From: Verrucomicrobiota bacterium
Lineage (GTDB): Bacteria; Verrucomicrobiota; Verrucomicrobiia; Limisphaerales; UBA8199
NCBI GenBank assembly: GCA_038209025.1
Contig: JBBQYD010000002.1
Coordinates: 1 to 46,622 of the forward strand
Direction of reading: 5' to 3'
DNA length: 46,622 nucleotides
The stretch's first letter is position 1; each line of letters opens with the position of its first letter. The translations under genes and the position numbers were made by a program. This document shows positions 1 through 46,622 of this stretch, piece after piece. Below the pieces are notes generated by a model that saw nothing but the letters and a program-made list of their open reading frames with translations, did not search any database and was not told the origin of the DNA.

Positions 1-3000
1 GCGGGCTTTTATCAACCCGCCGGGCTCGGCGACTTTGTGTGGCATGACATCAATGGCAATGGCATCCAGGACGCCAACGAACCAGGCCTCGCCAATGTGA
101 CGGTGAAGCTGCACTCCTGCCTGAACAGCAACTTGGTGGCGACCACCGCCACCGCCGATGGCTTGGGGTCTTCGCCGCTGGGTTATTATGAGTTCACCGG
201 GCTTACCCCCGGGGTGGGCTATTTCGTTGAGTTTTTTGATACCAACGGCTTTGTGCTCACGATGCCGCTCCAAGGCCCGGATACAAGCCTCGACAGCAAC
301 GTGGACGGCGCCAATGGTCCGGGCACCACCGCGTGCGTGATCCTGGCCGCCGGGGAGTTCAACAGCTCGATCGATGCCGGCCTCTATCAACCTGCTTCGC
401 TCGGTGATTACGTATGGGAAGACAAGAACGGCGACGGCCAGCAGAATGCCGGTGAGTCTGGCATTCCGAATGTCACAGTGCAGCTTTTCAAATGTGACGC
501 GACGACCGTGTTCGCCACGGCGACGACCGATGCGAATGGTTATTACAGTTTCACCGGTTTGGCTCCCGGCAGTTACTACGTGAAATTCCTCTCACCCACC
601 AGCTACGTGGTTACGCTCCTCAATGTGGGTAACGACGCCTCGGACAGCGATGCCCAGGGTAATGGCACGACGGCGTGTGTCACGCTCGCCAGCGGCGAGA
701 GCAACCTGACGGTGGATGCCGGCCTCTATCAACCTGCTTCGCTCGGTGATTACGTATGGGAAGACAAGAACGGCAACGGCCAGCAGAATGCCGGTGAGTC
801 TGGCATTCCGAATGTGCCGGTGACGCTGTACACCTGTGGCGATGTGCCGGTGGGCACGGGCAGCACTGATCCCAATGGATATTACCTGTTCAAGGATCTG
901 GCTCCGGGCCGCTATTACGTTGTGTTCGGCACGCCTGCGGGTTATGTGGCCACCACGAGCAACAGCGGCAACGACGCCACGGATAGCGACGCAGTGGCAG
1001 GCAGTACTGGCTGCTACGAATTGGTGTCGGGCCAGACTGACCTGAGCGTAGATGCCGGGTTCATCCGTGAATTGAAGATTGTTGCGGTGGCGGATACGGA
1101 TGTGGTTTGCAAGGGGGCAAACAATGGGTCCATCAGCGTAACCGCAGAAGGTGGTGTCCCGCCGATTTCCTACTCCATTAACGGCGGTGCTTCCTACCAG
1201 GCTGCGTCCCTTTTCCAGAATCTTGCAGCCGGAAATTATATGGTCATGGTCAAAGACGGCCTCGGGACCACGGCCGCTTATAGCGGAAACCCGGTGGTTA
1301 TCACCGAACCGGCAACGGCTGTGACGCTGACATTGCAGGGAACGGACGAGACCTGCGCCGGAAAAGATGGCAAGATTCAAGCCACTTTCAGCGGCGGCAC
1401 GAGTCCCTATAAGATCTCAATCAACGGTGGCACTTTGGAACCTGCCGCGTCGCCGAAGGACTTCATCGGCCTGAGCGCCGGGGCCTATTCGGTCACCGTC
1501 ATGGATTCCGAGGATTGTTCTATCACCGAGAGCATCACCCTCAAGCGCAATTGCCCGCTAACCCTGGCCTGCGTGTCAACGGGCACGGGCAAAGTGGGCG
1601 TTCCCTATGCCTCGACCCTTTCGGCATCGGGAGGCACTCCGCCCTACATTTACGGGCTCGCGCCCGGCTCATCGCTGCCGGATGGCCTAGCCCTAACTCC
1701 GGGCACTGGGTTGATTGCAGGCACGCCCACGACTGCCGGGATGTTTAGCTTCACCGTGACAGTGATCGACTCGACGGGCGGAGCCGCGCAAAACACCACT
1801 GCGGCATGCGGTATCAGCATCGAAGCGCAGGAGTGCGTGCCCAGCACGCTGGTGATGGAAGGAAACTCTGCCGTCTCTGGCACCGCAGGGAACATCCGTC
1901 AGTTCACCACCAATGGGATATCAGTGAAGGTGACCGCGTTCAGCCGCGAGAAAACGACCGGCTCCTGGAACCCGGCGTACCTTGGGGCCTTTGGCGGCGG
2001 TTTGGGCGTGACCGACAGCACCGAGAACGGCTCGGGCAACAGCCACACCGTGGACAACCTCGGGCGCGACAACTTCTTAATGTTTGTATTCTCGCAGCCG
2101 GTAACCGTTAATCGGGCGTTCCTGGGTTACGTGGTGAACGATAGTGACCTCCTAGTTGCGGGGGGCACCATTGCCAACGCTTATACCGATGGAGTCGTGC
2201 CGAGCGACGCTCTGTTCAGCACTCTGCCGCTGGCGGAGGAGAACCTGACTGACAGCGCTGACCCGCGCTGGGCCGTGGTTAACGCGGCGGGTGTCGAAGG
2301 CAACGTGTTTCTCATTGGGGCTTCGCCTCTGGACACCACGCCGAACGACGAATTCAAGCTCGAAAAGCTGGAGTTCTGCCAACCGCCGGCCAAGCTGACG
2401 GTCGGTTGCGCACCGAATGGCCAGGGGCAGGTTGGGAGCTTCTACTCCTCAACTCTCGGTGTGAGCGGCGGGTATGCGCCTTATACGTTCGCGATTACCG
2501 GCGGAACCTTGCCGCCTGGACTGACGCTGAACTCGACCACCGGCGAGATTTCCGGGACCCCGACTGCTGCGGGTGTTTACAACTTCACGGCCGCCGTAAT
2601 CGATGTGACCGGCAATGCCGCACAGGCGGCGTCCGTTACTTGCGACATTACTATCGTCCCGGAGGAGTGTGTGCCGAGCCAGTTCCTGATGGAAGGCAGC
2701 TCCTCGGGCAGCGGGACGGCGGGCAATACCCGAACCTTCACGGTCAACGGGATTACCGTCAAAGCCACAGCCTTCAGCCGCGTAAAATCTACGGGCGCAT
2801 GGAATACGGCGTTTCTGGGTGCGTTTGGCGGCGGTCTGGGAGTGACTGACGGGAGCGAAGACGGCGCGGGCAATAGTCATACTGTCGATAACATGGGACG
2901 CGACAATTATGTGGCTTTCGTGTTCTCGCAGCCGGTGGTCGTGAATCGCGCCTATTTGGGCTATGTGGTGAACGACAGCGATCTAACTGTGTGGGCGGGT

Positions 3001-4932
3001 AACGTTTCAGGCGCGTATTCCTCGGGCCTTACCCTGAGCGATTCGCTGCTGGCCTCGCTGGCGTTGAAGGAGAATAATGATACTGTCAGCGCGGATCCGC
3101 GCTGGGCGGACATCAATGGTGGCGAAGTGCAAGGCAACGTCTTTGTGGTGGCCGCGTCGCTGGCTGACACCACGCCCGATGACGAGTTCAAGATCGAGAA
3201 GCTGGAAGTCTGCGCCCCGGGCGTGAGCCTGTCGATCAGTTGCCCGCCTCAGGGGTCTGGCCAGGTTAACGTGTCGTACTCTTCAGCCTTTGTGGTGAGC
3301 GGCGGCACGGCTGCTTACAACTTCGCCCTCACTGGCGGAGCGCTTCCCGGTGGCCTGACGCTCAACACTGCCACGGGAGTTATCAGCGGCAAGCCGACCG
3401 CCGCGGGAACGTTCAACTACACCGTGAAAGTGACCGACGCCAAGGGGCGAACGGCCAGCGTTAGCTGCTCGATCATAGTGGAATCCCCGTGCCTCGGATC
3501 AATCGCGGGCCTGGTCATGCGCGACTGCGGAAACGATGGCTCAATTAGCGGCGACGCCAGCCTGGCTGGAGTCGTTGTGACCTTGAAGCAGGGGAGCACC
3601 GTGGTGAAGACAACCACCCCGGATGCCAGCGGAGCCTTCAGCTTCACTGGTCTGGGCGCGGCTTCCTACGTGGTGGTGGTAACACCGCCTGTTTCCACAA
3701 AACAAACCTTGGATCCGGACGGCTGCCTGGATAACCAATACACGGTTGCCCTGGCGAAATGCCAGTCGGTGGCGAACCTGGCGTTTGGCTACACAGGCCT
3801 GAGTCCGGCTGTGAAGCTGGCAATATACGGGCCATCCACCGCCAAGCGTGGAGAGACGATCACCTTCATGTTCGCCGTTACTAATACAGGGAATACCTGC
3901 CTGTATGGCGGATTGAAGGTTATATCTCCGCTGCTCGGCGGGCAGATATTCCATCGCACGCCGGTAAGTCCGGGCGAGTATTTCACGTTCACTGTTAACT
4001 ACCCGGTGACGTCCTCGACGCCAACCACGCTGGTGCTCACAGCTTCGGCGGTGGGCGATCCGCCGATCGGCCCGGATGTGACCCACGCCGCCTCCTTGTC
4101 GGTGAGCATTGTTACCCCACCGGCGGCACCGGCCAACGTGTGCGGCACACCCGGCAACAAGACCGCCAAGCTAACCTGGACCGCGGCATCCGGCTGCAGT
4201 TACACGGTGAAACGATCAGAGGTGGAGAGCGGGCCGTACACAACCGTGGCTTCCGGCCTGACCACTGCCTCGTGGCTGAACAGCGGACTGAACAACGGCA
4301 AGGGTTACTACTATGTCGTCTGCGCAGTTAAGAACGGTGCCGAAAGCGCACCCTCAACCGAATGCCTGGTAGTGCCAACGGGAGTATCCTCACCGTGGCA
4401 AACCAAGGACATCGGCGCGCCCAGCGTAACGGGCGGTGCCGGCAATTCCGGAACTTCGTTTGTCGTGAGCGGGGCGGGCGTCGATATTTGGGATTCTGCG
4501 GATCAACTGCGGTATGTGTATCAGAGCGCCAGCGGCGATTGCAGCATCGTTGCAAGAGTCACTGGATTGACAGCTACGGACCCCTGGGCCAAGGTGGGTG
4601 TGATGATCCGGGAAACTTTGGCTGGCGGGTCGAAGCATGTGTCCTGCTTCCTTACGCCGGAGAACGGGGTGGCGGCTCAGTCCCGGACGACTACGGGCGG
4701 AAGCAGCCTCAACTCGAACGTTACCGGGGTGGACGTCAATTGCTGGGTGAAGGTCACCCGGTCCGGGTCCACCTTCAAGGTGTTCTATTCAAAGAATGGC
4801 ACGACGTGGAACCTCATGAGTTCCGGCAGCGTGTCGATGGCAACCAACGTCTATATTGGCTTGGCAGTAACCAGCCACAACAGTGGCAACCTCTGCACTG
4901 CCACAATCGACAACGTGACGGCTGTGCCATAA
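1..4932 (+). CDS. Giant secreted/cell-surface repeat protein, 5' end cut by the window edge. Modules: SdrD-B/Cna-B-type repeats, SprB-type repeats, He_PIG-like Ig modules alternating with an unassigned ~183-aa domain, DUF11-like, Fn3, and a C-terminal LamG/ConA-like (DUF1349-type) domain.
   Basis: Frame 1 is open from base 1 to TAA 4930-4932. Bases 1-48 translate to AGFYQPAGLGDFVWHD. This is the repeat-junction motif (DAGLYQPASLGDYVWEDKNG) that recurs at 373 and 715, so the listed GTG at 37 is internal. Motifs seen: GDYVWEDKNGxGQQNAGESGIPNV...YYxFxxLAPGxYYV x3 (1-1070); CKGANNGSISV..GGVPPISYSINGG and CAGKDGKIQA..GGTSPYKISINGG (1080-1550); GGTPPYIYGL..LPDGLALTPGTGLIAGTPTTAGMFSFTVTVID-type x3; Fn3-like TAKLTWTAASGCSYTVKRS..GKGYYYVV (about 4120-4370); WQTKDIG..FVVSGAGVDIWDSADQLRYVYQ..GDCSIVARV..DPWAKVGVMIRE (4385-4929). 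Confidence 0.85.
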   Translation, partial: AGFYQPAGLGDFVWHDINGNGIQDANEPGLANVTVKLHSCLNSNLVATTATADGLGSSPLGYYEFTGLTPGVGYFVEFFDTNGFVLTMPLQGPDTSLDSNVDGANGPGTTACVILAAGEFNSSIDAGLYQPASLGDYVWEDKNGDGQQNAGESGIPNVTVQLFKCDATTVFATATTDANGYYSFTGLAPGSYYVKFLSPTSYVVTLLNVGNDASDSDAQGNGTTACVTLASGESNLTVDAGLYQPASLGDYVWEDKNGNGQQNAGESGIPNVPVTLYTCGDVPVGTGSTDPNGYYLFKDLAPGRYYVVFGTPAGYVATTSNSGNDATDSDAVAGSTGCYELVSGQTDLSVDAGFIRELKIVAVADTDVVCKGANNGSISVTAEGGVPPISYSINGGASYQAASLFQNLAAGNYMVMVKDGLGTTAAYSGNPVVITEPATAVTLTLQGTDETCAGKDGKIQATFSGGTSPYKISINGGTLEPAASPKDFIGLSAGAYSVTVMDSEDCSITESITLKRNCPLTLACVSTGTGKVGVPYASTLSASGGTPPYIYGLAPGSSLPDGLALTPGTGLIAGTPTTAGMFSFTVTVIDSTGGAAQNTTAACGISIEAQECVPSTLVMEGNSAVSGTAGNIRQFTTNGISVKVTAFSREKTTGSWNPAYLGAFGGGLGVTDSTENGSGNSHTVDNLGRDNFLMFVFSQPVTVNRAFLGYVVNDSDLLVAGGTIANAYTDGVVPSDALFSTLPLAEENLTDSADPRWAVVNAAGVEGNVFLIGASPLDTTPNDEFKLEKLEFCQPPAKLTVGCAPNGQGQVGSFYSSTLGVSGGYAPYTFAITGGTLPPGLTLNSTTGEISGTPTAAGVYNFTAAVIDVTGNAAQAASVTCDITIVPEECVPSQFLMEGSSSGSGTAGNTRTFTVNGITVKATAFSRVKSTGAWNTAFLGAFGGGLGVTDGSEDGAGNSHTVDNMGRDNYVAFVFSQPVVVNRAYLGYVVNDSDLTVWAGNVSGAYSSGLTLSDSLLASLALKENNDTVSADPRWADINGGEVQGNVFVVAASLADTTPDDEFKIEKLEVCAPGVSLSISCPPQGSGQVNVSYSSAFVVSGGTAAYNFALTGGALPGGLTLNTATGVISGKPTAAGTFNYTVKVTDAKGRTASVSCSIIVESPCLGSIAGLVMRDCGNDGSISGDASLAGVVVTLKQGSTVVKTTTPDASGAFSFTGLGAASYVVVVTPPVSTKQTLDPDGCLDNQYTVALAKCQSVANLAFGYTGLSPAVKLAIYGPSTAKRGETITFMFAVTNTGNTCLYGGLKVISPLLGGQIFHRTPVSPGEYFTFTVNYPVTSSTPTTLVLTASAVGDPPIGPDVTHAASLSVSIVTPPAAPANVCGTPGNKTAKLTWTAASGCSYTVKRSEVESGPYTTVASGLTTASWLNSGLNNGKGYYYVVCAVKNGAESAPSTECLVVPTGVSSPWQTKDIGAPSVTGGAGNSGTSFVVSGAGVDIWDSADQLRYVYQSASGDCSIVARVTGLTATDPWAKVGVMIRETLAGGSKHVSCFLTPENGVAAQSRTTTGGSSLNSNVTGVDVNCWVKVTRSGSTFKVFYSKNGTTWNLMSSGSVSMATNVYIGLAVTSHNSGNLCTATIDNVTAVP

Positions 4933-4950
4933 ATCAACAGCAGACTGTGC

Positions 4951-4991
4951 GCGTGACCTCCGCTGCATCGTGGCGGGGGTCACGCTTTTTA
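4951..4991 (+). terminator. Rho-independent terminator after the giant surface-protein gene
   Basis: GCGTGACCTCCGC (4951-4963) pairs with GCGGGGGTCACGC (4973-4985), giving 13 bp with one G-U. The loop is about 9 nt and is followed by TTTTTAT (4986-4992). The hairpin sits 19 nt after the stop codon. Confidence 0.7.
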
Positions 4992-4992
4992 T

Positions 4993-6273
4993 ATGCCCGG
5001 ATCTTTGCCTAGGAATGTGCTTATGCTGGGAGCGGCATGCGCGCTTGGTTTGGCGGCATTCACCCTGTCATTCGGATGCCGACGAGACGGTGAGGCAAAC
5101 GGGGATGCACCTGGGGAGCGCGCAACCGCTTCCGCGCCGAGCCAGACGCCAGCGAAGACTATTCGCGGGGGCTTGTCCTCCCCGGCGAAGACCAGCGAGC
5201 TCGAGCAGATTCTCAAAGGGCCTCCCAGTGATGCGGATTCCGAGAACCGTTCCGAGGCCCTGGTGAGTTGGGTCAAGGGGTTTTCAGAAGATGCCCGCAA
5301 AGAAGCCCTTCGGCTGCTTCTGAGCACAAACAACATCGCTGGGGGAACCGAACTGCGAAATGCTCTCCTTGCGAATTGGGCAGCGGCGGATCCTGCCGGC
5401 GCCGGAGCCTGGCTCAAGAGCCTGCCTGGGAGCCTCGGCAGGCGAGAGGCCTTCCGGGTTTTAGCCACTTCGTGGGCGGATCAAGATCTGGACGCTGCTT
5501 TGGCGTGGGCGCAAGAGCTGGGGAGCAGCGCGGATAGGGAGCCGGCGCTTGCTGCGATTGCTTACGCAGCCATTAGCGAAGACCCGGTGAAATCCCTGGA
5601 AATTGGGGTAGAGCTGGAGCCCACGGCCACACGTGAGGAACTGCTGACCCAGGCAGCCGCCGAATGGGCCGTCCAGGATCCGTCCGCGGCTGCGGATTGG
5701 GCAAAGAGGGTGGACTCCGCTCATGGACGCGCCGTCCTGATTGCTGCCGTCGCTGCCGCCTGGAGTGAGTCGGACCCTGAAAGCGCGGGCAGACTGGCCA
5801 GCCAGGAACTCCCGTCCGGCCGGGCGCAGGAGGATGCGGTGATTGGCATTCTCCAACGCTGGGCACAATCCGCGCCTGAAGCAGCTTTGGCGTGGGTCGG
5901 GCAATTCGCCGATGGAGATTTAAAAGACACTGCCTTGCAAGCGACTATCCAAATCTGGGCCTCTCAGGATCCCGTGGTTGCCGGGGAGTGGTTGAATGGA
6001 GCAGGCACTGCCCTCGCCAAGCGTGACTTGGCGCTCAGCGCTTATGCGGAGCAGATCGCCACGAAGGACCCGCAGGCTGCCGCCGCTTGGGTGGAGAAAA
6101 TCGAAGATCAACAGCTCCGGGAAGCTCGCCAGGAAGCTCTGGCGAGCGTTTGGCTGGGAATGGATGAGGAATCAGCGCGCAAGTGGGTGCGCAGTTCCTC
6201 GCTTTCCCCCCAGACAAAAGATCGGATCCTGGCTCCCAAAGAAACAGATCGTGCTCCGAAAGGCAGCAACTAA
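4993..6273 (+). CDS. Secreted/possible lipoprotein built of about nine 32-33-aa alpha-helical repeats (consensus ..W(A/S)xxDPxxAxxW..), function unknown
   Basis: ATG at 4993. N-terminus MPGSLPRNVLMLGAACALGLAAFTLSFGC has a charged n-region, a hydrophobic core and a Cys, but the lipobox is non-canonical. Recurring units include LLANWAAADPAGAGAWLKSL, LATSWADQDLDAALAWAQEL, AAAEWAVQDPSAAADWAKRV, LQRWAQSAPEAALAWVGQF, IQIWASQDPVVAGEWLNG and QIATKDPQAAAAWVEKI. Confidence 0.7.
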   Translation: MPGSLPRNVLMLGAACALGLAAFTLSFGCRRDGEANGDAPGERATASAPSQTPAKTIRGGLSSPAKTSELEQILKGPPSDADSENRSEALVSWVKGFSEDARKEALRLLLSTNNIAGGTELRNALLANWAAADPAGAGAWLKSLPGSLGRREAFRVLATSWADQDLDAALAWAQELGSSADREPALAAIAYAAISEDPVKSLEIGVELEPTATREELLTQAAAEWAVQDPSAAADWAKRVDSAHGRAVLIAAVAAAWSESDPESAGRLASQELPSGRAQEDAVIGILQRWAQSAPEAALAWVGQFADGDLKDTALQATIQIWASQDPVVAGEWLNGAGTALAKRDLALSAYAEQIATKDPQAAAAWVEKIEDQQLREARQEALASVWLGMDEESARKWVRSSSLSPQTKDRILAPKETDRAPKGSN

Positions 6274-6370
6274 TCAAGGACAACGCAATCCGCCACTTAG
6301 CCCCAGGCAGCTACAGCGGGGCGTTTCCCCTGGGGTTTCTTCGTGTGCCCAGGCAGGGCGCACTGGTTGG

Positions 6371-6957
6371 TTGAAGCTTGAAATTGAGGTCAGGGACTTG
6401 GGGCGAGACGAAAGAAACGCGAGTCGGCACTCTCTGGAATCGCCAGCCAGCTCGTGGCGTTGATCGGCAGAGGAGACGGCGCGTCCTGCCATATTGGAAT
6501 CGCAAGTTTCTGGGGTTCTCCATGACGGCGCATCGGGAATGCCGGGTGCGAGTGGCTTCGCAAGCCCGTGAACCGCTTCAAGGAAGCCATGCGGGAAAAG
6601 TTCCGAGAGGGACGGGGCCGCAACCTGCGGGCGTTTCTGGCAAGCCTCAAACCCAAGCTTCGAGGCTGGGCCAGTTACTTCAGCGTGGCGGAAACGAGAA
6701 AGGTATTTGGAGACCTCGACCAATGGCTGCGGCGCAAGCTGCGGTGCATGGAATGGGCCCCGCTTTGGACCTCCACCTGCGGAAGCGGGGTTGTAGCACA
6801 GCGGGACATACCAGCACCTAAAACGGGAAAACATTGCCTTTGTTTAAGCGGTCAGATCGGGCTGTCTCCCTGGAGCAGGCGAGCGGCTGCTTCGGTTCTT
6901 CCATCTCTTGCTGCATTTCGACCTGAAACATGCGTCCCTCAGATGTTTGGCATGTGA
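6371..6957 (+). pseudogene. Degenerate 3' fragment of a group II intron reverse transcriptase/maturase (end of the RT domain plus X/maturase domain), broken by frameshifts
   Basis: Three different + frames carry consecutive pieces: LKLEIEVRD.. (from 6371); RKFLGFSMTAHRECRVRVASQA (from 6507; FLGF motif of RT block 7); NRFKEAMREKFREGRGRNLRAFLASLKPKLRGWASYFSVAETRKVFGDLDQWLRRKLRCMEW (6568-6754; the LRGWxxYF...LDxWxRRRLR maturase signature). A possible tail is GLSPWSRRAAASVLPSLAAF. No N-terminal RT blocks (YADD etc.) are present. Boundaries are approximate. Confidence 0.6.
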
Positions 6958-7207
6958 CTGGCTATGTTTGAGTTGTTTCGACAAACAGGGCCAGGCTGAG
7001 GTGTTCGGTCGGCGGTCCGCAGGCAAAACATTTATGAGGACTCGGAGTTGGCTCCGCGCCGCTGAAATAGGCGTGTTTGGGCGACGGGTGACAACTGCGG
7101 TTGTCGCCGCTCTGTCACTTTGCACGATGACTGCTGAAACCGCAGCCTCCTCCACCCGGGGCTTGGCAGATCTCAGGCCGAACTGACTTGTCGGTTCTAA
7201 AAGGGAC

Positions 7208-7693
7208 ATGTGTAGAAGGGTCAAGGCCAGTCGGGACGGAGGTTGCAGCCTCCTGGCGATGGCATGCCTTTTTATGATCACCTTGTTCCTCGGTGTCACG
7301 GGAGCACGGGCCACCACGGAACCCGAAGTCAAAGCGGCGTTCCCCTTCAATTTCATAAAGTCCATTGATTGGCCGCCCGTGGCCTTTACGAACGAGACGG
7401 CTCCCATTGTGGTGAGGGTCCTGGGGGAAACTCCGCTCCAGGAATTGTTGCCGCAAATGGTTCAGGACGTGAAGGTGAAGGGGCGCGCGGTGTGCATTCA
7501 ATCGCTCAACGCCGGGCAATCTGTCGCGCACTGCCATTTGGTTTTTGTAGCCCGTTCGGAAGCCGCGCCCGCCCAGGAGTTGCTGCGTGCCACCAAAGGG
7601 AAACCAGTTTTGACAGTGGGAGAGTCCCCCGGAATTCACCTCCAAAGGAAGAATGATCAGTTTCGTGATGGTGGAAAGAACGGTTCGTTTTGA
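7208..7693 (+). CDS. YfiR-family (DUF4154) periplasmic protein, interrupted by a +1 frameshift near 7626-7633. The conserved C-terminus continues in another frame to TGA 7785-7787.
   Basis: Signal-like N-terminus (LLAMACLFMITLFLGVTGARA), then EPEVKAAFPFNFIKSIDWP, CHLVFVARSE and KPVLTVGESPG, which are typical YfiR/DUF4154 blocks. The frame starting at 7632 reads EFTSKGRMISFVMVERTVRFEVNTTAMATAGLRADSRLLAVARRSKRNQSK*, which is the family's usual C-terminal (GGMIxF...VRFEIN...GLxISSxLLxLA) segment. Confidence 0.65.
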   Translation: MCRRVKASRDGGCSLLAMACLFMITLFLGVTGARATTEPEVKAAFPFNFIKSIDWPPVAFTNETAPIVVRVLGETPLQELLPQMVQDVKVKGRAVCIQSLNAGQSVAHCHLVFVARSEAAPAQELLRATKGKPVLTVGESPGIHLQRKNDQFRDGGKNGSF

Positions 7694-7783
7694 GGTTAAC
7701 ACCACGGCTATGGCGACCGCAGGATTGCGGGCCGACTCCCGCCTGTTGGCGGTGGCCCGCCGTTCCAAAAGAAATCAGTCCAA

Positions 7784-9979
7784 ATGAGAAACATCAATCA
7801 GTCACTTAGCCTGGCGAACCACCGGATTTTGGTCGTGGATGACAACCCGTCCATCCAGGAAGATTTCAGGAAGATCCTGTGTCCCGGAGCGAGCGGCACC
7901 ATCGAGGCGCTGCGCGGGGTGGAAGCTGAGTTGTTCGGGGCCTTGCCGTCGGAGGCGCCGATCGCGTCCTTTGAAATGGATTCGGCGCTGCAGGGCCAGG
8001 AAGCACTGACGAAAGTTAAAGCGGCGCAGGCGGAAGGCCGGCCGTATGCGATGGCCTTTGTGGATATTCGCATGCCACCAGGGTGGGATGGGATTGAGAC
8101 GATTGCCCAGATTTGGAAGGCACACCCGGAAATCCAGGTGGTTCTCTGCACGGCGTACTCTGATTATTCCTGGGAGGACATCGTCCGCAAGCTCGGCGAA
8201 AGCGACAACCTGGTGATCCTGAAGAAGCCTTTCGACAATGTGGAGGTCCTGCAACTGGCGCACGCGCTGACCAAAAAGTGGCTGGTCACCCGGCAGGCTG
8301 GCAATCGCATGGCTGAGCTGGATGGAATGGTGGAACTCCGCACCCGGGAGCTGCTCGAAGCCAATCGGCATCTTGAAAGTGAGATTGAGCGCCGCCGCCA
8401 GGTGGAAGGCTCCCTGCGCGACTCCGAGGAACGCTTTCGCAAGGCGTTCGAGACCGTGCCGGTGGCCCTGGCGATCCTGAGGTCGGAGGATCGCCGGTTT
8501 CTGGAGGTCAACCGGAGCTTCATCGAGTTGAGCGGTCGTTCGAAACAGAATATCCTGGGCCGCACCCCCGAAGAGCTCGGCATGCCGCGGGAGATGTCGT
8601 CGGAAATCATAAAATCAGCGCTGGCGGGGAACCTGGTCCGGGAGGTGGCGATGGAATTGAAGCGTGAGGACGGCAATGCGCGTCAAATCGTGGTTTCCAT
8701 TGAACCTGTGATTTTGGGGGATCAGCCCTGTTTGCTTTCGGCACTGATGGATATGACCGAGCACAAGCACCTGGAAGGCCAGTTGCGGCATGCGCAGAAA
8801 ATGGAAGCGGTGGGCCAGCTCGCCGCCGGAGTGGCGCATGATTTCAATAACTTGCTGACCGTTATTCACGGCTACGCCAGCCTGCAACTGGCTGATGCCA
8901 GCCTGACTCAGGAGGTCACCAAAGCCTTTCAGGAGGTGAAAGCCGCCTCGGAACGAGCTTCGGCGCTGACTCGCCAGTTGCTCGCGTTCAGCCGCAAGCA
9001 GGTGGTGGAGATGAAGCCGCTGAATGTCTCAAAGACGGTTGCGAACCTGCGTGGAATGTTGAGCCGCATGCTCGGCGAGACCATCCAACTGGAGTGCCAC
9101 TCCGCGGAATGGGTGCCAGCCATCAAAGCCGATGAATCCGATATCGAGCAAGTGCTGGCCAACCTGGTGGTCAACGCCCGGGACTCCATGCCCCAGGGCG
9201 GGCAGGTGCGGATCATGGCAGGCTCGACCCGTTTAAAAACCCAGGATCTCGCTTACAATCGCCATCGGCGCACCGGGGAGTTTGTGGTGCTGACGGTTGC
9301 CGATGAGGGTTGCGGCATGGATCAAGCAACGCAGGCCCGGATTTTCGAGCCGTTTTTCACGACCAAAGGAGTCGGCCAGGGCACTGGTCTGGGCTTGTCC
9401 ACCGTCTATGGCATTGCGGATCGGCACGAGGGCTGGGTCGAAGTTGAGAGCCAGCTCGGGCAGGGCACCACGTTCAAGGTTTTTTTGCCGGCGATGGCCG
9501 AACCACCGGCGTCTGAGCCCAGCCCGATTGCTGACCCGCAGACCGCCCCCGTGGAACCAGCCTGTTCGAACGAGGCAACCATTTTTGTGGTTGAGGATGA
9601 ACCCGAGGTTCGCAAGCTGGTAGCCAAGGTGCTAAGCCGGGCCGGCTTCAAAGTCGTCGAGGCGGCTTCCGGTCCGGAAGCCCTGGTGGTTTCGCGGACA
9701 CTGGCAGCCAACGCACAATTGCTGCTGACGGATATGGTAATGCCAGGCGGCATGAGCGGCGGGGTTCTGGCCAGTCAACTGCTGGCGATCAACCCCCAAT
9801 TGAAGGTGGTTTACACTTCCGGCTATAGTCCGGAAACCTTGGCGAGGAGTGAATCGCTGGAGGAGGGCCTCAACTTTATCCCAAAACCATTTACCCGTGA
9901 TCAACTGGTGGCAACGGTGACCAAAGCGCTGCAATCGTCCCACCCGCGAACCCAGATGGTCATCGCCGGGACGGCTTAG
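7784..9979 (+). CDS. Hybrid sensor histidine kinase (REC - coiled coil - PAS - HisKA - HATPase_c - REC)
   Basis: N-terminal receiver ILVVDDNPSIQEDF...FVDIRMPPGWDGIE...ILKKPFD. PAS-like segment (SEERFRKAFETVPVALAIL). H box VAHDFNNLLTVIHGY, N box LANLVVNARDSM, G boxes DEGCGMD and GTGLGLSTVYG. C-terminal receiver IFVVEDEPEVRKL..LLLTDMVMPGGMSG..IPKPF. Confidence 0.9.
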   Translation: MRNINQSLSLANHRILVVDDNPSIQEDFRKILCPGASGTIEALRGVEAELFGALPSEAPIASFEMDSALQGQEALTKVKAAQAEGRPYAMAFVDIRMPPGWDGIETIAQIWKAHPEIQVVLCTAYSDYSWEDIVRKLGESDNLVILKKPFDNVEVLQLAHALTKKWLVTRQAGNRMAELDGMVELRTRELLEANRHLESEIERRRQVEGSLRDSEERFRKAFETVPVALAILRSEDRRFLEVNRSFIELSGRSKQNILGRTPEELGMPREMSSEIIKSALAGNLVREVAMELKREDGNARQIVVSIEPVILGDQPCLLSALMDMTEHKHLEGQLRHAQKMEAVGQLAAGVAHDFNNLLTVIHGYASLQLADASLTQEVTKAFQEVKAASERASALTRQLLAFSRKQVVEMKPLNVSKTVANLRGMLSRMLGETIQLECHSAEWVPAIKADESDIEQVLANLVVNARDSMPQGGQVRIMAGSTRLKTQDLAYNRHRRTGEFVVLTVADEGCGMDQATQARIFEPFFTTKGVGQGTGLGLSTVYGIADRHEGWVEVESQLGQGTTFKVFLPAMAEPPASEPSPIADPQTAPVEPACSNEATIFVVEDEPEVRKLVAKVLSRAGFKVVEAASGPEALVVSRTLAANAQLLLTDMVMPGGMSGGVLASQLLAINPQLKVVYTSGYSPETLARSESLEEGLNFIPKPFTRDQLVATVTKALQSSHPRTQMVIAGTA

Positions 9980-10136
9980 GACTGGTTTGAAAAACCCGTC
10001 ATTCCTGGTCCTTGCGCCAAGGCGATCTATTTTTCAAACACGCTTCCAGAGCGCCGGGTGTCCAGGGGCTTGAACCGCCACGCTGCTTGACCAGGGGTGT
10101 CCTTTGCATTAGGAGTGAACTGGCTCGGAACAATCA

Positions 10137-10754
10137 ATGAATAGCGCACCCTGGTCTGCCAAGCTGCCTCGCATGAGTCCCGCGCGGGCGTTCGCGACGG
10201 TTTTCATGGCGGTTTTTCTGTTCATCTTCATCGCCAGCACGCTGGTTACCTTCATGCTGCCGGAGACGTATAGGGCCAGTGCCCGCGTGCTCGCTCCGGG
10301 GGCGGCCCATTTGCGGGCATTCCAATCGGCCGAATTGCTGCGGGAAGTATCGCGGCAGCTCCATCTGCCCGAAACCTTTGCCGCTGGTTATGGCGAAAGC
10401 AAACCTTTGGAGGAAGAGCGGGTGCAGGACTTGTTACGGCGGGCTGTTCAAGTACGGCGCCTGGCGGGGACGGACCTGGTGGAAATCCGGGTCTATGGTC
10501 GTTCTCCAGCGGAGTGCGCGCAATTGGCCAACGCGATTGCCGAAACCGGCGCGCAGCCGGCCCGGTCCGGCTCGGGTTCGGATTCGCTCAAAATTGTCGA
10601 TCGAGCCGTGCCCCCGCTCAAACCCGCGCGCCCGAATAAACCGCTGAACCTGGCACTCGGGGCGGTGGTGGGCGTTTTTCTGGGAACCATGGCCGGCGGG
10701 GTTGGCGCCAAGCTCGCCGTGGGCTTTGATGGACAAGGCCCGAAAAGTGCCTGA
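10137..10754 (+). CDS. Small Wzz/GumC-like polysaccharide chain-length-determinant family protein (two TM ends, short periplasmic loop)
   Basis: ATG at 10137. N-terminal TM plus FMLPETYRASARVL (Wzz N-terminal P-x-Y motif region). C-terminal IVDRAVPPLKPARPNKPLNLALGAVVGVFLGTMAGG (proline-rich motif followed by TM2, as in Wzz/GNVR C-termini). Confidence 0.55.
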   Translation: MNSAPWSAKLPRMSPARAFATVFMAVFLFIFIASTLVTFMLPETYRASARVLAPGAAHLRAFQSAELLREVSRQLHLPETFAAGYGESKPLEEERVQDLLRRAVQVRRLAGTDLVEIRVYGRSPAECAQLANAIAETGAQPARSGSGSDSLKIVDRAVPPLKPARPNKPLNLALGAVVGVFLGTMAGGVGAKLAVGFDGQGPKSA

Positions 10755-10780
10755 GGCCGTTGGTGGTGGCGGGAAAACGC

Positions 10781-11719
10781 TTACCTGCCCGGTTTATCCA
10801 GCAGCTTCAGTCCACGCATCCATTTTTCGGCCAACAGGGGCCAGCGCGTGATCTCGTCGGCGGTGGGCCGCAAGCCGTAGCCATGCCCCCCCTCGGCATA
10901 GACATGCAACTCGGCCGGCACTTTGGCCTGTTGCAACGCCAGGTAATAATTCACCGTGCCGGACACGGGAATTGCATCGTTGCCGGCATGTACCATAAAA
11001 GTTGGGGGCGACTTGGGCGAGACCTCGACCTCGGCATTGAGCACTGGAAAGTCCGTCTTCACGAGGTAGGCGGGATAAATCAACAGCGCAAAGTCCGGAC
11101 GGCAACTCAGCTTGTCCGCCTCATCGACCATTTTATAGGTGCGATTGGCCCACTGTGCGCAGGCGGTGGCGCTGAGGTGCCCGCCGGCGGAAAACCCCAT
11201 GATGCCGATGCGCGTGGGGTTGAGGCTTAGTTCCGATGCCCGGGCGCGAAGCAGGCCCAGAGCCCGTTGCGCGTCCTGCAAAGGAGCTTGGTAGCGCTCG
11301 CGATCGGCTCGCTTGGGCACGCGGTATTTGAGCACAGCCGCGGTGACGCCGAGGGTATTCAGCCATTGGGCGACTTCCTCCCCTTCGAGGTCAAAAGCCA
11401 GAATGTTGTATCCGCCACCCGGGCAAATGACCACCGCGGTGCCGGTGGCTTTCGCGGTGGCCGCGGGGTAAATCGCCAGGGTTGGTTGAGCCACATTGCC
11501 AATGCGCACGACCGGTTTGCCGGCGACCTTCCTGCCATCGGGCCCGGTGGTGTCCTTCTCAGGCGGCAATTCGCCGGTGTCACCCGGGGCCTGGCCCGGC
11601 CATAAGGCGATGGGGGGCAACGGGGCCGCCAGGAGGGCGGCATTAAAGATGAAGGTGAAGAGCAGCGTTGACAGGCAAGGCGCGAGCCTTGCGGCGGATG
11701 GCGTTTTCATGAGGCTCAC
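10781..11719 (-). CDS. Secreted alpha/beta-hydrolase (esterase/lipase-type, BD-FAE/fold-3-like)
   Basis: Signal peptide (LLFTFIFNAALLAAPLPP). VICPGGGY (oxyanion-hole region). Nucleophile elbow GIMGFSAGGH (GxSxG). C-terminal HVYAEGGHGYG. Its start overlaps the stop of the upstream gene by 4 nt (11716-11719). Confidence 0.75.
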   Translation of the reverse strand: MSLMKTPSAARLAPCLSTLLFTFIFNAALLAAPLPPIALWPGQAPGDTGELPPEKDTTGPDGRKVAGKPVVRIGNVAQPTLAIYPAATAKATGTAVVICPGGGYNILAFDLEGEEVAQWLNTLGVTAAVLKYRVPKRADRERYQAPLQDAQRALGLLRARASELSLNPTRIGIMGFSAGGHLSATACAQWANRTYKMVDEADKLSCRPDFALLIYPAYLVKTDFPVLNAEVEVSPKSPPTFMVHAGNDAIPVSGTVNYYLALQQAKVPAELHVYAEGGHGYGLRPTADEITRWPLLAEKWMRGLKLLDKPGR

Positions 11720-13254
11720 TGGACCGGGCGGGCGGTTGGTTGGGTTTCGGCATCCATCGTTTCTTCAAACATATTGCCGCGGTCGAAGTTTAACCAGTGT
11801 TTTAGGGAAACCGTGCGCACTTCCTGAAAGTAGGCGGGCGTGAGACCGCCGTGCTTCTTCTCCAGAGCTGCCATGTCCGCCCCGATGCGAGTGGCGAACT
11901 CGGGTTTGAGGCGGAGGCGGAGCCGGTTCTGGCCGTAGCGGAACACCGCCTCGCACGTGAGCGGGTCCTGGGTCAGCACGGTGATGGTGCCGCGTCCCAG
12001 GCTGGCCCCGGTGGCTGCCTGCAGGCCGTCGTTGACACAACTCAGGGGTGGTTTCAGGCCGGCATGGCTTTCGACGCGCAATTCGTCCAGCCCGACATTG
12101 AACCTTTCCCGGGCGCGCAAACCCATCTTCGCACCCACGATGGAGTAGGTGCCAAGATGCCGGTGCAGTTCGCTGGTGAGCGCCGCGGCTTTCCATTCCT
12201 CCGTGCCGTGGCGGGCGATGATCTGGGCTGCCGCATCGCGGATGTCGGGCAGCAGTTGGTGGGGAGCGCTGGGAAACTCCGCAAAGAGCACCGTGTCACG
12301 CGGAGGCAGCATCCGTAGCGCCGCGGGCAGCGCCCGACGCACGGCGGCGGGGTCCACCGCCGTCAATTCCGACCAACCGGGCTGGCCGGGAACCGGAGTG
12401 AGCGTTGCGAGTGGCGGATTAAGAAACCGCAGCGCCACGAGGTCGTCCCAAAGCCGGAGGTGTCTGGCCTGGACCAGTTCCGCGCCGCGACCGCTGCTGT
12501 GAAGGCGCACAATCAACTCCGCGGCGGGTGATTCCACGGCGGCCAGTTCGTCCAGGAGCGCGTCATCCATGACCGGCGCCGCGACGCCCTCCGGCCAGCG
12601 AATTACCTGCACTTGGAGCCCGGAAGCCGCGATTTTCTTCCAGGCGATTTCGTCGCGACTGGCGTTCCAATCGGGGGTAACCGCGCCAGGTGGGGAGCCG
12701 AACCACCATACCGTGCTGATGCGTTGCGCGAGATCGGGATTGCCCTCCAGCGCGTCGCCCAGGTTGGTGAGCGGCCCCAGGCAAAGGTAGGTGGTCTTGT
12801 CAGGCCCAGCTCGCAGCATCAGCCGGATGAGGCCGGCGGCCGGGTGGAGCCCGCTCGGGGGAATGCGCGGCTCCCCGAGTTCCGCCCAGTCCAGCCCGGT
12901 GGCATTGCCGCGAAAAGCGGGTGGCGGGGTGTTCAACGGGCGGCCCACGCCCACCGCGACTCCGTCCTGCTTGAGAAAGCCGAGCATCCGGCAGACATTC
13001 GTGGCTCCCACGCCCGGGGGGCAAGCGCCATCGCTCGTGACGATGGCCATCACATTAAAATACGGTGAAGCCAGCAGCAGTGCCAGCGCGCGCGCGTCGT
13101 CCGCGGCCATGTCCGCATCCACGATGATGGGCGGCCCCGGGTGCGCGCGCGCAGGGGAGGCGAGCAGGCTGAAAACGAGGAGCCCGGCGGCGAGGGCGGG
13201 GCGCACGCGCGGCGGATCAATTCTGGCTGGAATCAGCGTCATACTATTTTGCAT
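11716..13254 (-). CDS. Secreted fusion protein: inosine-uridine-preferring nucleoside hydrolase (IUNH) domain + FmdE-like C-terminal domain
   Basis: Signal peptide (LLVFSLLASPARA). IIVDADMAADDARALALLLASP matches the IUNH DxDxxxDD calcium/ribose-binding signature. The C-terminal LHRHLGTYSIVGAKMGLRARE...ESHAGLKPPLSCVNDGLQAATGASLGRGTITV resembles the FmdE family core. Confidence 0.65.
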   Translation of the reverse strand: MQNSMTLIPARIDPPRVRPALAAGLLVFSLLASPARAHPGPPIIVDADMAADDARALALLLASPYFNVMAIVTSDGACPPGVGATNVCRMLGFLKQDGVAVGVGRPLNTPPPAFRGNATGLDWAELGEPRIPPSGLHPAAGLIRLMLRAGPDKTTYLCLGPLTNLGDALEGNPDLAQRISTVWWFGSPPGAVTPDWNASRDEIAWKKIAASGLQVQVIRWPEGVAAPVMDDALLDELAAVESPAAELIVRLHSSGRGAELVQARHLRLWDDLVALRFLNPPLATLTPVPGQPGWSELTAVDPAAVRRALPAALRMLPPRDTVLFAEFPSAPHQLLPDIRDAAAQIIARHGTEEWKAAALTSELHRHLGTYSIVGAKMGLRARERFNVGLDELRVESHAGLKPPLSCVNDGLQAATGASLGRGTITVLTQDPLTCEAVFRYGQNRLRLRLKPEFATRIGADMAALEKKHGGLTPAYFQEVRTVSLKHWLNFDRGNMFEETMDAETQPTARPVQ

Positions 13255-13290
13255 TTGCGTAATACACCATCAGGGTTCACACTATTGTTC

Positions 13291-14469
13291 ATGATCGTAA
13301 CACTGAAATTATTCCTGGGTCAACCGCCGGTTTTTCGCGTGTTTCAGGCGGCCCCCGGCTGGCTCGCCGCCGCCGTGCTGGGCGCGGCGGCGCTGACCAT
13401 CCCGGCGCGGGCTGAGACGCATTGGAATCTGCAGTCGGTGACCGGCAGCGGCGGCAGCGCCTGGGCGCCCGTTTATCCGCTGGCCATTGCGGGGGTGTTG
13501 CTCACCGACCCGGAGGAGATGCTGGATCCAGCGGCCAACTTTCAGCCGGCTTCGGCGGGCGCCATGGGGGGTGAATGGCAGATTGTGGTGCAGGCCGTCT
13601 GGCCCGGTGACCGAGGAGGAACCGTTTGCTGGATGGGCCAGAACTATGCCCTGCGGCGGTCGCCTGGGGATGACTCTTTCAGCTACAGCAACGGCGAGTG
13701 GCTGGCGGAAATTGAGCGGCTTAACCACGATCCGGCGACGGGCCACGCGTTTAAGAAGGGCGACCTGGTTTCAATCAATGCCGGCGGGTCGCTCTTTTTC
13801 GGCGGCAAGCGGAATATCAACGAAATGCACCGGAATGAGCCAGCCTGCGACTTCACGATTTCGCTCGTAGCGTCCAATTACGGCTTGCCCTCGCCGGAGG
13901 TTCTGTCCCTTGGTTCGCTGGTGCGAACCAACGACCACGACCCTTCGACTTCCGAGGACATTTTTGATGCCACTCGCGCCCGTGGAGGCGAGCATTGGCA
14001 AGGGGTTCGCGTCCGTATCAATGGGCTGACTCTGCTGAGCACGGAGGGCTGGGATCCGGCGAAACCGTGGGGTGAGCGGCGGTGTTCCGTGACGGACGGG
14101 GAGGACCGCTTGTTCACGTTGCGCCACCCGCGGTACAGCCTGGGTTCCGCGCCAACGAACGCCTTCGATGCGATCGGCATCCTCAACCAGGAGAGCGGCT
14201 CGGGCAGCCAGGGGACCAATGGTTATGAACTGTTCGTGCAGGAGGTGGTGCCGGCGGCCTGCCCCGTGATCAGCATGGCGGTGAGACCGGTAATCACCTG
14301 GCCGGGCGCGCTGGAGAATTATGAGCTGCAGTTTACCAACACAGTTGGGGCGCCGGGGCCATGGCAGCCTGCAACCAATGTTCCGGCCCTGGTGAGCGGC
14401 CGCTGGACCGTCATCGTGAATCCAGTGGAGGCTCAGAGCCGCTTTTACCGGTTGTGGCGCGCGCGGTGA
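13291..14469 (+). CDS. Secreted hypothetical protein (no family recognised), immediately upstream of a pseudopilin gene
   Basis: The first ATG clear of the divergent gene is at 13291 (MIVTLKLFLGQ...LGAAALTIPARA signal peptide). The listed start at 13141 would overlap the opposite-strand gene by 114 nt. The long ORF has normal high-GC third-position bias. Confidence 0.7.
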   Translation: MIVTLKLFLGQPPVFRVFQAAPGWLAAAVLGAAALTIPARAETHWNLQSVTGSGGSAWAPVYPLAIAGVLLTDPEEMLDPAANFQPASAGAMGGEWQIVVQAVWPGDRGGTVCWMGQNYALRRSPGDDSFSYSNGEWLAEIERLNHDPATGHAFKKGDLVSINAGGSLFFGGKRNINEMHRNEPACDFTISLVASNYGLPSPEVLSLGSLVRTNDHDPSTSEDIFDATRARGGEHWQGVRVRINGLTLLSTEGWDPAKPWGERRCSVTDGEDRLFTLRHPRYSLGSAPTNAFDAIGILNQESGSGSQGTNGYELFVQEVVPAACPVISMAVRPVITWPGALENYELQFTNTVGAPGPWQPATNVPALVSGRWTVIVNPVEAQSRFYRLWRAR

Positions 14470-14487
14470 GGAAGCGGCGGATTGCCC

Positions 14488-15171
14488 ATGAACCCCCGCG
14501 CTGATTTTAACGCCGTTTTTTGGCGGTCCTCCCGGGCGGGAGGAGGATCGGCGTTTACGGTGATTGAATTGCTGGTGGTGATTGCCATCATCACCCTGCT
14601 TGCGAGCCTGCTGCTGCCGTCGTTCGCCCGCGCGAAGGAAAAGGCGAAGGTCGCGAAGGTTCACGCCGAGTTATATGGTGTGGGACTCGCGCTGCACATG
14701 TACGCGGATGACTACGCGGGCCGGGTCCCGCCCGTGCGCGAGAACTGCAACAATGATTTGCGGGAACACTGGTGCCAACTGCCGGTGGAACTGGCGGAGG
14801 GCCGCTACCTGCCTCGCAGCGGGGAGAGCGGCCGGGAGGCCAACATGGAGGACCCATTCGATCCGGGTCACACCTACAAATACGCCGCACCCGGACCGTT
14901 GCTGCTCAACGGCGAACCGGCGGGAGACTACGCGCTCTGGGTGCCCACCAACTTTCCGGACCTCAAGAGTGAGTTTGGGAGGTTTTACGACAAACCCGCC
15001 GAGAGCCCCGTTCGCTGGGCGATCTGGAGTCTGGGGCCGCGCCCGAAAAGCGCCAAATCTCAAAGCAGCCATGCGCCCATGAGTGAATTAACCTGGTACA
15101 ACCGGGCTGGCGGTGAGGGTGTCATTGCGCGTTACGCGACGCGGGAAGGCATTCAGTTTAAGAGCCCTTGA
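14488..15171 (+). CDS. Prepilin-type N-terminal cleavage/methylation domain protein (T2SS GspG-like/major pseudopilin class)
   Basis: GGGSAFTVIELLVVIAIITLLASLLLPSFARAKEKAK is the canonical class III signal (FTxIELLVV with Glu+5) followed by the pilin alpha-1 helix. ATG at 14488 (TTG at 14482 is an alternative). Confidence 0.85.
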   Translation: MNPRADFNAVFWRSSRAGGGSAFTVIELLVVIAIITLLASLLLPSFARAKEKAKVAKVHAELYGVGLALHMYADDYAGRVPPVRENCNNDLREHWCQLPVELAEGRYLPRSGESGREANMEDPFDPGHTYKYAAPGPLLLNGEPAGDYALWVPTNFPDLKSEFGRFYDKPAESPVRWAIWSLGPRPKSAKSQSSHAPMSELTWYNRAGGEGVIARYATREGIQFKSP

Positions 15172-15217
15172 CGCCCAGCGCGTGCCGGCCACGGAGAGGC
15201 TCGGGGCGGCGGGGTTA

Positions 15218-16972
15218 TTATTCCGCGCTGACGACCCGCCATTGGCCACGCACCAGCTTGCGCATTTGCGGAGTGGCTGGCGGGAGCCGGTCGTAATCGA
15301 GAAAGTTCACATCGAACGCCCATTTGCGGGTCGGGGCGTTGTAGTAGTTTCCCGTGGTCACCCAGAAGTTGGTGGCATACTGGCTGGGGAACAGCACCAC
15401 CATCGACCCATTGTAGGTGAGCGTTTGGCCAGACCAATCTTCCAGCATGCGGGGAAAGTTTTCCACGCCGCCGCTATATTTTTTGGTGCCGGCGGAGACG
15501 GTTGAGGGGACGATTCCGGCCAGCAAAGCGGCATTGACGGTGGTGTGGGTGGCGTCGCGCATCAGCGTGGCGCTGGCCGAGTCCGACCAACTGCCTGAGA
15601 GAATGGTGATGGCATCCCCGATGAGCGACGAGGGTTCGGTGGCGCTGGTGTCCGTGCTGCCAGCGGTGATGATGGGGGCATTGAAATGGCCCTTCACATA
15701 GAGGGGGAGGGCGGTGGCGACCGTCAGGCCGGAGGGCGGCAGTTCGCGGGCGTTGCTCACGCGCACGGCCGGCAACTTGGCGCCCGGCGGGCGCTGGTCG
15801 TAAACATAGACGGAGTTGAGGTCATGTCCCATCGAGAATTGCGCGGAGAAATTCAGGGCTGACCCCGCGTTGTTCATCCAGGTTTTCAGCTTGCCCACGT
15901 CGATTTCCGTGGTCTGGGTCCATTTCTTTTCCCGGGCATCGTAGAAACTGGCGGTGGAATTGACGAAGGAATAACTGGCGGTGGGTTGGGTGGGGTTCAC
16001 ATCCTTCCCCACATACGCAAAGCTTTTCCAGGCGCCGGCATAGACCAGCACATTGGAGGTGGTCGTGGCGATCACCAGATCGCACAGATTGTAATAGCGC
16101 TGCTGGCCCAGGGGCGAAAGGGGGTTTTCTCCGGCGGGCGGCAGATTCAATATATCGCGCACCGCCTGGGGGGTGTTGTTGGTGCCGATGGGCAAGGTCA
16201 GGGAACTGACGTTTTCCATGTTTTCCTTGCGGTAAACCGGTTCCACCTTGCTGCCGCCGGTGGGATCGCTGGGGTGGCGATAATGATAGATGCGCGAGAC
16301 GGCGGTGACATCATCCAGGAATTCCAGGCCCACCACCGGGGCGGCATAGATGCAGGAGTTGCCATGGACCTTGCCCGTGATGCGCATTTGCGCGCCGGGG
16401 TTGATTTCCAGGTCCATGCCGTAAAAAATGGCGAACTGAAACACGGGGATGCTGGCGAGTTGGAGGTCTTGCCGGACGGCGGCGTTCATATTGTAATTGC
16501 AGTGAACCGGGCGAGCCTGCGACATGACACTCATCGAGTAAACCAGGCCGTACAGCCCGGCGAATTGCGATTCCAGGTTGGTGGTCACCATGGTGGAGGT
16601 GCTCGACACGCGAAGCTTGCCCACGCTGCCTCTGCCGTCCGTGAATTGGTAGTCGGCGGCCCAGTCGTTGGTGGGCACCATGGTGGCGTAAAAGTTGGTT
16701 TTCGACGGCGCAAAGTTCTGGTTCAGGAAGTCGCGGTTGATGAAGCTGATGGCGCGCTCGGAACCAGCCTCAGCCGCTGACAGCGCCTGGTTGTAATAGT
16801 TGTTGCGGTCGTTGATGACGCTGGTGGTATTTGTCCACTTGTAAACGCCGCTAAACACTCCCAGGCCGACGCCTACAAACACGAGCACCAGCAGGACTAC
16901 GTAACCGCGATCAGCGGATGAGGAAATTCTTGGTTGCATAAAAAGCGGGCTGGTGATTGCGGGTTTACTCAA
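15218..16972 (-). CDS. PilX_N/GspK-like large pseudopilus-associated protein
   Basis: N-terminal TM RGYVVLLVLVFVGVGLGVF followed by NNYYNQALSAAEAGSERAIS (the QAxxxAEAG motif of PilX N-terminal domains). It is the last gene of a three-gene minus-strand operon and overlaps the upstream gene by 8 nt. Confidence 0.6.
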   Translation of the reverse strand: MSKPAITSPLFMQPRISSSADRGYVVLLVLVFVGVGLGVFSGVYKWTNTTSVINDRNNYYNQALSAAEAGSERAISFINRDFLNQNFAPSKTNFYATMVPTNDWAADYQFTDGRGSVGKLRVSSTSTMVTTNLESQFAGLYGLVYSMSVMSQARPVHCNYNMNAAVRQDLQLASIPVFQFAIFYGMDLEINPGAQMRITGKVHGNSCIYAAPVVGLEFLDDVTAVSRIYHYRHPSDPTGGSKVEPVYRKENMENVSSLTLPIGTNNTPQAVRDILNLPPAGENPLSPLGQQRYYNLCDLVIATTTSNVLVYAGAWKSFAYVGKDVNPTQPTASYSFVNSTASFYDAREKKWTQTTEIDVGKLKTWMNNAGSALNFSAQFSMGHDLNSVYVYDQRPPGAKLPAVRVSNARELPPSGLTVATALPLYVKGHFNAPIITAGSTDTSATEPSSLIGDAITILSGSWSDSASATLMRDATHTTVNAALLAGIVPSTVSAGTKKYSGGVENFPRMLEDWSGQTLTYNGSMVVLFPSQYATNFWVTTGNYYNAPTRKWAFDVNFLDYDRLPPATPQMRKLVRGQWRVVSAE

Positions 16973-17576
16973 TGGCGCGGCGGGTCATGCGAGTTTGGAG
17001 CCGGTAATAATCGTAATGGCCGCCCACCCCGGCCCGGGCCACGGGGAACTCCCACTGGTAGTGCTCCAGCACCATCCGGACGAGCCGGTTGTTTTGATTG
17101 TTGGTCAGGGGTTGGCCGTGGAAGTCCTCCGCGCGAAAAACAATGGTGTTGGTCAGATAAAACGCCACGCCCCGGATGGTGGCGCTATCGCTGGCTTTAC
17201 GCTCCAACTGCCGGGTGAGAGGATTCACGTAATACCGAACAAACAGGTTGGTGCTGGCGGAAGGGTAGATTTGTATGGCGTTGCCTTGCTGCGGCTGGCC
17301 GTTAACCACATTGGTGAAGGTGACGGCGTTGCCGTTGCCGACCTGGAGCATTTTGGCCTCGCGGATGTCGTCGCGAATGCTGTTCAGCGCAGTGCGTCCG
17401 CTGGCGCTGGCGCTGAGTTTGGTGGCGTTTACGTTGAACATCTTTAACCCGACAACGTGCGCATAAACGGTGCCCAGGATCACCAGCGAGAAAAGCGCGC
17501 CGGCCACCAGGACTTCTGTCAGTGTATAAGCGGCGGCCACGCGGGGCGGCCACGCAAGGTGAAGTTTTGTTTTCAT
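16965..17576 (-). CDS. Minor pseudopilin (prepilin-type N-terminal methylation motif; GspJ/PilW-like size)
   Basis: AAAYTLTEVLVAGALFSLVILGTV is a class III signal-like motif with the conserved Glu. It overlaps the upstream gene by 4 nt (17573-17576). Confidence 0.75.
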   Translation of the reverse strand: MKTKLHLAWPPRVAAAYTLTEVLVAGALFSLVILGTVYAHVVGLKMFNVNATKLSASASGRTALNSIRDDIREAKMLQVGNGNAVTFTNVVNGQPQQGNAIQIYPSASTNLFVRYYVNPLTRQLERKASDSATIRGVAFYLTNTIVFRAEDFHGQPLTNNQNNRLVRMVLEHYQWEFPVARAGVGGHYDYYRLQTRMTRRAIE

Positions 17577-18031
17577 TGGTCGGCGGCTCTCAAGGTGACA
17601 ACGCTGTTGGTGAACGGGCCTTTAAGGATGCCCTTTCGCCAGGGTATGGACCAAACGACAGTCGAGCGGAGTTCGCGCAGCGGCGGGGCGAGCGAAACGT
17701 TGACGACCGACACCTGGCACGTGGCATAGCGCGGCGTGCCCGCCACCGGCAAGTCGAGGGGTTCCGCATAGGTGAAGTTCGTGACGCCCAGTTCATCCAC
17801 CGCCGGCCACGCCAGCGGGTCCCACTTGGCGGCCCGCGCCTGCTCCACTCCCTGGATGGCCAGCGATTGCGCCGCCAGGGAATAGGAACTCCACTCCGCG
17901 CGATCCGTGGTCAGCACATAGCCCGTGAGAATCCCCGCAAAGCCAATCGTGCTGAGGCACACGCCGACGCACACTTCCGCGAGGGTAAAACCTCCGGCAG
18001 ACTCATGACCGCTGCGATGGTTGCTAAACAT
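17573..18031 (-). CDS. Minor pseudopilin (prepilin-type N-terminal methylation motif; GspI/GspH-like size)
   Basis: SAGGFTLAEVCVGVCLSTIGFAGIL carries the G-FTLxE motif. It is the first gene of the minus-strand pseudopilin operon. Confidence 0.75.
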   Translation of the reverse strand: MFSNHRSGHESAGGFTLAEVCVGVCLSTIGFAGILTGYVLTTDRAEWSSYSLAAQSLAIQGVEQARAAKWDPLAWPAVDELGVTNFTYAEPLDLPVAGTPRYATCQVSVVNVSLAPPLRELRSTVVWSIPWRKGILKGPFTNSVVTLRAADQ

Positions 18032-18472
18032 ACTGCATTCGTTGCGTAAGCATTTCGAATGCCGACCCGTAAACGGCGTGTCTCGGACCTATCTCCGCAT
18101 GACACAGGAGAGGAACTGGGCATCACCAAAGAACGCACATGAATACCGGCTGGATACTGAAAGACAGGTTTACGGATGGGTTTCCAGGCGGTTGCCAATT
18201 GCGTTTGCAAGATATTGCGGCACAATTGCTTATATTGGAATGCGGGTGCTTGCCGCAATTTCGCTGAGCGCGCCCCGTGGTTTGTCCCGCCGGCGGTTGG
18301 GCAGTTCCGAATTTGGGCAGTGTCCTGTTTTCAGTGTCTTGCGACGAGCCAGACCCGGCCGGCACGCAAGACGCCCGTCGGCCGGCCCGGGCGGGCGGTC
18401 CGCACCCATGAGAGCTGCTGGATTAGTCTTGATTTTAGGGGAGCCTGCGGGAGAATCCCACCACTTCCCAGA

Positions 18473-20443
18473 ATGAAGGCTAGACCTATGAAAATGACCC
18501 TTCCCATCGTTGTTCTCACCGTTGCGATCCCCCTGCTGACGCATGCTTCATTCCGGCCCACGGACTGGCGAGAAGACGTGAACACATCGGCGGCGGTGTT
18601 TCGTGCGTCGGTGCTGCGGGTGGAGTGCCAAGGCGGCGTTGCGCCAGGGGAGTCGTGCCGTACCGAGGTCACGCTCGGGGTGGAAGAAGTTTTCAAGGGC
18701 AGGCTGCCATCGTGCCTGAAGGTGGTTCAAAGCGGGGGGGAGTGCGACGGGCGCGGCTTCCGGGACAGTTTGTTTGTCGATTTCAAGCCGGGCGAAAGCC
18801 GGTTGCTGTTGGTTTTCCGCCGGGCTGATCGCAGTTTGGGAATCTGGCGGGGGCTGGCGGGGGCCGTGCGCTTGAGCGCTCCGCTGAAAACCGCCGCTGA
18901 AGGAGGAGCCGGCACGTTTGGGGATGCGTTCATAGCCCAAATCCGAACTCTGGCCAACGGAAGCACTTTGGCGGGCGGTGACCTGCGTGACCAGGCTGCT
19001 GATCCGGCAGCGAGTGTGGAATTTTATCCGCCCGCGGCACCGCACAAGAGCGGCGCGCAGTCCACCACCACGAACCTGATGACCGGCAACGATGGGATTG
19101 CCGCCCGTTTCCTGCAACCCGATCGAGGCGAAGGTATTCCCTACTGGGTGGATGCGGATTATCTGCCGACGGGGATGACTCAGGCGCAGGCGTTGGGAGC
19201 GGTCAAGGACGCGGTCAATGCCTGGGCCCTGGTTGCCAGCGTGCGGTTCGACTTCGCTGGCGTAAGGAGTTTCGGGATGGCGGTGGGCACCGTGCCGAAT
19301 GACCGGGGCGAATTGCTCATCCAACTCCATGATCACTACAACAGCATCATCGGGGGCGGGGGCGACGCCCTGGGGGTGGGCGGTCATTCATGGACGACGG
19401 GCACCACACCCTCGGGTTGGACGACCGGCGGCGCGGTGGCCGGCAATGATTTTCACCAGGTCCTGGGGGGTTCGGTCGTGTTGAAGCACACCGATCCATT
19501 CATGCAGAACCTGACGAACTTCTCGGAGGTGTTATGCCATGAAATCGGGCATGCCATTGGGCTTGGGCATGCCAGCGCGAACCCCAATGAACCGAACCCG
19601 CTGCTCTCCCAAGCCATCATGTATTACCTGGTGCATGGAAACGGACGCGGGGCGACACCCGCTGCCTGGGACATGAATGTGGCGCGGCAGGCGCATCCAG
19701 TTCCCAATACCCCGCCTTACTGTTATCCGCGGATGCTGGACGCCATCCACAGTCCGGTGCCGCTCGCGGACCCGCGGGTGAACCGCGTCGAGGTGCCCGG
19801 TTTCGATTTGCAGGATGCGAGCCTGACCTTTGCCATGGCCGACGGCTCGGCCATCAACGGAGCCTTCAGCACGCCGGCCGAGGGCGCGGTGCAATATACA
19901 CCCTTCGCCTGGTACGGGAGCGATTCCGAGCGGTTGGATCCCACTGGAAACGCTTTCTGGGACAGGGTTTTCGTCCGCTGGTCAGACGGCGTGAACGCCT
20001 CGCCTTATGCCGTCGTCAAGGTGGTTTCACTGCTATCTGACTTCTACGGGGAAGGCATTCCGGACAGTTGGCGGCAGGCGTGGTTCGGCAGCGCGAGCCC
20101 TTCGGCGGGACCCAACCGCCGTGCGACCAATGACTTTGACGGGGATGGATTCAGCAATTCAACCGAATGGCGCCTGGGCTCCAATCCGGCCGATAAAGCG
20201 TCCAATTTGCGCCTGTCCCCTCCTTGGGGGAGCCGGGTCACCTGGCGTGCCAAAGGCCATGAACTCTACCAGCTTTACAGTTCCACGAATCTGATTGCCT
20301 GGACACGGGCGGGGAACCCGGTCCTGCCCACGAACGACGTTCCGGGCACGAACGTGCTGAACCTGAGCAACTCCACCGGGACGATTTCGGGGCTCAGCCT
20401 GGATAAACCCGGCCAGTTCTTCCGCCTGCGTAAGGTTCCGTAA
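18473..20443 (+). CDS. Secreted zinc metalloprotease, metzincin/matrixin-like, with a C-terminal thrombospondin-type-3-like Ca-binding repeat and beta-rich tail
   Basis: ATG at 18473 gives MKARPMKMTLPIVVLTVAIPLLTHA (signal peptide). The listed start at 18176 adds 99 aa of low-complexity sequence. Zinc motif VLCHEIGHAIGLGH (HExxHxxGxxH) with a downstream Met-turn candidate AIMYY. TNDFDGDGFSNSTEWRLGSNPAD. Confidence 0.8.
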   Translation: MKARPMKMTLPIVVLTVAIPLLTHASFRPTDWREDVNTSAAVFRASVLRVECQGGVAPGESCRTEVTLGVEEVFKGRLPSCLKVVQSGGECDGRGFRDSLFVDFKPGESRLLLVFRRADRSLGIWRGLAGAVRLSAPLKTAAEGGAGTFGDAFIAQIRTLANGSTLAGGDLRDQAADPAASVEFYPPAAPHKSGAQSTTTNLMTGNDGIAARFLQPDRGEGIPYWVDADYLPTGMTQAQALGAVKDAVNAWALVASVRFDFAGVRSFGMAVGTVPNDRGELLIQLHDHYNSIIGGGGDALGVGGHSWTTGTTPSGWTTGGAVAGNDFHQVLGGSVVLKHTDPFMQNLTNFSEVLCHEIGHAIGLGHASANPNEPNPLLSQAIMYYLVHGNGRGATPAAWDMNVARQAHPVPNTPPYCYPRMLDAIHSPVPLADPRVNRVEVPGFDLQDASLTFAMADGSAINGAFSTPAEGAVQYTPFAWYGSDSERLDPTGNAFWDRVFVRWSDGVNASPYAVVKVVSLLSDFYGEGIPDSWRQAWFGSASPSAGPNRRATNDFDGDGFSNSTEWRLGSNPADKASNLRLSPPWGSRVTWRAKGHELYQLYSSTNLIAWTRAGNPVLPTNDVPGTNVLNLSNSTGTISGLSLDKPGQFFRLRKVP

Positions 20444-20476
20444 GCCAGCGCGACCTCCCCGGAGTCGCTCGGGACA

Positions 20477-20519
20477 GGGCAGGCCTCCGGCGGTGCCCCG
20501 CGCTTTTTCTTTGGTTTTT
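20477..20519 (+). terminator. Possible intrinsic terminator after the metalloprotease gene
   Basis: Imperfect GC hairpin GGGCAGGCCTCCGGCGGTGCCC (20477-20499) followed by the T-rich run CGCTTTTTCTTTGGTTTTT. The stem has an internal mismatch, so this is tentative. Confidence 0.35.
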
Positions 20520-20544
20520 GCGCGCGCCGCCGCCATCCTTGGGC

Positions 20545-21903
20545 ATGCTCAATTACATCTGGCTGGGGCTGATTTTGGCCGCCGTGTTGATTGCTGGCGC
20601 TCAGGGCACGATGAAGGAGGTCGCCGATCGCACGTTTGAGATGGCGGACGTCGCCGTGCTGAAAACGGCCTTGCCGCTGGTGGGAATCATGGCGCTTTGG
20701 CTGGGGGTGATGCGGGTGGCTGAACGTGCCGGGTTGGTGGCGTTGCTCGCGCGGGGCTTGCGGCCGATCATGCGGTGGCTCTTTCCTGAGGTGCCGGCGC
20801 AGCATCCGGCCATGGGCTCCATGCTGATGAACATGGCGGCCAACATGCTGGGGCTCGGCAATGCGGCCACACCGCTGGGCCTGCGCGCCATGAAGGATCT
20901 GGAAACTCTCAACCCACGCCCGGGCACGGCCACGAATGCCATGTGTACCTTCCTGGCGATCAACACCAGTTCGATCCAACTCATCCCGGTGACCGCGATT
21001 GGCATTCTCGCGGTCAATAAGTCCACGAACCCGACTGCGATTGTGGGCACCACCATTATGGCCACCACCATCGCGGCCACCTCCGCCGTATTGATGGCCA
21101 AATTGATGTCCCGCCTGCCCATGTTCCGGTTGGCGCCCGCGACCATTACCCCGTCCGGAGATGAAGCCGCCGCCGTGAGCGCCGCCGGCCCGGCTCCGGC
21201 CAGCCAAACCGTGCCGCTGAAGGAGTCAGCCACCTTGCAGCCCCTGCAATGGTGGGGGCGGATAATCCTGGCGGCTTTCGGAATATTCTTTGTGGGGATC
21301 TTTTTGCGGCTGGCGTTTCCTGCCACGATGGGGTTGCCGGTGCCGCCCGAACAGGCCCTTCAAAGCGCCTTTGTCCGCATCGTGGACTCCATCTCCAAAC
21401 TCTCCATCCCGCTAATTCTTTCACTTTTCCCGCTTTATGCGGCGTTGCGGCGGGTGAAGGTATATGAGGAATTTGTGGACGGCGCGAAGGAAGGATTTGA
21501 TGTGGCCATCCGGATTATTCCTTATCTGGTGGCGATCCTGGTGGCGATCGGCATGTTCCGTGCCGCTGGAGGGATCGATCTGCTGAATCGGTGGCTGGCG
21601 CCTGCCATGCTGGCGGTGGGTTTCCCACCCGACCTGCTGCCACTGGTGCTGATGCGTCCCCTGAGCGGCAGCGGCACCCTGGGAGTGTTCCGGGAGTTAA
21701 TCAATAATCTGGGGCCGGACACCCTGGTGGTCCGCACCGCGGGAACCATCTTTGGCAGCACCGAAACGACCTTCTATGTGCTCGCGGTTTACTTTGGGTC
21801 CGTGGGCATCCACCGCACCCGCTACGCGGTGATTGCCGGGTTGACCGCCGATTTTGTGGGCGTGGTGGCCTCGGTGATCATTTGCCGGCTGGTGTTCGGT
21901 TAA
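20545..21903 (+). CDS. Fused SpmA/SpmB-like nucleoside-recognition-domain membrane protein
   Basis: [18 protein letters not shown].. with [20 protein letters not shown] and [11 protein letters not shown] (SpmA-type). The second half has [16 protein letters not shown] and [19 protein letters not shown] (SpmB-type). ATG at 20545. Confidence 0.8.
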
Positions 21904-22844
21904 TGCGCCGTGATTTCCTGCGGGCCCTTGCCGCCATTGACCAGGAAAAGGACCGCCATGCGAACCGCCAGTCCGTTGGTCACCTGTTGCAGCACCAGCG
22001 AGCGCTCCGAGTCGGCGATCGCACTGTCGATTTCCACCCCCCGGTTGATCGGGCCTGGATGCATGATGAGGGCATCCGGTTTGGTGCGGGCCAGACGGGC
22101 TTTGTTGAGGCCAAAGAGACTGGTGTATTCGCTGAGGCCGGGGAACATGGTCTTGCGCTGGCGCTCGTGCTGAATTCGCAGCAGGTTGATGATGTCCGCA
22201 TCGCGAATGGCTTCCTCCACGTCATGGGTGACGCGGCAGCCCATGTTTTCGAATACGCGCGGCACCAGGGTGGAGGGCCCGCAGAGGGTCACGTGCGCGC
22301 CCAGTTTGGTGAGCGCCCAGATATCCGAGCGGGCTACGCGGCTGTAAAGGATATCGCCAAGAATCGTGACTTTCAGGCCCGCAATCCGGCCTTTTCGTTC
22401 ACGAATGGTGAAGGCGTCCAGCAAGGCCTGGGTGGGGTGCTCATGCGCGCCATCCCCGGCGTTGATCACGCTCGCGTTGATCACGCGCGACAGGAAGTGC
22501 GCCGCGCCCGAGGCGCTGTGGCGGATGACAATAAAATCAATGTTGAGGGCCTCCAGATTGCGCGCGGTGTCCTTGAGCGTCTCGCCCTTCTTCAAGGAGG
22601 ATGCTTCGGCGGTAAAATTAATGATATCCGCCGAGAGCCGCTGCTCTGAAAGCTCGAAACTGGTGCGGGTGCGGGTGGACGGCTCGACGAACAGGTTCAC
22701 CACCGTCTTGCCGCGCAACGCGGGCACTTTTTTGATCGCCCGCTCGCCGACCGCCTTGAACGCTTTGGCGGTATCCAGCACGGTGATGATTTCCTCGGCC
22801 GACAGCGACTCGATATCCAGCAGGTGTTTGCGATTCCAGGTCAT
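21900..22844 (-). CDS. pyrB: Aspartate carbamoyltransferase catalytic subunit
   Basis: [26 protein letters not shown] (STRTR carbamoyl-phosphate site), HPTQALLD, and [13 protein letters not shown]. Length 314 aa. Its stop overlaps the convergent upstream gene's stop by 4 nt. Confidence 0.95.
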
Positions 22845-22968
22845 AGGGCACGAACGGTTGGGGGGTTGATCGTCTTGAAATCAAACTGGGGGGCAGGGCG
22901 GTGCCTGAGCCGGCGGCAAACCGGCACGCACGGCCAGCGGGAGCGGTGGGGTTGGCGGTCGCGGGAAT

Positions 22969-23532
22969 TCATGCCTGATGTTTTACCAGGATCACCTCGT
23001 CCTGACCGCCGCCTTCAGTGAGCAGCACCCGCACTTCCTCGTTGCGAGCGGTGGGCACGTTCTTTCCGACAAAATCCGCTTTGAGCGGCAGTTCCCGATG
23101 GCCGCGGTCCACCAGCACCGCAAGTTGCACCCGCTGCGGACGTCCAAAATCGTTTAGCGCATCCAGGGCCGCGCGGATGGTGCGGCCGCTGAACAACACA
23201 TCATCCACCAGCACCACGGTTTTGCCGGTGACATCGAATGGCATTTCAGTGGGATGCACAGCCGGAGCCGCGCGCCCATCCAGATCATCCCGGTGCATGC
23301 TGACATCGAGCGCGCCCACCAGGACCTGGTGCCCCCAAATGCCGCTTAGCAGCGCGCCAAACCGGTGGGCCAGCGGCAGGCCGCCCCGCTGGATGCCAAC
23401 CAGCACGACGTCATTGCCGTTCTCATGGCGCTCGGCGATTTCATGCGCGACCCGGGTCAGCGCGCGCTGCAGAGCTGAAGAGTTGAGAATGATGATGGAT
23501 TCAGGCATGCGGAGGGTCCTTTCTAAAAGCAA
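22969..23532 (-). CDS. pyrR: Bifunctional pyrimidine operon regulator / uracil phosphoribosyltransferase PyrR
   Basis: LTRVAHEIAERHENGNDVVLVGIQRGGLPLA and VVLVDDVLFSGRTIRAALDAL (PRPP-binding loop). About 180 aa and directly upstream of pyrB. The start could be the internal ATG at 23508 (MPESIIILN). Confidence 0.9.
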   Translation of the reverse strand: MLLERTLRMPESIIILNSSALQRALTRVAHEIAERHENGNDVVLVGIQRGGLPLAHRFGALLSGIWGHQVLVGALDVSMHRDDLDGRAAPAVHPTEMPFDVTGKTVVLVDDVLFSGRTIRAALDALNDFGRPQRVQLAVLVDRGHRELPLKADFVGKNVPTARNEEVRVLLTEGGGQDEVILVKHQA

Positions 23533-23681
23533 ACGGGCGGATCGTGGGCCAGCGATTTAGAGGGAGGCCACCAGGACGACGGGTGGCCAGCCAGGGTGGA
23601 CTGGCCAGGGGAACGAAAGGGGGGAAAGCGAACGGGATGGAAAGAAACCGGGCGAACCTTTGTTTGTCATCTCGCATGTAT

Positions 23682-23714
23682 TCCTTTGCAGCCTCGCAGG
23701 GCTGCCTTAAAGGA
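23682..23714 (-). promoter_or_regulatory. Candidate PyrR-binding RNA hairpin in the pyrR-pyrB leader
   Basis: The minus-strand RNA reads UCCUUUAAGGCAGCCCUGCGAGGCUGCAAAGGA. The outer stem is CCUUU/AAAGG, the inner stem GCAGCC/GGCUGC, and the loop is purine-rich. This closely resembles the Bacillus-type PyrR binding loop as I remember it (UCCUUUAA..CAGUCCAGAGAGGCUG..AAGGA), with 3 substitutions in the UCCAGAGAGG core. It lies 150-175 nt upstream of the pyrR start. Confidence 0.5.
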
Positions 23715-23727
23715 GGCGAGCGATGCA

Positions 23728-23949
23728 CTAACGCATCGCCGCCTGTTGGCGGCTTTTCCGCCATTTCGAACGATGTTTAATAATCCAATCGGTCAGCGCC
23801 CTCTCAAACCCGATATCACAGCCGGCTTTTTCAGACTCGATCCACTTGTGCCTCAGAATTTCCTCACGTTCCGCCTGGAATTCCCGGTAGAGGGAGGAAT
23901 TCCTCAACAGCTCATTGGATGAGAGCTGCTCTTTAGTTTGATCAGACAT
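23728..23949 (-). CDS. Small hypothetical protein (73 aa) with an HKWIESEKAGCDIGFERAL motif, lower GC than its surroundings
   Basis: ATG at 23949, TAG at 23728-23730. The ORF is clean and non-repetitive, with a charged helical composition. I could not assign a family from memory. Confidence 0.5.
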   Translation of the reverse strand: MSDQTKEQLSSNELLRNSSLYREFQAEREEILRHKWIESEKAGCDIGFERALTDWIIKHRSKWRKSRQQAAMR

Positions 23950-24025
23950 ACTTGCAACACATTTCGGTCTTGTGCTCTAACTTAATTTATTTTTCGCTCA
24001 AGGCAAACCGATTCGCCAAGAGGCG

Positions 24026-24049
24026 GCCTCAGGCGCGTGCGCCTGAGGC
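24026..24049 (-). terminator. GC-rich perfect palindrome downstream of apbC (possible terminator without a U-tract)
   Basis: GCCTCAGGCGC-GT-GCGCCTGAGGC forms 10-11 bp arms. It sits about 60 nt after the apbC stop (24107) in an AT-richer spacer. There is no clear U-run on the minus strand. Confidence 0.35.
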
Positions 24050-24106
24050 AAGGAACACTATAGGAAAAGAGCTAAAACGCCAACAAAAACTTTCCTTGAC
24101 ACCCAG

Positions 24107-25213
24107 CTATTTCAAGAGCTCGGCAAGGGTTTGAGCAATCTGCATAAATGATTTTCCAGCAGGAAGTTCCGCGCCGGATACCACCACAGGCACGCCTTTG
24201 TCACCCCCCTCCCGAATTTCGGTAAAGATCGGAATTTCCCCCAAAAGCGGCACCTTCTGACGCTCGGCTTCCTGCCGTCCTCCGCCATGGCCAAAGATTT
24301 CGATACGATCCCCGGTGGGAGTCGTGAAAAAGCTCATATTCTCCACCAGGCCCAGGATCGGGACGTTCACCTTTTGGAACATACCAATGCCCTTCCGGAC
24401 CACCCCCAGGGCGGCCTCCTGCGGGGTGGTTACGATGACCCCGCCGTCCAGCGGCACGGTCTGGCAAAGTGTGAGTTGGGCATCCCCCGTGCCGGGTGGC
24501 AAATCCACCAATAAATAATCCAGTTCACCCCACTCGACCGCAGTGATGAATTGTTGAATGGTCTTGACGATCATGGGACCGCGCCAGATGACCGGCTGAT
24601 CGCCCTCAATCAGGAACCCTATGCTCATGAGTTTGACCCCAAACTTCATCGGCGGCACCATTTTCTCGCCCTGCTCACTCATGGTCGGTTTCTCGTGCGT
24701 GCCCATCATGAGGGGAATAGAGGGGCCGTAAATATCGCAATCCAACAGCCCGACTTTGGCGCCGAGGCGGCTCAAGGCGCAGGCCAGGTTGACGCTTACG
24801 GTGGATTTGCCGACGCCCCCTTTGCCGCTGGCCACCGCCACGACTCGCCGGATGCCAGGCACGCGGTTCTGGCCCGACCAGGGGTTCTGGCCTGCGGCAC
24901 CAGGTTGTCCGGCGGCAGTCTGCTGAAGTTCCACCCGGACCGATTGCACTCCCGGCAGTTCCCTCAGCACGGCTTCGGCCTCGGTTTTGATCTTCTGTGC
25001 CACCTCGGCGTTGCCGGAGTTCAGAAAGATTCCCACGCTCACGGCGCCACCCTGCACGAGCACGGATTTGACCAGGCCGAAAGAGGCGATATCCCGGTTA
25101 TATCCAGGGTACTTTACGGCCTTTAACGCGGCTCTTACTGCATCTTCTGTAATCATGTCCTGGTTTATAATCGGGGCTGCAACCGGAGTGTCAACTCTCG
25201 AAGACGGGAACAC
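24107..25213 (-). CDS. apbC: Fe-S cluster carrier ATPase, Mrp/ApbC/NBP35 family, with an N-terminal DUF59/MIP18 domain
   Basis: N-terminal VRAALKAVKYPGYNRDIASFGLV (DUF59). Deviant Walker A VAVASGKGGVGKSTVSVNLA. DLPPGTGD. Conserved PIxGxVENMS motif (VPILGLVENMSFF). Confidence 0.9.
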   Translation of the reverse strand: MFPSSRVDTPVAAPIINQDMITEDAVRAALKAVKYPGYNRDIASFGLVKSVLVQGGAVSVGIFLNSGNAEVAQKIKTEAEAVLRELPGVQSVRVELQQTAAGQPGAAGQNPWSGQNRVPGIRRVVAVASGKGGVGKSTVSVNLACALSRLGAKVGLLDCDIYGPSIPLMMGTHEKPTMSEQGEKMVPPMKFGVKLMSIGFLIEGDQPVIWRGPMIVKTIQQFITAVEWGELDYLLVDLPPGTGDAQLTLCQTVPLDGGVIVTTPQEAALGVVRKGIGMFQKVNVPILGLVENMSFFTTPTGDRIEIFGHGGGRQEAERQKVPLLGEIPIFTEIREGGDKGVPVVVSGAELPAGKSFMQIAQTLAELLK

Positions 25214-25239
25214 CCGGCGGAAAAAGGCCGGAATTCAGG

Positions 25240-26214
25240 TTACCGTGGAAGTCTTTGGCCCACGAACCTGGCCGGCACGTTTCCGGCGGGGTCAAGTTCC
25301 ACCCACAGGAATCCCCCATCCTTTAGCAGTTCGATACCCGCCGCAGCGGGGCACAGCCTCACTTTAAAAGGACGCCAATGGCGGGCATCCCGCAATGCGG
25401 AACTCAGCCGGGTGATGGTGGGGCCGAGGAACTTTATGGCCGGCATGCCGGCCAGCAATCGGCTCTGCCGCAGGATCAACGGGGAATGCAGATGACCAAT
25501 AATGGTCTGTTCCACCTGAGCGAGCCGGCTCCGCACGGCTTCTTCCCGCCACAGAAATGGCAGAGCTGTCGGATCATGGCAAAACAACAGAACTTTGGTG
25601 TTTGGAGTCAAACTGCTGAATGCGGCGCGGATGTTCGCCAGGTGTTCCTGCCGGAGTTGCTCCCATTCCGGCAGTTCTGCTGGCGGGGCATCCTTCATAA
25701 ACACCGGCAGCCCCACCAGTGTGGAGGCGAACCCCATGCAGGTGTAAACGCCGATCTCGAGCTTCCAGAACGGGGGCAGTCCGAGCTGTTGTTCGGCCCG
25801 GTGAAAACTGGCCAGGCGCAAGCCGCCCTGCGCGCCACCCAGGCTTGCCTTGCCCAACTCATGATCGCCATAGGCGAAGGCTGCACGGTTGCCGAACCTG
25901 GCCCGAATGGCGCCAATACAGGCTTGGGCGCTATGGAAGGACGCATCATCGCACAGGCCAATAAAGGCGGAGTCGCAGGAGTAATCCCCGTTGGCGATGG
26001 CGTAATCAGCGGATTGGGCGGCGGTGAGAAACCGGTCCAGCAGGTAGCCGCGGTCGAGGGGATTGCGCAACCAGAGATGCCGCCGATGGAACCTGAGCAG
26101 CGCTTTGACGACGGGATTGGCAAGGTCCCGGTACTCGTAATCATTGCCACGGGCTCGCTCCTCAGGGCCCGCATAATGGAGGTCGCTAACGACGGCAATC
26201 CTCACCGGGTTCAT
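25240..26214 (-). CDS. Calcineurin-like metallophosphoesterase
   Basis: Ordered motifs IAVVSDLHYAG (DxH), IANGDYSCD (GD), YGDHELG (GNHE-like), LFCHDP, and IIGHLHSP (GHxH). Confidence 0.75.
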   Translation of the reverse strand: MNPVRIAVVSDLHYAGPEERARGNDYEYRDLANPVVKALLRFHRRHLWLRNPLDRGYLLDRFLTAAQSADYAIANGDYSCDSAFIGLCDDASFHSAQACIGAIRARFGNRAAFAYGDHELGKASLGGAQGGLRLASFHRAEQQLGLPPFWKLEIGVYTCMGFASTLVGLPVFMKDAPPAELPEWEQLRQEHLANIRAAFSSLTPNTKVLLFCHDPTALPFLWREEAVRSRLAQVEQTIIGHLHSPLILRQSRLLAGMPAIKFLGPTITRLSSALRDARHWRPFKVRLCPAAAGIELLKDGGFLWVELDPAGNVPARFVGQRLPR

Positions 26215-26289
26215 AAACAGGCAACCCGGATGGGTTCACGGGTGCGGCGGACGAGAATGGATCGAATACCATGCAAACGTGGTGCAAGG

Positions 26290-27330
26290 CTAGCTGACCG
26301 GAAGAATAATGGCAAACTTCGCGCCGGGTTCGGATGGGTTTTCGAGGGAGACCACGCCGCGGTGCTCCCGCACGATGCGCTCCGTTATGGGCAGCCCCAG
26401 ACCCGTGCCATTTGGCTTGGTTGTGAAAAACGGTTGGAACAAGTTCCGGCAGCCTTCCTCGCACATTCCGGGGCCGGTATCTTGAACTGTCAGGCGCAGC
26501 CGGTCCGGCCCCCCAGGACTGGCGGGGGACAAGTTTTGAGTGGTGATCGTCAGCGTGCCGCTCTGGCCCATGGCCTCGAACGCGTTCAGGAGCAGGTTGA
26601 GAAACGCCTGCTGCAAGTCCGGCTCGGAGCCGGTTAGAAGGTCGGGCCGGGCGTCGAACTGACACCTCAACTGGAGGTTATGGCTCCGCATCTGGGGCTG
26701 CACCAGCCGCAGCAGATAATCCAGCGAGTTGTGCAAATGAAACGGGGCTCTGGTTGGCTCGCCTGGATTTACAAAGCGCAGTACCCGGCCGGAAATTTCG
26801 TCGATGCGCCCCAATTCGCGGCGGACAATGGTGCCCAACTCGGCTTCGGGCTGTTTTTCGAGCAGCAGGTCCACGAAAGTCTTGCTGGCGACCAGCGCGT
26901 TCTTGATCTCATGAGCCATCATGGCGGAGAGGGTGCCGATGCTGGCGAGACGTTCCAATCGGCCCAGGGCCTGCTCCACCTGTTTCGCCTGGTTTTGCAG
27001 CACGATAATCACCTGCGGGCCGCAGAAGAAGGCGGAGAGTTCGAGCTCCAGCCGGGTGCCGGAGACCAGCGTTAGCATGTCTTCCCGCTGGGGCAGGGAG
27101 GCACCCCGTTCCCCGCATTCGGACGCCAATTCGGAGATTGTTACTGGCAGGTCTCCAAGCCTGACGCGATGTGGCTCCGCAACGGGCGTGATACCCAGGA
27201 GCGAGGCGGCTTCAGGAGTTAGAAGGGCGGTTTGTGATGCCGTATCCACCAAGCAGATCGCCTGCCCCCCCCGAAAACCGGGGTGCTTGGCAATGCCAGG
27301 CTGGCGGCCAGGATTTTGGACGTCGTCCAT
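26290..27330 (-). CDS. Cytoplasmic sensor histidine kinase (N-terminal PAS-like region, HisKA, HATPase_c; NtrB-like)
   Basis: H box LSAMMAHEIKNALVA, N box FLNLLLNAFEAM, G1 VQDTGPGM, F/G2 PFFTTKPNGTGLGLPI. No TM segments. Confidence 0.85.
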   Translation of the reverse strand: MDDVQNPGRQPGIAKHPGFRGGQAICLVDTASQTALLTPEAASLLGITPVAEPHRVRLGDLPVTISELASECGERGASLPQREDMLTLVSGTRLELELSAFFCGPQVIIVLQNQAKQVEQALGRLERLASIGTLSAMMAHEIKNALVASKTFVDLLLEKQPEAELGTIVRRELGRIDEISGRVLRFVNPGEPTRAPFHLHNSLDYLLRLVQPQMRSHNLQLRCQFDARPDLLTGSEPDLQQAFLNLLLNAFEAMGQSGTLTITTQNLSPASPGGPDRLRLTVQDTGPGMCEEGCRNLFQPFFTTKPNGTGLGLPITERIVREHRGVVSLENPSEPGAKFAIILPVS

Positions 27331-27401
27331 TGCTTAGGTTCGGAACAATGTAGCTGAGAATGGTCATGCAGGCAAATTTTACGGTAGAAAATACATCATA
27401 A

Positions 27402-27438
27402 CACAACCCGCCTCCGGGGTTCCCGGAGGCGGGTTGTG
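27402..27438 (-). terminator. Strong hairpin terminator after the FadL-family gene
   Basis: CACAACCCGCCTCCGG (27402-27417) and CCGGAGGCGGGTTGTG (27423-27438) form a perfect 16-bp stem. On the minus strand it is followed by the U-rich UUAUGAUGUAUUUUCUA. It lies 26 nt after the stop at 27464. Confidence 0.7.
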
Positions 27439-27463
27439 GATGACGGGTCGCGTGGCGGCCGTT

Positions 27464-28801
27464 TTAGAAGCGCCAGCGGTACGCCAGAGACATCAAATGG
27501 ACCGTGATTTTGTAGGTGCCGTTAAACGCGGCGGTTTGGTTGTTATTGAACTCCCGGGTGTCGTAAAAATCCGCCCCGTAGGCCGCTTCCAGCGAGTGGC
27601 CGTGGTAATGGTAACCCAGCCCAACCGTAAACACGTTCTGGTCGGCATCCGGGATCGTGGGCGAAAAGGTCCTATCCGGGACCGGGCTTCCATAAAACTG
27701 GTAGCCGGCGCGCATCACCCAGTTCTTCGCGAACTTCCAATCGCCACCAATCCCAACGGTGAAGGTGTCCTTCCAGTCCTGGTTGATGCTGCGCCCGGGC
27801 AAAAGGATGTTATTGTTCCCAATGTCGAGGGGCAGCTTGTCGAAACGGGAGAACTCCAGCCATTCCACATCCGCTCCGAGCCGGATTTTGTCCGTGACCT
27901 GAAATCCGTAGCCCAGGGCGATGATCGTCGGAAAACGCATCTGGGAATCAAAAGCGCTTTTTGAGGTGGCGCCCAGAAAGGCCGCGGCTGCGGGCGGCAC
28001 CTCGGTGATTTTAAAATCGCCGTCCAGATCAACGGTTACCGGTGATCGGTAGGTCAGCGCCAGCCGATGGCGCTCGTTCACCAGCCAGGTCAGTCCCAGG
28101 TTGGCGCCAATGCCGATGCCATCACCCCGCATCTCCGCTTTGCCTTCCGGTTCGGTGCCCGTGCCAATGGGTGGCGGCAAGGCCATCCAGGGGAAATAGT
28201 TTTTGAGCGTGAGCTCGCTCCACATCACATCGAGGCCGGCGCCGAACCGCAGTTTTTCATGAAGCTTCACCGCCGCGCCGGGGTTGATGTTGATGGTTTG
28301 CAACTCCGCATAATACGGAGAGGTGTAGCGCAGCGCGCCTCCCGGGGCGAAGGCGGAGGAGTCCGAATCCCATTCGCTGCCAATCCCGTAGGGTGTGGTT
28401 ACGCCCAGGCCCACCGCCCAGGTGTCCTGTTGCAGAGGGACACCGACGAACAGATTCGGCAGGAATTTCCACGGGTGAATGGTTTTGGCGTGCTGGCCGA
28501 GAGGGGAATCGAATTCCGCGCTGATGTTGACCACCGTCGGCGTGAGTTGGAGTTCCACATCCTGCAGCTCCAGCAGGTTGGCCGGATTTTGATGGATGGC
28601 CGAGGCGTCGTCCACGTGGGTGATGCGTCCCCCGGAGCGGCCGAGGTTAAATGTGCCCGGGGGCGGGTTTCGGAACCCTTCGCCGTTGGCCGTCAGGGTG
28701 AGGGCGCAGATGGCCGCCGTGAACCCGCCCGCCAGGTTCATGGCCGACCGGCGTGAACTGGGGCGGTCCAGTATTTCGTTGAGCTGTTGTTTAGGTTTCA
28801 T
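27464..28801 (-). CDS. Outer-membrane hydrophobic-compound channel, OMPP1/FadL/TodX family
   Basis: Signal peptide (NLAGGFTAAICALTLTANG). N-terminal hatch-like GFRNPPPGTFNLGRSGG. Alternating beta-strand pattern throughout. Terminal aromatic residue (..SLAYRWRF). About 445 aa, as for FadL. Confidence 0.75.
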   Translation of the reverse strand: MKPKQQLNEILDRPSSRRSAMNLAGGFTAAICALTLTANGEGFRNPPPGTFNLGRSGGRITHVDDASAIHQNPANLLELQDVELQLTPTVVNISAEFDSPLGQHAKTIHPWKFLPNLFVGVPLQQDTWAVGLGVTTPYGIGSEWDSDSSAFAPGGALRYTSPYYAELQTININPGAAVKLHEKLRFGAGLDVMWSELTLKNYFPWMALPPPIGTGTEPEGKAEMRGDGIGIGANLGLTWLVNERHRLALTYRSPVTVDLDGDFKITEVPPAAAAFLGATSKSAFDSQMRFPTIIALGYGFQVTDKIRLGADVEWLEFSRFDKLPLDIGNNNILLPGRSINQDWKDTFTVGIGGDWKFAKNWVMRAGYQFYGSPVPDRTFSPTIPDADQNVFTVGLGYHYHGHSLEAAYGADFYDTREFNNNQTAAFNGTYKITVHLMSLAYRWRF

Positions 28802-29079
28802 TCTGTTCTAGTGTTTGCGACACAGTTTGTCCAAATCCCGGACACCATGGATTCCGGTCCCGAGTTGCTGCCGTCTGATGTTCGAGCGCTGCCGGGCCTG
28901 GTTAAGTCCCCGACCCGAGTCAGCAGCATGGGCAGTAGCAAAGGCGATGCCAGCCCCATCATCCCTGCAAGGTGCCCGTCTGTCGATTTCCTTAGTGATT
29001 GGCCCGGAAAATGTTTATAGTTTTTCCGGGTCGGCCTTTGGGAAACTCGGCAAAGGAACCACGAGCAGAACGAACCGAC

Positions 29080-30507
29080 ATGACAGAGGCAAAAAAAGAA
29101 CAGACGTTTGATAGCTGGGTATTGTTCCGGGATGCGCAAGGCGCGGAAACCCGCGCTGCCGTGCAGCGGCTTAACCGTCACCAGGTGGTGTTCGAGCATT
29201 GCACGCTGGATAGCGTGCTGCGCGTTTCCGAGGCGCTCGACAACTTTCAGATGTTCTACAATGGCGCTCCCATTTACGGCGGGCGCGCGGTGGTGCGCAC
29301 GCTGATCAACTCCGGTCCGACCACGCTATGCGAAGCCAAGCTGGAGGATGGCTGGTCTGATCTCCAGGCGCTGGCGGGGACAAATTCTGCCGGGTTGCTC
29401 CAACGGTATAAGGACTTTTTTGCCGGGCATAAGAAACTTCATCACCTGAGCCCCGAATACACCGCTGCGGTGGCTGGACTGCAAAACTATCTGACAGATG
29501 TGCGGTTGTGGCTGGATCACCTGGCGCTGGGCTTGACGTCCAATAACGGCCGCACCCGCGGCGACCTGGAACTCGAAACCGCCCGGCAAATCCAGGAACC
29601 GATTGCGCGGACGATCTTTGAGTTATTTGACCGATTCGAAGAAGTGGGCCGTAACGTGCCGGAGGAACTCGTGCCCGCCTACTATGCGTATGCCCAGCGG
29701 CAGGTCCGTCCGCTGCTCATGGATGCGCCCTTCGTGTTTCGCACCTTTCGCAAGCCCCTGGGCTACGCCGGTGACTACAAGATGGTGGCGATGATGTTTG
29801 GTGAGCCTTGTGAAGGCCCCTCGATTTTCGCCCGCGTGCTCAATTCCTATTCCCTCTCCCTGCCCCCAATTGTCGCGCATCGCAATCGCATCGACTACCT
29901 GGCTGATAACCTGGAGCGGGAAGTCTTGCGGGTTGCCCGTGCCCGGCGGCGTCCGCGCATCTACAACCTGGGTTGCGGACCCGCACGGGAGGTCCAGAAA
30001 CTGGCCGCTGCCTCCAGCGCCATGAATGAAGCGGATTTTACGCTGGTCGATTTTAACGAGGAAACCCTCACCCATGCGCGGCAGGACCTGGAACGGGTAA
30101 GGACCAGCCACGTTCCGCGGATGGACTTGCGTTTTGTCAGAAAATCCGTGCAGCAGGTGCTGAAAGAGAGCACGCGCATTGAAACCTCGGGCGACCTGGC
30201 CTATTACGATGCCGTCTATTGCGCCGGCCTGTTTGACTACTTGTCCACGAACGTCTGCAAGCATCTGGTTGAAGTGTTTTGGCGCATGGTGGCCCCCGGC
30301 GGATTGCTCATGGTGACCAATGTGGACCACCACCCGAGCAAGGCGCAGATGGAATGCTTTTTGGATTGGAATCTCATTTACCGTGACAGTTCGCTGATGC
30401 GCTCGCTCGTTCCCGCCCAAGTCGCCCCGGAGGACGTCGTCCTCAAGCGCGATCCCACCGGGGTGAATATTTTCCTCGAACTTCGCAAACCTGCGCATGG
30501 TGAGTGA
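29080..30507 (+). CDS. Class I SAM-dependent methyltransferase with a ~110-aa N-terminal beta-rich extra domain, PhcB-like architecture (start uncertain: TTG 28999, ATG 29011 or ATG 29080)
   Basis: Motif I RIYNLGCGPAREV, post-I acidic FTLVDFNEETL, motif II YDAVYCAGLFDYL, motif III VAPGGLLMVTNV. The N-terminal WVLFRDAQGAETRAAVQRLNRHQVVFEH...YGGRAVVRTL resembles small PilZ-like barrels (unverified). The stop overlaps the next gene's ATG region by 11 nt. Confidence 0.7.
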   Translation: MTEAKKEQTFDSWVLFRDAQGAETRAAVQRLNRHQVVFEHCTLDSVLRVSEALDNFQMFYNGAPIYGGRAVVRTLINSGPTTLCEAKLEDGWSDLQALAGTNSAGLLQRYKDFFAGHKKLHHLSPEYTAAVAGLQNYLTDVRLWLDHLALGLTSNNGRTRGDLELETARQIQEPIARTIFELFDRFEEVGRNVPEELVPAYYAYAQRQVRPLLMDAPFVFRTFRKPLGYAGDYKMVAMMFGEPCEGPSIFARVLNSYSLSLPPIVAHRNRIDYLADNLEREVLRVARARRRPRIYNLGCGPAREVQKLAAASSAMNEADFTLVDFNEETLTHARQDLERVRTSHVPRMDLRFVRKSVQQVLKESTRIETSGDLAYYDAVYCAGLFDYLSTNVCKHLVEVFWRMVAPGGLLMVTNVDHHPSKAQMECFLDWNLIYRDSSLMRSLVPAQVAPEDVVLKRDPTGVNIFLELRKPAHGE

Positions 30508-31900
30508 GAAAACCACAGTCGAAATCCCGCCCCCGGTGCCGGAAGCCGATTATGAACGGCAGATCATGGTGCGGCACCTGCGGGTTGGTTGTTACCTCGT
30601 CATGGTGCTCATGCCGGTGGGGTTCATCCTCGATTCGGCTTATTACTACGACGATCGCTGGCTGTTCCTGATCTTTCGTTTGACCTGTTCGCTCATTCTG
30701 GTGCCCATTCCCGGGCTGCTCCGCAGTAACTTTGGCCTGCGCCATTACCAGGCGGTGGGATTGTTTGTGGCCTTGCTGCCCGCCTTTTTCATTTGCTGGA
30801 TGATTTATGAAAAGGAAGGGGCCGCTTCGCCTTACTATGCGGGGCTTAATTTGATTTTGCTGGCCATCGCGTTTGTCTTGCGCTGGAGCGTGGGGCTGAG
30901 TCTCCTCACCTTGACCATCATCACCACGATGTATGTGGGCGCCTGCCTGTTGCACGGGTTTCCCCCGGACAATCCGCAGCGGGCTTTAAGCGAATTTGCC
31001 AACAATCTTTACTTTCTCGGGCTGACGGGGGTGATCGTGGTAACCGGCAGCCGCATTCATCACAAACTGCGTTTGCGTGAAACGGCCTTGAGCCAGCAAC
31101 TGGCGCGCAGCAAGCTGGATGTGGAGACCAGCAACCAGCGGCTGGAAGGAACCATCCAACAATTGCGCACCACCCAGTTGCAACTGGTGCAGTCGGAAAA
31201 ACGACGCGCTTTGGGTGTGCTGGCCGGCGGCATCATCCACGACATCGGAAACACCCTCAATCACGCGCGCACCAATCTCTTTGCCCTGCGCAAGAAATTC
31301 GCCGCGATCAGTTTCGAGCAGAAAACAACTCTTGACCAGATCTCAGCGGATGTTGAAACGGGCATCAAACAGGCCATCAGCACCGTCCAGCGGGTTCGCC
31401 TCTATACCCATCCGGATACGGAATCGCGCGAACTGGTGGAATTCCGGGAAATTCTCGAGTCGGCACTTATGTTCACGAGTTCTCGCTTGCGGGATCGGGG
31501 GGTGGTGCTGGAGCAGCAACTCGAACCCGGGCTGGCCATCTGGGGAAACAAACAGAGCCTCATAGACGTGGCGGTGAACCTCATCCTCAATTCGGTGGAC
31601 GCCCTCACGCTCAAGCGCTTTTCCGGCAGCGATGACCCGGTGATTCGCATTGAGAGCAAAACGTTGGAAGGCCGGATAGTCGTGGTCCTTCGCGACAATG
31701 GCGTGGGCATTGATCCCGCCATCCTCGACCAGGTTTTTGATCCCTATTTCACCACGAAAGACGTGGGCGAAGGCACCGGCCTGGGCCTGTCCACCTGCAA
31801 AAACACCGTGGAGCAGTACGGAGGCTCTATCGCGGTTCGTTCCGAGCCGGGACAGTTCTGCGAGTTTACCCTTGAATTTCCGGTGAAAGAAAACCTATAG
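30497..31900 (+). CDS. Polytopic membrane sensor histidine kinase (about 6 TM helices, no periplasmic domain), PhcS-like position
   Basis: Hydrophobic helices fall within residues about 25-190 (LVMVLMPVGFILD, WLFLIFRLTCSLILVPIPGLL, AVGLFVALLPAFFICWMIY, LNLILLAIAFVL, LSLLTLTIITTMYVGACLL, LYFLGLTGVIVVTG). A coiled coil follows. H box LAGGIIHDIGNTLNHA, N box NLILNSVDAL, G1 LRDNGVGID, G2 GEGTGLGLSTC. Confidence 0.85.
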   Translation: MVSEKTTVEIPPPVPEADYERQIMVRHLRVGCYLVMVLMPVGFILDSAYYYDDRWLFLIFRLTCSLILVPIPGLLRSNFGLRHYQAVGLFVALLPAFFICWMIYEKEGAASPYYAGLNLILLAIAFVLRWSVGLSLLTLTIITTMYVGACLLHGFPPDNPQRALSEFANNLYFLGLTGVIVVTGSRIHHKLRLRETALSQQLARSKLDVETSNQRLEGTIQQLRTTQLQLVQSEKRRALGVLAGGIIHDIGNTLNHARTNLFALRKKFAAISFEQKTTLDQISADVETGIKQAISTVQRVRLYTHPDTESRELVEFREILESALMFTSSRLRDRGVVLEQQLEPGLAIWGNKQSLIDVAVNLILNSVDALTLKRFSGSDDPVIRIESKTLEGRIVVVLRDNGVGIDPAILDQVFDPYFTTKDVGEGTGLGLSTCKNTVEQYGGSIAVRSEPGQFCEFTLEFPVKENL

Positions 31901-31914
31901 CCACCACCCACACC

Positions 31915-33174
31915 ATGGATCAGCACTATAACTACAAGGAATTCGCCATCCTCTATGTGGATGACGAAGAAATGTCTCTCTCGGGTTTCGCCCGGGCATT
32001 TGAAGACGATTTTCGCATCTACACCGCTAGCAGTGCCCGGGAAGGACTCAAGCTCCTGGAGCAGCATAAGGACGAAATCGGGCTGCTGATGACGGACCAG
32101 CGCATGCCGGGGGAGAAGGGCATCTGGCTGCTGGAGAAGGCCCGGCAGTTGGCCCCCAAAATGATTCGGATCCTGGTGACCGCGACGACGGAGTATGACG
32201 TGGCCATCGCGGCCATCAACACGGGCGCAATCTATCGGTATGTCCCCAAACCCTGGGACCCCGAGCAACTCGGCATTACCATCAAGCGCGGTCTGGAGTT
32301 TTTCCTGGTCCAGCGCGAGCGGGATCAATTGCTGCATGAGAAGATGTCGGTCCTGCGAAACATGATGATGGCGGACCGGATTGTCAGCCTGGGATTGCTG
32401 GCCGCGGGGCTTAGCCACCACATCCGGAACCCTCTGACAGCGGTGAAAACCTTTCTGGACCTTGCCCCAGCCAAGATGGAGGAGGAAAAGGCGGGCATGG
32501 ACGGCTTGCGGGACCCGGAGTTCTGGAAAGAGTACTACCAGAACGCGCAGGCCCAGCTTGAGAAAATCAATACCCTGCTAAAGAACCTCTGGAGCGCATC
32601 GGATCCTTCGTCGGTCACGTTTGGCGACCAGGTGAAGGTGCGTGAAGTGATTGAGGAAGCCCTGGCCAGCCTGAAGCCGGAGATCGAGGCCAGAGGCGTG
32701 ACCCTCGAAAATGAGGTGCCGCAGGATTTGCCGCAAATCAAAGCCGACCGCCTTAAGATACGCCGGCTTTTTGACCTGCTGCTGAAGGATGAACTGGCCA
32801 GCCTTCCGCCAGGTTCCAAGGTGCGCTTTTCCGCGGAACTGCGCTCGTCACTGGGTTATCAGGAGGTCCTGGTGAAGGTGCAAGACAACGGCCCCGGATT
32901 GCCTAAAGATTCGCTGCGACTGCTCTTTGATCCGTTTGTGGTGCGCACCGACAGCCCCATGGAATATGGCATCAACCTGATGGCCTGTTACTTCATCGTG
33001 CATCACCACGCTGGCAGGATCGAGGCGGACAGTGTGGCAGGGCAGGGCACCACATTCAGCATTTCCCTGCCGGTCAATCCCCTCGCCGGCGGCGCGCACA
33101 GTTCCGAACAAGGCTCGCAGGAGCGGACCATGCTCAGTCAGGCGCTTTGGGAGAAGTTGTTGTCCCCTGAGTAG
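31915..33174 (+). CDS. Response regulator with histidine-kinase-like output (REC + HisKA + degenerate HATPase_c), PhcR-like architecture
   Basis: REC: ILYVDDEEMSL..LLMTDQRMPGEKG..ILVTA..IYRYVPKPWDPEQL. H box GLLAAGLSHHIRNPLTAV. G1 VQDNGPGLP is present. The N-box position reads LLLKDELAS and the G2 position reads PMEYGINLMACYF instead of GxGLGL. Confidence 0.8.
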   Translation: MDQHYNYKEFAILYVDDEEMSLSGFARAFEDDFRIYTASSAREGLKLLEQHKDEIGLLMTDQRMPGEKGIWLLEKARQLAPKMIRILVTATTEYDVAIAAINTGAIYRYVPKPWDPEQLGITIKRGLEFFLVQRERDQLLHEKMSVLRNMMMADRIVSLGLLAAGLSHHIRNPLTAVKTFLDLAPAKMEEEKAGMDGLRDPEFWKEYYQNAQAQLEKINTLLKNLWSASDPSSVTFGDQVKVREVIEEALASLKPEIEARGVTLENEVPQDLPQIKADRLKIRRLFDLLLKDELASLPPGSKVRFSAELRSSLGYQEVLVKVQDNGPGLPKDSLRLLFDPFVVRTDSPMEYGINLMACYFIVHHHAGRIEADSVAGQGTTFSISLPVNPLAGGAHSSEQGSQERTMLSQALWEKLLSPE

Positions 33175-33442
33175 TTCCGCAAAAAACAGGACCCGGCTTG
33201 CGTAGTTCTTCGCCGGCCACATCGGTAATCAACCGGTTTGCCAGAGGGAGGGCTTTTTTGTTACTTCTGTTAACGGCAACATTCTGTTGACCCAAGACCG
33301 CGCTTATGCATCATCTGGTGGCGGTGACAGTCATGACGAAATTTCTTGCGCCGAATGCAAAACGGTGGCTGTCGCGCAACGGTTAATTGCGTTTTCTTAT
33401 GCTGCCGAGCGGATCGTGGCTATGGTAAGCTGAATAAAAGGC

Positions 33443-35482
33443 GTGGCGAATGCAGGCATGAAAACACTTTTGGTAATGGCGGAACATCCCGACCTCGCTG
33501 AGTCGTTGCGCGCCGGCTTGAATGCGGAGCACTACCGCATCATTGAGCGGACCAACCTGGACGATGCGGAACCATTTCTCACCCATGGGCTGGTGGACGC
33601 CTGCATCCTGGACGTGGAACTTAGCGAGCCGCAAGGCGTGTGGTCGCTTGAAAAACTGCGCCGCCGCGCTCCCCGGTGCCCCATTATTATTTACACGGGC
33701 ACCCGGCAGTGGGAATGGGAGGAGGAGGCCTATCTCCAGGGGGCCCGCCATGTCCTCACCAAACCGGTGCGGACCCGCATGTTAAACACCGTTCTCGACC
33801 AGCTCTGGCAGGCTCAACTGCCCGGGCGGGGCGCCGTTCCAGCGACTCTCGAAATCGCCCCGTCGCCGAGCCGGCCAATGCCGCTGGAGCCCCGTGGGGG
33901 CTCGGGTGCCATGCCCTCATTGGGCGTGCTGCGGGATTTTTCGGCGATTCTCACCCACTCCCTGAACGCGGAGGCCATGCTTAAACAGTTCCTCCTTTTG
34001 CTCCGCGAAATCCTGAGCATCAACAAGGCCGCGCTTTTCCTGCGGCAGCCGGCCGGCGGCTTTGGCGAACGCTCGGTGCTTTCTGAGGCCCGCAAACTGC
34101 GCTGCATGTCCGCCCTGGGCATCTCGCCGGGGTTGCTGGAGCATTTTGAACTATCCATGGATGCCGGGATTGGCGGGTTGCTGTTTCGGCTGGGGCGGAT
34201 TTTGCGCAAGGGCGCTGAGGAAACCCGCCAGGACCTGGACGCGCAAAACGAGTTTGAGGTGCTCGGCGGGCAGGTGGCCGTTCCCATCCTGGATCGCGAA
34301 ACCTTGCTGGGAGTGGCGGTGTTTGACGGACGCATCACCGGCGAGCCGCTCGTGAATTCGGAGCTGGAGCTGATCTTTCACCTGCTTGAGCAACTCGGCC
34401 TGGCGGTGAAGAATATCTGGCTCCACGACCAGCTTGCGGCCAACCTGGAAATGATGACCGGAGTGCTGCGCGAATTGAGCAGTGCCTGTGTCGTTTTCGG
34501 AGGCAACCTGACCATCCTGCACGCCAACAAGACCGCGCGGCGTTATTTCAGCAAAGGCGAGCGGCGGAGCGGCGAATTGGAGTTCAGCGACCTTCCCCAG
34601 TTGCTGGGCGCCCGCGTTCACCAGGTGCTCAAGACGGGCACCGCCGTGCCACCCTTCAAGTTTGAAGCCGCCCCTGGCGCGCTTTACAGCATCACCATCG
34701 TTCCGTTTCAGCGGCAGGTGGCTGGTTTGCCGACCTCCGCCCTCCTGCTGGCCGATGACATCACCCAGGCGGAGCAGGTCAAACGCCTGGAGATTGAGGT
34801 GGCCAACTCGCGCCTCGTGAAGACCGCCGCATTCGCGCTTACCAATGAAATCGGGAACGCCATAACCCCGCTGTCCAGCTTGCAGCAAATGCTCCCCGAG
34901 TGCCGCCAGGACCAAAAGTTTCTCATGGAGCTGGAGCACGTTATGGGCAGCAGCGTGGACCGGCTTTCACGCCGCGGCAACCAGCTCAAACTGCTCTGCA
35001 GGGAAAACCTGATCAGCCAGGAGCCTGTCCTGATTGGCGCGCTGATCGAAGAAGCCTACCGGGAGGCCCGCAAGCACTCCTTTGCGCCGTCGCCGCAGTT
35101 GCGCCTGGAACTGGCGGACAAGAACACCCGGGTGGTGGTGGACCAGACCGCCTGCAAACAGGCGCTTAGTGAGATTTTGCTCAATGCCATCCAGGCCAAC
35201 CCGGAGAACCCGATTGTCTGTGTCAGGACCTCGGTCCAGATCAACGGCAAATCCGAGGTGTACATTGAAGTGGAGGATAACGGCACCGGGTTCACGCCCG
35301 AAGCCGCGCAGAAGGCTTCCACACCGTTCTTCACGACGCGGGTGGCGGGGATGGGGCTGGGTCTGGCGGTCAGCCGCCGCATTCTCGACATGCATCGCGG
35401 GAAGTTCGAGATTCTTCCGGGCGAGCAAGGCAAGCCGGCCGTCGTTCGGGTCACGCTGCCGCTCCAGCCTGCCCTGGGATAG
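33443..35482 (+). CDS. REC-like + GAF + PAS + kinase-like protein lacking the phospho-acceptor His (pseudo-histidine kinase)
   Basis: GTG start at 33443 (ATG 33458 is an alternative). Receiver-like N-terminus (LLVMAEHPDL..CILDVELSEP..IIIYTG..VLTKP). GAF-like VAVPILDRETLLGVAVFDGRITGEPL. The H-box position reads AAFALTNEIGNAITPL (Asn codon at 34844-34846 where AHEIRNPL is expected). The ATP lid is intact: LLNAIQA, VEDNGTGF, PFFTT, GMGLGLAV. Confidence 0.8.
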   Translation: MANAGMKTLLVMAEHPDLAESLRAGLNAEHYRIIERTNLDDAEPFLTHGLVDACILDVELSEPQGVWSLEKLRRRAPRCPIIIYTGTRQWEWEEEAYLQGARHVLTKPVRTRMLNTVLDQLWQAQLPGRGAVPATLEIAPSPSRPMPLEPRGGSGAMPSLGVLRDFSAILTHSLNAEAMLKQFLLLLREILSINKAALFLRQPAGGFGERSVLSEARKLRCMSALGISPGLLEHFELSMDAGIGGLLFRLGRILRKGAEETRQDLDAQNEFEVLGGQVAVPILDRETLLGVAVFDGRITGEPLVNSELELIFHLLEQLGLAVKNIWLHDQLAANLEMMTGVLRELSSACVVFGGNLTILHANKTARRYFSKGERRSGELEFSDLPQLLGARVHQVLKTGTAVPPFKFEAAPGALYSITIVPFQRQVAGLPTSALLLADDITQAEQVKRLEIEVANSRLVKTAAFALTNEIGNAITPLSSLQQMLPECRQDQKFLMELEHVMGSSVDRLSRRGNQLKLLCRENLISQEPVLIGALIEEAYREARKHSFAPSPQLRLELADKNTRVVVDQTACKQALSEILLNAIQANPENPIVCVRTSVQINGKSEVYIEVEDNGTGFTPEAAQKASTPFFTTRVAGMGLGLAVSRRILDMHRGKFEILPGEQGKPAVVRVTLPLQPALG

Positions 35483-35532
35483 GCCCAGGAAATCGATTTG
35501 GGATTCGACCGCCCGTGCGGTATCCTGCGGCC

Positions 35533-36213
35533 ATGTTCACGCCCGATTCGCTGTTTGATTTGAGTCAAACCGAGCACGCGACTCTGTTTTCAGGCCTGGA
35601 GTGCGCCTGGGAAGCCTTGCCGCGCCTGGCCGATTATGTTCAGGAGCGCGTGCGTCCCTCGTTGCATAACCGGTGCGAAGGGGTGGCGTTCATCGGTGAG
35701 CGGGTGTTCATCGGCGAGGGCACCGTCGTGGAGGACGGCGCGATGATCAAGGGTCCGGCGATCATCGGCAGGAACTGCGAAATCCGGCACAACGCCTACA
35801 TTCGCGAGAATGTCATCCTCGGGGATCATTGTGTGGTCGGCAACGCCTGCGAAGTGAAGAACGCCCTGCTTTTCAACCATGCGGTGGTGCCGCACTTCAA
35901 CTACGTGGGCGATTCCATTCTAGGCCATCAGGCGCACCTGGGGGCCGGTGTGGTGCTTTCCAATGTGAAATCGCTTTCCGGCAATGTGGCGGTGGAATGG
36001 GAGGGCCGCCTCATCGATACCGGACTGCGCAAGTTTGGGGCGCTGTTGGGCGATGGCGCGGAGATTGGGTGCAACAGTGTCCTCAACCCCGGCAGCATCA
36101 TCGGCCGCGGGTCCGTGGTTTATCCCGCCAGCAACTGGCGGGGAGTCCTGCCTCCGGGCATGATTGCGAAGCATAAGACCCTGCCGCAAATCGTCGTTCG
36201 CCGGGCAGGATAG
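35533..36213 (+). CDS. Left-handed beta-helix (hexapeptide-repeat) protein, GlmU C-terminal/acyltransferase-like
   Basis: Successive hexapeptide turns: IGERVFIGEGTVVEDGAMIKGPAIIGRNCEIRHNAYIRENVILGDHCVVGNACEVKNALLF. Followed by VGDSILGHQAHLGAGVVLSN and GDGAEIGCNSVLNPGSIIG. ATG at 35533 (GTG at 35515 is an alternative). Confidence 0.7.
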   Translation: MFTPDSLFDLSQTEHATLFSGLECAWEALPRLADYVQERVRPSLHNRCEGVAFIGERVFIGEGTVVEDGAMIKGPAIIGRNCEIRHNAYIRENVILGDHCVVGNACEVKNALLFNHAVVPHFNYVGDSILGHQAHLGAGVVLSNVKSLSGNVAVEWEGRLIDTGLRKFGALLGDGAEIGCNSVLNPGSIIGRGSVVYPASNWRGVLPPGMIAKHKTLPQIVVRRAG

Positions 36214-36271
36214 GCCGGGATGCTTCCGCCCGATGGCGGCGTTCGATGCCGCCAGACCAGGTGAGCGGCGG

Positions 36272-36781
36272 CTATGCCCGCTGGATGGGCGAGGCCTCGA
36301 TCCAGTCGCTTCGCAGCGCGGTCATGAGGCGAGCCATCGCGATGGCCGTCTGGGCGGCTTCGCGCCCACGATTGTGTTCCAGCGAGAGGCACCGCACGCG
36401 GGCCTGTTCCTGGTTTTCCAGCAACAGCACTTCATGAATAACAGGCACCTGGTGATCCAATTGGATCTCCATCAATGCCCGGCTGACCGCTTCGCCGATA
36501 TGGGCGGCGTGGACGGTTTCCCCGCGCAGAATGACGCCCAGGCAGATAATGGCCGAAGGCGGAGTGGCGCCCGTCGCGAGGGTCTTGGCGGCCAGCGGCA
36601 CCTCGTAGGCGCCCGGCACGCGGAAAACCCGCACCTGGGATGCGCCGGCGGTGGCCAGCTCTTCCCGGGCTGCCTTGAGCATGGAGTCCACGAATTCGGC
36701 GTTGTACTGGGAGGCAATAATGGCGTAGCGCGCCCCGCGGGGAGAGGCTGCCAGGTTCTTTGTTTGAGATTTCTTCAACAT
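36272..36781 (-). CDS. ribH: 6,7-dimethyl-8-ribityllumazine synthase
   Basis: RYAIIASQYNAEFVDSML, VPGAYEVPLAAKTLA, IICLGVILRGETVHAAHIGEAV, and VPVIHEVLL. 169 aa, 9 nt downstream of ribBA. Confidence 0.9.
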   Translation of the reverse strand: MLKKSQTKNLAASPRGARYAIIASQYNAEFVDSMLKAAREELATAGASQVRVFRVPGAYEVPLAAKTLATGATPPSAIICLGVILRGETVHAAHIGEAVSRALMEIQLDHQVPVIHEVLLLENQEQARVRCLSLEHNRGREAAQTAIAMARLMTALRSDWIEASPIQRA

Positions 36782-36790
36782 ACCGCTGGA

Positions 36791-37993
36791 TCAGAGGAGA
36801 TGGCCCATTTTATCCCGTTTGGTTTTCAGGTAGCTGGCGTTGTAAGGGTTGGGTTTGATTTTCAGGGGCACTTGTTCGACGATTTTCAGACCGTAGCCTT
36901 CCAGCCCCACCAGCTTGCGCGGATTATTGGTGAGTAACCGGATGGATCTCAAGCCGAGATCGGCCAGAATTTGCGCCCCGAGCCCATATTCGCGAAGGTC
37001 CATGCCGAACCCGAGTTTCTGGTTCGCTTCCACAGTGTCATACCCCTGCTCCTGGAGTTTATAGGCCTGGATTTTTGGCCCGAGGCCAATGCCGCGCCCC
37101 TCCTGGCGCATATAAACGACCACGCCGGCACCGGCGGCGACCACCTGCCGCATCGCCGCGCGCAACTGCGGACCGCAATCGCAGCGGCGCGATCCAAACA
37201 CATCACCTGTCAGGCACTCGCTATGGACGCGCACCAGGACCGGTTTCTTCTGACCAATATCGCCCGTTACCAGCGCCAGATGGTGCTGGTTGTCCAGCTT
37301 GGATCGGTACAGATAAAGGTCGAAGTTGCCAAACTCCGTGGGCATTTTCACCACTTCCACCCGTTCCACGAGTTTTTCCCGGCTGCGCCGGTGCTGGATC
37401 AGGTCCGCGATGGTGCAGATTTTGAGCTTATGTTTGCGCGCAAACTTTCGCAACTCGGGCAGCCGCGCCATGGTGCCGTCATCGTTCATGATTTCGCAGA
37501 TCACGCCGATGGGTCGGCATCTGGCAATCTGCACGAGGTCCACCGCGGCCTCGGTATGGCCCGCGCGCTGCAATACCCCGCCCGCCTTGGCGCGCAGCGG
37601 AAACACATGTCCGGGCGCCACCAGGTCGTTGGGCACCGCCGTCGGTTCGGCCATGATGCGGATGGTTTCCGCCCGGTCGGCCGCACTGATCCCGGTGGTG
37701 ACCCCGCACGCGGCATCCACGCTCACTTGAAAATCCGTTTTAAACGTCTCCCGGTTTTGATGGACCATGCGGTCAATCCCCAATTGCTGCAACCGCTCGG
37801 AAGTCGTGGGCACGCAAATCAGGCCGCGCCCGTGTTTGGCCATGAAATTAACCGCCAACGGGGTCACGAACTGGGCCGCCATGACCAGGTCGCCCTCATT
37901 CTCCCGGTCGGCATCGTCCGTGACGATCACCATCCTGCCCTTTTGGAGGTCCGCGATCGCCGAGTCAATCGAATCAAACTGCTGCTGCTTCAT
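36791..37993 (-). CDS. ribBA: Bifunctional 3,4-dihydroxy-2-butanone-4-phosphate synthase / GTP cyclohydrolase II
   Basis: DHBP synthase motifs [18 protein letters not shown] and [12 protein letters not shown] cyclohydrolase II motifs [24 protein letters not shown] and [11 protein letters not shown]. 400 aa. Confidence 0.95.
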
Positions 37994-38290
37994 AAACGAA
38001 TGGTCAACTTACCGTGCCCGTGGCTAAATTGAAATGCGAATCCCGAACCCCACGGGGTGGCGGGGGTGGCATTGATGGATTGAGTGCCTTGTGCCATTCG
38101 GGTCGAACGGCCTGCGTAACCCATGAAAAACAGCCTGCTCATGGCCGCGGGAGTTGTGGGAGCAACATGGACGATAAACCGCGCAAGTTTGAGTTCGACC
38201 CGGCCCGCGCCTTGGAATTCCCGGGGCCGGGGGCTGGCGGTTTGACGAATCCGGCGGCCGCGAGAATCGCTTGCGAGGGCCAATCCGGCG

Positions 38291-39673
<1,383 letters not shown>

Positions 39674-39681
39674 ACAGTCTC

Positions 39682-40419
39682 TTGAGCGCTCTCGCACTTA
39701 CTCTCAGCCCGGAGGCGAAGGCCACCTTGCCGCGGCACGTGGCCATCATCATGGATGGGAACGGGCGGTGGGCCAAGGAGCGGAGCCTGCCTAGAATTGA
39801 GGGGCATCGGGCCGGCGCGGAGTCCGCCCGCACCATCATCCGGGCGGCGGGCGAATTGGGCATCAAGTACCTCACTCTCTACGCGTTCTCGGTTGAGAAC
39901 TGGAACCGGCCAAAAGATGAGGTGGATGCGCTGATGAAATACCTGGTGCATTACCTGAAGACGGAAACTCCGGAGCTGAACAAGAGCAATGTGCGGCTGG
40001 AAGTGATCGGCCAGATCTATCGCCTGCCGGAGAACGTGCAGGAACACCTCAAGAAGTCGATAGCCACACTGTCGCGCAATAACGGGCTGACCCTGATCAT
40101 GGCATTGAGCTACGGGGGGCGCACCGAGATTGTGGAGGCGGTGCGCAGCATCGCGCAGAAGGTGAAGGCCGGCGAACTCGACCCGCCGGACATCACCGAG
40201 CAGGTGTTCGCTCAGAATCTGTACACCCGCAACCTGCCCGACCCGGATGTGCTGATTCGCACCAGCGGAGAAATGCGCGTGAGCAACTTCCTGCTCTGGC
40301 AGATATCTTATACCGAATTTGTGGTCACTCCGACGCTCTGGCCGGACTTTCGCAAGCCGCAATTCTACGCCGCTTTGGAGGAATACACCCGCCGGCACCG
40401 GCGATTTGGCGGGCTTTGA
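39682..40419 (+). CDS. uppS: Di-trans,poly-cis-undecaprenyl-diphosphate synthase
   Basis: LPRHVAIIMDGNGRWAKERSLPRIEGHRAG, LTLYAFSVENWNRP, LIRTSGEMRVSNFLLWQISYTEF, and WPDF. The start is uncertain: TTG at 39682 is the first plausible start after the purA stop. The listed start at 39526 overlaps purA by 148 nt. Confidence 0.9.
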   Translation: MSALALTLSPEAKATLPRHVAIIMDGNGRWAKERSLPRIEGHRAGAESARTIIRAAGELGIKYLTLYAFSVENWNRPKDEVDALMKYLVHYLKTETPELNKSNVRLEVIGQIYRLPENVQEHLKKSIATLSRNNGLTLIMALSYGGRTEIVEAVRSIAQKVKAGELDPPDITEQVFAQNLYTRNLPDPDVLIRTSGEMRVSNFLLWQISYTEFVVTPTLWPDFRKPQFYAALEEYTRRHRRFGGL

Positions 40420-40430
40420 CGGGCAGCCGC

Positions 40431-41705
40431 TCAGCCGTAAACCATGAATTGTCCCGGCGTCAGTTCGGGTTCCTGATTGCGGATGAATTGAATTTGCAGC
40501 TCGCTGAGCGTGCGGCCTTCGGGCATGAGCAGCGCCCCTTTGGCATTATAAACGCCCTTGGCCAGCACCATCCCCGGACGCAGACCCGAAAGCGGGACTT
40601 CCCGAAGGCGGGCACTGGCCGCAACTGCCGGCAGGCACTGAATGAACAGCCGAACGGCCTCGGGGTCGAAAGCTGAACCGCTTTGGCTGGTGATGGATAG
40701 TTCCCTGGCTTTGCCCTCTCCCGGGGCCGCCGCGTAAGCCGCCGCCAAAGCGAGCAATCGTGCCAGCCAGGGCAGCCTGGCCCCGGCCAGTCCGTCGGGA
40801 TACCCGCCGCCATCGAAACGTTCCTGGTGAGCCCGGATCAGCGTGCCCAACTCCGGCTGCCGCAGGGTGGAGTTGACCAACTCTTCGCCCCAGAGGGGGT
40901 GTTGCCGCACCCATCCCGCCTCGCCTTGCGCCAGCGATTCCGGGTCTTCCAGCCACTGGCGAAGCGGTTCTCTGGGGGCGTTGATCAAGCCAATATCGTG
41001 CAATAGCGCGGCGGTTTCCAGGAGGCGCGAATCCCCGGCCCCGAGCTGCGCTTTCGTGCTCATGATCCGGCATATTTCGAGCGCCTGGTGGGAGCGGGCG
41101 CCCAGGCGAGGCTCGTAGCCGGCCAGAATCTTCAGCAGCAGATGCAGCGCGCCATCCGCCTCGGATCGCAACGCCTGGTTGGCGATTTCAAGTTGTTGAG
41201 CCACGGTTTGCTGGGCGGCGAGATCCTTCCGCAACCCCGCGTTCAGCGCCTGCATTTCCTCCCCCAGCCGGCTGTGGCGCTGAATCAGATCAAACCTTTG
41301 CACGGCGTTCTTGATGGTGACCAGCAGTTCCTCGCGCAGCCAGGGCTTTACGATAAACCGGTAGATTTCGCCCTTGTTGATGGCGTCGATCACGGTATTG
41401 AGGCTCAGTACCGCGGTGATGAGAATGCGTGTGGCATCAGGCTGAACCTCTTTGGCCTGGGCCAGGAACTCCAACCCGGTGAGCATCGGCATCTGCTGAT
41501 CCGTGAGAATCACGGAGAACCGGGTCTTCTGAATTTCTTCCAGCGCCTGGAGCGCATCCGGCGTGGCCACCACCGTGTATCCTTCCAGGCGCAAGGTCTC
41601 GCGCAGGGCCGTGAGCACGATCATCTCGTCGTCCACGACCAGGATGCTTTTCAACTCATCGGATAGGTGCGAGGCGGTATTCATGGGGTCAGGCAAAGAT
41701 GGCAT
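40431..41705 (-). CDS. Response regulator with HD-GYP c-di-GMP phosphodiesterase output (RpfG-like) plus a C-terminal ~90-aa extension
   Basis: REC: ILVVDDEMIVL..VILTDQQMPMLTG..ILITA..IYRFIVKPWLREEL. HD-GYP: ALLHDIGLINAP ... HQERFDGGGYPDGL. ATG at 41705 overlaps the upstream kinase by 17 nt. The alternative ATG at 41684 leaves a 4-nt gap. Confidence 0.85.
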   Translation of the reverse strand: MPSLPDPMNTASHLSDELKSILVVDDEMIVLTALRETLRLEGYTVVATPDALQALEEIQKTRFSVILTDQQMPMLTGLEFLAQAKEVQPDATRILITAVLSLNTVIDAINKGEIYRFIVKPWLREELLVTIKNAVQRFDLIQRHSRLGEEMQALNAGLRKDLAAQQTVAQQLEIANQALRSEADGALHLLLKILAGYEPRLGARSHQALEICRIMSTKAQLGAGDSRLLETAALLHDIGLINAPREPLRQWLEDPESLAQGEAGWVRQHPLWGEELVNSTLRQPELGTLIRAHQERFDGGGYPDGLAGARLPWLARLLALAAAYAAAPGEGKARELSITSQSGSAFDPEAVRLFIQCLPAVAASARLREVPLSGLRPGMVLAKGVYNAKGALLMPEGRTLSELQIQFIRNQEPELTPGQFMVYG

Positions 41706-43713
41706 CGAAGCGTTGAATCATTTCCGTTTCACCGGCGTCTGAACGAACCACGAGTTGGGCTTTCTCCAGGACGGCGGGATCCATCTCATCCTCATTGCCG
41801 CAGACGATCTGGATGGCTATCTTGCCTTGGAAAACCGCGGGCAGCTCCTGCAGCCACTGTTTCCAGGAAGGATCGTCCGGACGAATCAGGGCCAGCAGGC
41901 CGTTGAACCCGGCTTCCTCTGAAATCAGGAGTTCCCTGGCGCGCTCGGGACCATGCGTCACCACCACATAATAATCATGCACGCGCAAGGACTCGGCCAT
42001 GCTGTCGGTCAATAATCCAGGCTCGCCCAGCAACAGCACCCGAAGACGCGTGCGGCGGGAGACCTGCTGCCGTTCGTTCTCGGTGAAATCGGCTTCGGGC
42101 AGCCACACATGCACGGTCGTGCCCGCGTTTTCCCGTGAATCGACGGAGATGGCGCCGCCATGTTTTTCGACAAATAACCCGGCGTTGTAGAGGCCCAGGC
42201 CGGACCCTTTGTTGACCGGTTTGGTGGTGAAGAAGGCGTCAAAGAGAAAAGGCAGATTGCGGGCGGGTATGCCGCACCCGGTATCCTCAACCGACAGGCA
42301 GGCACCCGGCAGCCGAGGGAACGTGCCGTGCCCATTGGTCAGCGGCCGGGCTTCGGTGACGCGCCGGGTGCGCAGCGTGAGCGCCCCCCGGTGCGGCATG
42401 GCATCCGCCGCATTCAAGGCCAGGTTGACCACGACCTGCCGGAACTCGACGCCGTCCATGTACACCGGCTGCGGCTCGGGATCCAGGTCCACTTTCACCT
42501 GGATGCAGCGCGGCAGCACCTTGGCCATCAGTTCCACGATGTCTGACACGACCTCATTCAGGTTGTGATAATCACGCACCCCGGTTTTGCAGCGGTGAAG
42601 GTTCACCATGCGTTGGATTAGTTGAGTGGCCTGCAGCGAGTGGTGCTTGACCATGCCCAACCCCTCGTAAAACGGGTGGTCTTTGCCGGCCTGCGCTAGA
42701 AACAGCTCCGAGAGTGAGAGGATGCCAGACATGATATTTCCGAAATCGTGGGCCAGTCCCACCGTGAGAGTCGCCAGGGTATCTTTCCAGGCGGCGCTCG
42801 AAAGGCGCTTCTCGGCGATGGTCTGACGCGTGATATCCAGCCACACCCCCTCATAGGAAAGGATCAAGCCGGAGAAGCTGGTGATGGCCTTGCGGTGCTC
42901 CAGGAGGTAGGTGATTTGCCCGGTCCGCTGGTGGCGCACGCGGAAGGTGGTGGCCACGCCCTCCGGGCGCTGGGAAGCCACCTTGCATTGATGGCGCAGT
43001 TCCTCGACGTCCGCCTCGTGGATGACCTGCCAGAAACGCTGGGGCTGGCAGCGCCATTCTTCCGGAGCCACCCCCGTGAGAGCGGCAATGCCCGGGCTGG
43101 CATACTGGAAAGAGAAATCGGCCCGTTGCGTGAAGATGACTCCCGGCCAGCGTTGCAGCAGGTTCTCGAGCCGGGACTCAGCCCGCAACAGCCGCAGAAA
43201 GAGCTGCCGGTGATTGTGTTCTCCCGGCTGATATCCGTCCTCAATCAGTTCGGCGGAGGTGGGCAGAACGGAGCTGATGCGAACAAACCAGCCGCCGCTG
43301 TTGGTGGCCACTTCGATCCTGAAATGCTCCGGCTTGCCGTCGCGGGATTCCCTCACGGTGCGTTGGCCAAGGGCAACGCCTTCGGCCGCCATCTCTCCCC
43401 AGGCGGCAGCGCACCTTGGCGCTCTCTCCGCCAATAGTTCCCCAAACTCCCTGCTCACTGCCTCGCCCTCCGATAGATTGAACCAACTCGCCAGTTCGGC
43501 GGAAATGGAGCAAATGCGCCGGTTCAAGTCAACCAGTGCCAGCCCGGATTCCAGCAGCATGCCCTGTGCAATGCCCGCTGGCGGAGACTGTTGCGCTCCG
43601 TCCAGACCCAGGTCTTCAGTTCTTGGCGAAGTCGGACTCATTGATGGCTCCCCTGGCAAAAGCGCCAGCGGCTCACCTCGGTTATCGGATGGATTAACAG
43701 ATGCTTTAGTCAT
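41689..43713 (-). CDS. Cytoplasmic PAS-PAS sensor histidine kinase with a degenerate C-terminal receiver-like domain
   Basis: Two PAS-like blocks (ALVDLNRRICSISAELASWF; WPGVIFTQRADFSFQYASPGIAALTG). H box VGLAHDFGNIMSGI, N box NLALNAADAM, G1 VEDTGCGIP, G2 NKGSGLGLYNAG. The C-terminal VLLLGEPGLL..LLALIRPDD.. lacks the N-terminal acidic pair. Confidence 0.85.
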   Translation of the reverse strand: MTKASVNPSDNRGEPLALLPGEPSMSPTSPRTEDLGLDGAQQSPPAGIAQGMLLESGLALVDLNRRICSISAELASWFNLSEGEAVSREFGELLAERAPRCAAAWGEMAAEGVALGQRTVRESRDGKPEHFRIEVATNSGGWFVRISSVLPTSAELIEDGYQPGEHNHRQLFLRLLRAESRLENLLQRWPGVIFTQRADFSFQYASPGIAALTGVAPEEWRCQPQRFWQVIHEADVEELRHQCKVASQRPEGVATTFRVRHQRTGQITYLLEHRKAITSFSGLILSYEGVWLDITRQTIAEKRLSSAAWKDTLATLTVGLAHDFGNIMSGILSLSELFLAQAGKDHPFYEGLGMVKHHSLQATQLIQRMVNLHRCKTGVRDYHNLNEVVSDIVELMAKVLPRCIQVKVDLDPEPQPVYMDGVEFRQVVVNLALNAADAMPHRGALTLRTRRVTEARPLTNGHGTFPRLPGACLSVEDTGCGIPARNLPFLFDAFFTTKPVNKGSGLGLYNAGLFVEKHGGAISVDSRENAGTTVHVWLPEADFTENERQQVSRRTRLRVLLLGEPGLLTDSMAESLRVHDYYVVVTHGPERARELLISEEAGFNGLLALIRPDDPSWKQWLQELPAVFQGKIAIQIVCGNEDEMDPAVLEKAQLVVRSDAGETEMIQRFDAIFA

Positions 43714-43832
43714 TTGTCGTCGATTGAGGATGGCCCGAACCCATCGCTGGCCAGCGAATGAACTGTTTTAGGTCACTGTCAGGTTGATTACAAGCTTGAA
43801 CAAGCTCTCCAAGCTGCTATGGTGGGCGTGGG

Positions 43833-44543
43833 ATGAGCTCGGATGGGATCACGCCAAGCCTGGGGAACATGCCTTTTGACAAAGGCGGCCACTCCGAGGC
43901 TGGGCATGTGCCAGTGCCGCGCCAGGTTCTGCACGATGTCAATAATCTGCTGACCAGCATTCATTCCGGCATCGACCTTGCCTTGACGGGCGAACTTCCG
44001 GCGAACCTCCGAGCCTTCCTGCACGAAGCCCAGAACAGCGCCCGGAAAGGGGCTCAATTGCTCAATGCCTGCCGACAGCGGCATTCGGAAGCGCCTGCCG
44101 CTCCTGGCGGCGCTTGCCAGGAACCCGCCCAGAAATCAGCCTTGGAACCGGAATGCCTGGAAGGGAACGAGCGGATTCTGATCGCGGATGACCAACATGG
44201 CTTCCGCATGCTGCTGCGAGCCGTGCTGGCCTACCGTGGGTACCAGGTTGCCGAGGCAGTCAATGGGGAGGAAGCGGCTTGCATGGTAGCGGCGGCAGAT
44301 CCTCCTTTTTCGCTTGTGATTCTCGATGTTGGCATGCCCATAAAGGGTGGGTTGGAGGTTCTGCCATCAATGCGCGAACGTTTTCCGAACCTGCCCGCTT
44401 TGGTGCTCAGCGGGAGCGTGGATTTCTACACCGTTCACCCGGAAGGAGGCAGGAGCTTGACCGCTTTTCTCGCCAAGCCTTTTGACAATATTGAGCTGCT
44501 CCGCACGGTGCGCCGTTTGTTGGATCTTGCGAAACCCGGCTGA
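43833..44543 (+). CDS. HisKA-like phosphotransfer segment + receiver domain protein (no ATPase domain)
   Basis: N-terminal RQVLHDVNNLLTSIHSGIDLAL (H-box-like AHDxNNLLT). REC: ILIADDQHGFRMLL..LVILDVGMPIKGG..LVLSGS..LAKPFD. ATG at 43833. Confidence 0.75.
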   Translation: MSSDGITPSLGNMPFDKGGHSEAGHVPVPRQVLHDVNNLLTSIHSGIDLALTGELPANLRAFLHEAQNSARKGAQLLNACRQRHSEAPAAPGGACQEPAQKSALEPECLEGNERILIADDQHGFRMLLRAVLAYRGYQVAEAVNGEEAACMVAAADPPFSLVILDVGMPIKGGLEVLPSMRERFPNLPALVLSGSVDFYTVHPEGGRSLTAFLAKPFDNIELLRTVRRLLDLAKPG

Positions 44544-44590
44544 CACTGGGGAAAAGGTGAAGACGCGCCCCTGGCGAGGACCTGATGAAT

Positions 44591-44995
44591 TCAGGAGTAA
44601 GTCCGCCAAGCTTCCGTGGTAGGCGCGCCGTAAGCTTTTTGCACACCCTGCAAGGTGCGGGAGGACTGGTCCAGGAGCGACAGGCCGGCTTTCACCCTGG
44701 TTTGGCGGGTGCGCAGGGCCTCCTGATTCTGCCGTTCACAGGAGAGCAATTCATCGACGAGCGCTCGAAATTTCTGCCGCTGGGCTTGAGCCGCCATTTC
44801 TCCGTTGGTGAACTGGCCACGCCAGGCTTCCAAGGCTGACGTCAGGATCGGCATTAACTCCTGCTTGGCCGCTTGCTGCCCGTTGAGCCCCGGCCAGTTT
44901 TCGCGCTCGATCTCCTGGCGTTCCGCCAGGGTGATTGCCTGCCACCTGGCCAACAGGCCGGCCAGCTCCGATTCACTGATAAATGTGTCAGACAC
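44591..44995 (-). CDS. Hypothetical coiled-coil protein downstream of fliS (possible FlgN/FliT-like flagellar chaperone; function tentative)
   Basis: The ORF runs to 45073, but that start overlaps fliS by 86 nt. A GTG at 44995 gives an 8-nt GTGTCTGA overlap with the fliS stop. Helical, Q/E/R/L-rich composition and about 134 aa, in the position usually held by a flagellar export chaperone. Confidence 0.45.
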   Translation of the reverse strand: MSDTFISESELAGLLARWQAITLAERQEIERENWPGLNGQQAAKQELMPILTSALEAWRGQFTNGEMAAQAQRQKFRALVDELLSCERQNQEALRTRQTRVKAGLSLLDQSSRTLQGVQKAYGAPTTEAWRTYS

Positions 44996-45425
44996 AGGCC
45001 GAAAGTGTAGTGCGGCCATTCGCTGCCAGGGCGTCTCCCGCCTGGCCAGAGAGCATCTGGCGCCAGGCATCACGCAACACCGTCAACCGGCGAATAGTTT
45101 CCTGGATGCCCGCCGGTTCTTTTCTCAAGTTGCTCTCCGACAGCTTGTGATCCATGTATTCGTAAAGATGGTGCAGGGTTGATGCCAGTTCCCCTCCCCG
45201 CTGCAAATCCAAGGACGTGTTGAGTTCCGAGATGATCTCTTGAGCGCGCTGAACGTTATTGTGAATGGTCTGGTTGCTTTCGAGGGGATCGTCAAAATTG
45301 AAGCCGGTGAGGGCTTGTTCCAGGAAGCGCAGAGCGCCGTCATAGAGCATGGAAACGAGCTGACCTGGAGGCGCTGTTTGTGTGGTGACAATGTGATAAG
45401 ATTGCCAAGGCCGGTTGTAATTCAT
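44988..45425 (-). CDS. fliS: Flagellar export chaperone FliS
   Basis: QSYHIVTTQTAPPGQLVSMLYDGALRFLEQA, RAQEIISELNTSLDLQRGGELASTLHHLYEYM, and LTVLRDAWRQM together match the FliS four-helix signature (LxxMLYDGAxRFL ... I..L..sLd...GgelA.nL..LY.Y). Confidence 0.85.
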   Translation of the reverse strand: MNYNRPWQSYHIVTTQTAPPGQLVSMLYDGALRFLEQALTGFNFDDPLESNQTIHNNVQRAQEIISELNTSLDLQRGGELASTLHHLYEYMDHKLSESNLRKEPAGIQETIRRLTVLRDAWRQMLSGQAGDALAANGRTTLSACV

Positions 45426-45443
45426 AGTTGCAAAAAGCCGGGA

Positions 45444-45710
45444 TTAAGAGGTGCTCTGGGTTAAATCGATGGCGAGCAGGTTGGCGATGCGCCGGATGGC
45501 TTCCGCCGGGGGGTAGTGGGGGTCATCGACCAGGCCCTTGGCTTTCAGGACAGCCTCTGGCCGGACATCCGGCGTGGACTTCAGCGCTTGGTTAAGGGCA
45601 TCGACGTTGCCGAACTCCGCCTGATCGCGTTCGTTTCGCACGGGAGGGTTGGCCGACTGCCGGGTGATGTTCCCGGGCGCGTTCGTATTATTACTTGGAT
45701 TGACTTGCAT
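45444..45710 (-). CDS. flgM: Anti-sigma-28 factor FlgM-like protein
   Basis: 88 aa with a disordered N-terminus. The C-terminal DQAEFGNVDALNQALKSTPDVRPEAVLKAKGLVDDPHYPPAEAIRRIANLL fits the FlgM C-terminal pattern (D.v.lS...l...l...p.vR.ekV..lk..I..G.Y.v....iA..ll). Confidence 0.6.
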   Translation of the reverse strand: MQVNPSNNTNAPGNITRQSANPPVRNERDQAEFGNVDALNQALKSTPDVRPEAVLKAKGLVDDPHYPPAEAIRRIANLLAIDLTQSTS

Positions 45711-45734
45711 AGGTTCTGGCTTTCGCAGTCCCTT

Positions 45735-46445
45735 TTAATTCTTCGTACCATGTTCTTCGGCAGTTTTTGGAATTACTTTAGGACTATTGCGGGCTGGCAG
45801 GGTCGAGGCCACCGCCCAGGCGGTGTACTGTCCAAAGCGCCGGGGGGAGCGCAGCAAGGACGGGCCATCTGGGGAGCCCGAGGACGGGCTCATGTTCTGG
45901 CGGGCGTACGCCTCAGCCGCCGCCATCACCGCTGGGTTGCCGGCATCAAATACTTCATCCACCGCCCAGCATATCCTGGCTGATTGCGCGTCCACCAACC
46001 GGGCGGTCCACCCGACCCGCAACGGCGGATAAGCTCTAAAGGAGGATATTTCGCAAAAAATGACCGCGTCACAACCCGTTTTAAGCCGCAGTTGCTCGAG
46101 AAAACGGGGAGGCAGTTCTTTGGCGGCCTGCCAGACGGAGCTGCCGCTCCAAACCCGCAAGTCCGCGCTGTTCACTGGGACGATCTCAAACCGTGCCTGC
46201 TGGCGCAATTCAGCCAACCAGATAGGTTCCAGGATTTGGGGCGCCTCGGCGCTGAGCGGGTCCTGGCCACTGACCCCAACCGGCAGAACGGCCACCCGTT
46301 TCCAGGCCGCCGGCAACACGGGCGGGGAGGCGAACACGTTCCTGGGTACATAGGGCGTTACCAGCAAATGCCGCGTGCGTGGGGATGAAGCGCAGCCCAG
46401 AAGGCTGAGCGCCAGGAGGCAGCAGCAGTATCGCATGATAGTCAC
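45735..46445 (-). CDS. Lipoprotein of unknown function, first gene of the flgM-fliS transcription unit
   Basis: MRYCCCLLALSLLGCASS carries a canonical lipobox (LLGC). The ATG at 46436 is probably the true start, and the listed start at 46445 is a GTG. Central VAVLPVGVSG.. and CDAVIFCEI.. recall DUF799/LpoB-like OM lipoproteins (weak). Confidence 0.7.
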   Translation of the reverse strand: MTIMRYCCCLLALSLLGCASSPRTRHLLVTPYVPRNVFASPPVLPAAWKRVAVLPVGVSGQDPLSAEAPQILEPIWLAELRQQARFEIVPVNSADLRVWSGSSVWQAAKELPPRFLEQLRLKTGCDAVIFCEISSFRAYPPLRVGWTARLVDAQSARICWAVDEVFDAGNPAVMAAAEAYARQNMSPSSGSPDGPSLLRSPRRFGQYTAWAVASTLPARNSPKVIPKTAEEHGTKN

Positions 46446-46452
46446 AGGGAGG

Positions 46453-46483
46453 TTATCGGCTGGAAAGCGGGGCCACTCAAGAC
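46453..46483 (-). promoter_or_regulatory. Candidate sigma-28 (FliA) promoter for the lipoprotein-flgM-fliS unit
   Basis: The minus strand reads GTCTTGAGTGGCCCCGCTTTCCA-GCCGATAA. The -10 element GCCGATAA (46460-46453) matches the sigma-28 consensus perfectly. The -35 position has TTGAG/TGAG instead of TAAA. The predicted TSS is near 46445, only about 9 nt before the ATG at 46436. Confidence 0.45.
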
Positions 46484-46527
46484 AAAACCTCCCGGGAGGC
46501 GGGCCGCCTTCCGGGAGGGTGAGTTTT
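46484..46527 (-). terminator. Rho-independent terminator after the flagellin gene
   Basis: The minus-strand RNA CCUCCCGGAAGGC-GGCCC-GCCUCCCGGGAGG forms a 12-bp stem with one mismatch, followed by UUUU. It begins about 12 nt after the flagellin stop. Confidence 0.75.
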
Positions 46528-46538
46528 CAGAACCAGGT

Positions 46539-46622
46539 CTAGCCGAGGAGCCGCAGAGCGGACTGCGGGCTGGCGTTGGCCTGAGCCAACATCGCCGTGC
46601 CGGACTGGACGAGGATGTTGTA
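46539..46622 (-). CDS. fliC: Flagellin, C-terminal 27 codons only (gene continues beyond the window end)
   Basis: The reverse-strand translation YNILVQSGTAMLAQANASPQSALRLLG* matches the conserved flagellin C-terminus (..NILQQAGTSVLAQANQ.PQ.VLSLL.). Stop at 46539-46541. Confidence 0.8.
   Translation of the reverse strand, partial: YNILVQSGTAMLAQANASPQSALRLLG

Follow-up and report, generated by a model that had tools for sequence, protein, structure and literature searches.

Does Phc-type lipid-ester signalling, a little-studied form of cell-cell communication, extend beyond the Burkholderiales? The question is raised by a gene cassette in the window, by which we mean the whole stretch of 46,622 nucleotides of Verrucomicrobiota DNA that was analysed. 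In the phcB-S-R-Q operon (arrangement described in PMC8578825, PMC2864759), PhcB is the 3-OH MAME/PAME synthase and PhcS is a sensor with His230, while PhcR and PhcQ are receiver proteins without DNA-binding domains (PMC8578825, PMC11960443). The original prediction was that the window carries a phcBSR(Q)-like set of genes beside an outer-membrane channel gene. The features, with families assigned by homology, are as follows.

26290-27330, minus strand: soluble kinase gene, HisKA plus HATPase_c, 346 aa
27402-27438, minus strand: hairpin past the FadL stop codon, a perfect inverted repeat
27464-28801, minus strand: FadL-family gene, 445 aa, with an N-terminal signal-like segment
28802-29079: divergent control region of 278 bp between the FadL and methyltransferase (MT) genes
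29080 (ATG) to 30507, plus strand: PhcB-family MT gene, 475 aa
30497-31900, plus strand: PhcS-family histidine kinase (HK) gene, 467 aa
31915-33174, plus strand: REC-HisKA-HATPase gene, 419 aa
33443-35482, plus strand: REC-GAF-(PAS-like)-HATPase gene, 679 aa

The gene coordinates bear out the predicted tight operon, with the MT and HK genes overlapping by 11 nt and a 14-nt gap between the HK and REC-HisKA-HATPase genes, as well as a FadL gene diverging across the 278-bp control region. The 11-nt overlap couples translation of the HK to that of the MT. The longest open reading frame of the MT begins at a TTG at 28999; relatives use an ATG corresponding to 29080. A gap of ~268-270 bp lies 3' of the REC-HisKA-HATPase gene, before the REC-GAF gene. 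The cassette encodes no DNA-binding regulator, and the window ORFs that were scanned include no PhcA-like LysR gene. Other two-component genes within the window lie at 7784-9979, 40431-41705 and 41689-43713.

We then ask whether the MT could be a signal synthase. Pfam finds a class I SAM methyltransferase domain only at aa ~293-418 and matches no family in the first ~270 aa, consistent with the extra N-terminal domain that had been predicted. The three parts of the protein are a PilZ-like beta-barrel at aa 12-88, a helical domain at aa 106-287 and, at aa 293-469, a Rossmann methyltransferase domain; its AF2 model has a pLDDT of 88. Similarity to Phc proteins, which the original prediction had left to be verified, was examined directly against the operons of Ralstonia sp. 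R-29, Cupriavidus and Paraburkholderia rather than the studied R. solanacearum and R. pseudosolanacearum proteins. The MT matches Ralstonia sp. R-29 PhcB over its full length at 35% identity (E 2e-87) and Paraburkholderia PhcB at 37% (E 1e-91), and it is 34-39% identical to the PhcB of all 80 Burkholderiales phcBSRQ loci in our comparison sample. The matches come from Ralstonia, Cupriavidus and Paraburkholderia phcBSRQ operons; they are co-linear and span the N-terminal extension, and the motifs KPLGYAGDY, AHRNR, GCGPA and YCAGLFDYLS are invariant. No other curated methyltransferase family is comparable, the best being a generic Pfam model at ~2e-8, an NCBIfam model at 4e-5 and a PDB match at 0.008. 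IMG automatically names MT homologs "3-hydroxypalmitic acid methyl ester biosynthesis protein", the KEGG name of PhcB. By homology, these comparisons show the product to be a PhcB-family methyltransferase and, putatively, a signal synthase.

The same enzyme might instead be a CheR-like protein methyltransferase that modifies the adjacent kinase or another signalling protein and so adapts its output, with no small-molecule signal involved. The MT does have weak, sub-threshold similarity to the CheR SAM domain (E 4.8e-4; 20 bits, cut-off 27), PF01739 is among the IMG listings for some homologs, and the PilZ-like barrel could serve in regulation by binding proteins or nucleotides. In contrast, the full-length homology to PhcB is far stronger (E 2e-87), structurally the MT comes closest to small-molecule and natural-product methyltransferases, and neither a CheB-like demethylase nor MCP-like methylation helices were found in the cassette. 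Moreover, PhcB is required for production of 3-OH fatty acid methyl esters (PMC8578825). We therefore regard protein methylation as very improbable, and continue with the PhcB-like reading.

The second gene product has the sensor that had been predicted: hydropathy reveals six hydrophobic segments at aa 27-187, joined by short loops and without a periplasmic domain. A HisKA-like and then a HATPase domain follow (HATPase_c found by Pfam), and motif alignment finds His248 and the N, G1, F and G2 boxes intact. The HK is 31% identical to Ralstonia PhcS over 441 aa (E 9e-56). Its homology to PhcS is full-length and includes the membrane sensor domain, for which hhalign gives a probability of 99.9% (E 1.1e-33, 199 columns) and in which both proteins carry the motif WMI..tEG..SpYYaGLNL; a 77% identical homolog is auto-named PhcS by IMG. 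Judged from its sequence, the HK is thus shown to be a PhcS-family kinase with no sensory part other than a six-helix membrane domain, homologous to the one in PhcS.

Correspondence to Phc is looser further downstream. The third gene had been predicted to be PhcR-like, and its REC-kinase-like architecture (REC, HisKA and HATPase_c by Pfam) agrees with this; the protein is 26% identical to PhcR over 389 aa (E 2e-30), with its C-terminus matching the PhcR kinase core (E 9e-19). However, its receiver is closer to PhcQ, the REC plus linker being 41-46% identical. The protein retains Asp61 and His168. In its ATPase domain, which is degenerate, the N box has Asp in place of Asn and the G2 box, too, is degenerate; it therefore probably lacks ATP-dependent kinase activity. 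Sequence and profile comparison found no PhcQ-type C-terminal domain in the cassette.

For the fourth gene, predicted to encode a REC-GAF-PAS-kinase-like protein, Pfam supports REC, HATPase_c and a weak GAF (E 0.002) but does not confirm a PAS domain; aa 333-445 are aligned by NtrB and PhoR models only. The proposal that it is the phcQ counterpart fails, as the protein has no similarity to PhcQ. It is 87% identical in L082 and 54-57% identical in L085 and L086 (labels L082-L090 denote further relatives), and its H-box His is replaced by Asn in the window, L082 and L090 and kept in L085 and L086. Its gene occurs in 5 of the 22 metagenome relatives having enough downstream sequence and is a separately transcribed, accessory and lineage-restricted member of the cassette. 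The soluble kinase gene, which the original prediction overlooked, sits downstream of the FadL gene on the same strand (HATPase_c 4.3e-21 and HisKA 3.4e-5 by Pfam). A counterpart of 337-341 aa occupies the same position in L082, L083, L084 and L090 and is absent in L085, and it is possibly another accessory member.

Do these genes form a functional unit at all? Class I methyltransferase, HK and REC domains are very common, and with several further two-component genes in the window, unrelated signalling genes could lie by chance beside a generic MT and a FadL gene. The linkage data already contradict this. Among 80 metagenome relatives, of which 44 loci were testable for MT-sensor adjacency and 42 for a neighbouring channel, the sensor gene directly follows the MT gene in 44 of 44, as it does in all 80 Burkholderiales loci with sequence and in 8 of 8 fetched relatives. 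Of the 26 metagenome loci that extend far enough, 25 have a REC-HisKA-HATPase gene after the sensor gene; in relatives with 63-81% MT identity, the cassette is found again, set between different flanks. These results show that the MT and sensor genes are inherited as a pair. Together with the overlapping stop and start codons, the specific homology of MT and HK to PhcB and PhcS, and the FadL enrichment described below, they make chance neighbourhood scarcely credible.

The relatives also differ in form. In the majority, PhcS-like and PhcR-like modules are fused into a single protein, with the order MT, TM-HK-REC-HK of ~880-900 aa and then a 420-aa REC-HK. This form shares with the window the MT, the sensor domain and the 420-aa REC protein (40-65% identical), and is likewise often neighboured by FadL or OprB. 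The sensor kinase of the window and of its close relatives is instead short, at 467 aa, and lacks the internal kinase-REC module; this minority form occurs in 1 of 26 metagenome loci and in L082-L085, L088 and L090.

The FadL gene product matches the FadL/TodX/OmpP1 family model end to end (Pfam Toluene_X/FadL, E 7.6e-63, profile positions 13-421 of 421), but scores far below the NCBIfam equivalog cut-off for E. coli-type FadL (E 1.5e-34, 119 versus 585 bits). The predicted neighbourhood is conserved in part for this gene: an adjacent FadL gene is found in 20 of 42 metagenome loci, and in L082-L085, L087, L089 and L090, versus 1 of 80 Burkholderiales loci (Fisher p = 2e-10), and the link is thus not accidental. 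Nor is a channel obligatory, since 16 of the 42 lack a channel gene next to the cassette and another 6 carry an OprB-type porin, a family not known for lipids. This linkage suggests a role for FadL in signal passage; the channel could equally import a substrate or an exogenous cue.

FadL/TodX-family proteins are importers of hydrophobic compounds, and the cassette might accordingly sense the environment rather than population density. FadL would then bring in a hydrophobic acid from outside, for example a (hydroxy) fatty acid of environmental or host origin, which the PhcB-like MT would methylate (to detoxify, trap or convert it) and the membrane kinase would report. Consistent with this, FadL is linked, divergently or co-directionally, in about half of the relatives and not in the Burkholderiales systems (1/80), which are known self-signallers, and a sugar-type OprB porin in some relatives fits uptake of varied external compounds. 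On the other hand, the channel gene is missing in 16/42 loci, synthase and sensor are translationally coupled 1:1, as is typical of autoinducer pairs, and the enzyme and sensor domain are homologous to a pair that makes and senses a self-produced signal (PMC8578825). We consider such cue processing unlikely.

On balance, the cassette is probably homologous to, though diverged from, the Phc operon for cell-cell signalling in Ralstonia and Cupriavidus, and its host is a non-Burkholderiales bacterium. The reference loci of both genera show the phcB-S-R-Q order and domain make-up. As in the window, the same three-part PhcB-family MT comes first, followed by a kinase of the PhcS family, whose six-helix sensor is homologous and whose phospho-acceptor His is conserved, then by receiver proteins without DNA-binding domains, all tightly packed in the same order; the Phc operon likewise lacks a cognate transcription factor (PMC8578825). 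The predicted phcBSR(Q) match holds for gene order, PhcB, PhcS and the PhcR architecture. Beyond these, one PhcR/PhcQ hybrid-like REC-HisKA-HATPase protein replaces PhcR plus PhcQ, the fourth gene is not phcQ, and the REC-GAF-kinase-like protein, the soluble kinase and the FadL link are additional.

We infer the signal chemistry and quorum-sensing behaviour of the cassette as follows. Using SAM, the MT would turn a carboxylate of the fatty-acid type into its methyl ester, the reaction that PhcB carries out on 3-hydroxymyristate or 3-hydroxypalmitate; the product would be a neutral, membrane-permeant signal. With no more than 26-37% identity to proteins of the characterised clade, the cassette may have a substrate and product different from those of Phc. 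The signal would build up outside the cell, return through the co-inherited FadL (in some relatives an OprB-type porin) and partition into the inner membrane, where the six-helix domain of the HK would bind it. The HK would autophosphorylate at His248 and pass the phosphate to Asp61 of the REC-HisKA-HATPase protein, whose kinase-like, probably ATP-inactive output may act by contacting other proteins, as a phosphatase or in phosphotransfer. It would likely partner with additional signalling proteins, for example the REC-GAF-kinase-like protein and the FadL-adjacent soluble kinase.

By description, the working resembles that of CqsA/CqsS (Vibrio) and LqsA/LqsS (Legionella), alpha-hydroxyketone systems in which a synthase gene adjoins a kinase whose ~six-helix sensor, without a periplasmic domain, detects a hydrophobic lipid-derived autoinducer. 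Their synthase, however, is a PLP-dependent acyl-transferase, not a methyltransferase, and we know of no FadL link to either. The KO-based naming of IMG, an independent automatic source, gives homologs 62-77% identical to the window proteins the KEGG names of PhcB and PhcS, and our literature search found no paper describing such homologs outside the Burkholderiales. With true PhcB/PhcS relatives outside that order, here in a soil-type bacterium, the reach of lipid-ester signalling probably goes far beyond what the literature describes.

Finally, both ends of the FadL gene carry candidate regulatory sequences. A hairpin with a 17-bp, 100% complementary stem and a 3-nt loop lies 26 nt past the FadL stop and is likely the terminator of its transcript; a strong terminator was predicted here, and the stem is perfect, but the T tail is weak, and a consensus terminator scan missed it because the tail is only moderately T-rich. 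In the control region, an alignment of the window with L082, L090 and L085 has near-invariant intergenic columns only inside a conserved ~45-nt block at 28985-29030 (GATTTCC..GTGATTGGCCCGGAAAATGTTTATAG), which precedes the MT start by 50-95 nt. Positions 29003-29030 contain a 9-bp inverted repeat, and to the eye the block resembles a sigma-54 -24/-12 element.

We re-examined the cassette in the window, in which a FadL-family gene is divergent from genes for a methyltransferase, a membrane histidine kinase and two receiver proteins with kinase-like domains. The original prediction had read it as a phcBSR(Q)-like signal-synthase/sensor cassette with a divergent FadL channel. Its gene coordinates and spacing were correct on re-check, and the genes it listed are all present; a soluble kinase gene at 26290–27330 had been overlooked. 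A Pfam scan confirmed each cassette domain. The genes and gaps are as follows.

26290–27330, minus strand: soluble HisKA-HATPase kinase, 346 aa, directly beyond the FadL hairpin
27464–28801, minus strand: FadL-family gene (Pfam)
278 bp: intergenic gap between the FadL and methyltransferase genes
29080–30507, plus strand: methyltransferase gene (Pfam methyltransferase domain)
30497–31900, plus strand: membrane histidine kinase gene, overlapping the methyltransferase gene by 11 nt
31915–33174, plus strand: REC-HisKA-HATPase receiver protein (REC-HK protein) gene, after a 14-nt gap
33443–35482, plus strand: REC-GAF-HATPase gene, about 270 bp after the REC-HK gene

The phcBSRQ genes have been reported in Cupriavidus and R. 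pickettii (PMC2864759), and papers present Phc as an unusual type of quorum sensing in the bacterial-wilt pathogens and species closely related to them (PMC13220807, PMC2864759). Searching plasmids by tblastn led to a Paraburkholderia graminis locus with a methyltransferase, a kinase and two receiver genes, and species-representative genomes were scanned with the Paraburkholderia methyltransferase. The best 80 of at least 596 matching stretches include Cupriavidus necator and several Ralstonia species and none from the R. solanacearum species complex; the comparisons rest on other Ralstonia, Cupriavidus and Paraburkholderia. The reference loci have four genes, whose products of about 463, 445, 370–390 and 335 aa are a methyltransferase, a membrane histidine kinase, a REC-HisKA-HATPase protein and a REC-only protein. 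The Phc-like window proteins are about 26–39% identical to their Burkholderiales counterparts.

The window methyltransferase (475 aa) was 35% identical to PhcB of Ralstonia sp. R-29 over 465 residues (E 2e-87). Against Burkholderiales PhcB from the best 80 of at least 596 loci, identity was 34–39% over about 460 residues, full-length and co-linear, with E values of 2e-87 to 1e-91 for Ralstonia, Paraburkholderia and 78 further Burkholderiales, and the alignment of both clades contains more than 80 invariant columns. Pfam confines the methyltransferase domain to residues ~293–418, and the ~270 residues N-terminal to it had no family match even at E = 10; this N-terminal extension of the PhcB family is present in the window protein. 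No other curated family came near the PhcB match: generic Pfam methyltransferase domains reached about 1e-8, NCBIfam models at best 4e-5 and PDB entries at best 0.008. Clustering with unrelated methyltransferases, which the original prediction had said would speak against it, was thus not found. In IMG automatic annotation, homologs at 62–64% identity carry the KEGG name of PhcB. The family is large, with 439 clusters at 50% identity matching at E <= 1e-30 and 2566 at E <= 1e-10. Of the seven methyltransferase and kinase homologs that are named to an organism, five belong to the Verrucomicrobiota, under the names Prosthecobacter, Pedosphaera, Verrucomicrobiae and Verrucomicrobiota.

The methyltransferase family is without a solved relative; the best match in a sequence search of solved structures was E 0.008, over 50 residues. 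An AlphaFold2 model of the protein (pLDDT 88, pTM 0.80) has three parts.

Residues 12–88 (window 29113–29343): six-stranded barrel (AlphaFold2)
Residues 106–287: helical domain (AlphaFold2)
Residues 293–469: Rossmann methyltransferase domain (AlphaFold2)

A fold search with the whole model returned only generic small-molecule class I methyltransferases, the best being 3ocj, an uncharacterised Bordetella protein that gives no clue to the substrate; a role in protein methylation is poorly supported. The N-terminal barrel, common to the window methyltransferase and Burkholderiales PhcB, was also modelled alone (pLDDT 84). Its top Foldseek matches were PilZ domains (BcsA, MrkH, Alg44 and YcgR), all weak (E 0.016–0.1, TM 0.56–0.63). 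Pfam gave no PilZ match in the N-terminus, and the c-di-GMP-binding motifs RxxxR and (D/N)xSxxG were not seen by eye in the barrel. The modelled barrel hints that signal synthesis might be under allosteric control, by a nucleotide or otherwise.

The membrane kinase (467 aa) contains six hydrophobic segments within residues 27–187, joined by short loops. It was 31% identical to Ralstonia sp. R-29 PhcS over 441 residues (E 9e-56), in an alignment that begins inside the first membrane helix. Because membrane segments may align through composition alone, we compared the sensor domains as profiles on their own. The sensor domains still matched over 199 columns with a probability of 99.9% (E 1.1e-33), and the motif WMI..tEG..SpYYaGLNL is common to both clades. 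The phospho-acceptor of PhcS in strain OE1-1 is His230 (PMC11960443). His248 of the window kinase aligns with the H-box His of PhcS, and the N, G1, F and G2 boxes are all there; judged by these motifs, the protein is an intact kinase. IMG automatic annotation names a 77% identical homolog PhcS. In our own Pfam scan MASE8 (PF20968) had no match in the window kinase and only E 0.079 in Ralstonia PhcS; a precomputed table assigns PF20968 to the window kinase and to nearly all its homologs.

We conclude from these alignments and profiles that the synthase and the sensor are homologous to PhcB and PhcS. Since PhcB and PhcS labels already stand in automatic annotation, bare homology is no discovery. 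What appear to be undescribed are how large the family is outside the Burkholderiales, the recurrence of an outer-membrane channel and a different relay with a fused sensor and a pseudokinase receiver. Within the literature searched, we found nothing on PhcB/PhcS homologs beyond the R. solanacearum complex, Cupriavidus and R. pickettii.

The overlap of the kinase gene with the methyltransferase gene preserves the phcB-then-phcS order of the Burkholderiales, which is found in every locus with sequence among the best 80 of at least 596. Close relatives (81% methyltransferase identity), one of them in the 6.5-Mb genome record OW818681.1, have the whole arrangement and its flanks in common with the window, and a relative at 63% has the same five genes in wholly different flanks. 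All four relatives at 44–47% keep the methyltransferase, the sensor and a 420-aa receiver protein, and in three of the four the sensor is enlarged to ~880–900 aa with a TM-HK-REC-HK layout.

L086 (relative of the window), 8431–11091: fused sensor gene
L087 (relative of the window), 8442–11138: fused sensor gene
L089 (relative of the window), 8454–11102: fused sensor gene

In the fused sensor, modules resembling PhcS and PhcR belong to a single polypeptide, and the 420-aa protein stands in the place of PhcQ. When metagenome contigs were scanned, at least 586 stretches matched; 80 further loci from these, at 41–64% methyltransferase identity, were analysed by tblastn. A PhcS-like sensor domain directly followed the methyltransferase in all 44 of these loci with enough sequence. 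The methyltransferase and sensor genes are strictly co-inherited, and chance juxtaposition of the cassette genes is poorly supported against this adjacency. The long fused sensor was present in 24 of 26 loci (L096–L169 range) and the REC-GAF gene in 5 of 22. The kinase core of the window sensor most closely resembles the C-terminal one of the two kinase modules in the fusions (46–49% identity), and for this reason the short sensor form may derive from an internal deletion.

Downstream of the sensor, the relay differs from that of Phc: there is no PhcQ, and a single REC-HK protein combines a PhcQ-like receiver with a degenerate ATPase domain. The original prediction had likened this 419-aa protein to PhcR. 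Its architecture (REC-HisKA-HATPase, no DNA-binding domain) is indeed that of PhcR, with 26% identity over 389 residues and a kinase-like half that matches the PhcR kinase core at E 9e-19. However, the receiver and linker are nearer to PhcQ (41–46% identity), the receiver scoring 92–116 bits against PhcQ and 52–91 bits against PhcR receivers. In profile comparisons, what it shares with PhcQ is limited to the receiver and a linker of 57 columns, with nothing of the PhcQ C-terminus. Asp61 and the H-box (DHp) His168 are kept. The N-box Asn is replaced in all seven REC-HK proteins of the window's type, by Asp in six, including the window protein, and by Thr in the relative L087; the Asp-bearing proteins have the motif LLLKDELAS (residues 288–296 of the window protein). 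The G2 box (residues 350–356) is degenerate, its second Gly lost in 7 of 7, whereas PhcR keeps both the N-box Asn and the G2 box. Given these losses, the REC-HK protein is probably not an ATP-dependent kinase, and the pattern of losses with a kept DHp His suggests a conserved output of a pseudokinase or phosphatase type. The best NCBIfam model for its receiver was that of REC-c-di-GMP phosphodiesterases (NF053512, 1.7e-35).

Neither downstream gene fits a PhcQ-type protein, with a receiver and a ~200-aa non-kinase C-terminal region. The REC-GAF gene (33443–35482) was ruled out as PhcQ, to which it has no similarity. The PhcQ C-terminus as a decayed kinase domain was likewise rejected, the profile comparison (E 0.49) giving no relationship. 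The REC-GAF protein (679 aa) has a receiver without the usual acidic DD pair, and its H-box His is replaced by Asn (residue ~468) in the window and in its two closest relatives, L082 and L090. Orthologs at 54–57% identity (L085 and L086) keep the His, and the phospho-acceptor seems to have been lost recently.

The channel gene matched the FadL/TodX/OmpP1 family profile along the entire barrel, with a Pfam PF03349 score of 212.9 bits against a cut-off of 29.7 and a match to profile positions 13–421 of 421. A FadL gene lay immediately upstream of the methyltransferase gene in 20 of 42 metagenome loci, 8 of them divergent and 12 co-directional, and an OprB-family porin gene took this position in 6 further loci of the 42. 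OprB-family proteins are porins of the carbohydrate-selective type.

L086, 5373–6827: OprB gene replacing FadL immediately upstream of the methyltransferase gene
L109, L123, L124, L137, L142, L166 (metagenome loci): OprB gene in the same position

Partial OprB copies were seen in L102, L151, L162 and L167. Within 7 kb, a FadL-like gene was found in 1 of 80 Burkholderiales loci, the best 80 of at least 596. Channel linkage thus differed between metagenome and Burkholderiales loci with Fisher p = 2e-10, a value computed as if the loci were independent, although this does not strictly hold. Outside the Burkholderiales, the methyltransferase–sensor pair is frequently co-inherited with an outer-membrane channel gene. 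The lone FadL-like gene among the 80 loci of the Burkholderiales-dominated genome scan (L052, 11950–13317, in a Methylotenera MAG) immediately follows phcQ in the same orientation, and its product is 26% identical to the window FadL.

The sequence fits two readings alike. In a self-signalling system, the methyltransferase would make a methyl ester of a lipid-type acid, which would cross the outer membrane via FadL and serve as the ligand of the six-helix domain of the kinase; phosphate would then pass from His248 to Asp61 of the REC-HK protein. As the cassette, like the Ralstonia operon, encodes no DNA-binding domain, output would be through protein partners. The main rival is environmental sensing, in which FadL imports an outside compound, the methyltransferase modifies it and the kinase reports it. 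In the Phc system a 3-hydroxy fatty acid methyl ester is the autoinducer, and output runs through the LysR regulator PhcA. The gene for PhcA lies outside the operon even in Cupriavidus (Rmet_2977 versus Rmet_2949-52; PMC2864759). No LysR-family (PhcA-type) gene was matched among the window ORFs scanned.

Returning to self-signalling, we tentatively propose, at somewhat below even probability, that signalling of the Phc type is no peculiarity of Ralstonia and Cupriavidus. On this view, lipid esters, or related methyl esters, would carry cell–cell signals in a large and ancient family of systems spread among uncultured bacteria of soil and freshwater, chiefly Verrucomicrobiota, with a dedicated FadL/OprB-type gate for the signal and a rewired relay of fused sensor-receiver-kinases and pseudokinase receivers. 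If true, Verrucomicrobiota would gain its first defined autoinducer system. The methyltransferase–sensor pair occurs in hundreds of diverged lineages. If its function is conserved, it would offer testable chemical communication for abundant, poorly understood soil and freshwater bacteria, show the route of a hydrophobic autoinducer over an outer membrane, and supply a range of natural variants of synthase and receptor with which to study signal specificity; unrelated soil bacteria might even overhear or jam Ralstonia.

A hairpin with a perfect 17-bp stem lies 26 nt 3' of the FadL stop codon; a consensus promoter and terminator scan missed it and gave no informative sites. Because neither the Rfam nor the tRNA scan matched anywhere in the window, we assign no riboswitch to the control regions. 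Upstream of the methyltransferase gene, a block of ~45 nt (28985–29030) hardly varies among relatives with protein identities as low as 63%, and the rest of the FadL–methyltransferase intergenic sequence is not conserved among them. By eye, TGGCCCG-N4-ATGT in this block resembles a sigma-54 -24/-12 element; the cassette has no gene for an enhancer-binding protein. The soluble kinase gene on the far side of FadL keeps its position in the closest relatives, and in Pedosphaera (L088) a gene for a 470-aa kinase is divergent from the methyltransferase gene, in place of FadL.

The PurA of the window (38372–39673) matches five proteins (P0414, P0415, P0442, P0477 and P0482) at 82–86% identity, from MAGs labelled Binatia, Acidobacteriota (Sulfotelmatobacter, Blastocatellia), Verrucomicrobiota and Dormibacteraeota. 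With PurA so similar under five phylum labels, many such MAG bins must be taxonomically mislabelled, and the labels are unreliable. No organism-named match of the methyltransferase, the kinase or PurA carries a proteobacterial label. With this, and with Phc-like proteins only about 26–39% identical to those of the Burkholderiales, we place the host outside that order; judged by the named methyltransferase and kinase homologs, its phylum is probably Verrucomicrobiota. At 37–4932 (plus strand), unrelated to the cassette, lies the gene for a 1631-aa surface-type protein with SdrD B-like, He_PIG, SprB and DUF1349 domains. Two overlapping minus-strand genes, about 5 kb downstream of the cassette, encode a REC-HD-GYP response regulator of RpfG-like architecture (40431–41705) and a PAS histidine kinase (41689–43713).
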